64,000 nt of DNA from Vicinamibacterales bacterium. Lineage in GTDB: Bacteria > Acidobacteriota > Vicinamibacteria > Vicinamibacterales > UBA2999. Every line of letters begins with the position of its first letter. Position 1 is the stretch's first letter. The position numbers and the translations under genes are program-made. The notes beneath the pieces were generated by a model. That model ran no database searches and was not told the origin of the DNA. It saw only the letters and a program-made list of their open reading frames with translations. Positions 1-64,000 of the stretch are shown here, one piece after another. Location of the stretch: positions 14,573 through 78,572 of the forward strand of contig JBOGIW010000612.1 in NCBI GenBank assembly GCA_050748045.1. Direction: 5' to 3'.

Positions 1-2
1 CC

Positions 3-305
3 TTCGTCGCGCTGCCGGGCGGACTGGGAACGCTCGACGAGCTCTTCGAGATTCTGACGCTCATCCAGACCGAAAGGATCGCGCGTCTTCCCGTCGTCCT
101 GCTCGGCACCGAGTACTGGAGCCCACTGCTGACCGTTCTTCGCGGCATGGCGGCGGCAGGCACGCTCGACCGGTCCGATCTGGATCACATGTATCTCACC
201 GATGATGTGGCGGCCGCCGTCGGGCACATCGTGACCGGCACGGCCTCGCGCACCGTGCCCGCAGGACGCGTCTCACCATGGGCCGATCCGTCCATCGCGA
301 CGTAA
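3..305 (+). CDS. LOG-family (TIGR00730-like, 'lysine decarboxylase-like') protein, C-terminal fragment; the 5' end lies outside the window
   Basis: Frame-3 translation from base 3 reads [40 protein letters not shown]. This is the PGGxGTxxE region typical of LOG/YvdD proteins. The frame stays open to TAA at 303-305. Confidence 0.75.
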
Positions 306-1531
306 CCCTGGCCTCGACGATGGCGATGGGCGTCCTCGATCGCTGGGAGCACACCGACCTCGCGCAAACGATCTTCACGCGCTCCGTCGAGTGTTGGGGT
401 GAGGACCGGGCGGTCGTCCTGCTGGGTCGATCGCCGGCGATCGTCGGGGCGCAGCAGCGGCTCATGCAGTGCACGCATACCGACGGCGCCGCGCTCATCA
501 CCGGGGAGACGGGGTCGGGCAAGGAACTGTTTGCGCGCGGTCTATACCTGATGTCGCGCCGGTATGGGCGCCCGTTCGTGTCGATCAATTGCGCTCAGTA
601 CCTCGACAGCCAACTGCTGGCGAGCGAGCTGTTCGGGCACACGAAAGGAAGCTTCACCGGCGCGATTGCCGATCGCCGCAGCATGTTCGAAGAGGCGCAG
701 AGCGGCGTCATCTTCCTCGACGAGGTCGCCGAGCTCTCGCTCGCCGCCCAGGCGATGCTCCTGCGGGTCCTCGGCGAAGGCGAAATCGTGCGCGTGGGAG
801 AAAACCGCCCGCGGCGCGTCGACGTGCGCACGGTCGCCGCAACGGCCGTCGATCTGGAGCAGGCCGCCGCCCGCCGGGGCTTTCGCGAAGATCTGTTCTA
901 CCGCCTGCGCGGCGTACGACTCAGGATTCCGCCCCTGCGCGAGCGCGACGACGACTGGAGGGTGATCGCCGATTACGCGCTCCACGCGCTGAACACGCGC
1001 TACTCGGTGGTCAAGCGTTTCTCGGCTGCGTCGCTGCGGATTCTCGAGGGCTACTCGTGGCCGGGGAACATTCGAGAGCTCAAGAGCATCGTCGAGCAGG
1101 GGTTCTACATGAGCCGCGGCCAGCTCATCGAGCCGGCCGACTTCGCCGCCGATCTCAATCTCGACGCTTCCGGCGACACCGCTGGCGCCTCGACGAGCGC
1201 CGACGTCCGGCACGACGAGGGTGGCGACGTTACGCCGACCCAGGCGGAGCATCTCTACGCGCGAATTCGACGATGGGGCCTGACGTTCTGGGATGCCGTG
1301 CACCGGCCGTACCTGAACCGCGAGCTCAATCGCCGGGAAGTACAGGCCATCCTGGCCGCTGGTCTTCGCGAAACGCAGGGCAGCTACAAGCGACTCCTGC
1401 CGCTCATCGGGCTCGACGCGACGGAGTACGTGCGGTTCATGGATTTCCTGCGGCATCACGCGCTCAAACCGCCGCGCCGGGACGTTGCGTCCGGATCGCC
1501 CGATTGCATGCTGACGGAACGACGCCCGTGA
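278..1531 (+). CDS. Sigma-54-dependent transcriptional activator (AAA+ bEBP) with almost no N-terminal sensor domain
   Basis: Walker [31 protein letters not shown] (ESELFGH/GAFTGA motifs), Walker [29 protein letters not shown]-terminal helix-turn-helix-like tail. Only ~50 aa precede the AAA+ core. An alternative start is ATG 320, since the 278 start overlaps the upstream gene. Confidence 0.85.
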
Positions 1532-1556
1532 GCACCTACCGCTGCTCACCCCGAGG

Positions 1557-3134
1557 ATGCAGATGATCGCGCACCGCTCCGGTCTCGCGCGCCGCTCGCG
1601 AACGCTCGCCTTCCGCGCCACGCCTGCGGCGGCGTGCCTGGTCGCGCTGTCGGCAGCCGCCGGCGCGCAGGGGACGGCGACGCTGTCCCTCGAGCACGTG
1701 TTCACGGCATTGCTTCAGCACAACCCCGATATCGCGAAGGCCCAGGCGAGCGTGGACGTGGAGCGCGGTGCGCTCGTGCAGGCACGGTATCCGTTCGACC
1801 TGCGTCCGCGGGCGGCGCTGACGAACAGCCGCACGGTGCAGAGCGCGAACAGCGACGTCACACAGGCGGTGCCGTCATACGTCACGCTGGCCAGTCGGAC
1901 GAAGCTCGAGCTCACGAAGCTCTTTCGCTCGGGCATTCAGGTGGCTTCCGAGCTCGCCGTCGAGCGCACTTCGCCGGCCGAGCTCGGGGGGCCCACGCTC
2001 AACCGCCTCATCGCCGACGCCAGCGTGACTGTGCCGTTGATGCAGGGACGCGACGGCGGCCTGTTGGCGGCCGTGGAGCACGCCGCGGCCAAGAGCCATG
2101 CCGCCGCGAGGCAGACCCTGCGCTCCACGGCCGGAGCGGCGCTGTTCCGGGCCACGGTCGCGTACTGGGAGTATGTCGCCGCATTCCAGCGCGCCGCCAT
2201 CCACGGTGCCGCCGCACGCCGGTCGCGGCAGATCGTCGACGAGATCACGATCCTGATTCGCGCCGACGAGCGGCCGCGGTCGGACCTGGATTTGATGGTG
2301 GCCAATGCGGCCTCGAAGCAGGTGGCGCAGCTCCGCGCCGAGCGGCAGATCATCGACGCGCGAACGGCTCTCGCAGGGGCGATCGGGCTCGATCTCGATC
2401 AGGCAGCTACGCTCGCCGACCCAGGCACCGCGTTCCCCGAACAGGACGAGACGCGGCACACGCCTGCGGTCGACGAGATGATACGGGACGCCCTGGCGCG
2501 GCACGACGCGTTGGCGGCGGCGCAGACCCGTCGCGACAGTGCCCGGGCGCTGCGCGACGCCGCGGCGCGCCAGCTGAAACCGCGGGTCGACCTCCTCGTC
2601 GGGGCCGGCTACACGGGCCAGGCCGGTGGCGGCGGAATCGGGCGTCTCTTTCATCCGTTGTTCCACAACACGCTCGGGCCGAACGCATCGGTGCAGCTGC
2701 TGGTGGAGCCATCGGCGATCAACAGCCTCCTGCGCGGCACGCTGATCTCGTCGGACGCCTCCTATGTCCAGGCCGTGACTGCGGCCGACGCGCTCGCACG
2801 CGGCCTCCGCCTCCAGATTGCGAACGCCGCCGAAGGGCTGGCCAACAGCCGCGCGCAGCTGGATCGGACGCAGGAAGCGGTGGATCGCTCGCGCTTGGCG
2901 CTCGCCACCGTCCAGCGCACGTTCGAGCTCGGGAACGCGACACTTTTCGATCGGATTCTGGCCGAGGACACGCTCACGAATGCCGAACTGGCGGATCTCG
3001 GCGCCCGCCAGGAGCACGCGATGGCGCTCGCGGAGCTTCAATCCGCTCGCGGCCTCGTGGTCGAGTGGCGCGACGGCCACTTGGTGGCCGACGCCAGGCG
3101 GGTTCTGCGGGCGTCACGGGGAGACGGCCGGTGA
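1557..3134 (+). CDS. TolC-like outer membrane efflux protein
   Basis: Signal-like N-terminus MQMIAHRSGLARRSRTLAFRATPAAACLVALSAAAGAQG. ~520 aa of Ala/Leu/Arg/Gln-rich repeated coiled-coil-type sequence, as in outer membrane factor proteins. Its stop overlaps (GTGA) the start of the HlyD-like gene. Confidence 0.65.
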   Translation: MQMIAHRSGLARRSRTLAFRATPAAACLVALSAAAGAQGTATLSLEHVFTALLQHNPDIAKAQASVDVERGALVQARYPFDLRPRAALTNSRTVQSANSDVTQAVPSYVTLASRTKLELTKLFRSGIQVASELAVERTSPAELGGPTLNRLIADASVTVPLMQGRDGGLLAAVEHAAAKSHAAARQTLRSTAGAALFRATVAYWEYVAAFQRAAIHGAAARRSRQIVDEITILIRADERPRSDLDLMVANAASKQVAQLRAERQIIDARTALAGAIGLDLDQAATLADPGTAFPEQDETRHTPAVDEMIRDALARHDALAAAQTRRDSARALRDAAARQLKPRVDLLVGAGYTGQAGGGGIGRLFHPLFHNTLGPNASVQLLVEPSAINSLLRGTLISSDASYVQAVTAADALARGLRLQIANAAEGLANSRAQLDRTQEAVDRSRLALATVQRTFELGNATLFDRILAEDTLTNAELADLGARQEHAMALAELQSARGLVVEWRDGHLVADARRVLRASRGDGR

Positions 3135-4393
3135 GTCACACTTTTGCGTTTCGACGGATCGCCCTCGACCGCTTGTCGTCGGCAGACGATCTCGATCGGG
3201 TGCTTCGCGTCACGAGTCCGCGGAGCTGGTTGTTGCTGGCGGCGCTTTGCGGTCTCGTGGCCGCGGTGCTCGTGTGGAGCGTGGTCGCGGTCGTGCCGCT
3301 CAAAGTGTCGGGGCCCGGAATCCTGCTCAAGAGCGGCGGCATTTTCAGCGTCGTGTCGACGATCGGCGGCCGCGTGGCGGACGTGTCGGTCGGCGTCGGC
3401 GACACCGTCAAGGAAGGGCAGGTCGTGGCGCGCATTGCGCAGCCGGAAATCGTCGAGCGCCTGCGGGAGGCCCGCATCACGCTCACGAACCTGCGGGAGG
3501 CGCATGCGTTCCTCACGGCCGCCGGCGGCCGCGAGCTGTCGACACAGGAGGCGTCGCTGCGCCAGCAGGCCATGCACCTGGCCGACGCCATCAAGGCCGA
3601 CGAAAGACGGGCGGCGTTCTTTCGCGAGAAGGTCGTCTCCCAGCAGCAACTCGTGGCGGAGGGTCGCCTCGTGCGCCAGACCCTGATCAACACGCTCCAG
3701 GAGCTCGACGCGACGAACGAGCAGATCCGCATGCGTCGCGGCGAGCTCACGAAGATCGAGCTGCAGACGCTTCAGGCGCGATCGCAGCGGCAGGTCAGCC
3801 TGCAGAAGAGCGCGTTCGCGATTCGCGAGGCCGACCACGACGTCGCGCAGCTCGAACGCAGCCTCACCTCGGGCGCCGAGGTGCGATCGCCGTACACGGG
3901 GCGGATCATCGAAATGGCCGCGGAGCAGGGATCGATCGTGAACCGTGGCGAGGTGCTCTTCACGCTCGACCTGACGGGCCGAACGGTTGCGGCCCTCGAG
4001 GCGATGTTGTATGTCCCGGCCAAAGACGGCAAGCGCATCGCACCCGGCATGGTCGTGCAGATCGCGCCCGCCACGATCCGCCCGGAGGAGCACGGGTACC
4101 TGATCGGACAGGTCACATACGTCTCCGACCTGCCGGCCACCGCACGCGGAATGCTGCGCGTGCTCAAGAACGAGGAACTCGTGCGATCGTTGACCGGCGC
4201 GACGCCGCCGCACGAGGTGCGGGTGGATCTCCTTCCCGATCCATCGAGCGCGAGCGGGTACCGCTGGTCCTCCGCTCAGGGCCCGCCGACCAAAGTGCAG
4301 AGCGGAACGTTGTGCGACGCCGCGGTGATCGTCGAGTCGCGCCGCCCGATCGAGATGGTCGTGCCCTTCCTGCAGAGAGCCTCCGGGCTCTGA
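3131..4393 (+). CDS. HlyD-family membrane fusion protein, NHLM/NHLP bacteriocin-system secretion type (TIGR03794-like)
   Basis: Single N-terminal TM (SWLLLAALCGLVAAVLVWSVVAV), lipoyl-like hairpin (GGRVADVSVGVGDTVKEGQVVARI), long coiled coil. GTG 3131 was chosen because the upstream part of ORF 1634..4393 is the out-of-frame shadow of the TolC-like gene. Confidence 0.8.
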   Translation: MSHTFAFRRIALDRLSSADDLDRVLRVTSPRSWLLLAALCGLVAAVLVWSVVAVVPLKVSGPGILLKSGGIFSVVSTIGGRVADVSVGVGDTVKEGQVVARIAQPEIVERLREARITLTNLREAHAFLTAAGGRELSTQEASLRQQAMHLADAIKADERRAAFFREKVVSQQQLVAEGRLVRQTLINTLQELDATNEQIRMRRGELTKIELQTLQARSQRQVSLQKSAFAIREADHDVAQLERSLTSGAEVRSPYTGRIIEMAAEQGSIVNRGEVLFTLDLTGRTVAALEAMLYVPAKDGKRIAPGMVVQIAPATIRPEEHGYLIGQVTYVSDLPATARGMLRVLKNEELVRSLTGATPPHEVRVDLLPDPSSASGYRWSSAQGPPTKVQSGTLCDAAVIVESRRPIEMVVPFLQRASGL

Positions 4394-4417
4394 ATCCGCC
4401 GACGACGGGACACGCGC

Positions 4418-6634
4418 ATGCGCTTCGAAAGCCGACGTCCGTCTTTGCCGCCGTTCTGCCGGCGCTCCCGCGCGCCCCGACATCCGCGCGTGCGCGTGCC
4501 CTCCGTGCTGCAGATGGAAGCGGTGGAATGCGGCGCCGCGTCGCTGGCCATGATCCTCGCGCACTTCGGCCGCGTCGTGCCGCTCGAAGAGCTCCGCGTG
4601 GTCTGCGGCGTCTCGCGCGACGGCAGCCGCGCGCACAATATCCTCCGCGCGGGGCGGAGCTATGGGCTCCTCGGCAAGGCCTATCGCAAGGAGGTAGCCG
4701 ACCTGCGCCGAATCCCCACGCCGCTCATCGCGCACTGGAATTTCAACCACTTCCTCGTGATCGAGGGATTTCGCGGCAAGAAGGTATTCCTCAACGACCC
4801 CGCAACCGGCCCGCGGACCATCCGCGAGACCGAGCTCGACGCATGCTTCACCGGCGTGGTGCTCTCGTTCGATCGCAGTCCGACCTTCGAGGGCGGCGGG
4901 CAGCGGCACAGTGTCCTGCGCGCGCTCCGGAGGCGGCTCGCCGGCACGTCGCTGGCGCTCGCCTTCCTTCTCGTCGTCGGCCTCCTGTGGATGATGCTGG
5001 TGCTCGTCACACCGGCGTTCCTGACCATCTTCGTCGACGATGTGCTCATCGCCGGCATGCGCGATTGGGCCGTGCCGCTCAACCTCGCGATGCTCCTCAC
5101 GGGCGCCGGCCTCGCGCTGCTGACGTACGTCCAACAGCAGTACGTGTTGCGCCTCGAAACGAAGCTGGCGCTTGCGCAGTCGGCCCGGCTGCTCTGGCAC
5201 CTGCTCACGTTGCCGATCGGCTTCTTTCTCCAGCGCAGCGCCGGTGAGCTCGGCACGCGCGTCGCGGTGAACGAACGCATCGCGCAGGTCCTGTCGGTGG
5301 AGCTGGCGTCCGGCCTGCTCGGCGTGTGCGCCATCCTGCTGTACGTGACGTTCATGCTGGAGTACGACGCGTGGCTCACGCTCGTCATTCTGTTCACGAC
5401 GGCGCTGAACGTCGTGGCGGTGCAGGGCGCGGCGCGCCAGCGCGTGAACCTCAACCGCCGCCTGTCGCAGGACCAGGGAAAGATGGTCGGGACCGCCATG
5501 GGCGGACTGCAGTCGATCGAGACCCTGAAGGCGATGGGCGGCGAGTCGGACTTCTTCGCGCGCTGGTCGGGATATCAGACCAAGGTCCTCAGCGTTCAGC
5601 AGAGTCTCAAGCTCCAGACCGACCTGCTCGGCCTCGTGCCTCCGCTGCTCACGATGGTCAACACCATCCTCATCCTGGGCGTCGGCGGGCATCGTGTCAT
5701 GGACGGCACCCTCACCATCGGCATGCTCGTCGCCTTTCAGTCCTTCGTCTATCTCGTCGCCGTCCCCGCGCAGCAGGTCGTGGCACTCGGCAACAGTCTG
5801 CAGGAGGCCGCCGGACAGCTGGGACGTCTCGAAGACGTGGTGGACACCGTCCCCGACCCGCAGGTGCGCCTGCCGACGGCGGACGAGGCGACGGGTGGCA
5901 CCGAGAAGCTCGCCGGCCTCGTGGAGCTCAGGCAGGTCACGTTCGGATACAGCCCGCTCGACCCGCCGCTCATCGAGAATTTCAACCTGACGATCAGGCC
6001 CGGCCGCCGCGTGGCCCTCGTCGGTGGTTCGGGATCGGGAAAGAGCACCGTGGCGCGGCTGGTCTGCGGCCTCTACCGGCCGTGGAGTGGAGCGATCGCC
6101 TTTGACGGTGTGCCCCGCACCGAGCGCTCGCACCATGAGCTGAGCCACTCGTTCGCGGTCGTCGACCAGGATATCTTCCTCTTCGAAGGCACGGTCCGAG
6201 AAAACCTGACCCTCTGGGACACGACCGCGCCCGAGGCCGACGTCGTCCGCGCGGCTGCCGACGCCTGCATCCACGACGAGATCATGTCGCGAGCCGGCGG
6301 TTACAACAGTCGTGTGGACGAAGGCGGGCGCAACTTCAGCGGGGGCCAGGCGCAGCGGCTGGAGATTGCGCGCGCGCTCTGCAACAACCCGACCGTCCTC
6401 GTGCTCGACGAGGCGACGAGCGCGCTCGATCCCGCCACCGAACGCACGTTCGACGACAACCTGCGCCGCCGCGGGTGCACGTGCCTCATCATCGCGCACC
6501 GCCTCAGCACGATCCGTGACTGCGACGAGATCATCGTCCTCGAGGAGGGCCGGATCGTGCAGCGGGGCACCCACGACGCGATGAAGAGCGTGCCGGGACC
6601 CTACCAGCGTCTCATCGCCTCGGAGGAGTCGTGA
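4418..6634 (+). CDS. Peptidase-containing ABC transporter (PCAT): C39 double-glycine peptidase + TMD + NBD (TIGR03796-like)
   Basis: C39 catalytic Cys in LQMEAVECGAASLAMILAHFG and His in IAHWNFNHFLVIEG, then NDPATG. Six-helix TMD. Walker A GGSGSGKST, signature FSGGQAQRL, Walker B VLVLDEATSALD. Confidence 0.9.
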   Translation: MRFESRRPSLPPFCRRSRAPRHPRVRVPSVLQMEAVECGAASLAMILAHFGRVVPLEELRVVCGVSRDGSRAHNILRAGRSYGLLGKAYRKEVADLRRIPTPLIAHWNFNHFLVIEGFRGKKVFLNDPATGPRTIRETELDACFTGVVLSFDRSPTFEGGGQRHSVLRALRRRLAGTSLALAFLLVVGLLWMMLVLVTPAFLTIFVDDVLIAGMRDWAVPLNLAMLLTGAGLALLTYVQQQYVLRLETKLALAQSARLLWHLLTLPIGFFLQRSAGELGTRVAVNERIAQVLSVELASGLLGVCAILLYVTFMLEYDAWLTLVILFTTALNVVAVQGAARQRVNLNRRLSQDQGKMVGTAMGGLQSIETLKAMGGESDFFARWSGYQTKVLSVQQSLKLQTDLLGLVPPLLTMVNTILILGVGGHRVMDGTLTIGMLVAFQSFVYLVAVPAQQVVALGNSLQEAAGQLGRLEDVVDTVPDPQVRLPTADEATGGTEKLAGLVELRQVTFGYSPLDPPLIENFNLTIRPGRRVALVGGSGSGKSTVARLVCGLYRPWSGAIAFDGVPRTERSHHELSHSFAVVDQDIFLFEGTVRENLTLWDTTAPEADVVRAAADACIHDEIMSRAGGYNSRVDEGGRNFSGGQAQRLEIARALCNNPTVLVLDEATSALDPATERTFDDNLRRRGCTCLIIAHRLSTIRDCDEIIVLEEGRIVQRGTHDAMKSVPGPYQRLIASEES
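4496..4874 (+). other. C39 peptidase domain of the PCAT (approximate borders)
   Basis: The Cys/His/Asp-region motifs listed above all fall in this span. Confidence 0.8.
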
Positions 6635-9546
6635 TGTCGGTGTCGTCCTCCACCGTGCGCGCCGCTGGTCCGGGCGACGAGGCTGCCCGTTACGCCGCGG
6701 CACGGACGATGCTGCGCGGCGACGGCGGGTGGATCGTTCGCGCCGGCTACGCGGACATATTCGTGTCGCGGCGTGGTGCCAGCGAGTCACCCGGCCGGCG
6801 GCACCATCTGTTTCGCGCCGGCGAGCGATCGATCGTCTTTGGCCTGCCGGAGTCGTCCGACCTGCTGTTCGAGGCGATCGGGACCGAATCCACCGTCCTG
6901 GAGCCGGTCGGGCGCGAATGGATCGATGCGTGCGCGAACGACCCGCAGGCCGTCGCCATGACCCCGCGCGCCGTCGATCGATGGATCGACAATCTCTGCG
7001 AATACGTGGCGGCCGGCGTACCGCCCGCAAATTGCGCGTCCTACACGGCCGGGCAGGAAGCGACGGTCGACGCAGGTGGGTCCGTCCGTTCGGCACTTGG
7101 CGTGACCGTCGTCGAGGTCGTGAGCGGCGAGGCGGCGTTCTGCGGTTACGCGCGTGCGCGGTTGCAAACGGGCGATCTGGTCTCGGTATCGTGGCGCACG
7201 TGGCTGACGGCGACGGCGGAGAGCACGGTTCGGGTGAAGGCACTCGGCGAGGTCGTGAGCCGCGGCGATCTCTGGCGGGCGCTCGATACCCTTCACGAAC
7301 TCGCGGTCGAAGCCGTGCGGGTCCGCCTCGAACACATCCGTCAGGTGGAGCGCGACCGGCAGGGCGCCAAGTCGGTTGCCGCGCAGGCAGCCGGCGCCGG
7401 CGCGCTCGGAGAGATCGCGGCGGCGTTCCGCGAAGCGCCGGCCGAGGCTGTCGCGGCAACGTTCGCCGACGGCGCGGCCACGACGCAGGAAAGGCTGAAC
7501 GCCGCGTGCCGGCTGATCGCCGAGCGCCTGCGCATCCCGTTCGCGGCGCCGTCGACGACAGAGTACCGGACGCTCAAAGATGGCGTGGAGTCCGTGGCCC
7601 GCGCGTCGAGATTCCGCGCGCGGCAGGTGATGCTGACCGACGACTGGTGGCGCCACGACGAGGGTCCGCTCCTCGGCTCGTGGAAGGACAGCCAGCGTCC
7701 CGTCGCCCTGCTGCCTCGGAAGCGCTCGGGGTACGACGCGGTCGATCCCCACGACCGCTCGCGTCGGCCGGTCACGCTTCAGGTCGCCGCGCTCCTGGCG
7801 CCGACCGCATTCACCCTGTACCGTCCGTTTCGACCGGGCCGTGTCGGGGTATTCGAGCTCCTGCGCTTCGGCATGGCGGGATGCACGCGGGAGTTCGCGA
7901 CGATCGTGGCCACGGGTGCGCTTGCCGGCGTAATCGCCACCGGCGTTCCGATCGCAACCGGCGTCCTGATCAACTCCATCATTCCGAGCACGGATCGGCT
8001 GCAGCTCGTGCAGTGGACGGTGCTGCTTCTCGTGGGGGCGGCAGCAAGCGGGATGATCCAGGTCGCGCGCAGCATCTCGCTCATCCGCCTCGAGATGCGA
8101 CTCGCCTACGCCATTCAGTCGGCCGTGTGGGATCGGTTGATCAGCCTCCCCTCGGGCTTCTTCCGGCAATACGCCGCGGGCAATCTGGCCTCACGCGCGA
8201 TGGGGCTCGACAGCGTCCGCCAGACGCTGTCCGGCGCGACGATTCGCGCCGTCCTCGGCGGCGTCTTTTCGGTGTTCAACTTCGCGCTGCTGTTCTTCTA
8301 CGACGTTCGACTGGCGCTCTGTGCGGCGGTACTCGTCGCCACGGCAGTCCTGGTCTTCACCGGCTTGGCGTACTTTCAACGCGTGCAGCAGCGCGAAGTC
8401 GCCGCGATCCAGGCGAAGACGTCGGGGATCATCCTCCAGCTCCTCACCGGCATCCGCAAGCTGCGCGTCGCGGGAGCCGAGACGCGCGCCTTCGCGATCT
8501 GGGCCCGGCTGTTCAGCACGCAGCGACGCGCCCAGCTGCGGATTCGAGGCCTCGCCAACTGGCTGCGCGTGTTCACCGTCTCGTTCCCGCTCGTCGCGTA
8601 TGCGGCCCTCTTCACCGTGATCCTGACGACCCCGGGCGGCGGCGCGATACGCACCGGAGACTTCCTGGCGTTCCTCGCGGCCTTCACCGGTTGCATCGAC
8701 GCGACGATGATGACGGCGACCGCCGCCATCAACGCGTTGTCCGTCATCCCGCAGTATGAGATGTCCCGGCCCATTCTCGATGCGGAGCCGGAGGTCAGCG
8801 CCGGACAGGCGGACCCCGGTCCGCTCAACGGCGACATCACGTGCGACAAGATCGTGTTCCGGTATCGGCAGGAGGGGCCGCCGATCCTGAACGGCTTGTC
8901 GTTCAAGATCAAGGCCGGTGAGTTCGTGGCCTTCGTCGGCCCGTCCGGATCCGGCAAATCCACAGTGCTGCGACTGCTCCTCGGCTTCGAAAACGCCGAA
9001 TCGGGAGCGGTGTACTACGACGGCCGCGACTTCAGAGACCTCGACACCCGCGCCGTGCGCCGCCAGATCGGCGTCGTGCTGCAGAGCGGCCGGCTCATGC
9101 CCGGCGACATCTACACGAACATCGCGGGTTGCTCGTCGGCGTCGATGGACGAGGCATGGGCGGCCACACGGATGGCGGGGCTGGAGGACGACATCAGGCG
9201 CATGCCGATGGGCATGCACACCATGGTCACCGACGGCGGAGGCACATTGTCCGGAGGACAGCGCCAGCGGCTTCTGATCGCTCGCGCCGTTGTCGGCGCG
9301 CCGCGACTGCTGTTCTTCGACGAGGCGACGAGCGCGCTCGACAACCAGACGCAGGCGATCGTCAGTCAGAGCCTCGAGCGCCTGCGCGCCACGCGCGTGG
9401 TGATCGCGCATCGTCTCAGCACCATCGTCAACGCGGACCGGATCTTCGTCGTGGAGAAGGGGATCATCGTTCAAAGCGGCACGTACGACGAGCTCATGGC
9501 GCAGCCGGGGCTCTTCCGGGAGCTCGCCAGCCGGCAGTTGGCATGA
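6631..9546 (+). CDS. Second ABC transporter ATP-binding/permease protein of the NHLM bacteriocin system (TIGR03797-like); long N-terminal accessory domain, no peptidase catalytic Cys
   Basis: ~400-aa N-terminal non-peptidase domain, then TMD. Walker A GPSGSGKST, signature LSGGQRQRL, Walker B LLFFDEATSALD. The start overlaps the stop of the PCAT (GTGATG). Confidence 0.85.
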   Translation: MMSVSSSTVRAAGPGDEAARYAAARTMLRGDGGWIVRAGYADIFVSRRGASESPGRRHHLFRAGERSIVFGLPESSDLLFEAIGTESTVLEPVGREWIDACANDPQAVAMTPRAVDRWIDNLCEYVAAGVPPANCASYTAGQEATVDAGGSVRSALGVTVVEVVSGEAAFCGYARARLQTGDLVSVSWRTWLTATAESTVRVKALGEVVSRGDLWRALDTLHELAVEAVRVRLEHIRQVERDRQGAKSVAAQAAGAGALGEIAAAFREAPAEAVAATFADGAATTQERLNAACRLIAERLRIPFAAPSTTEYRTLKDGVESVARASRFRARQVMLTDDWWRHDEGPLLGSWKDSQRPVALLPRKRSGYDAVDPHDRSRRPVTLQVAALLAPTAFTLYRPFRPGRVGVFELLRFGMAGCTREFATIVATGALAGVIATGVPIATGVLINSIIPSTDRLQLVQWTVLLLVGAAASGMIQVARSISLIRLEMRLAYAIQSAVWDRLISLPSGFFRQYAAGNLASRAMGLDSVRQTLSGATIRAVLGGVFSVFNFALLFFYDVRLALCAAVLVATAVLVFTGLAYFQRVQQREVAAIQAKTSGIILQLLTGIRKLRVAGAETRAFAIWARLFSTQRRAQLRIRGLANWLRVFTVSFPLVAYAALFTVILTTPGGGAIRTGDFLAFLAAFTGCIDATMMTATAAINALSVIPQYEMSRPILDAEPEVSAGQADPGPLNGDITCDKIVFRYRQEGPPILNGLSFKIKAGEFVAFVGPSGSGKSTVLRLLLGFENAESGAVYYDGRDFRDLDTRAVRRQIGVVLQSGRLMPGDIYTNIAGCSSASMDEAWAATRMAGLEDDIRRMPMGMHTMVTDGGGTLSGGQRQRLLIARAVVGAPRLLFFDEATSALDNQTQAIVSQSLERLRATRVVIAHRLSTIVNADRIFVVEKGIIVQSGTYDELMAQPGLFRELASRQLA

Positions 9547-9558
9547 CGCGAGGACCAT

Positions 9559-10722
9559 ATGACCGCCAGAGTGTTGCTCGTTCTCGCCGGGTTCCTGTCC
9601 TTTCCCGCGTGCGATGCCGGGACGGGAGGAGCCGGCGACGGTGCCGCCGCCGGGCCGATCCTCATCGGCGCGCCGTGGCCGTGGGAAGCGCGAAAGAACC
9701 TGTTGTACGGCCAGGGACTGGACATGGCGCTCGAGGAGATCAACGGCGCGGGAGGGATCCACGGGCGGTTCCTGCAGATCCTTCGTGAAGACGATCGAGA
9801 GACCGTCGATCAGGGACGCATCGTGGCCCAGAAGCTTGCGGCCAATCCGAACGTCGTGGCGGTCATCGGACACCTCCAGTCGTTCATCACGGTTCCCGCG
9901 GCGGCGATCTACGACCTCGCCGGCGTGGCGCTGCTGACGCCCACGTCCACCGATCCAGGGCTCACCGAGCAAGGCTACAAGATGGTGTTCCGCGCCACGT
10001 TCACGGACAGACAGGTGGGCAGTCAGATGGCATCCCTCGCGCTCGCGAGGAAACATCGGCGCGTCGCCATCTATTACATCCGCGACCGGTATGGGCGCGG
10101 CCTCGCGAACGCGTTCGAGGAGACGTTCGGACAGAACGGGGGGCTCGTCATGGATCGCCAGTCGTACGATCCGAGCGGAGCGGCCAACAGCCGTCCGCTC
10201 GCGCAGCTCGTGGACGACTGGAAGGGTCGCGAGCTCGACGCGATCTTCATAGCCGGTGAAGCGCCCCAAGCGGCGCTCTTCATCGCCGAGGCGCACCGCC
10301 GCGGCCTCCGCGTGCCTGTCCTCGGCGGCGACGCGCTCGGCACACCGGAGCTCTTTGCCGTGGACCACAGGTCGGTCGAGGGTGTGACCATTGCCACGCC
10401 GTTCCATCCCGACGACTCGCGGCCCGAGGTCCGCAGGTTCGACGAGGCGTTTCAGCGGCGCTACGGACGCAGGCCCGACACGGCCGCCGCGCTCGCCTAC
10501 GATTCGCTTCGTCTCCTCGCCGAGGGAATCAGGCGCGCCAGGGCCGCCACGCGGGCCGAGATTGGAGCCGGGCTGCGTACGGTGTCGAAGTGGCCGGGCG
10601 TCACCGGTGCGTTTACGTTCGACGAGGCGGGCGATCTCGTGAGCCATCCGCTCGTCACCGCGGTGGCCCGCGATGGACGGTTCGCCTTCGTGCCCAATGG
10701 GGCAGCCGACGCTCACGAGTGA
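9559..10722 (+). CDS. LivK/Leu-Ile-Val-type periplasmic substrate-binding protein, probable lipoprotein
   Basis: N-terminus MTARVLLVLAGFLSFPAC (signal plus Cys). Type-1 periplasmic binding protein pattern: IGAPWP.., VVAVIGHLQS, YKMVFRATFTD, IFIAGEAPQAALFIAEA. Starts 12 nt after the ABC gene. Confidence 0.7.
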   Translation: MTARVLLVLAGFLSFPACDAGTGGAGDGAAAGPILIGAPWPWEARKNLLYGQGLDMALEEINGAGGIHGRFLQILREDDRETVDQGRIVAQKLAANPNVVAVIGHLQSFITVPAAAIYDLAGVALLTPTSTDPGLTEQGYKMVFRATFTDRQVGSQMASLALARKHRRVAIYYIRDRYGRGLANAFEETFGQNGGLVMDRQSYDPSGAANSRPLAQLVDDWKGRELDAIFIAGEAPQAALFIAEAHRRGLRVPVLGGDALGTPELFAVDHRSVEGVTIATPFHPDDSRPEVRRFDEAFQRRYGRRPDTAAALAYDSLRLLAEGIRRARAATRAEIGAGLRTVSKWPGVTGAFTFDEAGDLVSHPLVTAVARDGRFAFVPNGAADAHE

Positions 10723-10781
10723 TCGGGTTCATCGGCGTCTTCGGACGTCCGCTGCGGGGCCTTTCGTCTTCAGGAGCGAAT

Positions 10782-11792
10782 ATGTCACCAACGCCGATTG
10801 ACCTCTCGGCCCATGGCTCCGTTCACGCAACCACCTGGGAGACGACGGGATCGTGTCCACTCGTGCTGCAGCCGGCGGCGGCGTGCAGCGCGAGCGAGTG
10901 GGTTGCCGGCAATCTCGATGCGGTCGAGGCGGCCCTGCACGAGCATGGGGCAATGCTGTTTCGCGGCTTCAGCGAGCGCGAGCAGTCGGGACTCGAACGG
11001 TTCACCAACACGCTGCGTCTCGAGCTGATGCACTATGTCGAAGGCGCCACGCCGCGGAAGCAGCTCGGCGATCACGTCTACACATCCACCGAGTTCCCGC
11101 CAGAACATGCCATCGCGCTCCACAACGAGCTCTCGTACGTGCTCACGTGGCCGATGAAGATCATCTTCTTCTGCGTGACGGCGCCGGAGCACGGCGGCGA
11201 AACGCCGCTGGCCGACGTGCGACGCGTGTACGCGCGAATTCCGCTCGACATCCGGGCGCGATTCGCCGCGAAGGGATGGATGCTCGTCCGCAACTTCGGC
11301 GAGGGACTCGGTCTGACGTGGCAGAGCGCCTACCGTACGACGGACCGGTCGGCGCTCGAGACGTACGCGAAAGAGGCGCGACTCACGCTCGAATGGCGCG
11401 ACGAGCACAGGCTGCGGACGCGGCAGGTTCGTCCGGCGATCGCCCGCCATCCGGCAACGGGCGACACGGTGTGGTTCAACCACGTGGCGTTCTGGCATGC
11501 GTCGAGCCTGGGGTCAGAGTTCCGCGAGCTGCTCGTCGAGGAGTTCGGAGAGGACGGCCTTCCCTACAACACGTATTACGGCGACGGATCGCCGATCGAG
11601 GACTCCGTCGTGGAGCAGCTGCGGGCGGCGTACGACGCCGAAACAGTTGCGTTCCGCTGGCAGCAAGGCGATCTGCTGCTCGCCGACAACATGCTCGTGG
11701 CACACGGGCGACGTCCCTTCGCGGGGCCGCGGCGGATCATCGTGTCCATGGGGCAGCCACACACGCGCGACGACTTCCACGCCGTCGTGTGA
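10782..11792 (+). CDS. TauD/TfdA-family Fe(II)/2-oxoglutarate dioxygenase (SyrP/clavaminate-synthase-like hydroxylase)
   Basis: HNELSY..(H-x-E facial triad), WPMKIIFFCVTAPEHGGETPLADVRRVY, distal His/Arg in DLLLADNMLVAHGRRPF. AGGAG sits 5 nt upstream of ATG 10782. The longer ORF from 10590 has no support. Confidence 0.8.
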   Translation: MSPTPIDLSAHGSVHATTWETTGSCPLVLQPAAACSASEWVAGNLDAVEAALHEHGAMLFRGFSEREQSGLERFTNTLRLELMHYVEGATPRKQLGDHVYTSTEFPPEHAIALHNELSYVLTWPMKIIFFCVTAPEHGGETPLADVRRVYARIPLDIRARFAAKGWMLVRNFGEGLGLTWQSAYRTTDRSALETYAKEARLTLEWRDEHRLRTRQVRPAIARHPATGDTVWFNHVAFWHASSLGSEFRELLVEEFGEDGLPYNTYYGDGSPIEDSVVEQLRAAYDAETVAFRWQQGDLLLADNMLVAHGRRPFAGPRRIIVSMGQPHTRDDFHAVV

Positions 11793-11812
11793 TCGTCCAG
11801 GAGATGACCGCC

Positions 11813-11998
11813 ATGTCCGAGCCTCTTGCCCCCGGCCTCCGGTCGACGACGCCGCGCGTCGACTCGACGACGGCTGATCCGCAGGCGTTGGCGCCGCTCG
11901 CGGCGCGCGACCCGTCCGCCGACGACGGCGAGCTCACCGAAGCCGACCTCGCACGCGTGGTCGGCGGGCTCGATTGGTCGCAGATGCTCCTGCCGTAA
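11813..11998 (+). CDS. Candidate RiPP/bacteriocin precursor peptide: 52-aa leader ending in a double-glycine motif plus a 9-aa core
   Basis: MSEPLAPGLRSTTPRVDSTTADPQALAPLAARDPSADDGELTEADLARVVGG|LDWSQMLLP. The leader end ELTEADLARVVGG resembles the (E)LS/TxxxLxxVxGG cleavage region of Nif11/NHLP and class II bacteriocin leaders. Third-codon positions are strongly G/C, as in the neighbouring genes. AGGAG lies 9 nt upstream. An in-frame ATG at 11804 is an alternative start. Confidence 0.65.
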   Translation: MSEPLAPGLRSTTPRVDSTTADPQALAPLAARDPSADDGELTEADLARVVGGLDWSQMLLP

Positions 11999-12017
11999 GG
12001 CTTAATCCGTTTTTCGT

Positions 12018-12044
12018 CCCCGCGGCCTATGGAACGCCGCGGGG
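12018..12044 (+). promoter_or_regulatory. Perfect 9-bp GC stem-loop 20 nt downstream of the precursor gene (possible attenuator or mRNA-stabilising element; no U-tract)
   Basis: CCCCGCGGC-ctatggaac-GCCGCGGGG read directly from the sequence. It lies in the longest intergenic gap (145 nt) of the left half of the cluster. Confidence 0.45.
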
Positions 12045-12142
12045 CGCGGCGATACAGTAGCGGCCACATCGACCTTCCCTGGACCGCCCCCCACGGTGTC
12101 CATGGCGGAAGCCCGCCCATCGCATCACCCCAGGAGGAGACC

Positions 12143-12382
12143 ATGAGCATCTTCGACAATGAGGAAGACACGACCATCTACAACGTCGTCGTCAACCACG
12201 AGGAGCAGTACTCGATCTGGCCGGCACATCTTCCCGACGTTCTCGGCTGGCGCAAGGTCGGCGTCTCCGGCATCAAGCGCGAGTGCCTCGAGTACATCGA
12301 GCGGGTGTGGACCGACATGCGGCCGCTGAGCCTGCGGCGAAAGATGGAGCAGGACGCGCAGGCCGTGGCGGCGTCACGGTGA
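12143..12382 (+). CDS. MbtH-like protein
   Basis: [45 protein letters not shown], the canonical MbtH signature. GGAGGAG upstream of ATG 12143. Confidence 0.95.
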
Positions 12383-12386
12383 GGCG

Positions 12387-13157
12387 ATGACGTCGCCGTG
12401 GATCGCCCATCGCGTGCAGAAACCGGCCGCGCGCGTCCGCCTGCTCTGCTTCCCGCACGCCGGCGCGGGCGCATCGGTGTTCCGTCCGTGGACCCGCGCC
12501 GCGGATGAGACGCTCGACGTCTGTCCGGTGCAGCTGCCGGGCCGGGAGACGCGCTGGGGAGAGCCGCCGATCGATCGCGTCGAGCCGCTCGTCGACGCGC
12601 TCTGCGATGCGGTGGCGCCGTGCATCGAGGATCGTTACGCGCTCTTCGGCTGCAGCATGGGGGCGGTCGTCGCCTTCGAGCTCGCGCGAGCGCTGCGGCG
12701 GCGGTCGCTTCCCTCGCCGTCGCACCTCTTCGTCGCCGCACGGCGCGCTCCCACGCGGCTGGATCGCCGCGCGCCGATCCACCACCTGTCGGACGCGGAG
12801 CTCGTCCGCCGCATCGGGGCCTATGCCGGAACGCCGGCGGAGATACTCGCGAGTGCGGACGTCATGAGCCTCTATCTCCCGGCGATCCGCGCGGACTTCA
12901 CGCTCTGCGAGACCTACGTCTGCCAGCCCGGGCCGCTGCTCGACTGCCCCGTCAACGTTTTCGGCGGACACCTCGATTCGGAGGTGACGCCCGACGACCT
13001 CGCCGCGTGGCGCGACGTCACCGTGTCGTCCTGCCGTGTGCAGATGTTCGACGAGGGACACTTGTTCCTCCACAGCCAGCAAAGCGTTCTCCTCGACACG
13101 ATAGCGAGCGAGCTGTGGCGCACCGACGCCACGCCGGAACGCGTCGCCGTCGCCTAG
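12387..13157 (+). CDS. Type II (editing) thioesterase
   Basis: RLLCFPHAGAGASVFRPW, GxSxG as LFGCSMGAVVAFELA, C-terminal FGGHLD...DEGHLFL. Confidence 0.9.
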   Translation: MTSPWIAHRVQKPAARVRLLCFPHAGAGASVFRPWTRAADETLDVCPVQLPGRETRWGEPPIDRVEPLVDALCDAVAPCIEDRYALFGCSMGAVVAFELARALRRRSLPSPSHLFVAARRAPTRLDRRAPIHHLSDAELVRRIGAYAGTPAEILASADVMSLYLPAIRADFTLCETYVCQPGPLLDCPVNVFGGHLDSEVTPDDLAAWRDVTVSSCRVQMFDEGHLFLHSQQSVLLDTIASELWRTDATPERVAVA

Positions 13158-13187
13158 CCATCGCCCGAGGCCGTCCGGGAGCGGCAC

Positions 13188-16100
13188 GTGATGATCCGAT
13201 CTCAACGTGAAGATCCGGTGTCTGAGTTGGATGGACGCGAGAGCGCCAACGAGGCCAGGCGCACGCGGCTCTCGGCGGCCAAGCGTCTGCTGCTCGAGCA
13301 GCGGGCGCGCGGACAGGCCCCGCTCCGAGGCGCCCTCGATTGCATTCCTGCCCGTCCGCCCGGCGACGCGCCGTTGTCGTTCGCCCAGGAACGGATGTGG
13401 TTTCTGCAGCAGCTGTACCCAGCCGGCGCCGCATTCCATGTCCGCGTCGTGCAGCGGCTTCGCGGTCCTCTCGACGTGAATCTGCTCGAGGAGTGCCTGC
13501 AGACGATCATCGGCCGGCACGAAGCGCTGCGCACCACGTTTCCCGCGCACGACGGGGTTCCAGCGCAGGTCGTATCACCGAGCGCGACGTGCAGCGTCAC
13601 GCTCGTCGACCTCCGCCATCTCGGCGACGTCGAGCGGCAGGCTGCGATCGCCGCGACGATCGACGGCGAAACCTCGAGGCCGTTCGATCTCGCGAGCGGC
13701 CCGCTGTTGCGCGTCTCGGTGATGCGCCTTCGGAGCGAGGACCACGTGCTCCTGCTGGTCACCCACCACATCGTCGTGGACGGCCAAAGCGTCGGCACGC
13801 TCTTTCGCGAGCTCGGCGAGCTTTACGGCGCGCGCAAGGCGGGCCTTCGCCCCCGCCTGCCCGACCTGCCGATTCAGTACGCGGACTTCGCCGCCTGGCA
13901 GAGATCCTCGCTGACGGCCGAGCGACTCGAGCGGCACCTCGCCTACTGGAAGGAACAACTCGCCGGTGCGCCGCCCGTGCTGGAGCTGCCGACCGACCGG
14001 CCCCGCCCCGCCGTTCCGACCCATCGTGGCGCACACCGCCGCGTCCGGATCGCGGCGCCGCTCACGCGAGCATTGAAGGCCGTGAGCCGTCGGGCGGGCG
14101 CCACGATGTACATGACATTGTTGGCGACGTTCGAGATCCTGCTCGCGCGCTACACCGGTCAGACCGACGTCGTCGTCGGATCGCCGGTCGCCGGCCGGCT
14201 GCGGGCAGAGCTCGAGCCGCTCATCGGCTGCTTCATCAACATGGTGACGTTGCGAGCGAACGTGGCGGACGACCCGACGTTCGAGGCGTTCCTCGCGCGT
14301 GTCCGACAGACCGTGCTCGACGCGCAGGAACATCAAGAGTTGCCGTTCGAGCAACTCGTCGCCGAGCTGCAGCCCGAGCGGGCCGTACACACGACCCCGC
14401 TGTTTCAGGTCCTGTTCGGGTTCCAGAACGTCGAGGAGGGCGGGCTGCGGCTCGCTGGCACGACGGCGGAGACGATCGACCATCCCGTCACCACCACCGC
14501 GAAACACGACCTGTCGGTCAGTCTCACCGAGCGCGGCGGAGAGGTGACCGGCGCCGTCGAGTACGCGACGGATTCATTCGATCCGACGACCATCGACCGC
14601 TTCATCGGTCACTACATGACGTTGCTCGAAGAGATCGTCGCACGGCCCGGCTCGCGGCTGTCGCAGCTGCGGCTGCTCTCGCCCGCCGAACACCGCACGA
14701 TGGCCGAGTGGCAGGTCTCGTCACCCGTCTCGATCCCGACGGTGCCAGAGGTCTTTGCGGCGCATGCGGCGGCGACGCCGGCCGCGGTCGCGGTCGTCGA
14801 GGGTGCCCGCACGCTCTCCTACGGCGACTTGGAGCGGCGCGCGAACCGGGTGGCGCATGCGCTTCGTCAGCGGGGCATCCGTCGCGGCACGCTCGTGGGC
14901 GTTTCGCTGCCGCGGTCGATCGATCTCGTCGTGGCGCAACTCGCGGTGCTGAAAGTCGGCGCCGCCTACGTGCCGCTCGACCCGGGTTACCCGGCCGAGC
15001 GGCTTGGCATCATGGTGGGCGACACCGAAACCCCGCTCGTCATCTCGGATCCGGCGTCGCCGAACCGACTGCCTTCAGGGATCGCCGTGGTCGATGCCGC
15101 CGCGCTCGAATCGGAGGCGCCGCCAATCGACGCGACCCCGCCATGTCCGGCAGCCGCGGACGACCTCGCGTACGTGATGTTCACGTCGGGGTCAACCGGC
15201 CGTCCGAAGGGCGTGATGGTGACCCATCGCGGCATTCTGCGGCTGGCCGGCGCCAGCGGCCTCATCGCGCTCGGTCCGGACGACACGCTCGCGCACGTGT
15301 CGAACCCCTCGTTCGACGCCGCGACGTTCGAAATCTGGGGTGCGCTCCTGAACGGCGGACGACTCGTGGTGATGCCGCACGATCTCGTCCTCACCGTCGA
15401 TGCGTTCGTTGCGGCTCTTCGTGACAGCGGCGTGACGACGCTTACCCTGACGACGCCGCTGTTCAATGAGGTCGTGGCGCACGTACCTGATGTCATCGGC
15501 CGCATGCGTCACGTGCTGTTCGGCGCCGACCGCGTCGACCCGGCGTCGGTGGCAACGGCGATCGTTCACGGCGCACCCGAACGCCTGCTTCACGTGTACG
15601 GACCGACGGAGAACATGACGTTCACCACCGGGTTCCACGTGCGGCAGGCGCCGAAGCGCGGCGAGACGGTGCCGATCGGCCGTCCGGTGACCGACACATG
15701 TACATACGTCCTCGATCGCTTCCGCCAGCCGGTGCCGCCAGGCGTTATCGGAGAGCTGGTGGTCGGTGGCGCAGGCCTCTCCCCCGGATATTGGAAGCGC
15801 CCGGCGCTCACGGCGGAGAAGTTCGTGCCCGATCCGCTCAGCGCCATACCGGGATCCAGGGTGTACCGCACGGGCGACCTCGGTCGCTGGCGGGTCGACG
15901 GCGAGCTCGAGTTCGTCGGTCGCCGCGATCACCAGGTGAAGATTCGCGGATTCCGCGTCGAACCGGGCGAGATCGAGGCGGTTCTGCGCGGCCATCCTTC
16001 CGTCGGTGCCTGCGCCGTGGTGGCGCGAGAGGAGCCGAAGGGGCGGCGGCTCGTCGGATACGTGGTGGGGACCGCCGGTGCAGGGTTCGATCTCGAGAGC

Positions 16101-19100
16101 GACCTCCGCTCCTTTCTTTCAGCGCGGCTGCCCGACTACATGGTCCCCAGCGCGCTCGTACGCCTCGAACGGCTGCCACTCACGCCGAATGGCAAGGTCG
16201 ATCGAGGCGCGCTGCCAGGCCCCGACGCGGAGAGGCCGGTCACCGCAGCGCCGCGCACACCTACGGAGGAGGTCATCGCCGGCATCTGGGCCGAGGTGCT
16301 CGGACTCGACGACGTATCCGTCCACGACGACTTCTTCGATCTTGGCGGCCACTCGCTCCTGGCCATGCGAGTCGTGGCACGAATGCGCCGCGCGTTCGGG
16401 ATCGATCTCGCCGTCCGTGCCCTGTTCGAGAAACCGACGGTCGCCGCGCTGGCGGCCGAGATTGCCCGCACCGCGGCGCGTGGCCGGCATGCGGATGTAC
16501 CTCCGCCGGCGGCAGGCGCGGCCCGGCCCGACCGACTCCCGCTCTCGTTCGCGCAGCAGCGCATGTGGTACATGCAGCAGCTCGCGCCAGCGAGCACGGC
16601 GCTCCACATTCCGCTCACATGGCGCGGCCGCGGCCACCTCGACATCGAGGCGCTCTCATGGGCGCTCACCGAGCTCCTGGATCGTCACGAGACACTGCGC
16701 ACGCGATTTCCGCTGCGAGACGGCGTGCCGCTGCAGATCATCGATCCGCCGGCGCCGGTCACGATCGACGTCGAGGATCATCGCACGCTGACGGTCGAGG
16801 CACAGGAATTCATCGTGCGCGCGCGGACACGCGCCGTGATCGAGCAGCCGTTCGACCTCGCCACCGGCCCGCTGTGGCGCGCGCGCGTGATGAAGCTCGG
16901 CGCCGATCACCACGTCCTGGCGCTCGTGCTCCATCACATCGTCGCTGACGCGTGGAGCCTGGACATCTTCTGCCGCGAGCTGGCGGCGCTCTACAGCGCG
17001 CGCCTGTCGGCCCGGTCGTCGCCGCTGGCGCCTCTGTCTCTCCAGTACGCCGACTTCTCGACGTGGCAGCACACCTGGCTCGAAGGCGATCGACTCGACC
17101 GCGAGCTGGCGTTCTGGAAGGCGAATCTGGCGGGAGCACCCGCACTCCTGCAACTTCCCTCCGATCGACCGCGACCGCCGATCGCGAGCGGGCGAGGGGG
17201 CAACGCGCCGGTGCGCATCGGACCGGCGCTGACGAAAGCGCTGCGCGCCCTGAGCCGCCAGCACGACGTCACGCTGTACATGGTCCTGCTCGCCGCGTTC
17301 CAGGTGCTCGTCACGCGATATACGGGCCAGAAGGACCTCGTCATCGGAACGTCCATCGCCGGCCGGACCCAGGCCGAGGCCGAGTCGCTCATCGGCGTCT
17401 TCTTCAACGTGCTGCCGCTCCGCACGAGCCTCGCCGGAAATCCTTCGTTCGTCGAGCTCCTCGGCCGCGTGCGCGAGACGACACTGGGTGCGTATCAGCA
17501 CCAGGATCTGCCCTTCGAACGCCTCGTTCGCGAGCTCTCGCTGCCGCGCACGCTCAGCTACAGCCCCGTCTTCCAGGTCCTGTTCGAGCTGCACGACTCG
17601 CAACTGAGCGCCCCAGCGTTGCCGGGACTCGTCATCGACAGCGTGTGGATCGAGGGGAGCCACACGGCGAAGTACGACCTGACGATGTCGCTGGTGCAGC
17701 AGGGCGATGGCGTGGCCGGCGGCGTGGAGTACAGCCGCGACCTGTTCGAACCGGCGACGGTCGAGCGGCTCGTGGGCCATTACCTCACGCTGCTCGAAAG
17801 CATCGTGCAGGAGCCGGGTCAGGCGATCGCGCAGCTCCCGCTCATTCCCGCGGCGGAGCGGCGGCAGCTCGTGAACGAGTGGAATGCCACTGCACTGTCG
17901 TGGGACCCGGCATGTCTCGACGAGCTCTTCGAGGCGCAGGCGCATGCGACGCCAACGGCGGTTGCCGTCGAAGCGGCAGATGGCGCGTCGTGGACCTACG
18001 CCGCGCTGAACGCGCGCGCCAATCAGCTCGCGCGCATTCTCCGTCGCGGCGGCGTTGGACCCGACGATCGGGTCGCCATCTGCGTGCCCCGCAGCATCGA
18101 CCTGATCGCGGGACTGCTTGGGGTGTTGAAGGCAGGAGCGGCGTACGTGCCGCTGGATCCGTCGTATCCCGCCGAACGCCTCCAGTACATGGCGAGTGAT
18201 GCCGGAGTCCGCTCGATCGTGACGCACGCGTCGTGCGCGGCCATGTTTGCCGCGAACGCACCCGTGCTCTGTCTCGATCGCATGACTGAGGCGCTGGCCG
18301 CGGAGGATTCCGCCGACCTCCCGCGAGTCACGACGCCGGCACATCTGGCCTATGTCTACTACACGTCGGGATCGACCGGGCGGCCGAAGGGCGTCGCAAT
18401 CAACCACGACGGCATCGTCAATTACGTGCGTTGGGGTTGTCGCGCCTACGGCGCCGCGATGGGCGGCGGCGCGCCGCTGCATTCCTCGATCGCGGTGGAC
18501 CTGACGCTCACGAACCTGCTGCCGCTGTTTGCGGGCGGCCGCGTTCAACTCGTGGAGGAAGGGCCGGGCGTGGATGGACTCGTGAAGGCGCTTCACGCCC
18601 GTCCGCGTTGGGGTCTGCTGAAGCTGACGCCAACGCATCTTGCGCTCCTCAATCCGGCTCTCACCCCCGAGGAGCGGGAGGCCAGCGCCCGCGTACTGGT
18701 GATTGGCGCAGACCAGCTCACGGCAGAACCGACGGCGGTATGGCAGGAGACGGCACCGGGTGTGACGCTCATCAACGAGTATGGCCCCACGGAAACGGTC
18801 GTGGGCTGCAGCAGCTACGTCTTCGATCGCCGTGCGCCGAAAGCAGGCGTTGTGCCGATCGGGCGGCCGATTGCGAACACGACGTTCTACGTCATGGATC
18901 CCGAGCGCGAGCTGTTACCGATCGGCATTCCCGGTGAGCTGTACATCGGCGGCGTCGGCGTGGCGCGCGGCTATTGGGGCCGTCCGGGGCTGACCGCCGC
19001 GCAGTTCGTGCCCGATCCGTTCCGCGGCATTCCCGGCGGACGCATGTACAAGACCGGCGACCGTGCCCGCTATCTGCCGAGTGGCGACCTGGAGTGCCTC

Positions 19101-20564
19101 GGGCGCTTCGACGACCAGGTCAAACTTCGCGGCTATCGCGTCGAGCTCGCCGAGATCGAAGCGGTGCTCACGGCGCATCCGGCCATCCACAAGGCCGTGG
19201 CGCTGCTGCGCGAGGATGCGCCCGGCGATCGGAGACTCGTCGCCTACGTGGCCACGGGCGCAACTGACGTGCACGTCAGCGAGCTGCGCGACCACATGAA
19301 GCGGCACCTGCCCGACTACATGCTACCGACGGCCGTCGTCTGCCTGCCGGAACTGCCGATGGGTGCGAACGGAAAGATCGACCGACGCGCGTTGCCTCCT
19401 CCCGACCGCGATCGCCCGCATCCCGGCGCGGCGTATGTCGCACCGGCGAATGCTGTGGAGGAAGAGCTCGTGCACCTCTGGGAAGCGCTGCTCGACGTTC
19501 GTCCAATCGGCATGAACGACAATTTCTACGATCTCGGCGGTCATTCGCTGCTCGCCACGCGGCTGCTCGCTCAGATCCGCCTGCACTTCCAGGTCGAGCT
19601 GCCGCTATCGCTGTTCGTGACCGGCGCGACCGTTCGCGAGATGTCGGCGGTCGTTCGAACACAGAACGCCGCCAGCTCGATCGTCGTGCCGATTCAACCC
19701 GAAGGCACGAGGCCTCCGCTCTTCTGCGTGCATCCTGCCGGCGGGCAGGTGCTCTGCTACACGAACCTTGCGCGGCACCTCGACCGGAGTCAACCGCTCT
19801 ACGGATTGCAGGATCCCTACGCGAATGCGCCTGGGGGGTACTCGCCGCATTCGATCGCGCAGACGGCTGGAGCGTACGTCGCGGCCATTCGGCGTGTTCG
19901 TCCACACGGCCCCTACTGCCTGCTCGGCTGGTCGTTCGGCGGCACGGTGGCCTTCGAGATGGCGCAGCAGCTTCGCCGCGCAGGCGAAGACGTTCCATTG
20001 CTCGTGCAGCTGGATACGCCGGCACCACGATTCGCACGTCGGCTGACGCGAACGGAACGCGACGATTGCGTCATCCTTGCCGGCCTCGCGCGCGAGCGAG
20101 CGTATGTCGACGACCTCGAGGTGGCGATCTCGTCCGACGATCTACTGCAGCTCGCGAGGCAGCGGCGCTGTTGCCACGTCGTGGAACGCCTCAACGCCGC
20201 CGGCGTGACGCACCCGGGCGTGACGGCCGAGTCCTTCGAACAGCAGCTCGAACGGTGGTGGGGCCGCATCCATTCGCTGCAGACGTACGAGCCGCACGTG
20301 TACTCGGGCCGTATGCTCCTCATTCGCGCCGCAAGCACCGACACGGCGCTGCACCACGATTGGGCGGAGCTGATGACATCGACCTACCGCGATCGCGCGC
20401 TCGGCTGGAGCGAGTTCGTGTCGACGCCGATCGACATTCTCGACGTGCCCGGCCATCACAACACCATCGGCCGCGAGCCGTACGTGCGGGAGCTGGCGGC
20501 CCAGCTCGCCGCGCGTCTCGCGGCTGCCGTCGCCCGTATGTCGCCCGCTCCCGCATCCGTGTAG
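13188..20564 (+). CDS. NRPS, two modules plus terminal thioesterase: C-A-T-C-A-T-TE
   Basis: C: LSFAQERMWF/HHIVVDGQS. A1: FTSGSTGRPKG; hand-extracted code approx DAFTLGVTFK (aliphatic, Ile/Val-like). T: FFDLGGHSL. C: HHIVADAWS. A2: approx DLTKVGEVGK (Asx-like). T: FYDLGGHSL. TE: LLGWSFGG. Confidence 0.95.
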   Translation: MMIRSQREDPVSELDGRESANEARRTRLSAAKRLLLEQRARGQAPLRGALDCIPARPPGDAPLSFAQERMWFLQQLYPAGAAFHVRVVQRLRGPLDVNLLEECLQTIIGRHEALRTTFPAHDGVPAQVVSPSATCSVTLVDLRHLGDVERQAAIAATIDGETSRPFDLASGPLLRVSVMRLRSEDHVLLLVTHHIVVDGQSVGTLFRELGELYGARKAGLRPRLPDLPIQYADFAAWQRSSLTAERLERHLAYWKEQLAGAPPVLELPTDRPRPAVPTHRGAHRRVRIAAPLTRALKAVSRRAGATMYMTLLATFEILLARYTGQTDVVVGSPVAGRLRAELEPLIGCFINMVTLRANVADDPTFEAFLARVRQTVLDAQEHQELPFEQLVAELQPERAVHTTPLFQVLFGFQNVEEGGLRLAGTTAETIDHPVTTTAKHDLSVSLTERGGEVTGAVEYATDSFDPTTIDRFIGHYMTLLEEIVARPGSRLSQLRLLSPAEHRTMAEWQVSSPVSIPTVPEVFAAHAAATPAAVAVVEGARTLSYGDLERRANRVAHALRQRGIRRGTLVGVSLPRSIDLVVAQLAVLKVGAAYVPLDPGYPAERLGIMVGDTETPLVISDPASPNRLPSGIAVVDAAALESEAPPIDATPPCPAAADDLAYVMFTSGSTGRPKGVMVTHRGILRLAGASGLIALGPDDTLAHVSNPSFDAATFEIWGALLNGGRLVVMPHDLVLTVDAFVAALRDSGVTTLTLTTPLFNEVVAHVPDVIGRMRHVLFGADRVDPASVATAIVHGAPERLLHVYGPTENMTFTTGFHVRQAPKRGETVPIGRPVTDTCTYVLDRFRQPVPPGVIGELVVGGAGLSPGYWKRPALTAEKFVPDPLSAIPGSRVYRTGDLGRWRVDGELEFVGRRDHQVKIRGFRVEPGEIEAVLRGHPSVGACAVVAREEPKGRRLVGYVVGTAGAGFDLESDLRSFLSARLPDYMVPSALVRLERLPLTPNGKVDRGALPGPDAERPVTAAPRTPTEEVIAGIWAEVLGLDDVSVHDDFFDLGGHSLLAMRVVARMRRAFGIDLAVRALFEKPTVAALAAEIARTAARGRHADVPPPAAGAARPDRLPLSFAQQRMWYMQQLAPASTALHIPLTWRGRGHLDIEALSWALTELLDRHETLRTRFPLRDGVPLQIIDPPAPVTIDVEDHRTLTVEAQEFIVRARTRAVIEQPFDLATGPLWRARVMKLGADHHVLALVLHHIVADAWSLDIFCRELAALYSARLSARSSPLAPLSLQYADFSTWQHTWLEGDRLDRELAFWKANLAGAPALLQLPSDRPRPPIASGRGGNAPVRIGPALTKALRALSRQHDVTLYMVLLAAFQVLVTRYTGQKDLVIGTSIAGRTQAEAESLIGVFFNVLPLRTSLAGNPSFVELLGRVRETTLGAYQHQDLPFERLVRELSLPRTLSYSPVFQVLFELHDSQLSAPALPGLVIDSVWIEGSHTAKYDLTMSLVQQGDGVAGGVEYSRDLFEPATVERLVGHYLTLLESIVQEPGQAIAQLPLIPAAERRQLVNEWNATALSWDPACLDELFEAQAHATPTAVAVEAADGASWTYAALNARANQLARILRRGGVGPDDRVAICVPRSIDLIAGLLGVLKAGAAYVPLDPSYPAERLQYMASDAGVRSIVTHASCAAMFAANAPVLCLDRMTEALAAEDSADLPRVTTPAHLAYVYYTSGSTGRPKGVAINHDGIVNYVRWGCRAYGAAMGGGAPLHSSIAVDLTLTNLLPLFAGGRVQLVEEGPGVDGLVKALHARPRWGLLKLTPTHLALLNPALTPEEREASARVLVIGADQLTAEPTAVWQETAPGVTLINEYGPTETVVGCSSYVFDRRAPKAGVVPIGRPIANTTFYVMDPERELLPIGIPGELYIGGVGVARGYWGRPGLTAAQFVPDPFRGIPGGRMYKTGDRARYLPSGDLECLGRFDDQVKLRGYRVELAEIEAVLTAHPAIHKAVALLREDAPGDRRLVAYVATGATDVHVSELRDHMKRHLPDYMLPTAVVCLPELPMGANGKIDRRALPPPDRDRPHPGAAYVAPANAVEEELVHLWEALLDVRPIGMNDNFYDLGGHSLLATRLLAQIRLHFQVELPLSLFVTGATVREMSAVVRTQNAASSIVVPIQPEGTRPPLFCVHPAGGQVLCYTNLARHLDRSQPLYGLQDPYANAPGGYSPHSIAQTAGAYVAAIRRVRPHGPYCLLGWSFGGTVAFEMAQQLRRAGEDVPLLVQLDTPAPRFARRLTRTERDDCVILAGLARERAYVDDLEVAISSDDLLQLARQRRCCHVVERLNAAGVTHPGVTAESFEQQLERWWGRIHSLQTYEPHVYSGRMLLIRAASTDTALHHDWAELMTSTYRDRALGWSEFVSTPIDILDVPGHHNTIGREPYVRELAAQLAARLAAAVARMSPAPASV
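19670..20561 (+). other. Terminal TE domain of the NRPS (approximate)
   Basis: PLFCVHPAGGQVLCY..GWSFGGTVAFEMA..VPGHH. Confidence 0.85.
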
Positions 20565-20588
20565 GTCACCCGTCCGGGGGGTTCGCGT

Positions 20589-23500
20589 ATGGCCACCACC
20601 TCTTCGGCTCGATCGGCGCGATACGAAGCGCAGGTCGCCGAAATCCTGGCTCCGCTCTTTGGGTGTTCGGAGGCAGACGTGGACCGGAGCTCGACGTTCC
20701 TCGAGCTCGGCGCCGATTCCCTGCTCCTCATGCGCGCGAGCCGCGCCATCGAGCAGCGCTTCGGCGTCACGATCCCGTTCCGGACGCTGATGGGGGGCCT
20801 GGGGACGGTGCGCGATCTCGCCGCGCATCTCACGACCAACATCCCTGCCGAGACGCCCGCCGCGGAGCTGGACGTGCCGCTGCCCGAAGCGCCGTCGGTC
20901 TCTCCCGATCCGCCGCGGTCCTCGACCTGGGCGGCCCACGGTGATCGTGGCGGCGCCTCGGATCTCGAACGGATCGTCAGCGATCAGCTCCACCTGATGT
21001 CGCGCCAACTCGAGCTGCTGCGGCGCGCACGAGCAGGGACGCACGACCGGCGGCAGGACCAGCCGAGCGCCGCTCCGACAGTCGAAGCGGCCGCTGCGCC
21101 GGACACCGCGACACCCGAAGCGTTCGGGCCGTTTCGTCCCGCGTCTCGGCAGACGATCTCGGCGATGACCGACCGCCAACAGCGGCACTTGTCCGACCTT
21201 GTCGCGCGCTACACAGCGAGGACGGCGGCGTCGAAGCAATTCGCCGCCGAGCATCGCCGTTGCCTCGCCGATCCGCGGGCGCCAGCCGGCTTCCAGCTCG
21301 CCTGGAAGGAAATGGTGTATCCGCTCGTGGGCAGCCGGTCGAAGGGCTCGCGGCTGTGGGACCTGGACGGCAATCAGTACGTCGATTTCACGATGGGGTT
21401 CGGCGTTCACCTCTTCGGCCATTCGCCGCCCTGCGTGACCAACGCCATCGCCGCGCAGCTCGCCGAGGGCCTGCACCTCGGACCGCAGACGGAACGAGCC
21501 GGCCGCGTCGCCGCCCTCCTGGCCGAGTTGACCGGCATGGAGCGCGTGGCCTTCTGCAACTCCGGCACGGAAGCGGTGATGGGCGCGATCCGGCTCGCGC
21601 GAGCCGCAACCGGACGTGCCCGCATCGCGGTCTTTTCCGGCGCGTATCACGGCACGTTCGACGGCGTACTCGGCCGCGAGCAGACCGTCGGCGGCGTCCG
21701 GCGCACCGCACCCGTCTCCATCGGGACGCCCCTCTCGCTGGTCGCCGACGTGATGGTCCTCGACTACGGCGATCCGGCATCGATCGACGCCGTTCGACAT
21801 GCCGCTGATCTGGCCGCGGTCCTCGTGGAACCCGTCCAGAGCCGCAACCTGTCGCTGCAGCCACGCGCGTTCCTCGAGGAACTGCGAGCGGTGACGGCGC
21901 AGGTCGGTGCGGCGCTCATCTTCGACGAGATCATCTCCGGCTTCCGCGTGCATCCCCGTGGATGCCAGGGCTGGTTCGGCGTGAGCGCCGACCTTGCGAC
22001 CTATGGAAAGGTCGTGGCCGGCGGCCTGCCGATCGGTGTGATCGCGGGGGCGGCGCCCTTCCTCGACCGGATCGACGGCGGCTCCTGGCAGTACGGCGAT
22101 CGGTCGTGCCCGACGGTTCCGCAAGCGATCTTCGCAGGCACCTTCTCGAAGAACCCGCTGACGATGGCCGTGGCCGAAGCGGTCTTGTCGGCGATCCGAG
22201 AGCAGAGTCCCGAGTTGCAGGAGTCGCTGAACCGTCGCACCGGCGCCCTCGCGGAGGCGCTCAACGCCATCTTCACGCGCTGGCGAGCGGCGATGCAGGT
22301 GCACCACTTCGGCTCGATGTTCCGGTTCGCGCGCCGGCCCGACGCTCGCTGGCTCGATCTGCTCTTCTACCACCTCGTCGACCGCGGCGCGTACATCTGG
22401 GAGGGGCGAGGCTGTTTCCTGTCGACCGCGCACGGTGACGCGGATGCGACCTTCCTCGTCGACGCCGTCGACGACAGCCTTCGCGAGCTCGAGCGGGAGG
22501 GCTTTCTCGGCGAGCGCCCGCTCCCGGCCCCGGCTTCCGCGCCGACGCACACGTTCGTTCCGATGGCGGCGTCGGCGAGGCAGATCTGGGTGCACTCGCA
22601 GATCAGCGAGCAGGCTTCCCTGGCGTACAACGAGCTGCTCTGCCTCCGGATGCACGGCGAGATCGATATCGACGCGATGCGGCAATCGGTCCGGCAGCTC
22701 GCCGAACGCCATGACGCGCTTCGAGCTACGGCGGACGAATCGGGTGAACGGTGGTGCGTGGCGGGCGAGGTGGCGGCCGACGTCGCTCGCATCGACCTGT
22801 CGGAACGATACGCCGGCGAAGGCGAGGTCGCCATGGCGGCGGTACTCGACGAGGCGATAGGCGAGCCGTTCGATTTGACCCGCGGGCCGCTCTTCCGCGT
22901 CCGGCTCTATCGTCTCGCCTCCGACCAGCATCTTTTTGCGCTCGTATTTCACCACCTGGCGATGGACGGATTGTCCGCTCAGTTGTTCCTGCAGGAGCTG
23001 CGGACGATGTACGTGGCGGCCATCGAGCGACGCCCGCATGCGCTGCCGCCGGCGAGGCAGTTCAGCGAGCGCGCCGGCGCCGCGCCGGGTCTCCATTCAT
23101 CGGCCGACGCCCTCCACGGAGAGCGCTTCTGGTCAGAGCTGTTGGATGGCGCGGCGCCGCTGCATCTGCCGCTCGACCGGCCGCGCCCGGCGATCGGCGT
23201 CAGCGACGGCCGGCGTGAGCGGATCACGACGCGTGGCGGGCTCGGCGCGGCACTCGCCGACGACGCGGCGCGCGCCAACTGCTCGCTCTTCGTCGTTCTC
23301 CTGTCGGCCTTCGTCGCCACGCTGCACCGCTTGTCGCGACAGAACGACTTCGTCGTGGGTGTGACCTCGATGGGCCGCGCGTTCGACGGCGACCAGCGCA
23401 TGATCGGTCACTGCGTCGATCTGCTGCCGCTGCGCAGCCGTGCGGCCGACGACCCGGAGCTCAGCGGGATCTTCGGGGCGATGAAGTCGCAGCTCCTCGA

Positions 23501-26500
23501 CGCGCAGCAGTACGCGCCCTGGTTGCATCCGAGCAGCGGACCCCGCCGACTCCCCGCCATTCGCGCAACGTTCAACATGGATCCGCCGGCTCGCGACGCC
23601 GGCAGCTCGCTCGACTTCGGGTCGATACACGTCACGAAGCTTCCGGGACGCGTTCGCCACGTCAAATTCGACGTGCAATGGAACGTCGCCGTCGTCCAGG
23701 ACGAGCTCTCGATCGTCTGCGACTACAACGCCCGCTGCTTCGACCCCTCGTCCATTCGATCGATGCTCGACACGTACGTGCAGATCTGCACGCTCGTCGC
23801 CCGGACGGCGCATGTTCGATTGTCCGAGCTGCCCCCCGTGACCGACGTCGGGCGGGAGCGGCTGATGGCCGAACGCGCCGCAACGGCGCGCTCCGTTCCG
23901 CACACGACCATTCCGGCCCTGTTCGAGACGCAGGTCCGGCGAACGCCGCATGCGGTCGCCGTGGCGTGCGGCGAAGAGCGGCTGACCTACGCACAGCTCG
24001 ACGAACGCGCGAATCGGCTCGCGCATCACCTGATCGCCTCGGGCGTCGGCCCAGAGCGGCTCGTCGGCGTGGCGCTGCCTCGCTCGACAAATCTCGTGGT
24101 GGCGATCGTCGCGACGTTGAAGGCTGGTGGAGCCTACGTGCCGATTGAGCCGGACTATCCCGACGCTCGGCTCGCGTTCATGATCGAAGACGCTCGCCCG
24201 AGCCTGGTGCTGACGACCGCGGCGATGCAGCCGCGGCTGCCGCCCGTGGCGCCGACGCTCGATCTCGACGACGAGGCAGTCCAGGACATGCTCGGGCGGC
24301 TGCCGTCGGCGCCGCCCGACCTCACCGTTCTCCCGCAGCATCCCACGTACGTGATCTACACGTCCGGATCCACCGGCGCACCGAAGGGTGCCACGAACAC
24401 ACACGAGGCGCTCGTCAACCGCTTGCTCTGGATGCAGCACGCGTACGGACTGAACGAAGGCGATCGCGTCCTGCAGAAGACGCCATACGGCTTCGACGTT
24501 TCGGTCTGGGAGTTCGTCTGGCCGCTGATCGTAGGGGCGCAGGTCGTGGTGGCCTCGCCGGGCGCGCATCGCGACCCGGTCGCGATTGCCGACGCCATCT
24601 GCGAGCACGGCGTCACGACGGTTCACTTTGTACCGTCGATGCTGCGCGAGTTCCTGCGGTCGCCCGCCGCACCGCGTTGCGTGACGCTGCGCCGCGTCAT
24701 CTGCAGCGGCGAGGCGCTCGCCGGCGATCTGCGGCAGCGGTTCTTCGACGCGCTTCCCGCGGTCGAGCTGCACAACCTCTATGGTCCGACTGAGGCGGCA
24801 ATCGACGTGAGCGCCTGGGCGTGCCGCCCCGACGAGGGCCATGCGGCGCCGCCGATCGGCCACGCGATCTGGAACACCGCACTCTACATCCTCGACGAGC
24901 ACCTCCAGCCGGTGCCGGACGGCGTCATCGGCGATCTCTACATCGTCGGCGCCGGGCTCGCGCGTGGATACCTGCGGCGGCCCGGGCTGACGGCCGACCG
25001 GTTCATCCCTGATCCGTACGCGGATGGAGCGCGGATGTATCGGACCGGCGATCTCGCCCGTCGACGGCAAGGCGGCGCGCTCGAGTTTGCCGGGCGTCGA
25101 GACGATCAGATCAAGCTGCGCGGAGTACGGATCGAGCCTGGCGAGATCGAGGTGGCGCTTCGCCGACATCCGGCGGTCCGTGACGCCGCGGTGGTGCCTG
25201 TCGCGAGCGCCGACGGCGGGAGTCGACTCGCGGCGTACGTCGCGCTCGATACCCGTGTAGCCGGAACGGCGCTGCGCCTGGCGGCGTGCGAACGGGAAGG
25301 CCGACTCTCCGCTGACGCGTGGGTCGAGCTTCCCAACGGCTTGCCGGTCGCGCACCTGACTCGCGGTGAAACGGAGTTCCTCTACGACGAGATCTTCGCG
25401 CGGCAGCGGTATCTGCGACACGGCGTGACGCTCTCGCCTGGCGCATGCGTGCTCGACGTCGGCGCGAACATCGGCATGTTCAGCCTGTTCGTCGGGCACC
25501 ACTACCCGGGCACGCGCATCTACGCATTCGAGCCGATCGCAGCGATCCGCAAGGTGCTGGAGCTCAACGCCGGAATTCACGGACTCGACGTGCGGGTGAT
25601 CGGTGCCGGCCTCGCGGAAGAAGAGGGCGAGCGAACGTTCACCTTCTACCCACGCATGTCGATACTCTCCGGTCAGTTCGCCGATGCGGATCAGGAGCGC
25701 GCCGTCGTCACCGCCTACGCACGGGGGCACGCCACCGGCTCGGCGGACGCGTTCGACGAGCTGCTCGACGACCGGCTGGCGGCGGAAAACGTGCGCTGCC
25801 GGGTGACCACCATCTCCGCGGCCCTCGCGGAGCAGCGAATCGAGCGGGTCGACCTCCTCAAGATCGACGCCGAGAAGAGCGAACTGGCGGTGCTTGACGG
25901 ACTTGCCGCAGACGACTGGCCGAAGATTCGACAGGTGGTCGTGGAGGTGCACGACGAGCGTGCGGCGCTCCCGACCATCCGTGCCCGCCTGCAGCAACAC
26001 GGCTTCCACGTCTCCGAGGAGTGCGACGACAGCCTGGCGGCGACGGGACTGACCACGTTGTACGCGGTACGCGAAGCCGGTCGCGAGAGCGAAGTTCCTC
26101 CGGCCCCCGCGACATGGAGCAGCCCGGCGCGTCTCATCGCGGACATGCGCGCCCGTCTCGGCGAGTCACTGCCGGAGATCATGATTCCCCCGGTCTTCGT
26201 GCTGCTCGATCGACTCCCAGTCAGCGCGAATGGAAAGCTCGATCGGCGGGCGCTGCCGCTGCCCGACCGCGGGTCGCTGCAGGCCGCGTCTCTCGTCCCT
26301 CCCCGCACGCCCACGGAGGAGGTGCTGGCCGCACTCTGGCGCGAGGTGCTCGGCATCGACGGCTTCGGAGTGCACGCCAATTTCTTCGATCTCGGCGGCC
26401 ATTCGCTGCTCGCCACACGTGTGACGGCCGGCATCCGCCGTCACTTCCACGTCCAACTCCGCCTCCACGTCGTGTTCGACCAACCGACGATCGCGCAGCT

Positions 26501-26579
26501 CGCCGAGGTCGTGGAGACGGCGTTGCTCGACGCGCTCGATGCGATCCCGGAGGAAGAGGCCGCACGGCTCGTGGGCTAG
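20589..26579 (+). CDS. Hybrid synthetase: ACP - class III aminotransferase (AMT) - C - A(Ser-like, interrupted by an FkbM-type methyltransferase) - T
   Basis: Carrier LELGADSLLLMRAS. AMT: GSRLWDLDGNQYVDFTMGFG, FCNSGTEAVMGAIRLAR, YGKVVAGGLPIG. C: HHLAMDGLS. A: YTSGSTGAPKG; code approx DVWHISLIDK. MT: VLDVGANIGMFSLF, inserted between the RGVRIEPGEIE core and the A10 core NGKLDRRALP. T: FFDLGGHSL. Confidence 0.9.
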   Translation: MATTSSARSARYEAQVAEILAPLFGCSEADVDRSSTFLELGADSLLLMRASRAIEQRFGVTIPFRTLMGGLGTVRDLAAHLTTNIPAETPAAELDVPLPEAPSVSPDPPRSSTWAAHGDRGGASDLERIVSDQLHLMSRQLELLRRARAGTHDRRQDQPSAAPTVEAAAAPDTATPEAFGPFRPASRQTISAMTDRQQRHLSDLVARYTARTAASKQFAAEHRRCLADPRAPAGFQLAWKEMVYPLVGSRSKGSRLWDLDGNQYVDFTMGFGVHLFGHSPPCVTNAIAAQLAEGLHLGPQTERAGRVAALLAELTGMERVAFCNSGTEAVMGAIRLARAATGRARIAVFSGAYHGTFDGVLGREQTVGGVRRTAPVSIGTPLSLVADVMVLDYGDPASIDAVRHAADLAAVLVEPVQSRNLSLQPRAFLEELRAVTAQVGAALIFDEIISGFRVHPRGCQGWFGVSADLATYGKVVAGGLPIGVIAGAAPFLDRIDGGSWQYGDRSCPTVPQAIFAGTFSKNPLTMAVAEAVLSAIREQSPELQESLNRRTGALAEALNAIFTRWRAAMQVHHFGSMFRFARRPDARWLDLLFYHLVDRGAYIWEGRGCFLSTAHGDADATFLVDAVDDSLRELEREGFLGERPLPAPASAPTHTFVPMAASARQIWVHSQISEQASLAYNELLCLRMHGEIDIDAMRQSVRQLAERHDALRATADESGERWCVAGEVAADVARIDLSERYAGEGEVAMAAVLDEAIGEPFDLTRGPLFRVRLYRLASDQHLFALVFHHLAMDGLSAQLFLQELRTMYVAAIERRPHALPPARQFSERAGAAPGLHSSADALHGERFWSELLDGAAPLHLPLDRPRPAIGVSDGRRERITTRGGLGAALADDAARANCSLFVVLLSAFVATLHRLSRQNDFVVGVTSMGRAFDGDQRMIGHCVDLLPLRSRAADDPELSGIFGAMKSQLLDAQQYAPWLHPSSGPRRLPAIRATFNMDPPARDAGSSLDFGSIHVTKLPGRVRHVKFDVQWNVAVVQDELSIVCDYNARCFDPSSIRSMLDTYVQICTLVARTAHVRLSELPPVTDVGRERLMAERAATARSVPHTTIPALFETQVRRTPHAVAVACGEERLTYAQLDERANRLAHHLIASGVGPERLVGVALPRSTNLVVAIVATLKAGGAYVPIEPDYPDARLAFMIEDARPSLVLTTAAMQPRLPPVAPTLDLDDEAVQDMLGRLPSAPPDLTVLPQHPTYVIYTSGSTGAPKGATNTHEALVNRLLWMQHAYGLNEGDRVLQKTPYGFDVSVWEFVWPLIVGAQVVVASPGAHRDPVAIADAICEHGVTTVHFVPSMLREFLRSPAAPRCVTLRRVICSGEALAGDLRQRFFDALPAVELHNLYGPTEAAIDVSAWACRPDEGHAAPPIGHAIWNTALYILDEHLQPVPDGVIGDLYIVGAGLARGYLRRPGLTADRFIPDPYADGARMYRTGDLARRRQGGALEFAGRRDDQIKLRGVRIEPGEIEVALRRHPAVRDAAVVPVASADGGSRLAAYVALDTRVAGTALRLAACEREGRLSADAWVELPNGLPVAHLTRGETEFLYDEIFARQRYLRHGVTLSPGACVLDVGANIGMFSLFVGHHYPGTRIYAFEPIAAIRKVLELNAGIHGLDVRVIGAGLAEEEGERTFTFYPRMSILSGQFADADQERAVVTAYARGHATGSADAFDELLDDRLAAENVRCRVTTISAALAEQRIERVDLLKIDAEKSELAVLDGLAADDWPKIRQVVVEVHDERAALPTIRARLQQHGFHVSEECDDSLAATGLTTLYAVREAGRESEVPPAPATWSSPARLIADMRARLGESLPEIMIPPVFVLLDRLPVSANGKLDRRALPLPDRGSLQAASLVPPRTPTEEVLAALWREVLGIDGFGVHANFFDLGGHSLLATRVTAGIRRHFHVQLRLHVVFDQPTIAQLAEVVETALLDALDAIPEEEAARLVG
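21290..22510 (+). other. Aminotransferase (GSA-aminomutase-like) domain (approximate)
   Basis: See the motifs above. The arrangement is the same as the AMT of iturin/mycosubtilin-type loading modules. Confidence 0.75.
25260..26100 (+). other. FkbM-family methyltransferase insertion inside the Ser-type A domain (approximate)
   Basis: LTRGETEFLYDEIFARQRYLRHGV..VLDVGANIGMFSLFVGHHYPG..IYAFEP...LLKIDAEKSELAVLDG. Confidence 0.75.
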
Positions 26580-26599
26580 ACCATCCACAGGACGAGACA

Positions 26600-28591
26600 A
26601 TGAACACCTTTCGAGTGACGCTGATCAACATGCCTTTCGGCGATCTGCAGATGCCTTCGCTCGGCCTGATGCAGCTCAAGGCGAGGCTCGAGTCGGTCTT
26701 CAAAGACCGTGTCAGCTGCCGGATTCTGTATCTGAGCAACGACTACGCGCGTTACCTCGGCCTGGACGTCTACACGCGGATCGTCGCCTCGACCGAGCTG
26801 CAGGTCACCGGTCTCGGCGACTGGTTCTTCCGCCAGCTCGCCTTCCCCGAGGAACCGGACAACGAGCGCGGGTACTTCCGCAGATACTTCAACGCGAAAG
26901 ACGACGCAACCGTGCGGCTCCGCGAGCGGCTGCGCGATCGGCGGCCCGGCCTCGAAGCGTTCACGGAGCGTCTCATCGACGCCTGTGACCTGCGCTCGGC
27001 CGACCTGGTCGGCCTCACGTCGATGTTCTCGCAGAATGTCGCCTGCTTCGCCATGGCGCGTCTGCTCAAGCGGTCGCAGCCCGCACCGCTCGTCGTGATG
27101 GGCGGCGCGAATTGCGAGGCGCCGATGGGAAAAGTCATCGCCGATCACGTCGAGTGGCTGGACGCCGTCTTCTCGGGACCGGCCTTGCACAGCTTCCCCG
27201 AGTACGTCGAGGCGTGCATGGATGGCCGGCCCGAGCGGATTCAGTCGATCGAAGGCGTCTTCACGCGACAGGGTCGCCAGCTGCTGGCCAGGAATGGCCT
27301 GCTCACAATGGCGCAGCCGGCCGTGCCGCCGTTCGGCAAGGAGCTCGACATCAACACCACCATCGAGCCCGACTACGACGAGTTCCTGGATCAGTTCTCC
27401 ACCCACTTTCGCGGCGAGGCGATGAAGCCGACCCTGACCTTCGAAACGTCGCGCGGGTGCTGGTGGGGCGCGAAGGCGCACTGCACGTTCTGCGGGCTGA
27501 ACGGGTCGAACATGACCTACCGGGCGCTCGACTCGCGCAAGGCGGTGGAGCAGTTCCAGCGTCTCTTCACCTACGCCGATCGCAGCTCGTTCTTCTTCTC
27601 GGTGGACAACATCCTGCCGACGAATTACCCGACCGAGGTGCTGCCGCTCCTCGACGCACCTCCGAACGTCAAGATCTTCTACGAGGTGAAGGCGGACCTC
27701 AGCGACAAGACGCTCGCCTCGCTGGCGCGCGCCGGCGTCCGGATCGTGCAGCCGGGAATCGAAGCGCTTTCGACCTCCACGCTGAAGCTGATGAGAAAGG
27801 GCACGAGCGCCTTCAGCAACATCGCGTTCCTGAAGGGGTGTCTGCAACACGACATCAAGCCGCTCTGGAACCTGCTCATCGGCTTTCCAGGCGAGCAGGC
27901 CGCCGTCTACGAGAAGTACCAGCGCGACATCCCGCTGCTTGCGCACCTGCCGCCGCCGAGCGGCGTGTTCCCGATTCGCTTCGATCGATACAGCCCGTAC
28001 TTCACCAAGGCCGCCGAGTACGAGCTGTCGCTCGAGCCAATGGAGTTCTACCGGCTCGTGTACCCCTTCCCGCAGGCCGCGATCGCCGATCTCGCCTACT
28101 ACTTCGTCGACGTGAACCCGAACGCGTCGTACATGCTCAACATGGCTGAATGGCACGGACCGCTGAACCATGCCGTCGACCGCTGGAAGCGTCGATGGCT
28201 CGACGGCGACTGCGGAGCCGTCCGCCCCGTCCTGCACGTCACGAACGGCTCCGAGGGGGTCGTGGTCCACGATTCACGCTTCGACCGCGAAGCGGCCTAC
28301 CGGCTGACGACGGAACAGGCGAGGTGCCTGCATCGGCTGGCGCTGCCGGCGCGCAGCGCCGACCTCGCCCAGCTCTCGAGAGAAATCCCAACCATCGTCG
28401 TCGAGCGCGAGCTCGCGTTTCTGCGCGACAGACGCCTCGTATTCGAGGAGGGCGACCGCCTGGTCGGCCTCGTCAGCAACGCCGAGCTGGCAGCGCCAGC
28501 CCTTCAGGATCTCGTTTCGCGCGCTCCCGAGCCTCTGGAGGTAGCGGCCGCGGAAGCAGACGTTCACATAGCCTCGTTCGCCTGCTCGTAA
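26600..28591 (+). CDS. B12-binding radical SAM enzyme of the 'RiPP maturation radical SAM protein 1 / C-methyltransferase' type (TIGR03975-like; PoyB/PoyC family)
   Basis: N-terminus MNTFRVTLINMPFGDLQMPSLGLMQLKARL. Extended cluster motif FETSRGCWWGAKAHCTFCGLNG (Cx8CxxC, characteristic of this family). VQPGIEALS, LWNLLIGFPGE. Confidence 0.8.
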   Translation: MNTFRVTLINMPFGDLQMPSLGLMQLKARLESVFKDRVSCRILYLSNDYARYLGLDVYTRIVASTELQVTGLGDWFFRQLAFPEEPDNERGYFRRYFNAKDDATVRLRERLRDRRPGLEAFTERLIDACDLRSADLVGLTSMFSQNVACFAMARLLKRSQPAPLVVMGGANCEAPMGKVIADHVEWLDAVFSGPALHSFPEYVEACMDGRPERIQSIEGVFTRQGRQLLARNGLLTMAQPAVPPFGKELDINTTIEPDYDEFLDQFSTHFRGEAMKPTLTFETSRGCWWGAKAHCTFCGLNGSNMTYRALDSRKAVEQFQRLFTYADRSSFFFSVDNILPTNYPTEVLPLLDAPPNVKIFYEVKADLSDKTLASLARAGVRIVQPGIEALSTSTLKLMRKGTSAFSNIAFLKGCLQHDIKPLWNLLIGFPGEQAAVYEKYQRDIPLLAHLPPPSGVFPIRFDRYSPYFTKAAEYELSLEPMEFYRLVYPFPQAAIADLAYYFVDVNPNASYMLNMAEWHGPLNHAVDRWKRRWLDGDCGAVRPVLHVTNGSEGVVVHDSRFDREAAYRLTTEQARCLHRLALPARSADLAQLSREIPTIVVERELAFLRDRRLVFEEGDRLVGLVSNAELAAPALQDLVSRAPEPLEVAAAEADVHIASFACS

Positions 28592-28618
28592 CCAGGAGTT
28601 GCGTTACGGAGGATCATC

Positions 28619-29770
28619 ATGCACCAAGGCAGCGCACCGGCAAACCGACTGGGAATCACGGGCGTCGATCACATGTTGCTGTACGCGGGCAATGCGCATC
28701 AGACCGCCCATTTCTACAGTGCGGCGTTCGGCTTCCGAATCCTCGGATATTCCGGTCTCGAAACGGGACACCGCAACCAGGCGTCCTGGGTTCTCGGGCA
28801 CGGTGACGCAACCCTCGTGGTCACCAGCGGCCTCGACGCCGACGGACCCGCGGCACGACACGTCAATAGACACGGCGACAGCGTCAAAGATGTCGCGTTC
28901 CGTGTAGAGAGCGTCGAACGGGCGTTCGCGGAGGCGGTTCGCGGCGGCGCTCGACCGGTGCTGGAGCCGGCAACCATCGAGGATCAGTACGGTCGTTTCG
29001 TCGTGGCGACCGTGGGAACGGTCGGCGACCTGGTGCATTCGTTCGTCGATCGGCGCGCCTATCACGGGCCGTTCGTGCCGGGGTACGTCCCGAAGGTATC
29101 GCGGGCCCGCACGCGCCGACTCGCGATCACCGCCTTCGACCATTTTGCGGTCGCCCTCACGGCCGGAACGCTCGACGCGTGGGTAGACTTCTACCGTTGT
29201 GCGCTCGGCTTTCATGAGTGCCACGAGCAGAGGATCGACACGGGAAAGACCGGCATGCGATCGCGCGTGATGGCCGGCGGGCCCGCCGGCGTGGTCTTTC
29301 CGCTGCTCGAGCCGGTCGACGGCGCCAGCCGCTCCCAGGTGCAGGAGTTTCTCGACTTCAACTGCGGCCCCGGGGTGCAGCATGCCGCCATCCACACCAC
29401 CGACATCATCGCGGCGGTTCGCTCGCTGATTCACATGGGCATGGAGTTCGTCCACACGCCGGACGCGTATTACGAAGCGGTGCCGTCGCGCATGGGTCGG
29501 CTCGACGAGGATCTCGCCGCACTCCAAGAGCTGCGCATCATGGTCGACAAGGACGATTCCGGCTATCTGTTCCAGATCTTCACGAAGTCCGTCACCGGAC
29601 GGCCCACGTTCTTCATCGAGCTGATCCAGCGGAAGGGATCGCGCGGGTTCGGCGCCGGCAACGTTCGCGCCTTGTTCGAAGCGATCGAACGAGAGCAGGC
29701 GGTGCGCGAGCGCGCAGCCGAGTACGGGGACGCGCCGCTCGCGCAAGCCTCCGCGGGAGGCGGCGCGTGA
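28619..29770 (+). CDS. 4-hydroxyphenylpyruvate dioxygenase family enzyme (HPPD or 4-hydroxymandelate synthase; not distinguishable by eye)
   Basis: Two VOC-fold halves. VDHMLLYAGNAHQTAHFY.., FDHFAV, GPGVQHAAIHTTDI, YLFQIFTKSVTGRPTFFIELIQRKGSRGFGAGNVRALFEAIE. GGAGG RBS. Confidence 0.85.
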   Translation: MHQGSAPANRLGITGVDHMLLYAGNAHQTAHFYSAAFGFRILGYSGLETGHRNQASWVLGHGDATLVVTSGLDADGPAARHVNRHGDSVKDVAFRVESVERAFAEAVRGGARPVLEPATIEDQYGRFVVATVGTVGDLVHSFVDRRAYHGPFVPGYVPKVSRARTRRLAITAFDHFAVALTAGTLDAWVDFYRCALGFHECHEQRIDTGKTGMRSRVMAGGPAGVVFPLLEPVDGASRSQVQEFLDFNCGPGVQHAAIHTTDIIAAVRSLIHMGMEFVHTPDAYYEAVPSRMGRLDEDLAALQELRIMVDKDDSGYLFQIFTKSVTGRPTFFIELIQRKGSRGFGAGNVRALFEAIEREQAVRERAAEYGDAPLAQASAGGGA

Positions 29771-32634
29771 CACCGGCGGCACGCTGCAGTTGCGGCGGCC
29801 ACGATTGGCCGCGCGCGATCGGCGACCACGCACGGCGGCAGCCGCAGCGGACGGCGGTCGTCTGGACGGGCGGGCGCCTCACCTACGGCCAGCTCGTCAC
29901 GTTGAGCGGCGCGCTCGCCCATCACCTGCGCGACGTGACGCCGTCGCGGCCGGCGCGCATCGGCGTCTGCCTCGATCGTTCGTGGCGAGCCGTCGTGGCG
30001 GTGCTCGGCATCCTCGAAGCGGAATGCATTTACGTGCCGCTCGACGCGAGTCACCCCCTCGAACGCCTCCAGGCCGTCATCGAGGACGCACAGCTCGACG
30101 CGCTCCTCGTCGAGCGGCCGACCGCCAGCCTCATCCCCGATTCTGCGCGCCCGATTGCGTGCGTGATCGACGATCTCCTCGCGCCTGCGCCCGCCGCCGG
30201 GTCAGGCACGGAACCGGCGGTCTGCCGCTGCCGCGAGCTGGCGTACATCATGTACACCTCGGGAACGACCGGCACGCCGAAGGGCGTGATGATCGAGCGC
30301 CGCAATCTCGCCGCGTGCTTGGCCGCGAGCCAGGAGCGATTCGAGTGGCGGCGGTCCGACAAGCTGGCAGCGGTGGCGCCGTGGGCCTTCGATATCTCCC
30401 TCTTCGAGATCCTCAACCCGCTCGTCGCTGGCGGATCCGTCTGGATCGTCGGCAAGGTGGAAATACTGAATGCACGGGCGCTGACCGACGTGCTCGCCCG
30501 CTGCACGATGTTCCATGCCGTGCCGGCGCTCATGCAGGGCCTGGTCGGACACCTGAGGAACACCACCACGTCCCTGCCGTCGCTCGCAACCGTCTTCGTG
30601 GGCGGCGACCGCGTGCCGCCGGATCTGCTGGCGTCGCTGCGCGACGTGTTTCCGCACGCGCAGGTCCACGTCCTCTACGGGCCGACCGAAGCGACGATCA
30701 TCAGCACCTCCCATCGCGTGTCCGCAGACCTGCGTGCCGACGCGATCATCGGCTCCGCTCTCCCCGGCTCGATCGTCAAGGTCGTCCCGCTGGAACCGTC
30801 GGGCACGAGCGGAGAGATCTGGATTGGCGGCGAGGGCGTAGGCCGCGGCTATTGGCGGCGCGACGATCTCACGCAGGCGCAATTCGTCAAGCGCGACGGC
30901 GATCGCTACTATCGCACCGGCGACCTCGCGCGCGTGCAGCCGGACGGGAACCTGGTCTTCCTCGGGCGCCTCGACCGGCAGGTCAAGATTCGCGGACAGC
31001 GCATCGAGCCCGCCGAGATCGAGATTGCGCTTCGTCGCCATCCCGGCGTGCTCGACGCCGCGGTGGCACCGCGCGTGAACAGCAACGGCGACACCACGCT
31101 GGCCGCCTGGGTGGTGCCGGTCGCAGGCGACAGTCGCACGCACATGTGGCCGTCCGTGGGCGAATACCCCCTTTACGACGAGCTCATCTATCGCGGCCTG
31201 ACGAGCGATGAGGAACGAAATCGCGCCTACCTCCACGCGCTGACGTGCACAGCGCCCGGTCGAGTCGTCGTAGACGTCGGCACCGGCGCCGACGCGATTC
31301 TGGCGCGAATGGCGGCGCAAGCGGGCGCCCGCCGTGTCTACGCGATCGAAGCCCGTGAAGACGCCTTTCGAGCCGCTGTCGCGTGCGTCGCCAACGCTGG
31401 CATGTCCGATCGAATCCAGGTGATCAAGGGCGACGCCCGCCAGGTCGCGTTGCCCGAACAACCCGAGGTATGTGTCTCCGAAATATTCGAGTCGATCGGG
31501 GGCGCGGAAGGTGCCGGGATGATTCTCTCCGCCGTCCGCCGACAGCTCTGCGGTGCGCGCGTCATGGTGCCGTGGCAGGTGACGACGATGGTCGCCGCGG
31601 TGTCGATCCCGGACTCGTCGAGGAAGGCGCCGCGCTTCGATCCCGTCGCCGCGTACTACGTCGAGAAGGCGTTCGCCGCATTCGGCCGCCCGTTCGACAT
31701 TCGTCTCTGTGTGCGCGGGGCGTCGCGCGAGTGGCTGCTCTCGGGCGAAGACGTCTTCGAGCGCCTCGATCTCGACGATCCCGGGACGACGCGGTCGGAC
31801 CGGCGGGCACATCTCCGCATCCAGCGCAAGGGAACGGTGGACGGATTTCTGCTCTGGCTCCGGCTCACGATGCCGGACGGTCGTGTCCTCGATACGCTCG
31901 ACACGGCGACCTCGTGGTTTCCGGCGTTCGTACCGGCATTCGACGGAGCCGCGGTTGAACCAGGCGACGAGTTGATCGCCGATTGCGTGTCGCGCCTCTC
32001 GGCGGACGGCGTGCATCCGGACTATGCTCTGCGCGGAACGCTCACGCGCCCCGGCCGCCGCCACCTTGGTTTCGACTGCGACCTGGCGTACCGGCCGCAA
32101 CACTTCCGCCGCGACCTGTTCTACCAGCAGCTGTTCCACGACTCGGGCGTGCCGGCGCGAGGACTGACGATCGACGCGAGCGAGATCAGGCGGCACGCCG
32201 CCAGCCTGCTGCCGGCCCACATGATTCCCTCCACGGTCACCCTCGTCGAACGCCTTCCGCTGACGCCGAACGGGAAGCTCGATTACGCGGCGTTGCCCGA
32301 GCCGACGGTCGCGCGATCGCCGGCGCTCAGCGGCTACGCGCCTCCCACCGACGAACGTGAGCGACGCATGGTCGGCATCTGGGAACAGGTTCTCGACGCA
32401 TCCCCCATCGGCGTGCGCGACAGCTTCTTCGATCTCGGCGGCGACTCACTCACGGCGTTGCGGCTGATCGAGCGTGTCCGGCACGAACTCGATGTCGACA
32501 TTCCGCTCGCCAGTCTGTACCGCGATCAGACCGTCGAGCGCCTGGTGCAATCGCTCGCCGGCCGCCCGCCGGACAGGGCGGATCGCGCGCGCGCACGGCT
32601 CGCGCGGCTCACGCCGTGCGACGTACACCTGTGA
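29767..32634 (+). CDS. Stand-alone NRPS A-T didomain whose A domain is interrupted by a PRMT-like class I methyltransferase (A-MT-T, no C domain)
   Basis: A: YTSGTTGTPKG, LYGPTE, YRTGDL, KIRGQRIEPAEIE. Insertion: PSVGEYPLYDELIYRGLTSDEERNRAY..VVDVGTGADAILARMAAQAGARRVYAIEAREDAF (arginine-methyltransferase-like motifs I/post-I). A10: PNGKLDYAALP. T: FFDLGGDSL. Code approx DIFHFGLIIK (unassigned). GTG 29767 overlaps the previous stop (GTGA). Confidence 0.85.
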   Translation: MTPAARCSCGGHDWPRAIGDHARRQPQRTAVVWTGGRLTYGQLVTLSGALAHHLRDVTPSRPARIGVCLDRSWRAVVAVLGILEAECIYVPLDASHPLERLQAVIEDAQLDALLVERPTASLIPDSARPIACVIDDLLAPAPAAGSGTEPAVCRCRELAYIMYTSGTTGTPKGVMIERRNLAACLAASQERFEWRRSDKLAAVAPWAFDISLFEILNPLVAGGSVWIVGKVEILNARALTDVLARCTMFHAVPALMQGLVGHLRNTTTSLPSLATVFVGGDRVPPDLLASLRDVFPHAQVHVLYGPTEATIISTSHRVSADLRADAIIGSALPGSIVKVVPLEPSGTSGEIWIGGEGVGRGYWRRDDLTQAQFVKRDGDRYYRTGDLARVQPDGNLVFLGRLDRQVKIRGQRIEPAEIEIALRRHPGVLDAAVAPRVNSNGDTTLAAWVVPVAGDSRTHMWPSVGEYPLYDELIYRGLTSDEERNRAYLHALTCTAPGRVVVDVGTGADAILARMAAQAGARRVYAIEAREDAFRAAVACVANAGMSDRIQVIKGDARQVALPEQPEVCVSEIFESIGGAEGAGMILSAVRRQLCGARVMVPWQVTTMVAAVSIPDSSRKAPRFDPVAAYYVEKAFAAFGRPFDIRLCVRGASREWLLSGEDVFERLDLDDPGTTRSDRRAHLRIQRKGTVDGFLLWLRLTMPDGRVLDTLDTATSWFPAFVPAFDGAAVEPGDELIADCVSRLSADGVHPDYALRGTLTRPGRRHLGFDCDLAYRPQHFRRDLFYQQLFHDSGVPARGLTIDASEIRRHAASLLPAHMIPSTVTLVERLPLTPNGKLDYAALPEPTVARSPALSGYAPPTDERERRMVGIWEQVLDASPIGVRDSFFDLGGDSLTALRLIERVRHELDVDIPLASLYRDQTVERLVQSLAGRPPDRADRARARLARLTPCDVHL
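31140..32180 (+). other. PRMT-like methyltransferase insertion (approximate borders)
   Basis: The motifs listed above lie between the A8/A9 region and the A10 core. Confidence 0.65.
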
Positions 32635-32647
32635 GCCGGAGACTGTC

Positions 32648-33970
32648 ATGAGCCGCTCCCGACACGTCGAGCTCAAGGCGTGTTTCTCCGATCCGTTGCT
32701 CGACGTGATGACCTTCCTGAACGAAGTCGTGTCCGAATATCCATCGGCCATTTCGTTCGCCCCCGGCCGTCCGCTCGACTCGTCGTTCCAGATCGAGGAA
32801 TCGCTTCCGGCAATCGCCGCGTTCGTGACCGCATCCGCCGCGCGTCGCGGCGTCGCGGCCGGCACCGTCTGGCAGGAGCTCGCGCAATACGGCCGCACCA
32901 ATGGGATCATCCACGAGCTCATCGCCACGCATCTGGCAACGGACGAGGGGATCGTCGCGGATCCAGCGTCGATCGTGGTCACGGTCGGCGCGCAGGAAGC
33001 GATGGCCATCGCCCTCGCCGGTCTGTTCGAGCCGCGTGAGGACGTGCTGCTCGTCAGCGATCCGACGTATATCGGGATCACCGGCCTCGCACGCATTCTC
33101 GGGATACGCGTCGCGCCGGTGCCATCCGGCGATCGCGGTCTGGACGCCGGCGTCGTAGAGCAGGCGATCGCGCGGGCGTCGCGCGAAGGGCGCGTTCGTG
33201 CCCTGTACGACATCCCCGATTTCAACAACCCGCTCGGAACCAGTCTGCCCTTCGAAGATCGATTGCGGCTGCTGGACGTGTGCACCCGTCACGGCGTGCT
33301 CGTGATCGAGGACAATCCCTACGGGATGTTCGCCTACGACAACCAGCGCCTGCCCACTCTCAAGGCGCTCGATCGGGATGGCGTCGTCTTGTACATCGGC
33401 AGTTTCGCCAAAACGCTGTTTCCGGGTCTCCGCCTCGGGTATCTCGTGACGGACCAGCGCACCGCGTGCGGCGAGCCGCTGGCCGCCGCGCTCTCGCGCG
33501 TGAAGAGCCTCATCAGCGTGAACACCTCGCCGATCGTGCAGGCAATCGCCGGTGGGATGCTCCTGAGAAGCGGCGGGTCCCTCGAACCGATCGTGGCGCC
33601 GAAGCGGAACGCGTACCGTGCCCGTCGAGACGCGATGCTCGCGGCGCTGGACCGGCACTTCGGCGGCGGTCCGGTCTCGTGGAGCTCGCCGCAGGGAGGG
33701 TTCTTCCTCACGATGACGCTGCCGTTCGAGTTCGGGCCCGTCGAGCTCCGGCAATGCGCCGCCGACTACGGCGTCATCGTGGCGCCGATGCGCTTCTTCG
33801 GCCTGACCGCGACACGGACCACGCAGATCCGCCTGTCGTTCAGCTACGTCGATCCTGAACGGATCGCCGTAGGTGTCCAGCGTCTGGCTCGTTTCGTTCA
33901 CGATCGTCTGGGAGCAGCCCCGGATGCGTCGTTGTGCGCATGGTCCAACGCATGTAAACTCGCCCGTTGA
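32648..33970 (+). CDS. PLP-dependent aminotransferase, class I/II fold
   Basis: ISFAPGRP.., VTVGAQEAMAIALAGL, EDNPYGMF, SFAKTLFPGLRLGYL (PLP-Lys region), RLSFS. Confidence 0.8.
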   Translation: MSRSRHVELKACFSDPLLDVMTFLNEVVSEYPSAISFAPGRPLDSSFQIEESLPAIAAFVTASAARRGVAAGTVWQELAQYGRTNGIIHELIATHLATDEGIVADPASIVVTVGAQEAMAIALAGLFEPREDVLLVSDPTYIGITGLARILGIRVAPVPSGDRGLDAGVVEQAIARASREGRVRALYDIPDFNNPLGTSLPFEDRLRLLDVCTRHGVLVIEDNPYGMFAYDNQRLPTLKALDRDGVVLYIGSFAKTLFPGLRLGYLVTDQRTACGEPLAAALSRVKSLISVNTSPIVQAIAGGMLLRSGGSLEPIVAPKRNAYRARRDAMLAALDRHFGGGPVSWSSPQGGFFLTMTLPFEFGPVELRQCAADYGVIVAPMRFFGLTATRTTQIRLSFSYVDPERIAVGVQRLARFVHDRLGAAPDASLCAWSNACKLAR

Positions 33971-33975
33971 TCCCG

Positions 33976-35322
33976 ATGCCCCGACGCATGCCCGGCCGAT
34001 GGCTGCTCGGTCCCGTCCTGATCGCGCTGCTCGTGGTCGGGCCTGCCGCCCGGCGTGGGCGCCCGCTGACGATTACCCACGCCACGGTCGTCGACATGGT
34101 GACCGGACGCACGACCCCCGACAGCACAGTGGTGGTACGAGACGGGGTCATCGTGTCGGTGGGGACGCGCACGGCGCCGCCGGCGGGCGCGCACGTCGTC
34201 GACGCCGCGGGCGGCTTTCTGATTCCAGGCCTCTGGGACATGCACGCGCATCACGAGGCCACTGGTGAGACCTCCCTCGGCCTGTACGTCGCCAACGGCG
34301 TCACCGGTACGCGCGACATGGGATCGGATCTCGATGCGGTGCTTCGGCTGCGGGCGATGACCGCGGCCGGTACCCTCCTTGGTCCGCGCATCGTCGCCGC
34401 CGGGCCGATTCTCGACGATGCGCCGGACGACTGGCCGTATCGGCTGCGGGTGCGCACGGCCGACGAAGCGCGGCGCGCCGTTCGCATGCTGAAGACGCGA
34501 GGCGTCGATTTCGTCAAAGTGCACGACCGTACGCCGCGCGAGGCATATCTCGCAATCGTCGAGGAGGCCAGCCAGCACAGCCTGCCCGTGGTCGGGCACG
34601 TGCCGCGCGGGATTACGCTCGAGGACGCCGTGCAGGCAGGGCAACGCAGCATCGAGCACCTCGCGGGGTTCCGCGTCGTGCGCCAATGTTCGGGCGGCGA
34701 GACGTATCGTCGAGAGGCGTGCGCGCCGTTCTTCGCGTGGCTCGCCACACGCGCGGTCTGGCAGACGCCGACGTTGGCATCGTGGCGCAGCCTGATGACC
34801 ATCGGCACCGCACAATCGGATGCGGAGAAAGACCACGTCGAGTACGCCAGCCCTTCACTGCGGGAAGGATGGGCGCTGAATCAGCGCGTGTCCAACTCCA
34901 GCGCCGAACAAGCGCGCCAGCTCGTGGCATCCTCCGACAATGCCGCGATTGCAGTGAGCGATATGCAGAGGGCGGGTGTCGGCATTCTTGCCGGCTGCGA
35001 CGGGCTCGTTCCGGGCTTCTGCGTTCACGACGAGCTCGAGGTGATGGTTCGGGGCGGCATGTCACCGCTCGCGGCGCTGCAGACCGCGACGATCAACCCG
35101 GCGCGGTTTCTCGCTCTCGAGCGGACGCTGGGCGCGGTAGCGGAGGGCAAGGCCGCCGACCTCCTCTTGCTGCAGGCGAACCCGCTCGAGGACATCGCCA
35201 ACGTCAGGAAGATCGAGGGCGTTGTCGTGGCTGGGCGCTGGCTCGATCGGCAGCAACTCGACGCCCTGCTCGCCGACATCAAGCGCCGGTTCAACCCGGC
35301 ATCGCTCGCGCCCGCGAACTAG
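33976..35322 (+). CDS. Metal-dependent amidohydrolase-family protein with an N-terminal signal/anchor
   Basis: MPRRMPGRWLLGPVLIALLVVGPAA, then ITHATVVDM.., FLIPGLWDMHAHH (HxH metal site), DFVKVHD, GILAGCDG, HDELE. TTG 33967 (TTGA overlap with the previous stop) is an alternative start. Confidence 0.8.
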   Translation: MPRRMPGRWLLGPVLIALLVVGPAARRGRPLTITHATVVDMVTGRTTPDSTVVVRDGVIVSVGTRTAPPAGAHVVDAAGGFLIPGLWDMHAHHEATGETSLGLYVANGVTGTRDMGSDLDAVLRLRAMTAAGTLLGPRIVAAGPILDDAPDDWPYRLRVRTADEARRAVRMLKTRGVDFVKVHDRTPREAYLAIVEEASQHSLPVVGHVPRGITLEDAVQAGQRSIEHLAGFRVVRQCSGGETYRREACAPFFAWLATRAVWQTPTLASWRSLMTIGTAQSDAEKDHVEYASPSLREGWALNQRVSNSSAEQARQLVASSDNAAIAVSDMQRAGVGILAGCDGLVPGFCVHDELEVMVRGGMSPLAALQTATINPARFLALERTLGAVAEGKAADLLLLQANPLEDIANVRKIEGVVVAGRWLDRQQLDALLADIKRRFNPASLAPAN

Positions 35323-35459
35323 ATCTCCTTTCGTCCGGACAGCCGATGGCGGCCTGGCCCGCAACCGGCTACGCTTCTCGACCACGGCGGATTCTTCCGC
35401 CGGGCCTTCCTCGAGCTTCCGACATGTCTGGCGGAAGCCCGTTCATCGAAGGTGAGCCG

Positions 35460-35765
35460 ATGCTTGATTGGGAAATGCTGATGCTGCTCGATGAGCGGGA
35501 GGACGAAGACGAGGCGACGCGATACGAACGCCGCGCGTTCCGGCAGGAGCTGCAGTGGAGCGTGTCGCCGCTCGTTTTCGCGGCCATCCTTCTCGCCCAC
35601 GGCGGCGCCGCGCTTGCCCGCCTGCTCTCGTCGCGAGCGCGGCGCGTGTGGACGGCCGTCCGAGGATCCGCGCGTCGGCGCTCCTTCGCCGCCGACACGA
35701 GCCCGTCACGAGAGCCGCTCGCACACGTCCACGCCGATGTGAGCTCCCCGATCGGCCGGCTCTGA
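35460..35765 (+). CDS. Small hypothetical protein (101 aa): acidic N-terminus, central hydrophobic segment, Arg-rich C-terminus; candidate scaffold or accessory peptide of the LanB-like enzyme
   Basis: MLDWEMLMLLDEREDEDEATRYERRAFRQELQWSVSPLVFAAILLAHGGAALARLL SSRARRVW... Third-codon positions are strongly G/C, as in real genes here. AAGGTGAG lies 5 nt upstream. The ORF ends 30 nt before the LanB-like gene. In-frame ATG 35424 is an alternative start. Confidence 0.45.
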   Translation: MLDWEMLMLLDEREDEDEATRYERRAFRQELQWSVSPLVFAAILLAHGGAALARLLSSRARRVWTAVRGSARRRSFAADTSPSREPLAHVHADVSSPIGRL

Positions 35766-35794
35766 TTCTCGCGCTGACCTTCCGAGGCCGAGCG

Positions 35795-38359
35795 ATGGCT
35801 GTTGATCGCGCAGCGTTCGTCGCCGATGCGCCACTCGACGCGGCACGCGAGCGGACCACCTCCGCGCCGCTGCACGTGTGGGAACACGAACGGCCGCTGC
35901 CGGGCGGCGACTGGGTCATCTGGCGTCCGACGGTCCTTCGCGGCACCGGCTTCCCGGTGTCGACCATGGCCGGTCTGGCGGGGATGCAAGCGCCATCGGC
36001 CGCGGACGAGTACTCCGACACTCGGGCCGACGTGATCCGTTTGCGCCGGCTCGCACTTGCGCAGATCGGCCAGGATCTGCGGGCGTGTCCTCCGAGCGCC
36101 CGCGCCGCGCTCCGTGCCAGGCGGCGTCGTATTCGTCAGGGGAGAATCGCGCGCGACGCCACGACTCACATCGAACGGGCGCTGGCATCCGCGACGGAGG
36201 CGCGCGTCGCGGCGCACGCTCGGTTGATGGAGGTGTACCGGGCGGAGACGCAGCTCATCGACGCGCGTCTTGCCGGGATCCTGGCCGACCCCCGCTTTCG
36301 CGAAGCAGTGCGGTGGCAAAATCCGCGCGCGCTCTCGCTGATCGATCGCAGGTTTCAAGCGCCGGCAGGCGCACGCGCCGACCGTCGCGCCGCAGGCGAT
36401 CTCGTCGCGATGCTCATTCAGCGCTACGCGCTCAAGAACGACAGCATCGGGTTCTTTGGACCGGTGGGGTGGGGCTCCCTTTCCGAGCAGGAGATGACGG
36501 TCGACATCTCGCCGGGTGCCGGCTTGCTCGCCCGCCGCGCGGTGTACTTCGAAGGGTGGTGCATCGACGCGCTCGCCGACGCGCTCGACGCGCATCCATC
36601 GGTCAGGTGCTGGACCGCGCCCCGTCTCGCCGGCGGCGTCTGGCAGGGAGAGAACGGCGTCGTGCACGTGCCTCTGGTTGGGCAGGTGGCCGTATCGGAA
36701 GGCGAGCGCCGTGTCCTGGCGTTGTGCGACGGGGAGCGCTCCGCGCGGGAGATCGCCGACGTCGTGCTCCGCCACCCTGAATCGGATCTGCGTTCCGAGG
36801 ACGACGTGTTTGCCGCGCTTCGTGCTCTCGTCGACAGACGGGTGCTCGTCTGGAGACTGGACGTCGCTCCTCAACTTCATCCCGACCACGAGCTCCGCAG
36901 GCGTCTCCATCGCATCGGCGATCCCCGGTTGCGCCAGGAGTGCTTCGCCGCGCTCGACGCGCTGGTCGAAGCGCGCGACGCGGTTGCGCGCGCCTCAGGC
37001 GATCCCGACGCACTCGACGAGAGGCTCACCGCGCTGAACACGACGTTTACGGGTCTCACAGGTCGCGCGCCGACGCGCCGCGTCGGACAGATGTATGCCG
37101 GCCGCACGCTGGTATACGAAGACTGCCGCCGTGCCGGCCGGGTCACCCTCGGCGCTGCATTCCTCGCGCGGCTCGGTCCGCCTCTCACGCTTGTCCTCGA
37201 GAGCGCCCGATGGGTGGCGGCGGAGCTCGCACGTGGATTCCGGGTGCAGATGCGGCAGTGTTATGCCGCGCTCGCGCGTGAACGGCGGGATGCGGTCGAC
37301 GCGCACGAGTTCTATACACGAGTCACGCAGATCCCGCTCGACGAACGGATGGCGCGCATTCGCGACGTGGAACGGCGATTCCGTGAGCGGTGGCAGTTCG
37401 CGCTCGGCGTGGACGGAGAGCCGCGCCGAGTGAGCCGATCGGTGGACCAGATCGCGCTCCGCGCCCGCGAGGCCTTCCTCTCGCGCTCGCCGCTATGGAG
37501 CAGGGTGAGGTTCCTCAGTCCGGACGTGCTGGTGGCCGCCGATGGCCCGGAAGCATTCCGCCGTGGCGACTTTCACTGCGTGCTCGGCGAGATCCACAGC
37601 GGCAACGGACTCCTCTGGTCCGCGCTGGCTTCGCAGCATCCCGATCCGCAGGAGCTCGCGGACGCGGTCGAGCGCGATGCGCGCGACGTCACGCCTATCG
37701 TGACCCAGGTCCTCAAGAGCGACTGGTCGGCCCGGCTGAACGTCGCGGCGCGTCCCCCGTGCGGCTGGCGGTACGAGTTTCACGACGATCGACCGAGCCA
37801 GCCCGGTTGCCGACCGATGCCGGCGGCAATGCTCGTTCCATCGGATGACGGCCTCACGGTGACGATGCGGACGCGCGACGGCAACCACGAGTTCGACGCG
37901 ATCGAGTTGTTCGGTCTGCCGCTGTGCTGGGAGGTGGACAGCGTCCTCAAGCAATACCTCCCGGACGCACCTCACGTGCCCCGCGTGACGATCGGCGCCT
38001 TGACTATCGCGCGCGAGCGTTGGTGCGCCACCCGCGACGAGCTGCCGTTCGTCACCGAGCCCGACCGTGCGGCGCGCTTCGCTGCGCTGCGCGCGTGGGC
38101 GCGCGGCCTCGGGCTCCCGCGACGCGTGTTCTACAAGTTCCCGCGCGAGCGCAAGCCGTGTTATCTGGACTTCGACAGCCCGCTGTACAGCGATCTCTTC
38201 CTGAAAGGCGTGCGCAGCCTCGAAGAGGGCATCGCGGTTCGCCTCGACGAGATGTTCCCGGGAATCGCCGAGACATGGCTCGCAGACGGCACCGGCGACC
38301 GGTACACCAGCGAGTTCCGGTTCGCCACTCGACTGGCGAGTCCCGGGTGCCTGGCATGA
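35795..38359 (+). CDS. Small LanB-like protein: lantibiotic-dehydratase N-terminal (glutamylation / aminoacyl-tRNA-using) domain only, no elimination domain (PEARL-like)
   Basis: 854 aa. WVIWRPTVLRGTGFP, ADPRFREAVRWQNPRAL and QRYALKNDSIGFFGPVGWG resemble the conserved 'dp.f.eAl..aSp.L' and '..Y..R...R.TPFGLFAG' blocks of LanB N-terminal domains. The length fits the ~800-aa N-domain. No SpaB_C-like C-terminal region follows. ATGA overlap with the next gene. Confidence 0.6.
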   Translation: MAVDRAAFVADAPLDAARERTTSAPLHVWEHERPLPGGDWVIWRPTVLRGTGFPVSTMAGLAGMQAPSAADEYSDTRADVIRLRRLALAQIGQDLRACPPSARAALRARRRRIRQGRIARDATTHIERALASATEARVAAHARLMEVYRAETQLIDARLAGILADPRFREAVRWQNPRALSLIDRRFQAPAGARADRRAAGDLVAMLIQRYALKNDSIGFFGPVGWGSLSEQEMTVDISPGAGLLARRAVYFEGWCIDALADALDAHPSVRCWTAPRLAGGVWQGENGVVHVPLVGQVAVSEGERRVLALCDGERSAREIADVVLRHPESDLRSEDDVFAALRALVDRRVLVWRLDVAPQLHPDHELRRRLHRIGDPRLRQECFAALDALVEARDAVARASGDPDALDERLTALNTTFTGLTGRAPTRRVGQMYAGRTLVYEDCRRAGRVTLGAAFLARLGPPLTLVLESARWVAAELARGFRVQMRQCYAALARERRDAVDAHEFYTRVTQIPLDERMARIRDVERRFRERWQFALGVDGEPRRVSRSVDQIALRAREAFLSRSPLWSRVRFLSPDVLVAADGPEAFRRGDFHCVLGEIHSGNGLLWSALASQHPDPQELADAVERDARDVTPIVTQVLKSDWSARLNVAARPPCGWRYEFHDDRPSQPGCRPMPAAMLVPSDDGLTVTMRTRDGNHEFDAIELFGLPLCWEVDSVLKQYLPDAPHVPRVTIGALTIARERWCATRDELPFVTEPDRAARFAALRAWARGLGLPRRVFYKFPRERKPCYLDFDSPLYSDLFLKGVRSLEEGIAVRLDEMFPGIAETWLADGTGDRYTSEFRFATRLASPGCLA

Positions 38360-40137
38360 CCGTCACCAATCGCTTCGAAGCCCGGGCCGCGGCGTCTCCG
38401 GAGGCCGTTGCGCTGATCGCCAACGATCGGACGTGCACGTATCGCGCCCTCAACGCGCGGGCCAATCGGCTGGCGTGGCATCTCCGCGAGCGCGGCGTCG
38501 GACCGGAGACGATTGTCGGCATCTGCATCCCACGAAGCATCGATTTCGTCGTGGCGCTGCTCGCGGTCGCGAAAGCCGGGGGTGCGTACCTCGCCATCGA
38601 CGTCGATCATCCACGCCAGCGAGCCGAGTGGATGCTGCGCGACACCGGCGCGCGTCTTCTCCTGGCGACGGCCGACACCCGCGGACTGGTCTGCGCGGCG
38701 CCCGTGATCGTGCTGACCGAGCTCGATGAGGTCCTGGACCATCAGCGCCACGACAATCCGGCCTCGCCTGCCAGCCCCGATGGCCTCTTCAAGGTCGTTT
38801 ATACGTCGGGCAGTACAGGTCGACCCAAAGGCGTGCTGGTGCCGATGCGGGCCGTCCTGCACCGACTCGATGCGATGGCGGCCCGCTTCCCGTTCGTCAA
38901 CGGCGATGTTGCGCTGCTCCATCGATCGTCGATGATCGCCGGATCGTCGTGGGATGCGCTCGGCCCGCTCATCGCCGGCGTGCCGACGCTCGTGATGCCC
39001 ACGTTCGACCCGATGGATGCCGCCGTGTGGGAGCTGGTTGCGAGGACGCGTGTCTCGCATCTCGCCGCCGGACCATCCTTGTGGCACCTCATCCTGACCA
39101 TGGCGGAGCGGTCGGCCGTCCGCTGGGATGCGCTGCGCATGGTAATCGTCGGCGGCGAGCGTGCCAGCCGCAAGCTCGTGACACGTTTCGCTCGCGCCTT
39201 CCCGCACGCGTCTCTCGTCAACATCTATGGGCTGACCGAGAGCATCTATCCGTGCGGCTGCGACGCAACGCTCACCGCCGCCTGCGGATCGTACGTTCCG
39301 GCGGGAGGGCCGTTCCCGGACGTGTCCGTCGCCGTCGTCGACGACGCCGGACGCGCGCAGCCCCATGGTACGTCCGGACATATCTGCCTCGCAGGCCCGG
39401 GCACGGCACGCGGATATCTGCACGCGCCGAGCCTCACCGCAGAGAAATTCGCCCCTAATCCCTCGGGCGCCACGCCCGGCGAGCGCATGTTCAGGACCGG
39501 TGACCGGGGCCGGTGGCGCGCCGACGGGGTGCTCGAGGTGCTCGGCCGCCGCGACAATCAGGTGAAGGTGCGCGGAACACGCGTCGAGCTCGCCGAAGTA
39601 GAAGCGGTGCTGTCGGCGTCGCCCGGCGTCAGCGAAGCGGCCGTCACGAGCCACACGGCGGACGAGGGCGAATCGCGCATCGTCGGATACGTCGTGCCCG
39701 AGCCTGGCGTGTCGATTTCCATCCGCGAGCTGCGCGCGTCACTTGCACGCGCGCTGCCGGCGGGGGCCGTTCCCGCGGCGTTCGTCGTGCTCGCAGAGAT
39801 GCCGATCACCTCACAGGGCAAGGTCGATCGCGCGCGGCTGCCGGCGCCGGCGACCACGGGGGCCGACGACAGACACAGCGGCCCGGCGCCGCGCACGAAC
39901 ACCGAACGGGCCATTGCCCGGATCTGGCGGGAGCTGCTGAACGTACCTCAGGTCGGTGTGCACGACGACTTCATCAGTCTCGGCGGCACGTCGCTGGCCG
40001 GCATGTACGTCGCGTCGCGGATCCGCCAGGAGTTCGGAATCAGTTTGTCGTTTGATACGGTGCTCGGCGCACCGGGACTCGACGCGCTCGCCTCGTATGT
40101 CGACGCCGCGCAGGAGCGGAAGGCCCACGGCGCATGA
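38356..40137 (+). CDS. Stand-alone A-T didomain with a non-amino-acid (carboxylic/aryl/keto acid-type) adenylation pocket
   Basis: YTSGSTGRPKG, FRTGDRGRW, KVRGTRVELAEVE, QGKVDRARLP. T: FISLGGTSL. The position equivalent to Asp235 (FDxS) reads IAGSSWD, so Ala replaces Asp. The A5 core reads YGLTES instead of YGPTE. Confidence 0.85.
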   Translation: MTVTNRFEARAAASPEAVALIANDRTCTYRALNARANRLAWHLRERGVGPETIVGICIPRSIDFVVALLAVAKAGGAYLAIDVDHPRQRAEWMLRDTGARLLLATADTRGLVCAAPVIVLTELDEVLDHQRHDNPASPASPDGLFKVVYTSGSTGRPKGVLVPMRAVLHRLDAMAARFPFVNGDVALLHRSSMIAGSSWDALGPLIAGVPTLVMPTFDPMDAAVWELVARTRVSHLAAGPSLWHLILTMAERSAVRWDALRMVIVGGERASRKLVTRFARAFPHASLVNIYGLTESIYPCGCDATLTAACGSYVPAGGPFPDVSVAVVDDAGRAQPHGTSGHICLAGPGTARGYLHAPSLTAEKFAPNPSGATPGERMFRTGDRGRWRADGVLEVLGRRDNQVKVRGTRVELAEVEAVLSASPGVSEAAVTSHTADEGESRIVGYVVPEPGVSISIRELRASLARALPAGAVPAAFVVLAEMPITSQGKVDRARLPAPATTGADDRHSGPAPRTNTERAIARIWRELLNVPQVGVHDDFISLGGTSLAGMYVASRIRQEFGISLSFDTVLGAPGLDALASYVDAAQERKAHGA

Positions 40138-41015
40138 TCGCGAATCCCTCTGCTGAACATCAGGAGGCCGCGTGCGCGCCGGCTGTTCTTTCCGGCGCCG
40201 GCGAGCTGACCTGTCGCGATCTCAGGAGCCACCAGGACCTGGAGAGCGCGGCCGCGCTGGAAACCGAGATCTGGGGGTACACGGATCGTCTCGACGCGCT
40301 GCCACCCTCGCTTCTCTCGGCCTCGATCCGCGTCGGGGGCCTCCTGCTGGGCGCGTTCGACGCGGATCGCCTCGTGGGATTCGTCTACTCGTTTCCCGCG
40401 ATTCGGAACGGCGAGACGATCCACTGGTCGCATCGGCTTGGCGTCGCAGAAGCATACAGGAGCACGGGCGTCGGGCACTGGTTGAAGCTGGAGCAGCGGA
40501 GGCGTGTGGCCGCGCTCGGTCTCAACCTCGTTGCCTGGACCTACGACCCTATGCTGGCGGCGAACGCGCACCTGAACCTGACGAAATTGCGCGCCACGGC
40601 GGCGCGATACGAAACTGACGTGTACGGCACCTCGAGCAGCCCGCTGCATGCCGGAATCCCGACGGATCGGCTCGTCGTGGACTGGCGGATCGGCGGCGCG
40701 ACCGGCGAACCCGACGCGGATCGAAGTCGTCGGCGCCACACCGCCATCTGCGACGCCCCGGTCGTGAACAGGACGCGACGCGGTCGCGTCTGGCCTGCAT
40801 GCGCCGCCCTCGAGCTCTCGTGTCCGTCAGATACCGTGCGCGTCGAGATTCCACTCGGGTTCACCCAGATGCTGCGCCGCGATCGCGGGCTGGCGCTGCA
40901 GTGGCGACTGGCGACGCGCGCGGTCTTCACGACGTATTTCGGTGCCGGATTCACTGCGGTCGACTTCGCCGTCTGTCGCGACCGCGGGCTCGGATGGTAC
41001 CTGTTGACGCGCTGA
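40134..41015 (+). CDS. GNAT-fold acyltransferase-like protein (COG3375-like), function unknown
   Basis: LETEIWGY...PSLLSASIRVGGLLLGAFD..LVGFVYSFPA...SHRLGVAEAYRSTGVGHWLKLEQRR.ALGLNLVAWTYDPMLAANAHLNLTKL resembles the 'predicted GNAT superfamily acetyltransferase' family. ATGA overlap with the previous gene. Confidence 0.45.
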   Translation: MIANPSAEHQEAACAPAVLSGAGELTCRDLRSHQDLESAAALETEIWGYTDRLDALPPSLLSASIRVGGLLLGAFDADRLVGFVYSFPAIRNGETIHWSHRLGVAEAYRSTGVGHWLKLEQRRRVAALGLNLVAWTYDPMLAANAHLNLTKLRATAARYETDVYGTSSSPLHAGIPTDRLVVDWRIGGATGEPDADRSRRRHTAICDAPVVNRTRRGRVWPACAALELSCPSDTVRVEIPLGFTQMLRRDRGLALQWRLATRAVFTTYFGAGFTAVDFAVCRDRGLGWYLLTR

Positions 41016-41053
41016 CTTCCGTCGCGACCGACGCATCCGTAGGAGTGCCGTGC

Positions 41054-43867
41054 ATGACCGTGCCGCCGCAGGACGGGCGTGAGCCCGAGCGAGAGTGTGA
41101 CATCGCCGTGATCGGCATGGCCGGGAGGTTTCCCGGCGCAAGGGACGTCGACGAGCTGTGGCGCAATCTCTCGAACGGCGTCGAGTCGATTTCGGAACTG
41201 ACGTCGTCGGACCTCGTCCAGGCCGGCGTGCCGCGAGCGGACCTCGAGCATCCCAACTATGTCCGCGCGCGCGGGCTGCTGGCGGACGCCGAGTGCTTCG
41301 ACGCGGCGTTCTTCGGAGTCACGCCGGCGGAAGCCACGGTCATGGACCCGCAGCACCGCCTGCTGCTGGAGTGTGCATGGGCGGCACTGGAGCACGCGGG
41401 GTACGCCCCGGACAGCGTCCCAGGGGTCGTCGGCGTCTACGCCGGCGCGAGTGCCAGCGATCACCGCGCCAGGCTGGGATCTCGCCCCGAGCTATGCGAT
41501 CTCCTCGGCGGCTACCTGGTGCAGGTTGGCAACGACGTCGATTTCCTCACGACGCGGATCTCGTACAAGCTGAACCTCAAGGGACCGAGCATCGCGGTGC
41601 AGACATCGTGCTCGACCTCCCTCGTCGTCGTCCATCTCGCATGCCAGGCCCTGTTGAACGGCGAGTGCGACCTGGCGCTGGCGGGCGGCGTGAACGTATC
41701 GACCCTGCGGCGCATCGGCTATCTCTATCAGGAGGCCGGGATTCGATCGCCCGACGGACACTGCCGGCCGTTCGACGCAGGCGCGAAGGGAATGGTCAGC
41801 GGTGCAGGGCTCGGCCTGGTGGTGATCAAGCCGTTGCGCGCCGCGCGGCGCGACCGCGATTTCGTTCACGCGGTCATCAAGGGTTCCGCCGTGAACAATG
41901 ACGGCCGCGCAAAGGTGAGCTACACGGCGCCGAGCGTGGACGGGCAGGCCACGGCCATTCGCGAGGCGCTGTCATGGGCCGCCGTCGATCCCGCGACGAT
42001 CGGCTATGTCGAAGCGCACGGCACCGGCACGCATCTCGGCGATCCCATCGAGATCGCGGCGCTCACCGACGTCTTTCGCGCCTCCACCTCGCGGCGCTCG
42101 AAGTGCCCCGTCGGGTCGATCAAGGCGAACATCGGCCACCTGTCGGCCGCGGCGGGCGTCGCCGGCCTCATCAAGACGATTCTGATCCTGAAACATGGAT
42201 GCGTCCCCCCGAACCCGTACTTCCGGGCGCCGAATCCGGAAGCGCGGCTCGACGAGAGTCCCTTCTACGTCAACCAGGGGGCGGTGGACTGGCCGGCGAC
42301 GGCCCATCCGCGCCGCGCCCTGGTCAGCGCCCTCGGCATTGGCGGCACGAATGCGCACTTGGTGCTCGAGGAAGCACCGGTGCACGCGCCGACAACCCCC
42401 TCGAACACCTGGCACGTCCTGACTTTGTCTGCCCGCACGGCATCGGCTCTCGATGCGATGACCCAGAACCTCTCGGGGCACCTCACCTCCGCGGCTGCGC
42501 CCTCGTTGCCGGATCTCGCCCACACGCTCCACGCTGGTCGGACCGGCTTTTCCTACCGCCGCGCGATCACATGCCGCGACATCGACGGTGCCGTGCGGGC
42601 GCTTCGCGGTGAGGAGGGCGCACGTGCATGGACGGGCGTCGCCTCGGAGGAGCCTCCGCCCGCCGCATTCATGTTTCCTGGCGTCGGCACGCAGTACGTG
42701 GGCATGGCGGCGGAGCTGTACCGCGAAGATGCGCTGTTCCGACAGGAGCTGGATCGATGTTTCGACGTCCTCGCTCGTCACTCGGACGTGAACTTCCGGG
42801 ACGTGCTCTACCGGCCTGACTCCCAGACCGATCCCACGACGATCGATCGCGCTGTCGTCGTGAATCCGCTCGTGTTCGCCGTCGCCTATGGCGTCGCGAT
42901 CCGCTGGACGCAGTGCGGAATTCGTCCGGCCGCGCTCATCGGCCACAGCCTGGGCGAGTACGCAGCCGCCACGCTGGCGGGCGTGTTCACGCTCGAGCAT
43001 GCGCTCGAGCTCATGTTGACGCGCGGCCGCCTCATCGAGCGCGTCCCTCCTGGCGCGATGCTCGCGGTACCTCTCTCCGAGGAGGAGACGCTTCCGTATC
43101 TCAACGACGACGTCTCGCTTGCATCCGTGAACGCGCCGACGGCGTGCATCCTGTCGGGGGCGCCTGCGGCAATCGCCGCAGTCGAGGCCGCACTGCACCA
43201 GCGTGGCACCGCGTGCCGGGCGCTGCGCTTCCCTCACGCTCCTCATTCCGCGATGATGGACCCCATCCTTGGCGAGTTCGCCGACCACGTTCGCGCGGCG
43301 GCACCGAAAGCTCCACGAATTCCACTGGTGTCGAGCGTCACCGGCACGTGGATCACGCCCGCGCAGGCTGAGGACCCGCACTACTGGGCCTCGCACCTTC
43401 GCCGCACGGTACGATTCGCCGAAGGACTTCGGTGCGTGTTGAGCAATCCGCGGCAGCTCCTCATCGAGATGGGGCCCGGCCGCAGCCTGAGCCGGCTCGT
43501 GAAGCGGCAGGGGGCGGGCGCGGCCAAACGACAGGTCATCCCCACGCTTTGCGCACCCGACGATGACACACCCGATCGGGAGCTGTTCGCGCGCGGGCTC
43601 GCCCGCTGCTGGGCGGCTGGCGTGCGGGTCGAGTGGACGCACTACACCGGCGCCGAGCCGCGGTACCGCGTGCCGCTGCCGACGTATCCATTCGAGCGAA
43701 CGCGGTATGCGCTCGAGACCAGCACGGGCGCGCCCTCGCCAAGCGATGCGAGCGGCCATACCGCGCGCACGGCCGACGATCGAGGGGCGCCTGGGTCGGA
43801 TCTGGAACGCGTCATCACCGACCAGCTTCGTCTGATGTCGGCGCAGCTCGACGCACTCCAGGGCTGA
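41054..43867 (+). CDS. Type I PKS fragment: KS-AT only (no ACP, KR, DH)
   Basis: KS: IAVIGMAGRFPGA, VQTSCSTSLVVVHLAC, EAHGTGTHLGDPIE, KANIGHLSAAAG. AT: GHSLGEYAAATLAG, FPHAPHSAMM (HAFH-like, suggesting malonyl). C-terminal tail GSDLERVITDQLRLMSAQLDALQG. AGGAG 8 nt upstream. Confidence 0.9.
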   Translation: MTVPPQDGREPERECDIAVIGMAGRFPGARDVDELWRNLSNGVESISELTSSDLVQAGVPRADLEHPNYVRARGLLADAECFDAAFFGVTPAEATVMDPQHRLLLECAWAALEHAGYAPDSVPGVVGVYAGASASDHRARLGSRPELCDLLGGYLVQVGNDVDFLTTRISYKLNLKGPSIAVQTSCSTSLVVVHLACQALLNGECDLALAGGVNVSTLRRIGYLYQEAGIRSPDGHCRPFDAGAKGMVSGAGLGLVVIKPLRAARRDRDFVHAVIKGSAVNNDGRAKVSYTAPSVDGQATAIREALSWAAVDPATIGYVEAHGTGTHLGDPIEIAALTDVFRASTSRRSKCPVGSIKANIGHLSAAAGVAGLIKTILILKHGCVPPNPYFRAPNPEARLDESPFYVNQGAVDWPATAHPRRALVSALGIGGTNAHLVLEEAPVHAPTTPSNTWHVLTLSARTASALDAMTQNLSGHLTSAAAPSLPDLAHTLHAGRTGFSYRRAITCRDIDGAVRALRGEEGARAWTGVASEEPPPAAFMFPGVGTQYVGMAAELYREDALFRQELDRCFDVLARHSDVNFRDVLYRPDSQTDPTTIDRAVVVNPLVFAVAYGVAIRWTQCGIRPAALIGHSLGEYAAATLAGVFTLEHALELMLTRGRLIERVPPGAMLAVPLSEEETLPYLNDDVSLASVNAPTACILSGAPAAIAAVEAALHQRGTACRALRFPHAPHSAMMDPILGEFADHVRAAAPKAPRIPLVSSVTGTWITPAQAEDPHYWASHLRRTVRFAEGLRCVLSNPRQLLIEMGPGRSLSRLVKRQGAGAAKRQVIPTLCAPDDDTPDRELFARGLARCWAAGVRVEWTHYTGAEPRYRVPLPTYPFERTRYALETSTGAPSPSDASGHTARTADDRGAPGSDLERVITDQLRLMSAQLDALQG

Positions 43868-43908
43868 TCGTTCCAGCTCGCCTCGCTCCTTCTCAGCGCG
43901 AGAGTTCC

Positions 43909-45336
43909 ATGCCAGACAAGTTCGAAGACGAGTGCGGCGTCTTTGGCGTGTACAACCACCCCGGCGCCGTCTCGCTTACCACGATCGGCCTCCTGTCGCT
44001 TCAGCATCGCGGGCACGAAAGCGCCGGGGTGGCGTGCAGCCGCGATGGCGTGCTCCATTGCGTTCGCGCCAAAGGGTGGGTGTCCCACCTCGCCGACCGG
44101 CACCTCGGCGGCGTCAGCGGATCCGCCGCGATCGGGCACGTCAGATACTCGACGTGCGGCGACAGCTCGCTCGCCAACGCCCAGCCTCTCGTCGTGGCCA
44201 CGCGCGACGGACACCTCGCGCTCTGTCACAACGGAAACATTGTGAACGCGCACGACATACGGACGACACTGCGCGATTCGGGCGCGACCTTCGACGGCGA
44301 CGGCGACACCGAGGTCGTTGCGCGACTGCTCGCACGACGATGGTCGGAGCTTCCGGAGCACGAGGCGTTCCGCAAGACGTTCGAGATGGTGCGCGGCGCC
44401 TACTCGATCGTCGTCCTGACCAGCGATCGCATGTACGCTCTGCGCGATCCGCTGGGCATTCGTCCGCTGAGTCTCGGCCGCATCGGCGACGCAATCGTGA
44501 TCAGTTCGGAGACGTGCGGGTTCGATGCCATTGGCGCCACACACGTGCGCGACATTCGTCCAGGCGAGCTGCTCGTCGTCGGCCGCGCGGGCGTCCGCTC
44601 CTTCCAATTCCAGACTCCCGCGCCGCTCTCCGCGCAATGTGTGTTCGAGTTGATCTACTTCGCCCGGCCCGACAGCGTGACGTTCGGTCACAGCGTCGCG
44701 GCGGTGCGCATGGCGCTCGGCCGAAGGCTCGCCCAGGAGCAGCCAGCCGACGCCGACGTCGTCGTGCCGATTCCCGATTCCGGCCTCTATTGCGGTATCG
44801 GCTATGCCCGTGGCACCGGCATCGGATGCGAGCTGGCGCTCGTTCGCAACGCGCACGTCGGCCGAACCTTCATTCGGCCCGACGTAGCGGAACGGCGCGC
44901 CACCATCGCCGCCAAGTACAACGTGATTCGCGATCTCGTCGCAGGCCGGAGGGTGGCGCTGGTCGATGACTCGCTCGTCCGCGGCTCCACGTGCGAATCC
45001 ATCGTCGCACGAGTCCGAGAGGCCGGCGCGCGCGAGGTTCACGTGCGAATCGCGAGTCCGGAAACGATCGGACCGTGCTACTTCGGCGTCGACACACCCG
45101 ACGAGGGCGACCTCTTCGCAACCGGTCGATCGGTCGCGGAGATGGCGCGGCTCCTCGGAGCGGACTCTCTGGCCTTTCTCAGTCTGGATGGACTGCTCCG
45201 TGCGGTTGCCGGTGCCACCGGCGGCTACTGCTCGGGCTGCTATACCCGCCGATATCCGATCGATCCGGACGCATCGCCGCGGACGGCACGATCCGTGGCG
45301 GCGCCGGCCCGTCTGTATACGGCGTGCACGAGGTAA
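43909..45336 (+). CDS. purF: Amidophosphoribosyltransferase (glutamine PRPP amidotransferase), B. subtilis-type with propeptide and Fe-S Cys ligands
   Basis: MPDKFEDE|CGVFGV (propeptide plus catalytic Cys1), LQHRGHESAG, PRTase motif VALVDDSLVRGST, Cys ligands in GPCYFGVDTP and GYCSGCYT. Confidence 0.9.
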   Translation: MPDKFEDECGVFGVYNHPGAVSLTTIGLLSLQHRGHESAGVACSRDGVLHCVRAKGWVSHLADRHLGGVSGSAAIGHVRYSTCGDSSLANAQPLVVATRDGHLALCHNGNIVNAHDIRTTLRDSGATFDGDGDTEVVARLLARRWSELPEHEAFRKTFEMVRGAYSIVVLTSDRMYALRDPLGIRPLSLGRIGDAIVISSETCGFDAIGATHVRDIRPGELLVVGRAGVRSFQFQTPAPLSAQCVFELIYFARPDSVTFGHSVAAVRMALGRRLAQEQPADADVVVPIPDSGLYCGIGYARGTGIGCELALVRNAHVGRTFIRPDVAERRATIAAKYNVIRDLVAGRRVALVDDSLVRGSTCESIVARVREAGAREVHVRIASPETIGPCYFGVDTPDEGDLFATGRSVAEMARLLGADSLAFLSLDGLLRAVAGATGGYCSGCYTRRYPIDPDASPRTARSVAAPARLYTACTR

Positions 45337-45343
45337 GTCTCGA

Positions 45344-46600
45344 GTGATCGCGGCTCCAGACGACGTGACCGGCGATTGGATCGTCGTGATGACCTGCCAC
45401 GGCGCCAGCGACGTCATGCGCATGACGCTGCAGATGCACGGCGATCGCGCGACCGCGTGCCTTGGCGGCTGTGCTTTCGAAGGTCGCGCGAGCGGCTCGC
45501 GCCTGGAGCTTCGGACGCCGGATGGTGCAACACCCGCCGCTCGGATCAGCGGGACCTTCGAGCGGCACGCGTTGTCGGGAGAGTATGTCGTCGGCAAAAC
45601 GCGCTGGACCTGGTCGGCCACGCGACCCGCCGGACGTGCCGCAGGGGCGTCGCGGACGCACGTGTTCGCGCCCACAACCTTTCATCGGATGTTTTCCGGA
45701 TCGATCCCGCCCGCATTGCACATTCGGTGCGGCGACCGCGTGAAGACCTGGACGCTCGACTCGTCGGGGATCGATGCCGACGGAGCACGGCGATCGCGAC
45801 CCGGTAACCCTCAAACCGGCCCCTTCTACGTCGAGGGGGCCGTTCCCGGTGACACGCTGGCGGTGACCTTCACGCGCATGCGCTTGAACCGCGATACGGC
45901 AACGTCGCGACGGAGGATCTGGAAGGACGCGGTCACGGCGGCGTATATCGAGAGCCGGCGCCCGCTTGCCGATCCCGACAGCGCGTGGCTGCTCGACCGC
46001 GCGAAGGGAGTGGCGCGGCCGGCGCAGCCGACTCCCGCGCTCGCCGGATATGCGGTGCCGCTCCAGCCGATGCTCGGGTGCGTAGCCGTGGCGCCGCCGT
46101 TCGACATGGCGGTCACGTCGCAGCATCCCGGGACGTTCGGAGGCAACATCGACTATGCCGGCATCCGTGAAGGCGTGACGGTGTACCTGCCGGTGTTTCA
46201 GATCGGCGCGCTCCTGTTCATCGGAGACGGCCACGCGGCCCAAGGCGACGGCGAGGTCACCGTCAGCGCGCTCGAGACGTCGATGGACGTGGAGTTCGTC
46301 GTCGACGTGCTCCCAGGGCGAACGCTGGCGACACCGTGCGCCGAAGACGCCGAATGCCTGATGGCGATAGGAATCGAGCGATCGCTCACGAGGGCGCTGC
46401 AGAGCGCCACCACCGAAATGGCGCGCTGGCTCGAACGCGACTACGGGCTCGACCGCGAAGAGGCCGCGACGGTGCTAGGGACGGCGCTGCGCTATGACAT
46501 CGCGCAAGTCGTCAATCCCCATCCGAGCGTCGTGGCGAAGCTGCCCAAGGCGGTGATGGCCCGGGTCCGCAAACCGCCTGTCAACGGTGAAAGGCGATGA
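45344..46600 (+). CDS. Acetamidase/formamidase-family amidohydrolase
   Basis: NPQTGPFYVEGAVPGDTLAV, GTFGGNIDY, LFIGDGHAAQGDGEV. The N-terminal ~100 aa are unusual. The start is uncertain (GTG 45344, 8 nt after purF). The stop overlaps the next NRPS start (ATGA). Confidence 0.75.
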   Translation: MIAAPDDVTGDWIVVMTCHGASDVMRMTLQMHGDRATACLGGCAFEGRASGSRLELRTPDGATPAARISGTFERHALSGEYVVGKTRWTWSATRPAGRAAGASRTHVFAPTTFHRMFSGSIPPALHIRCGDRVKTWTLDSSGIDADGARRSRPGNPQTGPFYVEGAVPGDTLAVTFTRMRLNRDTATSRRRIWKDAVTAAYIESRRPLADPDSAWLLDRAKGVARPAQPTPALAGYAVPLQPMLGCVAVAPPFDMAVTSQHPGTFGGNIDYAGIREGVTVYLPVFQIGALLFIGDGHAAQGDGEVTVSALETSMDVEFVVDVLPGRTLATPCAEDAECLMAIGIERSLTRALQSATTEMARWLERDYGLDREEAATVLGTALRYDIAQVVNPHPSVVAKLPKAVMARVRKPPVNGERR

Positions 46601-49600
46601 CCATGGATGCTTCATCCGATCGGCCCCTGCTGGTCCGCCGGCCACCTCAGACGCCGGCACCGCTGTCGTATGCGCAGCACGCGCTCTGGGTGGCGCAGCA
46701 GCTCCACGGACCCGCTGCGAAGTACAACGTTGTCACCGCATGGCGGCTGCATGGCCCGGTCGACCGAGCGGCCCTGTGCCGCGCCATCAATACCATCGTC
46801 GAGCGCCACGAGAGCCTGCGCACGCGCTTCGACGAGCTCGACGAGGAGCCGGTGCAGATCGTCTGCCCCGCGGCGCCATTCGATCTCTCCCCGGAAGACC
46901 TGACCGGCCTCGACGATGTCGCGCAGCGTCGGGCGGTGACGCAGGCGCTCGACGACGAATGGGCGAAGCCTTTCGACCTGCGACGCGCGCCGCTGCTGCG
47001 CGTACGTCTCCTGGAGCTCGGCACCGTCGAGCACGTGCTGATTCAGACGGCTCACCACATCGTGTGGGACGGCTGGTCGCGTGGAGTCTTCGCACGGGAG
47101 CTGAGCGCGCTCTATCGCGCGGCGCACCACGAGGTGCCGCATGGCCTCGCGGCTCTCGAGGTGCAGTGCGCCGATGCCGCGGTGTGGCAGCGCTCGCGGC
47201 TCACGGGGCCGCGCCTCGCTCACGGTCTCGGATACTGGAACGAGCAGCTGGCAAATGCACCTCAGGAGCTCACCCTGCCGTCCGATCGCCGCCGGCCGGC
47301 TGTGCGGCGGCAGGAGGGTCGCGCCCTCGACGTGCAGCTGTCGCCCGAGCTGATCGGCGCCGTCACGCGCTTCGGCCAGGCCAATCGCGCTTCCCTCTTC
47401 ACCACCCTCCTCGCGGGCTTTGGTGCCCTGCTGGCGCGGTACACGCACGCCTGCGACATCGTCGTCGGAACGCCCGTCGCCGACCGGCCCGACGCGCGGC
47501 TCGAGCCGCTGATAGGCCTCTTCACGAACGAACTGCCCATTCGAATGAAGATCGGCCCGGAGACAACGTTCCGGCAGCTGGTGAACGACGTGCGCGAGAC
47601 GACGCTTGCGGCGTATCGGCACAAAGAGGTGCCGTTCGACCGGATCGTGCAGGAGCTCTCGCCGCAACGGAGCCGCAACGCTGCTCCTCTGTTTCAGGTT
47701 GGATTCGGTCTACAGGATGCGACGTCGGCAGCCTTGACGTTGGCCGGCCTCGACGTCGAGGCGTGGCTCCGCGCCGAGCGTCTCCGGGCAAAGCTCGATC
47801 TCGAAGTGCAGGTGCTCGTCGACGGCGATCGCGCCAGACTGTATTGGCTTTACGACGCCGAACTCTTCGGCCGCGCCCGCATGGAGCAGATGGCCCGTCA
47901 CTATAGACAGCTGCTCGACGGGCTGACGGCCGATCCCGACGTGCCCCTGCACCGGCTCCCCATCGTGAGCGAGGAAGACCGCCTGGCGCTCGATGGATGG
48001 CAGGGCGCCGCGCACGAGATCGCGCCGGCGACGATTCCCGAGCTCTTCGAACATCAGGTAGACGCCACGCCAGCGCGGATCGCGGTTGCGAGCGGCACCG
48101 AGTCGCTGAGCTACGCGGACCTGGACAGGCTCGCAAACGCCGTCGCGCATCGCCTCCGGGTGTGCGGAGTCGGCCCGGAGACGATTGTCGCCGTGTGCGC
48201 GGAGAGGTCGCCGCAACTCGTGGCCGGCCTGCTCGCCGTCCTCAAGGCCGGCGGCGCGTATCTACCGATCGATCCCGCCTACCCGCGTGATCGGATTGCG
48301 TTCATGCTCGAAGACAGCGGCGCCGCGGTGGTACTCGCCGAACCTGGAACGCTGGAGCGCGTGGTGCCAGGAGACCGGACGATCGTCAATCTCGACGACT
48401 ATCGATGCGTCACGGCGGATCAACGGCACGAGACCCGGCGTCTCGCGCATCGGGCTACGGCGGCGAACCTGGCGTACGTGCTGTACACGTCGGGTTCGAC
48501 GGGACGGCCGAAGGCTGTGATGGTGTCGCGCGGCGCCCTCGCGAACCACATGGCGTGGATGAACTCGCATTTTCCGCTCGACTTGCACGATCGGATTTTG
48601 CAACGGACCGCCCTCAGCTTCGATGCCTCCGTCTGGGAGTTCTATGCGCCGCTTCTGACCGGAGCCCGTCTCGTCCTCGCACCACCCGAAAGCCATCCCG
48701 ACGGCGCAACGCTCACGCGATGGATGCGAGAAGAGGCAATCACCATCGTGCAAATGGTGCCGTCGCTCCTTCGCGTGCTGACCGAAGCACCGGACCTCGA
48801 GCGCTGCCTGTCGTTGCGTCGCGTGTTCTGCGGCGGTGAGCCTCTCACGAGCGAGCTGCAGCAGCGAGTGCGCGCGCGCCTGCCGAACGTCGAGCTGCAC
48901 AATCTGTACGGCCCCACGGAGGCCACCATCGATGCGACGTGGTGGCCCTGCGCATCGGGCACCGAATCCGAGGAGCCCGCGATCGGGCGCCCCGTGTGGA
49001 ACACGCGCGCGTATGTCGTGAACGCGGCGCTGCAGCTGGCACCGGCAGGCGTCACGGGTGAACTGTGTCTCGCCGGGGCCGGACTGGCGCGTGGCTACCT
49101 CCGACGGGCGGCGTTGACGGCCGAACGATTCGTTCCGGACCCGTACTGCGGTCGTCCTGGCGAGCGCATGTACCGCGTTGGAGACCTCGTGCGATGGCGA
49201 CCGGACGGAGCGCTCGACTTCGTCGCGCGAATCGACCATCAACTCAAGATCAGGGGTCTCCGTATCGAGCTTGGAGAAATTGAAGCCGCGTTGAGGGCAT
49301 TGCCGGGCGTGGCGCAGGTCGTGGTCGTCGGCCGTGAGGAGGAGTTTGCTCAGGCACGTCTGGTCGCCTACGTCGTCGCGTCCACGGCGGACGTGGTGAC
49401 CGCCGACACGCTGCGAAACCGGCTGCGCGAGACCTTGCCGGACTACATGGTCCCGGCCGCGTTCGTCTTGCTCGATGCGCTGCCGCTCATGCCGAACGGC
49501 AAGATCGACCGCAAGGCACTGCCCGCCCCCGAGGCCTCCGCCGCGGGGTACCGCCAGCCGCGGACGGCCGACGAACGAGCGCTATGCACGATTTTCGCGG

Positions 49601-49800
49601 AAGTGCTCGGCGTCGATCGTGTCGGCCTCGACGACGATTTCTTCGCCATCGGCGGCCACTCGCTCTCGGCGATGCGCGTGATCATGCGCTCGCGCGCGCA
49701 GCTGGGGATTCCGCTGTCGTTTCGAACCATGCTGGAGCACGGCACGGTGGCCGCCATCCTTCAGCAGGTCGCGAGCGCATCGGGGGAGGTCGCGCGATGA
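46597..49800 (+). CDS. NRPS module C-A-T (Gln-like code)
   Basis: C: LSYAQHALWV/HHIVWDGWS. A: YTSGSTGRPKA; code approx DAWQFGLIDK (the classical Gln code). T: FFAIGGHSL. Confidence 0.95.
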   Translation: MTMDASSDRPLLVRRPPQTPAPLSYAQHALWVAQQLHGPAAKYNVVTAWRLHGPVDRAALCRAINTIVERHESLRTRFDELDEEPVQIVCPAAPFDLSPEDLTGLDDVAQRRAVTQALDDEWAKPFDLRRAPLLRVRLLELGTVEHVLIQTAHHIVWDGWSRGVFARELSALYRAAHHEVPHGLAALEVQCADAAVWQRSRLTGPRLAHGLGYWNEQLANAPQELTLPSDRRRPAVRRQEGRALDVQLSPELIGAVTRFGQANRASLFTTLLAGFGALLARYTHACDIVVGTPVADRPDARLEPLIGLFTNELPIRMKIGPETTFRQLVNDVRETTLAAYRHKEVPFDRIVQELSPQRSRNAAPLFQVGFGLQDATSAALTLAGLDVEAWLRAERLRAKLDLEVQVLVDGDRARLYWLYDAELFGRARMEQMARHYRQLLDGLTADPDVPLHRLPIVSEEDRLALDGWQGAAHEIAPATIPELFEHQVDATPARIAVASGTESLSYADLDRLANAVAHRLRVCGVGPETIVAVCAERSPQLVAGLLAVLKAGGAYLPIDPAYPRDRIAFMLEDSGAAVVLAEPGTLERVVPGDRTIVNLDDYRCVTADQRHETRRLAHRATAANLAYVLYTSGSTGRPKAVMVSRGALANHMAWMNSHFPLDLHDRILQRTALSFDASVWEFYAPLLTGARLVLAPPESHPDGATLTRWMREEAITIVQMVPSLLRVLTEAPDLERCLSLRRVFCGGEPLTSELQQRVRARLPNVELHNLYGPTEATIDATWWPCASGTESEEPAIGRPVWNTRAYVVNAALQLAPAGVTGELCLAGAGLARGYLRRAALTAERFVPDPYCGRPGERMYRVGDLVRWRPDGALDFVARIDHQLKIRGLRIELGEIEAALRALPGVAQVVVVGREEEFAQARLVAYVVASTADVVTADTLRNRLRETLPDYMVPAAFVLLDALPLMPNGKIDRKALPAPEASAAGYRQPRTADERALCTIFAEVLGVDRVGLDDDFFAIGGHSLSAMRVIMRSRAQLGIPLSFRTMLEHGTVAAILQQVASASGEVAR

Positions 49801-52800
49801 CCACCGGCGCGCCACGCGAATACCCGGCGTCATTCGCCCAGGAGCGCATGTGGTTCCTGGAGCAGCTCGACACCGCGCAGTCCCACTACGGGATGTCCCG
49901 CGTGTGGCGCCTGCGCGGTCATCTGGATTGTGACGCCTTGTCGGCGAGCGTGGAAGCGCTGACGGCGCGGCACGAGATACTCCGCACGACATTTCGGATG
50001 CGACCCGACGGCTTGCGCCAGGTCGTACGAGATGACGCGGTGACGCTGGAGGTGGTGCCCGTCAGCGAGGCTTTGCTCGACGCGAGCGTCCGCGACATGA
50101 CCTCACGCCGATTCGATCTCGCGGTTGGTCCGCTCGCGCAGTTCAGGCTGTTGCGGCACTCCGACGAGCACTACGTGCTTGCGATCCTTCTCCATCACAT
50201 CGTGTGTGACGGCTGGGGCCTCGACGTGATGTTGCGTGAGCTCTCGGAGCAGTATGCCGCGCGGGTGCAGGGATGCGAGCCGGCCCTGCCGCCTCTGCCG
50301 ATGCAGTACGGCGACTACGCCGCGCAACAGCGGGAGGCATGGGCGAGCGGCCGACTGAACACCGATCTGGCGTTCTGGAGGCGCGAGCTCGATGGCGCGC
50401 CGACGGTCGTGAATCTGCCGGCCGACCGGCCGCGCCCGGCCGTCCGCAGCGGACGCGGCGCGCGCGAACGGCTGACCGTGCCCGCGGGTATCACGCGACG
50501 CTTACGGGCGACGGCGCAGCGCACGCGCACGACGCTGTTCATGGTGCTGGTGACGGCGTTCCACGCGCTCTTGAGCCGCTACTCCGGACAACGCGACATC
50601 GTCGTGGGCACACCCGTCGCCGGTCGCGCACGCCAAGCCACGGAGCCGCTCGTCGGCCTTTTCGTCAACACGCTTCCAGTACGTGCCACTCTCGCGGGGG
50701 ATCCGCCGTTTGACGCCCTTCTGCAACAGGTTCGGGAACGGCTATCCGAGAGTTACATGCACCAGGACGTGCCGTTCGAGAAGCTGGTTGCAGAACTGCA
50801 GATCGAGCGATCCACGGCCCATGCGCCGCTCGTGCAGGTGATGTGTGCCCTGCAGAACACGCCGAAGACGCTGTTCGCGCTGCCAGGCATCCGGATCGAG
50901 CGTATCGACGTACCGCTGGAGGTCGCGCGTCTCGATCTGACGCTTGCCCTCGAAGAGGTTGGCGATGCGCTCGCCGGCCGTATCGACTATGACCGCGATC
51001 TGTTCGACCCGGGAACCATCTCCCGATTGGCCGATCATTACGTGCGGCTGCTGGACGGAATCGCTACCGACCACAGGCGGCGCGTCTTGGCGCTTCCGCT
51101 CCTGAGCGAGGCTGAACGGACACACCTGCGGCACGCGACCCACGGTGCGCGTGTGACGCTGCCCGAAGCCGCGGGCATTCACGATGTCATCGCCGCGCAG
51201 GCCGCTCGAACGCCGGCGCGCCCTGCGCTGGCGTGCGACGACGCGTGTTTGACCTACGGCGAAATGAATGCCCGCGCGAACCAGCTCGCGCGCTTCCTGC
51301 AGCGTCACGGCGTCGGGCCTGATGTGACGGTCGCCATCTGCCTGGAGCGCGGCGTCGACGTGATCGTGGCGCTGCTCGCGGTGTTGAAAGCCGGTGGCGC
51401 GTATGTCCCGCTCGAATCGACCTTTCCCCGCGAGCGTCTGGCGTTCATGATCGCCGACTCCAGAAGTCGCGTCGTGATTACCAGGTCGCGCTTGCGCACG
51501 CCGCTCCCCGGTTCCATCGAGACGATCTGTCTCGACGAGGCGGCCGCCGACATCGCGCGGCAAGCGGCCGCGGAACCGAAGAGTGACGTACGGCCGGCAC
51601 ACCTCGCATACGTGATCTATACCTCCGGATCGTGCGGCCGTCCGAAGGGTGTAGCCGTCGAGCATCGCCAGATTCTGAACTACGTCGCCGCCGTGACGCG
51701 CGATCTGGCGTTTCCCTCGGGTCCCCTGGCGCTGGCGTCGACGATCGCTGCCGACCTCGGACACACGATGCTCTTTCCCGCGCTGTGCCACGGCAACACG
51801 CTGCACGTGCTGCCCGATGGCGTCATCCGCGACGGGCATGAGTGGCGTCGCTACTTCGATCGTCATGGCATCGCGGGACTGAAGATTACGCCGACTCACC
51901 TCAGGGCCTTGCTGGGACCGGCTCGCGACGCGAGCGCGTTGCCGAGCTGCCAGCTCGTGATTGGAGGAGAGGCGAGCACGTGGGACTGGATCGCGGAGCT
52001 CGAGCGGGCCAGCCCCGAATGCCGCATCTTCAATCACTACGGACCGACGGAGTGCACGGTCGGCGCAGTCGCGTGCGAGCTGTCGGCGATCGAGGAGCGC
52101 CACGGGCTCGTGCCGCTCGGCACGCCGCTCGCAAACACGACCGTGTACGTGCTCGACGACGCAGCGGAACTGTCGCCGACGTCGGTTCCGGGAGAGCTTT
52201 ACATCGGAGGTGACGGCGTTGCGCGGGGGTACCTCGGTCAGCCGTCGCTGACGGCGGAACGGTTCCTGCCCGATCCGTTCGCCTCCACACCGGGCGCGCG
52301 GCTGTATCGCACCGGGGATCGCGTGCGATGGCGCAGCGACCGCCGTCTCGAGTTCCTGGGACGTGTCGATGAGGAGCTGAAGGTGCGCGGGTTTCGGGTG
52401 CACCCGCGCGAGATCGAGTCGACACTGCGACAGCACGCGCACCTGAACGACGCGCTCGTCACCGCCCACATGGTGGATGGCCGGCAAGAGCTCGCCGCCT
52501 ACGTCGTCGCTGGCGCGCATGCGCCGATGAGTGAAGAGAGTCTGCGTGCGTGGCTCGCGGCACGGCTCCCGGACCACATGGTGCCTGCGACCGTCACGCT
52601 GCTTCCGGCATGGCCCCTGACGGCGAATGGCAAGCTCGATCGGCGGGCCCTGCCGGTACCGGAACCGCGGGCGCGCCGCGAACGAGCGTACGACCCGCCG
52701 CGGACGCCCGTCGAGGCGATACTCGCCGACATCTGGCAGGACGTTCTGGGCCTTCCTCGTGTTGGGATTTACGACAACTTCTTCGAGCTCGGCGGCGACT

Positions 52801-54350
52801 CGATCCACAGCATCCAGGTGATTACACGCGCCGCCCAACGCGGCCTCGAGCTCGTGCCGCGCGACGCCTTCGAGCACCAGACCGTGGCGGCCCTCGCCGC
52901 CGGATTGCGCCCGCGACCGGCGATACGCATCGAAGACGCGCCGCTCTCGGGCATCGTGCCGCTTACACCCGTTCAGCGCTGGTTCTTCGCGCAGGACCTG
53001 GCGTGTCCACACCACTACAACCAGTCACTGCTGCTCGAGCCGCGCGAAACGCTCGACGCTGACGTGCTGCGCCGCGCATTCGACGCCGTGTACAGGCACC
53101 ACGACGCGTTCGGGATGCGCTACGAGCGCGATGGCAGCGTCTGGCGGCAATGCGCCCGGCTCGATCATGGCGTGGCCCCGTACGAGATCGTCGACCTCGG
53201 ACGCCTTCCAGCCGCCGCCCAGCCTAACGCCGTCAAATCGATTGCAGCAGACCGTCAGTCGCAACTTCACATCCACACCGGCCCGCTTGCACAATTCACG
53301 CTGTTCGAGCGGGGAGCCGGGCGCCCGCAGCGGCTGCTGCTCATCGCGCATCACCTGATTGTCGACGGCGTGTCGTGGCGAATCCTCGCCGAGGACCTCG
53401 ACACCGCGTACCGTCAGCTTCGGCACGGCGACAGCGTCGATCTGCCCCCGAGAACGTCGTCACTGTGCACGTGGGGGGCGGCGCTCGACCGGTACGCTCG
53501 GAGCGCCGAACACGTGTCGGAGATCCCGGTCTGGCAGGAGTCGGCGTGGCGCGGCCGCCAACGGATGCTGCCCAGGGATGGCCCCGGCGGCGTGAACACC
53601 GAGGCGTCGGCTCGGTACGTGACGGTTCGGCTGTCGGTGCCGGAGACCGAGCAGCTGCTTCGCGACGCGCCGCGCGCGGCCCACGCTCGGGTACCGGAGG
53701 TGCTGCTCGCAGCGCTCTGGCAGGCTGTTGCGGAATGGGCCGGTCACGAGGAGTTCGGCGTCATGCTCGAGGGTCATGGCCGCGAAGTCCTCGAGCCAGG
53801 GCTCGATCTCTCACGCACGATCGGCTGGTTCACCGCGACGCGGCCGGTCCGGCTGGATCTGCGGCGAGCCGCAACTGCGGCGCAGCGCCTGAGGACCGTG
53901 AGGAGCGAGCTGGGGCGCGTGGCGCATGGCGGCATCGGCTACGGCTGCTGGCGCTACCCGGCGGCGTCCCCTGGTACGGCCGGCGTGGCTGACGCTGCGC
54001 CCGAGCTGACGCTCAACTATCTTGGCCAATTCGATCAGACGTTTGGGGGGCACACGCTCTGGCGGGTCGTATCCGAGCCTCAGGGACCGGTGCACGCGCC
54101 CGTGAATCTCAGGTCGCGAGTGCTGCAGATCAACGGACGCGTGCTCCACGGAAGGCTCGAGTTGAGCTGGACGTACTCGTCGCATCTGCACCGGCGCAAG
54201 ACGATCGCGCGCCTCGCCGAGCGGCATCTCACGGCAGTGCGATCGCTCGTGCGCGAATGCCTGGCTTCGGCCGCTCCGGCGTCGAGCGACGTCGACCCCG
54301 ACGTTACCGACCACGACCTGTTGACGATTTCACGCGCTCTCGGCCGCTGA
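49797..54350 (+). CDS. NRPS module C-A-T-E (Asp-like code, epimerising)
   Basis: C: ASFAQERMWF/HHIVCDGWG. A: YTSGSCGRPKG; code approx DLTKVGHVGK (Asp). T: FFELGGDSIHSIQ (E-coupled T motif). E: HHLIVDGVSWRIL. Confidence 0.95.
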   Translation: MTTGAPREYPASFAQERMWFLEQLDTAQSHYGMSRVWRLRGHLDCDALSASVEALTARHEILRTTFRMRPDGLRQVVRDDAVTLEVVPVSEALLDASVRDMTSRRFDLAVGPLAQFRLLRHSDEHYVLAILLHHIVCDGWGLDVMLRELSEQYAARVQGCEPALPPLPMQYGDYAAQQREAWASGRLNTDLAFWRRELDGAPTVVNLPADRPRPAVRSGRGARERLTVPAGITRRLRATAQRTRTTLFMVLVTAFHALLSRYSGQRDIVVGTPVAGRARQATEPLVGLFVNTLPVRATLAGDPPFDALLQQVRERLSESYMHQDVPFEKLVAELQIERSTAHAPLVQVMCALQNTPKTLFALPGIRIERIDVPLEVARLDLTLALEEVGDALAGRIDYDRDLFDPGTISRLADHYVRLLDGIATDHRRRVLALPLLSEAERTHLRHATHGARVTLPEAAGIHDVIAAQAARTPARPALACDDACLTYGEMNARANQLARFLQRHGVGPDVTVAICLERGVDVIVALLAVLKAGGAYVPLESTFPRERLAFMIADSRSRVVITRSRLRTPLPGSIETICLDEAAADIARQAAAEPKSDVRPAHLAYVIYTSGSCGRPKGVAVEHRQILNYVAAVTRDLAFPSGPLALASTIAADLGHTMLFPALCHGNTLHVLPDGVIRDGHEWRRYFDRHGIAGLKITPTHLRALLGPARDASALPSCQLVIGGEASTWDWIAELERASPECRIFNHYGPTECTVGAVACELSAIEERHGLVPLGTPLANTTVYVLDDAAELSPTSVPGELYIGGDGVARGYLGQPSLTAERFLPDPFASTPGARLYRTGDRVRWRSDRRLEFLGRVDEELKVRGFRVHPREIESTLRQHAHLNDALVTAHMVDGRQELAAYVVAGAHAPMSEESLRAWLAARLPDHMVPATVTLLPAWPLTANGKLDRRALPVPEPRARRERAYDPPRTPVEAILADIWQDVLGLPRVGIYDNFFELGGDSIHSIQVITRAAQRGLELVPRDAFEHQTVAALAAGLRPRPAIRIEDAPLSGIVPLTPVQRWFFAQDLACPHHYNQSLLLEPRETLDADVLRRAFDAVYRHHDAFGMRYERDGSVWRQCARLDHGVAPYEIVDLGRLPAAAQPNAVKSIAADRQSQLHIHTGPLAQFTLFERGAGRPQRLLLIAHHLIVDGVSWRILAEDLDTAYRQLRHGDSVDLPPRTSSLCTWGAALDRYARSAEHVSEIPVWQESAWRGRQRMLPRDGPGGVNTEASARYVTVRLSVPETEQLLRDAPRAAHARVPEVLLAALWQAVAEWAGHEEFGVMLEGHGREVLEPGLDLSRTIGWFTATRPVRLDLRRAATAAQRLRTVRSELGRVAHGGIGYGCWRYPAASPGTAGVADAAPELTLNYLGQFDQTFGGHTLWRVVSEPQGPVHAPVNLRSRVLQINGRVLHGRLELSWTYSSHLHRRKTIARLAERHLTAVRSLVRECLASAAPASSDVDPDVTDHDLLTISRALGR
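52930..54347 (+). other. Epimerisation domain (approximate)
   Basis: PLTPVQRWFF..HHLIVDGVSWRIL..EGHGRE..NYLGQF. Confidence 0.85.
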
Positions 54351-54389
54351 CGCGCCCGTCGCAGCGCCCACGCTCCAGCGGGACCTCCT

Positions 54390-57300
54390 ATGCCTACAGC
54401 GGATCTCGAATCTGTCTACGCGTTGTCTCCTCTGCAGGAGGGGATGCTGTTCCATGCGCTCTACCTGCCCGACGCCGGACTCGACGTCTCGCAGTCGGTG
54501 TGGATGCTCGACGGCAGATTGAACGTCGATGCGCTCAAACGCGCGTGGCGCACGACCCTCGCGCGACACGCCGTGCTGCGTACCTCCTTCCATTGGGAGG
54601 GTGTGCACAAGCCGATGCAGGCCGTGAGTCGCGAGGTGGATGCGCCGTGGATCGAAGACGACTGGCGGCGAGCCGGCGAAACCGAGCGGCTCCAGAAGCT
54701 CGACGCCTTTCTCGACGCCGATTTGAAGACCGCGTTTCATCTGAATCGCGCGCCGCTCGCCCGCCTGGCGCTCTTCCGCACTGGAGACGAGCGTCACCAG
54801 CTGGTGTTGACCACACATCACCTCGTGCTCGATGGCTGGTCGAAGCGGATCGTCCTCGGGGACCTGCTGCACTTCTATGACGCCGCATCGACGGGCCGCG
54901 GCGCGACGCTTCCTCCGGCTCCGCCCTTCAGTGAACACGTCCGCTGGCTCGCCTGCCAGGACCTCGGAAAGGCGGAAGCCTACTGGCGCCGCGTGCTGCA
55001 CGGCTGTCAAGCGACGCACATGGCGCCTCCGGCTCTCGCGGGCACGGGCGACCACCATGTATCGGAAGCCGTGGCAATCCTCTCCGATACAGACAGCACC
55101 CTCGTTCGAGAGGCCGCACGTCGCGAGCGGGTGACGATGAACACGCTCGCCCTTGGCGCGTATGCGCTGATGGTGTCCCGCCATGCGGGGGCGAACGAGG
55201 CGGTGTTCGGCACCGCCGTATCCGGCCGTCCTGCAGCGCTCCCCGATGTCGAGCGGCGTGTCGGTATGTTCGTCAACACCCTTCCGGTGCGCGTGGGCGT
55301 GCCGCCCGGCGATTGTGTGGGTGACTGGTTGCGCGCCCTACAGCGCAGCCAGGCAGAGGCACGCGAGTACGAGTACACGCCGCTCTCAGCGGTTCACGCC
55401 TGGTGCCGTGTTCCGTCGCGCGAGTCGCTGTTCGACACGGTGCTCGCGTTCCAGAACTATCCCGATTTGCTGCGCACATCGACGGGAATCCGGATGCGAC
55501 CGGACCGGTCGCGTCAGCGAACCACCTATCCGCTGGTGATCTTCGTCACGCCGTCGACGGCGATACACGTTAAGGCGCTGTACAAACCCGATCGGTTTAC
55601 CCGAGCGGCGGTCGACACGCTGCTGTCAGACTATACGCGACTGCTGCGCGAGGTGGCCGGCGGCAGCGATCGCGTGCTGGCGACCGTGCCGCACGCCGCC
55701 TGCACCGAACAGCGGGCGATCGAGCGATGGAACGCGACCGATCGCCCCCTCCCGCCGTGGCGAGGGCTCCACGACGTCGTCGCCGCGTGGGCCGAGCGCG
55801 ACCCGGCGCGCTGTGCGGTGATCGCGGGTGACGAGCGTCTCACCTACGCTGAGTTGTCGCGGCGGGCGGATCGGCTCGCGAGCCGGCTGCGGGTGTGTGG
55901 CGTCGGTCCTGAAGTTCGGGTGGCGGTGTGCGTCACCCACAGCATCGATGTCGCGGTCGTCCCGCTCGCGATCTGGAAGGCCGGCGGCGCCTACGTCCCG
56001 CTCGATCCCGAATACCCGGCCGATCGCATCCGGCTCATGCTGCAGGACTGCAGGCCTCGCCTCATCGTGACGCGCGACGCGTTCCGGCACTCGTTGCCAT
56101 CGGACCACGGTGCAGAGGTACTGAACCTCGATCACGACTCCTGGACGGTGAGCACGGAGGCGTCTGACCCACCCGCCAGCGCCCATGACATCGACAACCT
56201 GGCGTACATCATCTACACATCCGGATCGACCGGAGCGCCGAAAGGCGTCGCGGTCACACATCGTGGCCTCGTCAACGTTGCCGCCGCGCAGGCCGGCTTT
56301 GGCCTCACTCGCGACGACCGTGTGTTGCAGTCGTCATCACCGAGCTTCGACGGCTGCATCTTCAACGTGTCGCTGGCCTTTTCGGCTGGTGCGTCTCTCG
56401 CGCTCGCTCCCGATCGAGGGCGACCCTTCATCACGGAGCTGCTGCGGCTGCTGGTCGAAGGCCAGGTCACGGTGGCGGTGCTTTCGCCAACCGTTCTTTC
56501 CGCCGTGCCGAGAGAGCCGCTGCCGCACCTGCGCGTCGTGATGGCCGCCGGCGAGGAGTGCGCGCTGGAGCTTGCACGCTACTGGGCGCGGGGACGTATC
56601 TTCTGGAATCTCTACGGTCCGACGGAACAGACCATCTGGTCAACCGCACAACGGATCTCCGTCGACGCCGACGTTGCGCCAATCGGCGGCCCCATCGCGA
56701 ATACCCGCGCGTATGTGTTGGACGCAAACCTGCAACCGGTTGCAATCGGCAGGACGGGAGAGCTGTACCATTCCGGTGTCGGAACGGCGCGCGGCTATCA
56801 CGGACGTCCGGATCTGACGGCGGAGAGGTTCGTACCGAATCCGTTCAGCGCGTCCGGTGGTTCACGCTTGTACCGGACCGGCGACCGCGTGAAATGGCGC
56901 GCCGACGGCACCCTCCACTTCGTCGGACGCGCCGATCACCAGGTCAAGCTGCGCGGCTACCGAGTGGAGCTCGGCGAAGTCGAGACAGCGCTCCGCCGTC
57001 ACCCGATGGTGGAGGATGCCGTAGCCATCGTGCATGGACGCGACGGCGACGCCCAGCTCGTCGCCTACGTTGTCTGCCGGGAGGGTGCCTTCGAGATGGA
57101 CGACGTTCGGAGCTGGCTCGCCGGCCGTCTGCCGCACTACATGGTTCCAGGTATCGTGACGAGGCTCGCCGAATGGCCGCTGACCCCCAGCGGCAAGCTC
57201 GATCGCTCGAAGCTGCCGGATCCTCGCAGGCGGGCAGCGCCCCTCGAGAGCGGCGCCGGGGCGGAGACCGCGCTCGAGCGGGTGATCAGCGGCATTTGGT

Positions 57301-57605
57301 CCGAGATCCTCGGGGTCGACGCGGTTGGAGTCGACGGCAACTTCTTCGAGCTCGGCGGCAACTCGGTGCTGGCCATCCGCGTCTGCAGCAAGCTTCGCGA
57401 GCGGTGCGCGAGCGGGCTACCGCTGGTGACGCTCTTTCAGTACCCCACCATCCGATCGCTCGCGCGCCACCTAGGAGACGGCCGCGCGAGCGAAGGCACT
57501 GCCGTCACGTCAGACGATTCGGCAAGAGCGCGTGGCGGCATGCGACGAGCGCGGCGGATCGGCCGCCAGCGCGGAGCGATCGCGCGCGACGAGCGGGGCG
57601 CCTAA
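54390..57605 (+). CDS. NRPS module (D)C(L)-A-T with a basic C-terminal tail, no TE
   Basis: C: YALSPLQEGMLFHAL/HHLVLDGWS (the type that follows E domains). A: YTSGSTGAPKG; code approx DGFVMALIWK (unassigned). T: FFELGGNSV. ~45-aa Arg-rich tail. Confidence 0.95.
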   Translation: MPTADLESVYALSPLQEGMLFHALYLPDAGLDVSQSVWMLDGRLNVDALKRAWRTTLARHAVLRTSFHWEGVHKPMQAVSREVDAPWIEDDWRRAGETERLQKLDAFLDADLKTAFHLNRAPLARLALFRTGDERHQLVLTTHHLVLDGWSKRIVLGDLLHFYDAASTGRGATLPPAPPFSEHVRWLACQDLGKAEAYWRRVLHGCQATHMAPPALAGTGDHHVSEAVAILSDTDSTLVREAARRERVTMNTLALGAYALMVSRHAGANEAVFGTAVSGRPAALPDVERRVGMFVNTLPVRVGVPPGDCVGDWLRALQRSQAEAREYEYTPLSAVHAWCRVPSRESLFDTVLAFQNYPDLLRTSTGIRMRPDRSRQRTTYPLVIFVTPSTAIHVKALYKPDRFTRAAVDTLLSDYTRLLREVAGGSDRVLATVPHAACTEQRAIERWNATDRPLPPWRGLHDVVAAWAERDPARCAVIAGDERLTYAELSRRADRLASRLRVCGVGPEVRVAVCVTHSIDVAVVPLAIWKAGGAYVPLDPEYPADRIRLMLQDCRPRLIVTRDAFRHSLPSDHGAEVLNLDHDSWTVSTEASDPPASAHDIDNLAYIIYTSGSTGAPKGVAVTHRGLVNVAAAQAGFGLTRDDRVLQSSSPSFDGCIFNVSLAFSAGASLALAPDRGRPFITELLRLLVEGQVTVAVLSPTVLSAVPREPLPHLRVVMAAGEECALELARYWARGRIFWNLYGPTEQTIWSTAQRISVDADVAPIGGPIANTRAYVLDANLQPVAIGRTGELYHSGVGTARGYHGRPDLTAERFVPNPFSASGGSRLYRTGDRVKWRADGTLHFVGRADHQVKLRGYRVELGEVETALRRHPMVEDAVAIVHGRDGDAQLVAYVVCREGAFEMDDVRSWLAGRLPHYMVPGIVTRLAEWPLTPSGKLDRSKLPDPRRRAAPLESGAGAETALERVISGIWSEILGVDAVGVDGNFFELGGNSVLAIRVCSKLRERCASGLPLVTLFQYPTIRSLARHLGDGRASEGTAVTSDDSARARGGMRRARRIGRQRGAIARDERGA

Positions 57606-57694
57606 GATGCTCTGACGAGCGGCGCGCAATGCGTGTGTGGGCCCACGAGCATGCCGCCACCACGATCCATTCGGGCGGGACTTGTCTACGGTAC

Positions 57695-57795
57695 TCATTC
57701 GATCGCGTTGGCACACGCGATCAAGAGGACACAACCAACGGCAGCCAACATCAGCAGCAGCGTGGTACTCGCAATTTCGACGACACACGACGGAG
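57695..57795 (-). pseudogene. Fragment of an FtsX/ADOP-type permease gene (TM-helix motif only)
   Basis: The - strand reads ..VVEIASTTLLLMLAAVGCVLLIACANAIE*. This aligns with ..GDVGTVLWVLMATIGVVLLIACANVANLLL of the intact ADOP gene next door. It breaks off right after ACAN and lacks the ~270 aa that should precede it. Confidence 0.55.
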
Positions 57796-57902
57796 CACCG
57801 CGTGCGTGTCCGTGGTCGCATTCGGCGGCCTGAACTGGGCTCTCGATGACGCCGCCGGGCCGGTGCTTCGACTCGAGCCCACGCAGGAATCTCCCACGTC
57901 CC

Positions 57903-57920
57903 GCTGTCATTCATGACAGC
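57903..57920. terminator. Palindromic hairpin just downstream of the ADOP stop (weak, no U-tract)
   Basis: GCTGTCAT-tc-ATGACAGC read directly. It lies in the convergent gap between the NRPS and ADOP genes. Confidence 0.25.
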
Positions 57921-57929
57921 GTCGACCCG

Positions 57930-60374
57930 CTACTCGGACCGGAGCGCTTCGACTGGATCGATGGACGTTGCTCTCAGCGCGGGAAGATAGCTCGCAACCA
58001 TCGTCGCGGCCAGCAAGCTGACGGCGACTCCGGCGTACGTGACCGGATCGACCGGGCTGACGTTGAAGAGCAGCGACACCATCAATCGCGTTGCCGCGAA
58101 GGCGGCGGCGAGTCCACACACGATTCCAACAACGGCCAATCTCACACCATGAGCGACGAACATGCGTGTCACTTCGCGGTGCTTTGCCCCGAGCGCTAGG
58201 CGGATGCCGATCTCTCGAGTGCGCTGCGATACGGAGTACGAGATCACGCCGTATATTCCCGCGATGCCGAGGAGCAGCGCCATCGCTCCGGCGAGAGCAA
58301 GCATCACTAGCGTGAAAGAGGTGCGCGCCATCGATCGGTTGTAGATCTCCTGAAGCGTCTGCACGCTGGCGAGCGCGAGGTTGGGGTTCACAGACCAGAC
58401 AGCTTGACTGACCGCGTTGAAGAACGTTTCGGACCCGACGCGGCTACTTCTGATCACATACGAGACCGATCGTGGGACAAATGGTCCATCGCCCATCACA
58501 TCGTCCATCAGGATTGGCCAGTACACCATCGTTGGCGGCTCCTGGTTCACGCCAAGGTCGCGACTATCGCTCACGACTGCGACGACTTCGCGCCATGGTC
58601 CCTTGACGGGACGAATTCGCTTACCGAGTGCTGCGGAAGGTGTGCGCCAGAGCTCACGCGCCAGGCGTTCCGACACCATTGCAAGAGGCCGCTTTTCGTA
58701 GGTATCCGTCCAGGTGAAGTCGCGGCCGATCACGAGCGGCCGGCCGAGCGCCGCCAGCAAACCTGGCGTGATGAACCTAAAGGAGCGAGCTGGCGGTACC
58801 TGTGACTCGCCGTAGGCGTGATCCTCCGCAAAAAGAGGATCGCTCCAGTCATTCCCGTCCATGGGAAGCGAAGACATGAGCCCCACCGGCTTCACGCCGG
58901 CGATGGCTCCCACCCTTTCAGCGATCGCTTCTTGCATGCGCACCACCGCGATCGGATCGCGGACCTGCGACTGCGGAATCGAAATACGAAGCGTCAGGAC
59001 TTCTTCAGGGCGGGTGAACCCTGGGTTCACGTCCCTCAGCGCCTGAAAAGTCCGAATCATGAGGGAAGAGCTGACGAGCAGTACCAGTGCGAGGGCAACC
59101 TGCACGACCGCCAGCGCGCTTCTCGCCCGCGACCGCTCACGGCTCGCACCGCGGCCTCCGGCGCGCAAGGCCGTGGCCACTCGCGGTCCGGCATACTTGA
59201 CCACCGGAATCGCTCCAAACAAGAGGCCCGCTGCGATCGAGATCGCGAGGGTAAAGAGAAGGACTGTCGCGTCGATCGAAATCTCCTGAAGGCGGGGGAG
59301 ATTGCCAGGCGCCAGCGCGAGCAGCACGCGCAACGCGCCGTACGCGAGCACCACACCCAGCACTCCGCCAAGCAATCCGAGAACCACGCTTTCCGCCAGC
59401 AGCTCCCGCGCAACACGCGACCAGCTCGCCCCGAGCGCCGCGCGAATCGCAAGCTCCTGCTGGCGCCCTTCGGCACGGACCAGCAGCAGGTTGGCAACGT
59501 TCGCGCACGCAATCAGCAGCACCACACCAATCGTTGCCATCAGTACCCACAACACCGTGCCGACGTCGCCAATCAAGTGCTCCTTGAGCCCGCGCGAGGT
59601 GGCCGTGATTCGCGCTTCCTCGAACATCTTGACTGTTACGCCGGGGAACGGTGGAAAGCGTTGCAGTGCCACGGGTATCAAACGAGCAAATTCCGCATTG
59701 GCCCGTTCGACGGTGACGCCCGGCCTCAACCGCGCCATTCCGGCGTAACTGGAGCCACCGAGCAGCGTCCGACTGCGGTCGATCCGCATCGGCAGGACCA
59801 ATGCAGGTCGAAGGTCGAGGAAGCGGAAGCTCTCAGGCAAGACACCAATGATGTCAACGAGTTCGCCGTCGACGAGGAGCCGCTGGCCGAGGACTGAGGG
59901 ATTCGCGCCGAACGTCGTCTTCCAATAGCCAGCGGAGAGAATCACCGTGCGTGGGCTCCGCGGGTCATCGTCCTGGGCGGAGAAGAGTCGGCCGATGAGC
60001 GCCTGCGCACCAAGCATCGGCAGCACCCGGTCGGACACCTGAAGCACGGATACTTCTTCCGGCGTTGCAACCCCGGTCACGGTTCTTGTGCCCCGCCTCC
60101 AGATCCCGATGTCGCCAATCGTTCGAGCTTGCTCGCGGTAGGTGAAGTACAGGAATCCGAACAAACCGGCGTGCTCGATGTTTACGCCAGGCGCGGCATG
60201 GTCCACCGCAATCAGCTCGTGCGCGTTCGGATAGGGCAGAGGTGTGAGCAGGATTCCCTGGACCACGCTGAACATCGCCGTGTTGGCGCCGACGCCGATA
60301 GCCAGCGTGGCGATCGTGACGATGGTGAAGGTCGGGAGCTGCAGAAGACGTCGCAGAATCTGTCGGAGTCGCAT
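57930..60374 (-). CDS. ADOP-family duplicated MacB/FtsX-type ABC permease
   Basis: MRLRQILRRLLQLPTFTIVTIATLAIGVGANTAMFSV. Two MacB_PCD/FtsX halves with VLLIACANVANLLLVRAEGRQQELAIRAALGA and SQRTREIGIRLALGA. Confidence 0.9.
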   Translation of the reverse strand: MRLRQILRRLLQLPTFTIVTIATLAIGVGANTAMFSVVQGILLTPLPYPNAHELIAVDHAAPGVNIEHAGLFGFLYFTYREQARTIGDIGIWRRGTRTVTGVATPEEVSVLQVSDRVLPMLGAQALIGRLFSAQDDDPRSPRTVILSAGYWKTTFGANPSVLGQRLLVDGELVDIIGVLPESFRFLDLRPALVLPMRIDRSRTLLGGSSYAGMARLRPGVTVERANAEFARLIPVALQRFPPFPGVTVKMFEEARITATSRGLKEHLIGDVGTVLWVLMATIGVVLLIACANVANLLLVRAEGRQQELAIRAALGASWSRVARELLAESVVLGLLGGVLGVVLAYGALRVLLALAPGNLPRLQEISIDATVLLFTLAISIAAGLLFGAIPVVKYAGPRVATALRAGGRGASRERSRARSALAVVQVALALVLLVSSSLMIRTFQALRDVNPGFTRPEEVLTLRISIPQSQVRDPIAVVRMQEAIAERVGAIAGVKPVGLMSSLPMDGNDWSDPLFAEDHAYGESQVPPARSFRFITPGLLAALGRPLVIGRDFTWTDTYEKRPLAMVSERLARELWRTPSAALGKRIRPVKGPWREVVAVVSDSRDLGVNQEPPTMVYWPILMDDVMGDGPFVPRSVSYVIRSSRVGSETFFNAVSQAVWSVNPNLALASVQTLQEIYNRSMARTSFTLVMLALAGAMALLLGIAGIYGVISYSVSQRTREIGIRLALGAKHREVTRMFVAHGVRLAVVGIVCGLAAAFAATRLMVSLLFNVSPVDPVTYAGVAVSLLAATMVASYLPALRATSIDPVEALRSE

Positions 60375-60552
60375 TGGGCGTACCTACACAACCGATCTGT
60401 TCTCAGTGTCGTTGACGGATTAGTGGCGAAGCGACGCCGATCGAGCGCGACAACTTACTGCCAAGTACGCGTCGAGCGGCGCGGCGCCGACCGCCGCGCG
60501 AGTCACGCGACCCTACGGCAGCAGTCAAGCGAACACGTCGCCAGACGGATGG

Positions 60553-60972
60553 TCAAGTGCCTTGAACAGCATTTTCTTCCAATCGCACGCCAATCGTCCC
60601 GTTGGCGTGGGCGGTGGTGGATAGACGCACGGCGAAGCGCAGTTTCATCGATTGACTCTGCAACCAGTCGACGATCGCGAGAGAGATTGTGCTGTTCCGA
60701 TGCTCGTCAGTTCGCCCGACGCTTCTGAAAACATTGTAAGGGATTCGGATCGTCCCGGTCTGCACGTACGGATGCCGCTGGCGCAAAACACGAACGTGCG
60801 CGACGAATTCGCCCCGCTCGATGCGCTGCACGTCGTCTTGCAGAACCGCGTAATCCCGGGCGTCGCGGCCTTTGTAAACGCCGGAGAGGACGATTGAGAC
60901 GGGGCGCTCTCTGGCTCGCGCCAGCGGCATCCGCGCGGTTCTGGCGGGCAACACATGAATCCTTCGAAGCAT
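60553..60972 (-). CDS. Hypothetical protein (no family recognised)
   Basis: Open frame MLRRIHVLPARTARMPL...GVRLEENAVQGT. Third-position G/C is clearly lower than in the cluster genes, so this is either foreign or non-coding. Confidence 0.3.
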   Translation of the reverse strand: MLRRIHVLPARTARMPLARARERPVSIVLSGVYKGRDARDYAVLQDDVQRIERGEFVAHVRVLRQRHPYVQTGTIRIPYNVFRSVGRTDEHRNSTISLAIVDWLQSQSMKLRFAVRLSTTAHANGTIGVRLEENAVQGT

Positions 60973-61417
60973 ACGCCACCCCTCAAGTGACTTGACGCGA
61001 ACTCGCACGGCGCCGCACAAGCGCCGCTTTGAATTTCAGCGCGTACCAACAGAAATGCAGCGGCGTACAGCGCGAGAAGGCCGAGTGCGGCAATCGCGGA
61101 TCGGCGAATCACGTCCAACGCGTCGTCGCCATCGAGCCAGGGCTGGTGTAATCGCAGCGGCTGCCGCGCGGGCCGCGTCCAGCCGTACAATCGCATTCAA
61201 CCGATTCGATGCGACGCTGGACGCGTCCATCGTGCACGCGAGGTCCACTCCGGCGTCACGCCGGCAGCGGCAGCAGCTCCGGCAGGAGTTTCCATGGAGC
61301 AAGTGAGCATCAGGTCTCACAGCCATCGATCGTCCGTCTCGGACGCGTGATCGCCAGGAGTGGTTTGGCTCAGCTCCATGCAGAGCGCCTGAGGCACCTT
61401 TCCGGTGCCGTGCGCGA

Positions 61418-62083
61418 TCATGTCTCGGCCCAGAGCCTCACGAGGTTTCCGAGGGTTTTTTCAAGGAGCAGCCGCGGCTCGCCGCCCTCGGGCACCACCG
61501 ACCGCAAGCGGACTAAGTCATATACGATCTCGCGCTGGTCCTCTCGCCGCAAAACGCTCTGTACCCAGCCGACGCAGACATACCGCTCGCCGCGCGTGAC
61601 CGGTGATACACAATGCGGCACTCGGGTCGAGTAGACGATGGCGCTGCCCGCTTCAAGCTTTACGGTCCGGTTCTCCCCTGCCATGTCCAGGTGCAGCTCG
61701 CCGCCATCGTACGAATCGGGATCAGACAGATAGAGCGTGAACGACAAGTCCGACCGCACGAGCCCACGATCATCCTGCATCACGGGGAAGTCCACATGCA
61801 TTCCGTAGCCATTTCCCGGAACGTACCGCGCAAATCGCATCTTGGTCCACCGACTGGGGCGAGCGTATACCGGGAAGGTCGGGTGCCGCATCAGTGCGGT
61901 CTTCACGAGGCTTGTCAGATCCAGCGCAGTGGGATCATCGAAGTCGATTTGGCCGTTCGCCTTCTTGCCCACAGTACCGGCACCTTTTCCGCGGAGCTGG
62001 CCGTCAATGAACGGAGCTTCTGCCAGCGCGGCGCGGACGTGCGCCAACTCGTCGGACGTCAACACGCGATCGATTGCGATCAT
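61418..62083 (-). CDS. PiuC/YbiX-type Fe(II)/2-oxoglutarate-dependent hydroxylase (PKHD-type)
   Basis: MIAIDRVLTSDELAHVRAAL..FIDG.., YVPGNGYGMHVDF (HxD), SFTLYLSDPDSYDGGEL, VYSTRVPHCVSPVTRGERYVCVGWVQS. GGAGG 7 nt upstream of ATG 62083. Confidence 0.85.
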   Translation of the reverse strand: MIAIDRVLTSDELAHVRAALAEAPFIDGQLRGKGAGTVGKKANGQIDFDDPTALDLTSLVKTALMRHPTFPVYARPSRWTKMRFARYVPGNGYGMHVDFPVMQDDRGLVRSDLSFTLYLSDPDSYDGGELHLDMAGENRTVKLEAGSAIVYSTRVPHCVSPVTRGERYVCVGWVQSVLRREDQREIVYDLVRLRSVVPEGGEPRLLLEKTLGNLVRLWAET

Positions 62084-62822
62084 GAGCTTACCTCCAGAGA
62101 CTGCTCGGCTTCCGATCGACAGCGGCAAACGGCCTCTTGAACCACCTCACGAGCAACTGACCCAACGCTTCGTGAATTGGTGTCCTCGTTCCGGGAATTG
62201 CCGGCGCTCGGTGAATAGACCGGTCTGCGACGAGGCCAAGACCGCCATTCACGCCCAGTGCCTCGCGGTCGCGAACTGCGGTGGCGGAACGCATAGGGCC
62301 ATCTATCAAGTCGCACATCGTCCGCGGGACACGGCGAAATCAACGGCGATGCGGTTCGGGTGAGAGCAGGCAACACATCAGGCAGCGGGAATGACACGCT
62401 TCCGCCGTTGGTGGCCCGAATGGCCGATGTGGTGAGGACACCAATATTCGCAGACGCGCCCAGAGACTGCCGCCGGTCTGCAGCGCCGCGTCTAAGCTAT
62501 CCCCTTCGCGCGAACCGGGCAATCAACCATTGGAGCGGTTGATGGTGTAGTTCCAGAGCTCGTGACCGCCTCCCAGCGTTTCAGCAGCGACCGAGAGCAA
62601 TGATGAAGATCCGATGCCTCAATGACTTACGGCGCCGAAGCGACCTCACATCGATCAGAGTCGACTTCGTGGCAACCGCATCTGTCGAAGGGATTAGCAG
62701 ATCATTGACATTGGGACCTGGCACGGTCCCGATCTTTCCCGTGCTGATTTCATCGCAACCGCCGGCTCCACGAACGCTGATCGCACAGCATCGACATCCA
62801 CAAGTCGTCCATGAGCACTCGT

Positions 62823-63815
62823 CTATCTTGCGGCCCCTGCCCATCGGCGCTGCATCCCGCGTACGGCCTGAATCCCATCGGCTTCCGAGGGCCTGATCTG
62901 ATGACCCGTTAACTTGACGAATGCATCTTCGAGTGTGGGCCGATTGAAGTGCACGCTGTGCACGTGAATCGATGGACTGTTGGCCCGCAGCGCTTCCATC
63001 ATCTGTGGGATGACCGATTCGCGTCGGTTGTTTCGATGATCACCTCGCCGCCTGGCGCGAGACGAGCCTTGCTTCCTCGCACCCGCGTCAAACAACTCAC
63101 AGCGCGATCGTTGTCGGAGGTCACGACCGCAACGACGTCCCCGCCTGCCAGCGCCTTCAGACCCTGCGGCGTATCGAGGGCGGCGAGGCGACCCCGGTCG
63201 ATCACGGCGATGCGATCACAGTGCTCGGCCTCTTCCATATAGTGAGTCGTCATGAACATCGTGATCCCCTGCTGCCGCCGCAGCTCGAGGAGATACTGCC
63301 AGATATGCCTTCGTGTCTGCGGGTCCAGGCCGATGGTCGGTTCATCCAGAAACAGGACCGGGGGACGATGCAGGAGGCCCCGCGCGATCTCCAGTCGACG
63401 TTTCATCCCGCCCGAATACATGCGAGTAGGCGCGTGGGCCTTGTCAGCCAGGTCCAGCAGGGCAAGCAGCTCGTCGGCCCGCGGACCGAAATCGCTGCGA
63501 GGTACGTCGTAGAGCATCGCGTGGAACCGCAAGTTCTCCAGAGCGGTGAACCGGTCGTCAAGGCACGGATCCTGGAAGATGATGCCGATCGATTGGCGGA
63601 TCCGATCGGGGTGTCGTCGAAGACCGTGGCCGTTGATCACCGCCGTGCCTGACGTCGGCCGCAACATCGTGCAGAGCATGTTGATCGTCGTCGTCTTTCC
63701 CGCGCCGTTCGGGCCGAGAAAGCCAAAGACCTCTCCCGGAGCGACGGCGAAGTCGATGTCGTCGACAGCGATCACCGTGCCGAACGAACGCCCCAGTCCT
63801 CGAGATCAGTGACAA
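62823..63815 (-). pseudogene. DrrA/ABC-2-type ABC transporter ATP-binding gene, disrupted at both ends (frameshifts) and without a partner permease
   Basis: The core frame (62999..63775) has GPNGAGKTT, YSGGMKRRLEIA, VLFLDEPTIGLD and TTHYMEEAE. The expected C-terminus (ESVIPQMMEALRANSPSIHVHSVHFNRPTLEDAFVKLTG) is in another frame (62823..63095). The expected N-terminus (..SRGLGRSFGTV) is cut by an in-frame TGA at 63806-63808. Confidence 0.7.
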
Positions 63816-64000
63816 AGAAGGTATCTGCAGTCACCTGGCGGCAGTGACGAAGGCCGTCCAGGACGCACATCGGATTGTGTGGGAGCTAACGTCCGCGCTC
63901 GACACGACTGTCGGGCCGAAGACCCGTGCCGTTGGCTGCTGAGGAATCCGCCTCCGCTGATCTCTCTCGCGGCATCCCACAGACACGGTGGAAGCGTATG

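Follow-up and report, generated by a model that had tools for sequence, protein, structure and literature searches.

PurF, the amidophosphoribosyltransferase that opens purine synthesis, is a classic housekeeping enzyme. In Acidobacteriota its gene ordinarily belongs to the operon purB-purQ-purL-purF-purM-purN-tyrS; a pur-operon setting was found in 26–31 of the 31 reference genome loci, and genes for NRPS, KS-AT or FmdA-like proteins are absent from all 159 ordinary purF loci (2.0 Mb). A metagenome scan with the alignment of the clade described below, which matched on universal PurF motifs, yielded at least 79 housekeeping purF loci and one already known cluster; these 79 loci were reused solely as negative controls. 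Housekeeping PurF proteins are approximately 77% identical or more among themselves and 51% identical to PurF of B. subtilis. Other class II (Ntn) amidotransferase homologues that occur in biosynthetic gene clusters, namely GlmS-like and AsnB-like proteins, are nitrogen-installing biosynthetic enzymes.

The window analyzed here, a 64,000-nt stretch of DNA from an uncultured soil acidobacterium, contains a purF gene (43909..45336, + strand) inside an NRPS/PKS cluster, outside any pur operon. The gene encodes a 475-aa PurF of the Fe–S type with an 8-aa propeptide and Cys1 (the translation of ORF 43909–45336 begins with MPDKFEDE, followed by CGVFGV), assigned to subgroup SM-A of a PurF clade designated SM (‘secondary-metabolism’); a protein-cluster look-up gave the accession MGH9350174.1. 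The protein scores 438.6 bits (E 3e-131) against the family TIGR01134 (purF), above the trusted cutoff of 350, while its match to Pfam PF00156 is under the cutoff (20.4 vs. 26.3). PurF of B. subtilis (1AO0/1GPH, TIGR01134) aligns with it end to end (E 2e-120); the two are collinear over their full length and share the propeptide and Cys1, the Ntn glutaminase site, the PRTase motif and four cysteines, at approximately 42% identity (51% for acidobacterial housekeeping enzymes). Alignment to 1AO0 revealed the nucleophilic Cys, exposed after the 8-residue propeptide; the glutamine-site residues HRG, GHVRY, HNGN and the Asp of SDTE; the GRTFI loop; and the PRPP motif VDDSLVRGST. The type I PRTase PRPP motif, comprising the acidic pair and the phosphate loop, is represented by VALVDDSLVRGST. 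All four [4Fe–4S] ligand cysteines (C236, C382, C437 and C440 of B. subtilis) are present, and they are invariant in the clade. The view of the initial annotation that purF is complete with intact catalytic features is thus borne out by the TIGR01134 score and the aligned motifs; the gene is apparently functional, and by its aligned residues the protein keeps everything predicted to be needed for the conversion of glutamine and PRPP to 5-phosphoribosylamine, glutamate and pyrophosphate.

The gene is tightly integrated into the operon, as had been annotated. The stop codon TGA of the KS-AT gene ends at 43867 and the ATG of purF is at 43909, which confirms the 41-nt gap (spacer 43868..43908, + strand); a purine-rich GAGAG is located just 5′ of the ATG. 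The gene of an amidase of the FmdA/AmdA (acetamidase/formamidase) family (45344..46600, + strand, 418 aa) starts with GTG 7 nt past the purF stop, not 8 nt as initially given. The GTG at 45344 shares its reading frame with the stop at 46600, coincides with the predicted gene start on the Logan contig and is preceded by GAGG inside the 3′ end of purF. The annotated overlap of the amidase gene with the next NRPS gene was confirmed, the stop of the former (46598–46600) and the start ATG of the latter (46597) overlapping as ATGA. Neither promoter-like nor terminator-like sites were predicted at the upstream or downstream purF junction. GC and GC3 of purF match those of the neighbouring genes, and no other pur genes are present in the 64,000-nt window. 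Co-transcription and co-inheritance of purF with the NRPS/PKS operon is the best explanation of this arrangement.

The assembly line surrounding purF is represented by NRPS and PKS genes, all on the + strand. The terminal NRPS has the composition C-A(Val-like)-T-C-A(Asn code)-T-TE (13188..20564) and is followed by an ACP-aminotransferase-C-A-T protein (20589..26579) with a Ser code, an FkbM methyltransferase insert in the A domain and an N-terminal ACP bearing the motif LGADSLLL. A free-standing A-T didomain (38161..40137) carries the A-domain code AGWAIGIYCK; since Asp235 is absent from this code, the domain probably activates a carboxylic acid that has no alpha-amino group and would act as the starter unit. 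Next to it lies the gene of a 293-aa protein weakly similar to GNAT acyltransferases (40134..41015); a 300-aa unannotated protein is encoded at the same spot, between A-T and KS-AT, in the cluster of P0003, the match being by position. The KS-AT didomain PKS directly upstream of purF has no ACP of its own (40799..43867); the ORF opens at 40799, and since the KS domain begins only at residue 101, translation probably starts shortly after 41015. The N-terminal ACP of the aminotransferase-containing protein is the likely partner of this KS-AT, and the pair would make up a beta-amino acid-forming module. Downstream of the amidase gene are a C-A-T module (46597..49800) with the code DAWQFGLID, which by published Stachelhaus codes specifies Gln, in agreement with the Gln-coded module of the initial annotation; an NRPS C-A(Asp code)-T-C (ORF 49584–54350, within 49584..57605); and an NRPS C-A-T with an A-domain code of unknown specificity (54390–57605). 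Genes for LOG-like and HAD proteins and glycosyltransferases were not found in the window’s own cluster.

In a search of 5.8e9 clusters, only three proteins, P0002, P0003 and P0004, exceeded 55% identity to the window PurF (74, 63 and 61%, respectively), and all others were approximately 50–54% identical. The three relatives are encoded on three other metagenomic contigs, all with the gene order KS-AT / purF / (rSAM, PEP-utiliser) / FmdA / NRPS, so that, the window included, the synteny KS-AT/purF/amidase/NRPS is kept in four of four related clusters. The KS-AT gene is directly 5′ of purF in every SM-A cluster with a visible upstream region, and in locus L003 an orthologue of the ACP-aminotransferase-C-A-T gene lies immediately 5′ of KS-AT-purF. 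The FmdA-type amidase accompanies purF in all four SM-A clusters; its use as a cluster-specific marker was rejected, equally similar homologues (50–57%) being encoded in ordinary non-cluster contexts. Between the SM-A clusters purF is 74, 63 and 61% identical and the neighbouring genes 48–68% overall; purF identity equals or exceeds that of every neighbouring gene, with the exception of part of the KS-AT gene in L003. Accordingly, purF co-diverges with the SM-A clusters and is among their best-conserved genes. Conserved position together with co-divergence, as expected of a dedicated enzyme, was found in four of the four clusters. No purF of the cluster type was detected in 185,579 species-representative genomes, which contain only housekeeping purF with at most 54% identity.

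A profile search revealed a second subgroup of the SM clade, comprising P0017, P0247–P0255, P0261 and P0285; P0253 is encoded on long contigs of 562–704 kb. The 16 SM-clade sequences are monophyletic in 100 of 100 bootstraps of a plain NJ tree that includes a single outgroup, in which long-branch attraction between the two subgroups is possible; it is less likely because both subgroups share derived residues, located where housekeeping and B. subtilis PurF are both conserved. When 1.84e9 representatives were searched exhaustively, the clade scored 821 bits vs. 533 for the next protein. The cluster PurFs are 51% identical to the housekeeping copies and 42% identical to B. subtilis PurF, and their branches are longer than those of the slower evolving housekeeping proteins. 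None of the catalytic, PRPP-binding and Fe–S residues varies among the 16 sequences: although these diverge by 50% overall, VDDS.VRG.T, GR(T/S)FI and the Fe–S cysteines are kept throughout, as are Cys1 and the whole glutamine pocket (HRG, GHVRY, HNG, SD(T/S)E). The check for divergence at the glutamine site proposed in the initial annotation was run and showed no change. Of 183 deeply conserved positions, 27 differ throughout the clade from PurF of the B. subtilis type; they include two positions of the 5-phosphate loop (T352 and S354) and two from the base of the flexible loop (307 and Y308). The substitutions show no domain bias (13 N-terminal vs. 14 C-terminal, Fisher p = 0.84). The equivalents of B. 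subtilis D282 and K305 and of E. coli P410, which we take to be feedback-site or feedback-resistance residues, are the same in the window PurF as in housekeeping enzymes.

The SM clade is a rare, discrete branch of PurF, found only inside NRPS-type or secondary-metabolite clusters, which differ in architecture, in all ten contexts examined, these being picked by profile score and not sampled at random. For the second subgroup, secondary-metabolite clusters of differing architecture were found in six of six contexts, among them LOG-like, PurF, A-T-TE, HAD; NRPS-TE ... LOG-like, PurF, sulfotransferase, GT8, free T, free C; C-A(Asn code)-T-TE, ABC, ABC, TEII, CmlA-like, PurF, free T, GT2, KASIII; A-T-C, MacB, TauD, TEII, PurF, free T, GT, with overlaps of 4 nt between the TEII gene and purF and 17 nt between purF and the T gene; and CmlA-like ... 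racemase, PurF, ..., PPTase. In several SM-clade contexts, genes for a free-standing carrier protein just 3′ of purF, for glycosyltransferases or for a LOG-type phosphoribohydrolase are present. The L168 context contains a DAHP-synthase-like gene; two ORFs 3′ of purF in L168 (401 and 87 aa), considered as a C domain and a carrier protein, lacked convincing motifs and were not counted.

The distribution of the clade suggests that the enzyme might make phosphoribosylamine for the pathway itself, a role that we regard as plausible while placing it somewhat short of probable. The cluster PurF would supply this activated amine on ribose 5-phosphate, and a carrier-protein-bound acyl or peptidyl intermediate would capture it, candidate catalysts being a C domain, a TE or an acyltransferase; since phosphoribosylamine is very labile, direct hand-off would be needed. 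The capture product would be a GAR-like N-acyl-ribosylamine. Its ribosylamine group might stay in place, with glycosylation or dephosphorylation to follow in some clusters, or be cut back until a primary amide is left; the FmdA-type amidase could act on an amide made or consumed in the same step. A ribose-phosphate-amine intermediate would account for the genes found beside purF in the clade, which encode a phosphoribohydrolase, a phosphatase, glycosyltransferases and free-standing carrier and condensation proteins, and the nitrogen-installing GlmS-like and AsnB-like homologues in other clusters provide a precedent. The lack of LOG-like, HAD and glycosyltransferase genes in the cluster of the window speaks against this role. 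More specifically, and only tentatively, this undescribed PurF clade may provide non-ribosomal assembly lines with an amine nucleophile, 5-phosphoribosylamine; carrier-bound acyl or peptidyl groups would be released or extended as N-acyl-phosphoribosylamines, then glycosylated, dephosphorylated or cleaved by LOG-type phosphoribohydrolases to the primary amide. We know of no natural product containing a unit derived from phosphoribosylamine that a cluster PurF provides, and literature searches, which covered purF (amidophosphoribosyltransferase) in relation to clusters, NRPS and resistance, yielded neither such a product nor anything else relevant.

A housekeeping role is at odds with most of these data. 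The suggestion that this is the genome’s only purF, vertically inherited and placed beside the cluster by chance, agrees with the presence of one purF in the window, through which the source genome was viewed, and is extremely improbable; the chance capture considered in the initial annotation is effectively rejected by the synteny in four of four clusters, held on four contigs, and by the co-divergence of purF with them. Housekeeping purF of Vicinamibacterales/Acidobacteriota resembles the window gene in phylum, enzyme family, length and propeptide and provides its best non-clade matches (50–54%), but belongs to another clade, has a pur-operon neighbourhood and evolves more slowly. The window PurF is only approximately 51% identical to the ordinary purF products of its own order and phylum, far below their mutual identity; ordinary purF always lies in a pur operon in the loci examined, while the window gene is packed into an operon with gaps of 41 and 7 nt. 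The phylogeny proposed in the initial annotation separated cluster-type from housekeeping PurF in 100/100 bootstraps, and a single vertical purF with pur-operon neighbours in relatives without the cluster was not what was found, these relatives carrying a different, slowly evolving pur-operon purF. Judged by sequence, with its position outside the clade of its lineage (100/100) and KS-AT and amidase genes as neighbours, the window purF is not an orthologue of the pur-operon purF of that lineage; it is very probably a cluster-dedicated paralogue.

Among the functions of such a paralogue, self-resistance, as initially annotated, was retained insofar as the copy is intact, cluster-integrated and non-accidental; resistance itself was not upheld, as nothing ties the product to PurF. 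The product would inhibit PurF or give pseudo-feedback inhibition, the insensitive divergent copy sustaining purine synthesis in the producer, which is possible but rather unlikely. Of the three signs customary in ARTS-type analyses, two were found, namely cluster location and a separate phylogenetic clade; an intact enzyme of a distinct clade in a cluster has the exact look of a resistant target copy and, by its residues, could replace housekeeping PurF; the changed positions, including T352, S354, Y308 and 307, could alter inhibitor or nucleotide binding; and a Gln-coded module directly follows. However, these positions are not concentrated in either domain, and the presumed feedback-site equivalents match housekeeping enzymes. 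The glutamine-mimicking warhead initially envisaged fits poorly, for with Cys1 and the glutamine pocket invariant in 16 of 16 sequences a covalent mimic should still strike this copy, and it would also hit other amidotransferases, which have no duplicates in the cluster. Resistance would further require at least five different architectures all to make PurF inhibitors, and leaves the carrier-protein coupling and the LOG-like, HAD and GT neighbours unexplained. Precursor supply, also raised initially, is closer than resistance to the biosynthetic pattern, both readings being tentative. As a flux gene, a deregulated PurF would boost phosphoribosylamine/purine pools or glutamate, no PurF-derived atom entering the product directly. 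Cluster copies of primary enzymes often serve supply, as the DAHP-synthase-like gene in L168 may illustrate; LOG-like genes beside purF could recycle ribose 5-phosphate; and the changes at 307 and Y308, together with basic residues missing behind the RGxT loop, might relax feedback by nucleotides. Such a role is nevertheless unlikely: no cluster step obviously needs purines or their intermediates, other pur genes are missing from the window, and the strict position between KS-AT and amidase, with carrier-protein coupling elsewhere, exceeds what a general supply gene needs. The constant SM-A neighbours, namely KS-AT, the ACP-aminotransferase NRPS and the amidase, all handle nitrogen, so PurF might instead act as a glutaminase donating ammonia to a partner, for example the amidase or the beta-amino-acid module with its aminotransferase, its PRPP site being vestigial or only regulatory; the PRPP motif, GR(T/S)FI loop and Fe–S cysteines, invariant in 16 of 16, argue for a working PRTase half and make this highly improbable. 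Production of phosphoribosylamine for the pathway is favoured over resistance because members of the clade turn up in a number of unrelated NRPS architectures, where purF is often translationally coupled to the gene of a free carrier protein and has LOG-like, HAD and GT genes as neighbours.

If the role is biosynthetic, phosphoribosylamine would be new to assembly lines as a building block or carrier of nitrogen; its donation would constitute a new route by which peptide natural products acquire nitrogen or a ribosyl group. A tractable test case is offered by L169/L170, with a compact cluster of nine genes that includes C-A(Asn)-T-TE, TEII, CmlA-like, purF, free T, GT2 and KASIII. If the gene is a resistance copy, the clusters would encode natural PurF inhibitors, a target class for which no cluster-linked precedent was found in the literature. 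Either way, the clade-specific residues, with L240, C354, F384, F395 and M404 (B. subtilis numbering) as diagnostic ones, provide a simple marker for mining such clusters in the largely unexplored Acidobacteriota.

Among known systems, the proteasome beta-subunit SalI (salinosporamide) and IMP dehydrogenase (mycophenolic acid) are, from general knowledge, likewise intact, distinct-clade paralogues of essential enzymes located in clusters. In contrast to these cases, the SM clade extends across unrelated architectures, coupled to carrier proteins and to sugar or ribose-phosphate enzymes. VibH of vibriobactin synthesis, generally known as a free-standing condensation enzyme acylating soluble amines, may serve as a model for acyl transfer to phosphoribosylamine; we know of no VibH-type activity towards this amine, and in one clade context genes for free C and T proteins adjoin purF. 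No reported precedent was found for delivery of nitrogen on ribose 5-phosphate by a cluster amidotransferase. The GlmS-like (aminosugar) and AsnB-like (amide/beta-lactam) enzymes share, from general knowledge, the glutaminase fold, the Cys1 chemistry and the cluster location with the window PurF, but have SIS or synthetase acceptor domains, whereas the window PurF keeps the PRPP-binding PRTase domain, so that nitrogen would be delivered on ribose 5-phosphate.

The window has a GC content of about 68%. Its NRPS/PKS cluster, all on one strand, extends from 13 kb to 57.6 kb and includes purF (43909-45336, +), which encodes a protein of 475 aa with the N-terminus MPDKFEDE-CGVFGV. This protein scored 438.6 bits with the curated purF equivalog model TIGR01134 (cutoff 350) and aligned to B. 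subtilis PurF (1AO0/1GPH) over its full length without large gaps (E 2e-120). The alignment revealed a propeptide and, after it, the nucleophile Cys; the HRG, GHVRY and HNGN motifs of the glutamine site together with the (G/S)DTE Asp (here GDTE); the flexible-loop start GRTFI; the PRPP motif VALVDDSLVRGST; and all four Fe-S cysteines, which bears out the initial annotation of a complete gene with intact catalytic features. The KS-AT gene ends at 43867, in agreement with the 41-nt spacer described before purF, and the following amidase gene starts with GTG at 45344 after a gap of 7 nt, a correction of 1 nt to the 8 nt first given. The sequence GAGG upstream of this GTG is located inside the 3' end of purF, and the amidase stop indeed overlaps the ATG (46597) of the following NRPS gene. 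No terminator-like or promoter-like sites were seen at the gene junctions flanking purF, and the GC and GC3 of purF are those of its neighbours. An identical protein is on record (MGH9350174.1, 'Vicinamibacterales bacterium' MAG, 78.7-kb contig).

Among 5.8e9 protein clusters, only P0002 (74%), P0003 (63%) and P0004 (61%) exceed 55% identity to the window PurF, and they are followed by a continuum of 50-54% matches annotated as amidophosphoribosyltransferase, including Vicinamibacterales entries. All three close relatives share the arrangement of the window. The P0002 locus contains a cut KS-AT-like ORF that matches the C-terminal part of the window KS-AT at 58% identity, then purF, the gene of an FmdA/AmdA-family amidase (FmdA) and, likewise cut, an NRPS fragment with 63% identity to the window CAT1. 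The P0003 locus is represented by genes for rSAM, a 94-aa ORF, LanB-like protein, A-T, a 300-aa ORF, KS-AT and purF, followed by HemN-like rSAM, PEP-utilizers_C protein, FmdA, C-A-T and C-A-T-C, and the P0004 locus by NRPS-TE, aminotransferase-C-A-T, KS-AT (fragmented), purF, rSAM, FmdA and amidohydrolase. Neighbouring genes are 58-64%, 55-57% and 48-68% identical to those of the window in the P0002, P0003 and P0004 clusters, respectively; set against the purF identities, these values indicate that purF has diverged along with the cluster and belongs to its most conserved genes.

Two of the four related clusters contain, between purF and the amidase gene, genes for a class C radical-SAM enzyme resembling HemN/ChuW and for a stand-alone PEP-utilizers_C protein, a PEP/pyruvate-binding TIM barrel (locus L002 1614-3967; also on the P0003 JGI contig and, as fragments, in locus L003). 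Both are absent from the window, and a HemN-like rSAM is also present in the cluster of P0249, a more distant PurF. The window amidase (45344-46600) is 55% identical to that of the P0003 cluster and 55-57% identical to acidobacterial homologues that stand alone in ordinary surroundings (locus L085 and the P0142 context). Being no closer to the cluster copy than to these homologues, it either evolves fast or was recruited more than once.

No cluster-type purF was found in a scan of 185,579 species, one genome each, where the best matches (<=54%) were purF from MAGs of Vicinamibacterales and further Acidobacteriota. According to Pfam, ordinary purF is accompanied by purB (adenylosuccinate lyase), purQ and purL on one side and a HEAT-repeat ORF, purM, purN and tyrS on the other, each found in 26-31 of 31 long-flank loci, with tyrS in 18; the HEAT-repeat ORF lies between purF and purM in 26 of the 31. 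Such a block occupies L005 4289-15647, with 30 further genome loci from Vicinamibacterales/Acidobacteriota. Across 2.0 Mb of ordinary purF loci, 80 from genomes and 79 from metagenomes, none of the 159 showed similarity to the window C-A-T module, KS-AT or FmdA. Ordinary PurFs are about 77% identical among themselves and 51% identical to B. subtilis PurF, while cluster copies are 51% identical to ordinary PurFs and 42% to B. subtilis PurF, with root-to-tip distances of 1.00 versus 0.79. The initial annotation also considered this gene to be possibly the only purF of the genome, captured by chance, which has become very remote: since the lineage purF is divergent from the cluster copy and lies in a pur operon without cluster genes, the pattern is not that of a single, vertically inherited purF whose neighbours in relatives are normal. 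The data firmly support a paralogue dedicated to the cluster over a stray housekeeping gene, and we infer two purF copies within the source MAG.

Protein P0017 (54% identical to the window PurF) has diverged from housekeeping PurF to the same degree as the cluster copies. A profile of these five sequences retrieved further proteins at 646-681 bits, against a housekeeping baseline of about 630; together with P0261 and P0285 they constitute subgroup SM-B of a secondary-metabolism (SM) clade, the window type being SM-A. In NJ trees (Kimura distances, one outgroup, housekeeping sampling mostly acidobacterial owing to the search ranking of matches), the 16 SM sequences were monophyletic in 100 of 100 bootstraps, SM-A in 93 and SM-B in 100. 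Of 183 positions conserved in acidobacterial housekeeping and B. subtilis PurF, 27 depart from that housekeeping consensus in the clade; common derived residues are I6V, H133R, G302A, V332I, S354C, Y384F, I395F and I404M, and position 240 is Leu in the clade, His in housekeeping PurF and Tyr in B. subtilis PurF. When 1.84e9 representatives were searched exhaustively with an HMM, the single clade representative scored 821 bits and the next protein 533 bits, a gap that marks the clade as discrete and rare.

All SM-B contexts that were looked up are secondary-metabolite clusters of differing architecture. The P0017 cluster contains a LOG-family gene, purF, an A-T-TE gene, then HAD hydrolase and LanKC-like genes. 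In that of P0249, genes for C-A-T-C-T-TE, TEII, two ABC proteins and a LOG-like protein precede purF, and genes for sulfotransferase, GT8, free T, free C, HemN-like rSAM, nitroreductase, acyl-CoA dehydrogenase and A follow. The LOG-family (Lysine_decarbox/LDcluster4) phosphoribohydrolase-like gene is directly upstream of purF in both, and the HAD phosphatase follows purF in one of the two. P0251 and P0253 share C-A-T-TE, two ABC genes, TEII, CmlA-like hydroxylase, purF, free T, GT2 and KASIII, with the A-domain code DLTKVGEV (Asn), and their contigs (55% GC) reach 562 kb. This compact cluster was repeatedly assembled (L169 1-14100, L170; also L166/L167), is of heterologous-expression size and is best suited to probing what purF does. 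The P0252 cluster comprises A-T-C, MacB, TauD, TEII, purF, free T and GT28, with TEII/purF and purF/T overlaps of 4 and 17 nt, and that of P0285 CmlA-like, SDR, methyltransferase, DAHP-synthase-like, deacetylase and racemase genes, purF, then PPTase. Altogether, 10 of 10 clade contexts, picked by score rather than at random, four being known from gene tables alone and four being SM-A contigs, are cluster-embedded, versus 0 of 159 ordinary purF loci.

Stachelhaus-type codes of the window were extracted against a GrsA sequence that reproduces DAWTIAAICK, and amino-acid assignments follow published code tables. The free A-T didomain (38161-40137) has the code AGWAIGIYCK. Asp235, which binds alpha-amino groups, is missing, so this didomain probably activates a carboxylic acid starter, not an amino acid. 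The PKS module is split: KS-AT (40799-43867) lacks an ACP, and the distant gene 20589-26579 (ACP-aminotransferase-C-A(Ser)-T, its A domain interrupted by an FkbM-type methyltransferase) has an N-terminal ACP (LGADSLLL) fused to the class III aminotransferase domain. This suggests that the KS-AT may work with this ACP and that a beta-amino acid is incorporated, then (O-methyl?)serine. Gene order and likely assembly order are non-collinear. Further module codes are Gln, Asp, Val-like, Asn and two without an assigned amino acid. Three consecutive genes at 28619-33970, which encode an HPPD/HmaS-like dioxygenase, an A-MT-T protein with the code DIFAFGVII, and an aminotransferase of class I/II, look like a set for an arylglycine-type or modified aromatic residue.

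RiPP-type genes are also located within the cluster: a B12/radical-SAM 'RiPP maturation C-methyltransferase' (26576-28591; TIGR03975, 504 bits, cutoff 282) and a LanB-like protein (35555-38359) with only the Lant_dehydr_N (glutamylation) part; a C39-peptidase ABC exporter is encoded at 4418-6634. They may represent a hybrid, or else a PEARL-like sub-pathway built on a scaffold peptide. In the window, 35250-35560 showed no small ORF that would convince as a precursor gene; in the P0003 cluster, the 94-aa ORF lies between the rSAM and LanB-like genes. Past the last NRPS gene (58000-64000), GC drops from about 68% to 62%, and a MacB-type permease (57930-60374, -) and an ABC ATPase (62999-63775, -) are separated by about 2.6 kb in which no long ORF is clear.

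Despite divergence of about 50%, all 16 SM sequences share every residue of catalysis, PRPP binding and Fe-S ligation, for which reason the clade has almost certainly kept the canonical two-half PurF reaction. Clade-specific changes are spread evenly across both domains (13 vs 14, p = 0.84), among them T352 to S/A/N and S354 to C in or near the 5-phosphate loop, and position 307 and Y308 at the flexible-loop base. Equivalents of feedback-resistance positions described for PurF are the same as in housekeeping PurF. An ammonia donor that leaves PRPP unused is highly improbable, and general flux supply by the cluster PurF is improbable. The self-resistance copy proposed in the initial annotation is viable, if rather unlikely: ARTS-type signs fit, but nothing found here connects the cluster product with PurF, and the glutamine-mimic version is weakened because Cys1 and the glutamine pocket are unchanged.

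The favoured reading, held tentatively, is biosynthetic: PurF would make phosphoribosylamine for the pathway, and a carrier-bound acyl group would N-acylate it, a step without precedent found in open-access literature text. It is favoured because the clade turns up in NRPS clusters of unrelated architecture, as would be expected of a portable tailoring or building-block enzyme rather than of a target that many different products must all hit; because coupling of purF to free carrier proteins recurs, and acyl-transfer enzymes (free C, TE, TEII or GNAT-type) adjoin it; and because LOG-type phosphoribohydrolase, HAD phosphatase and glycosyltransferase neighbours use ribose-phosphate or sugar substrates. 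A further argument is analogy: other Ntn amidotransferase homologues encoded in clusters install nitrogen.
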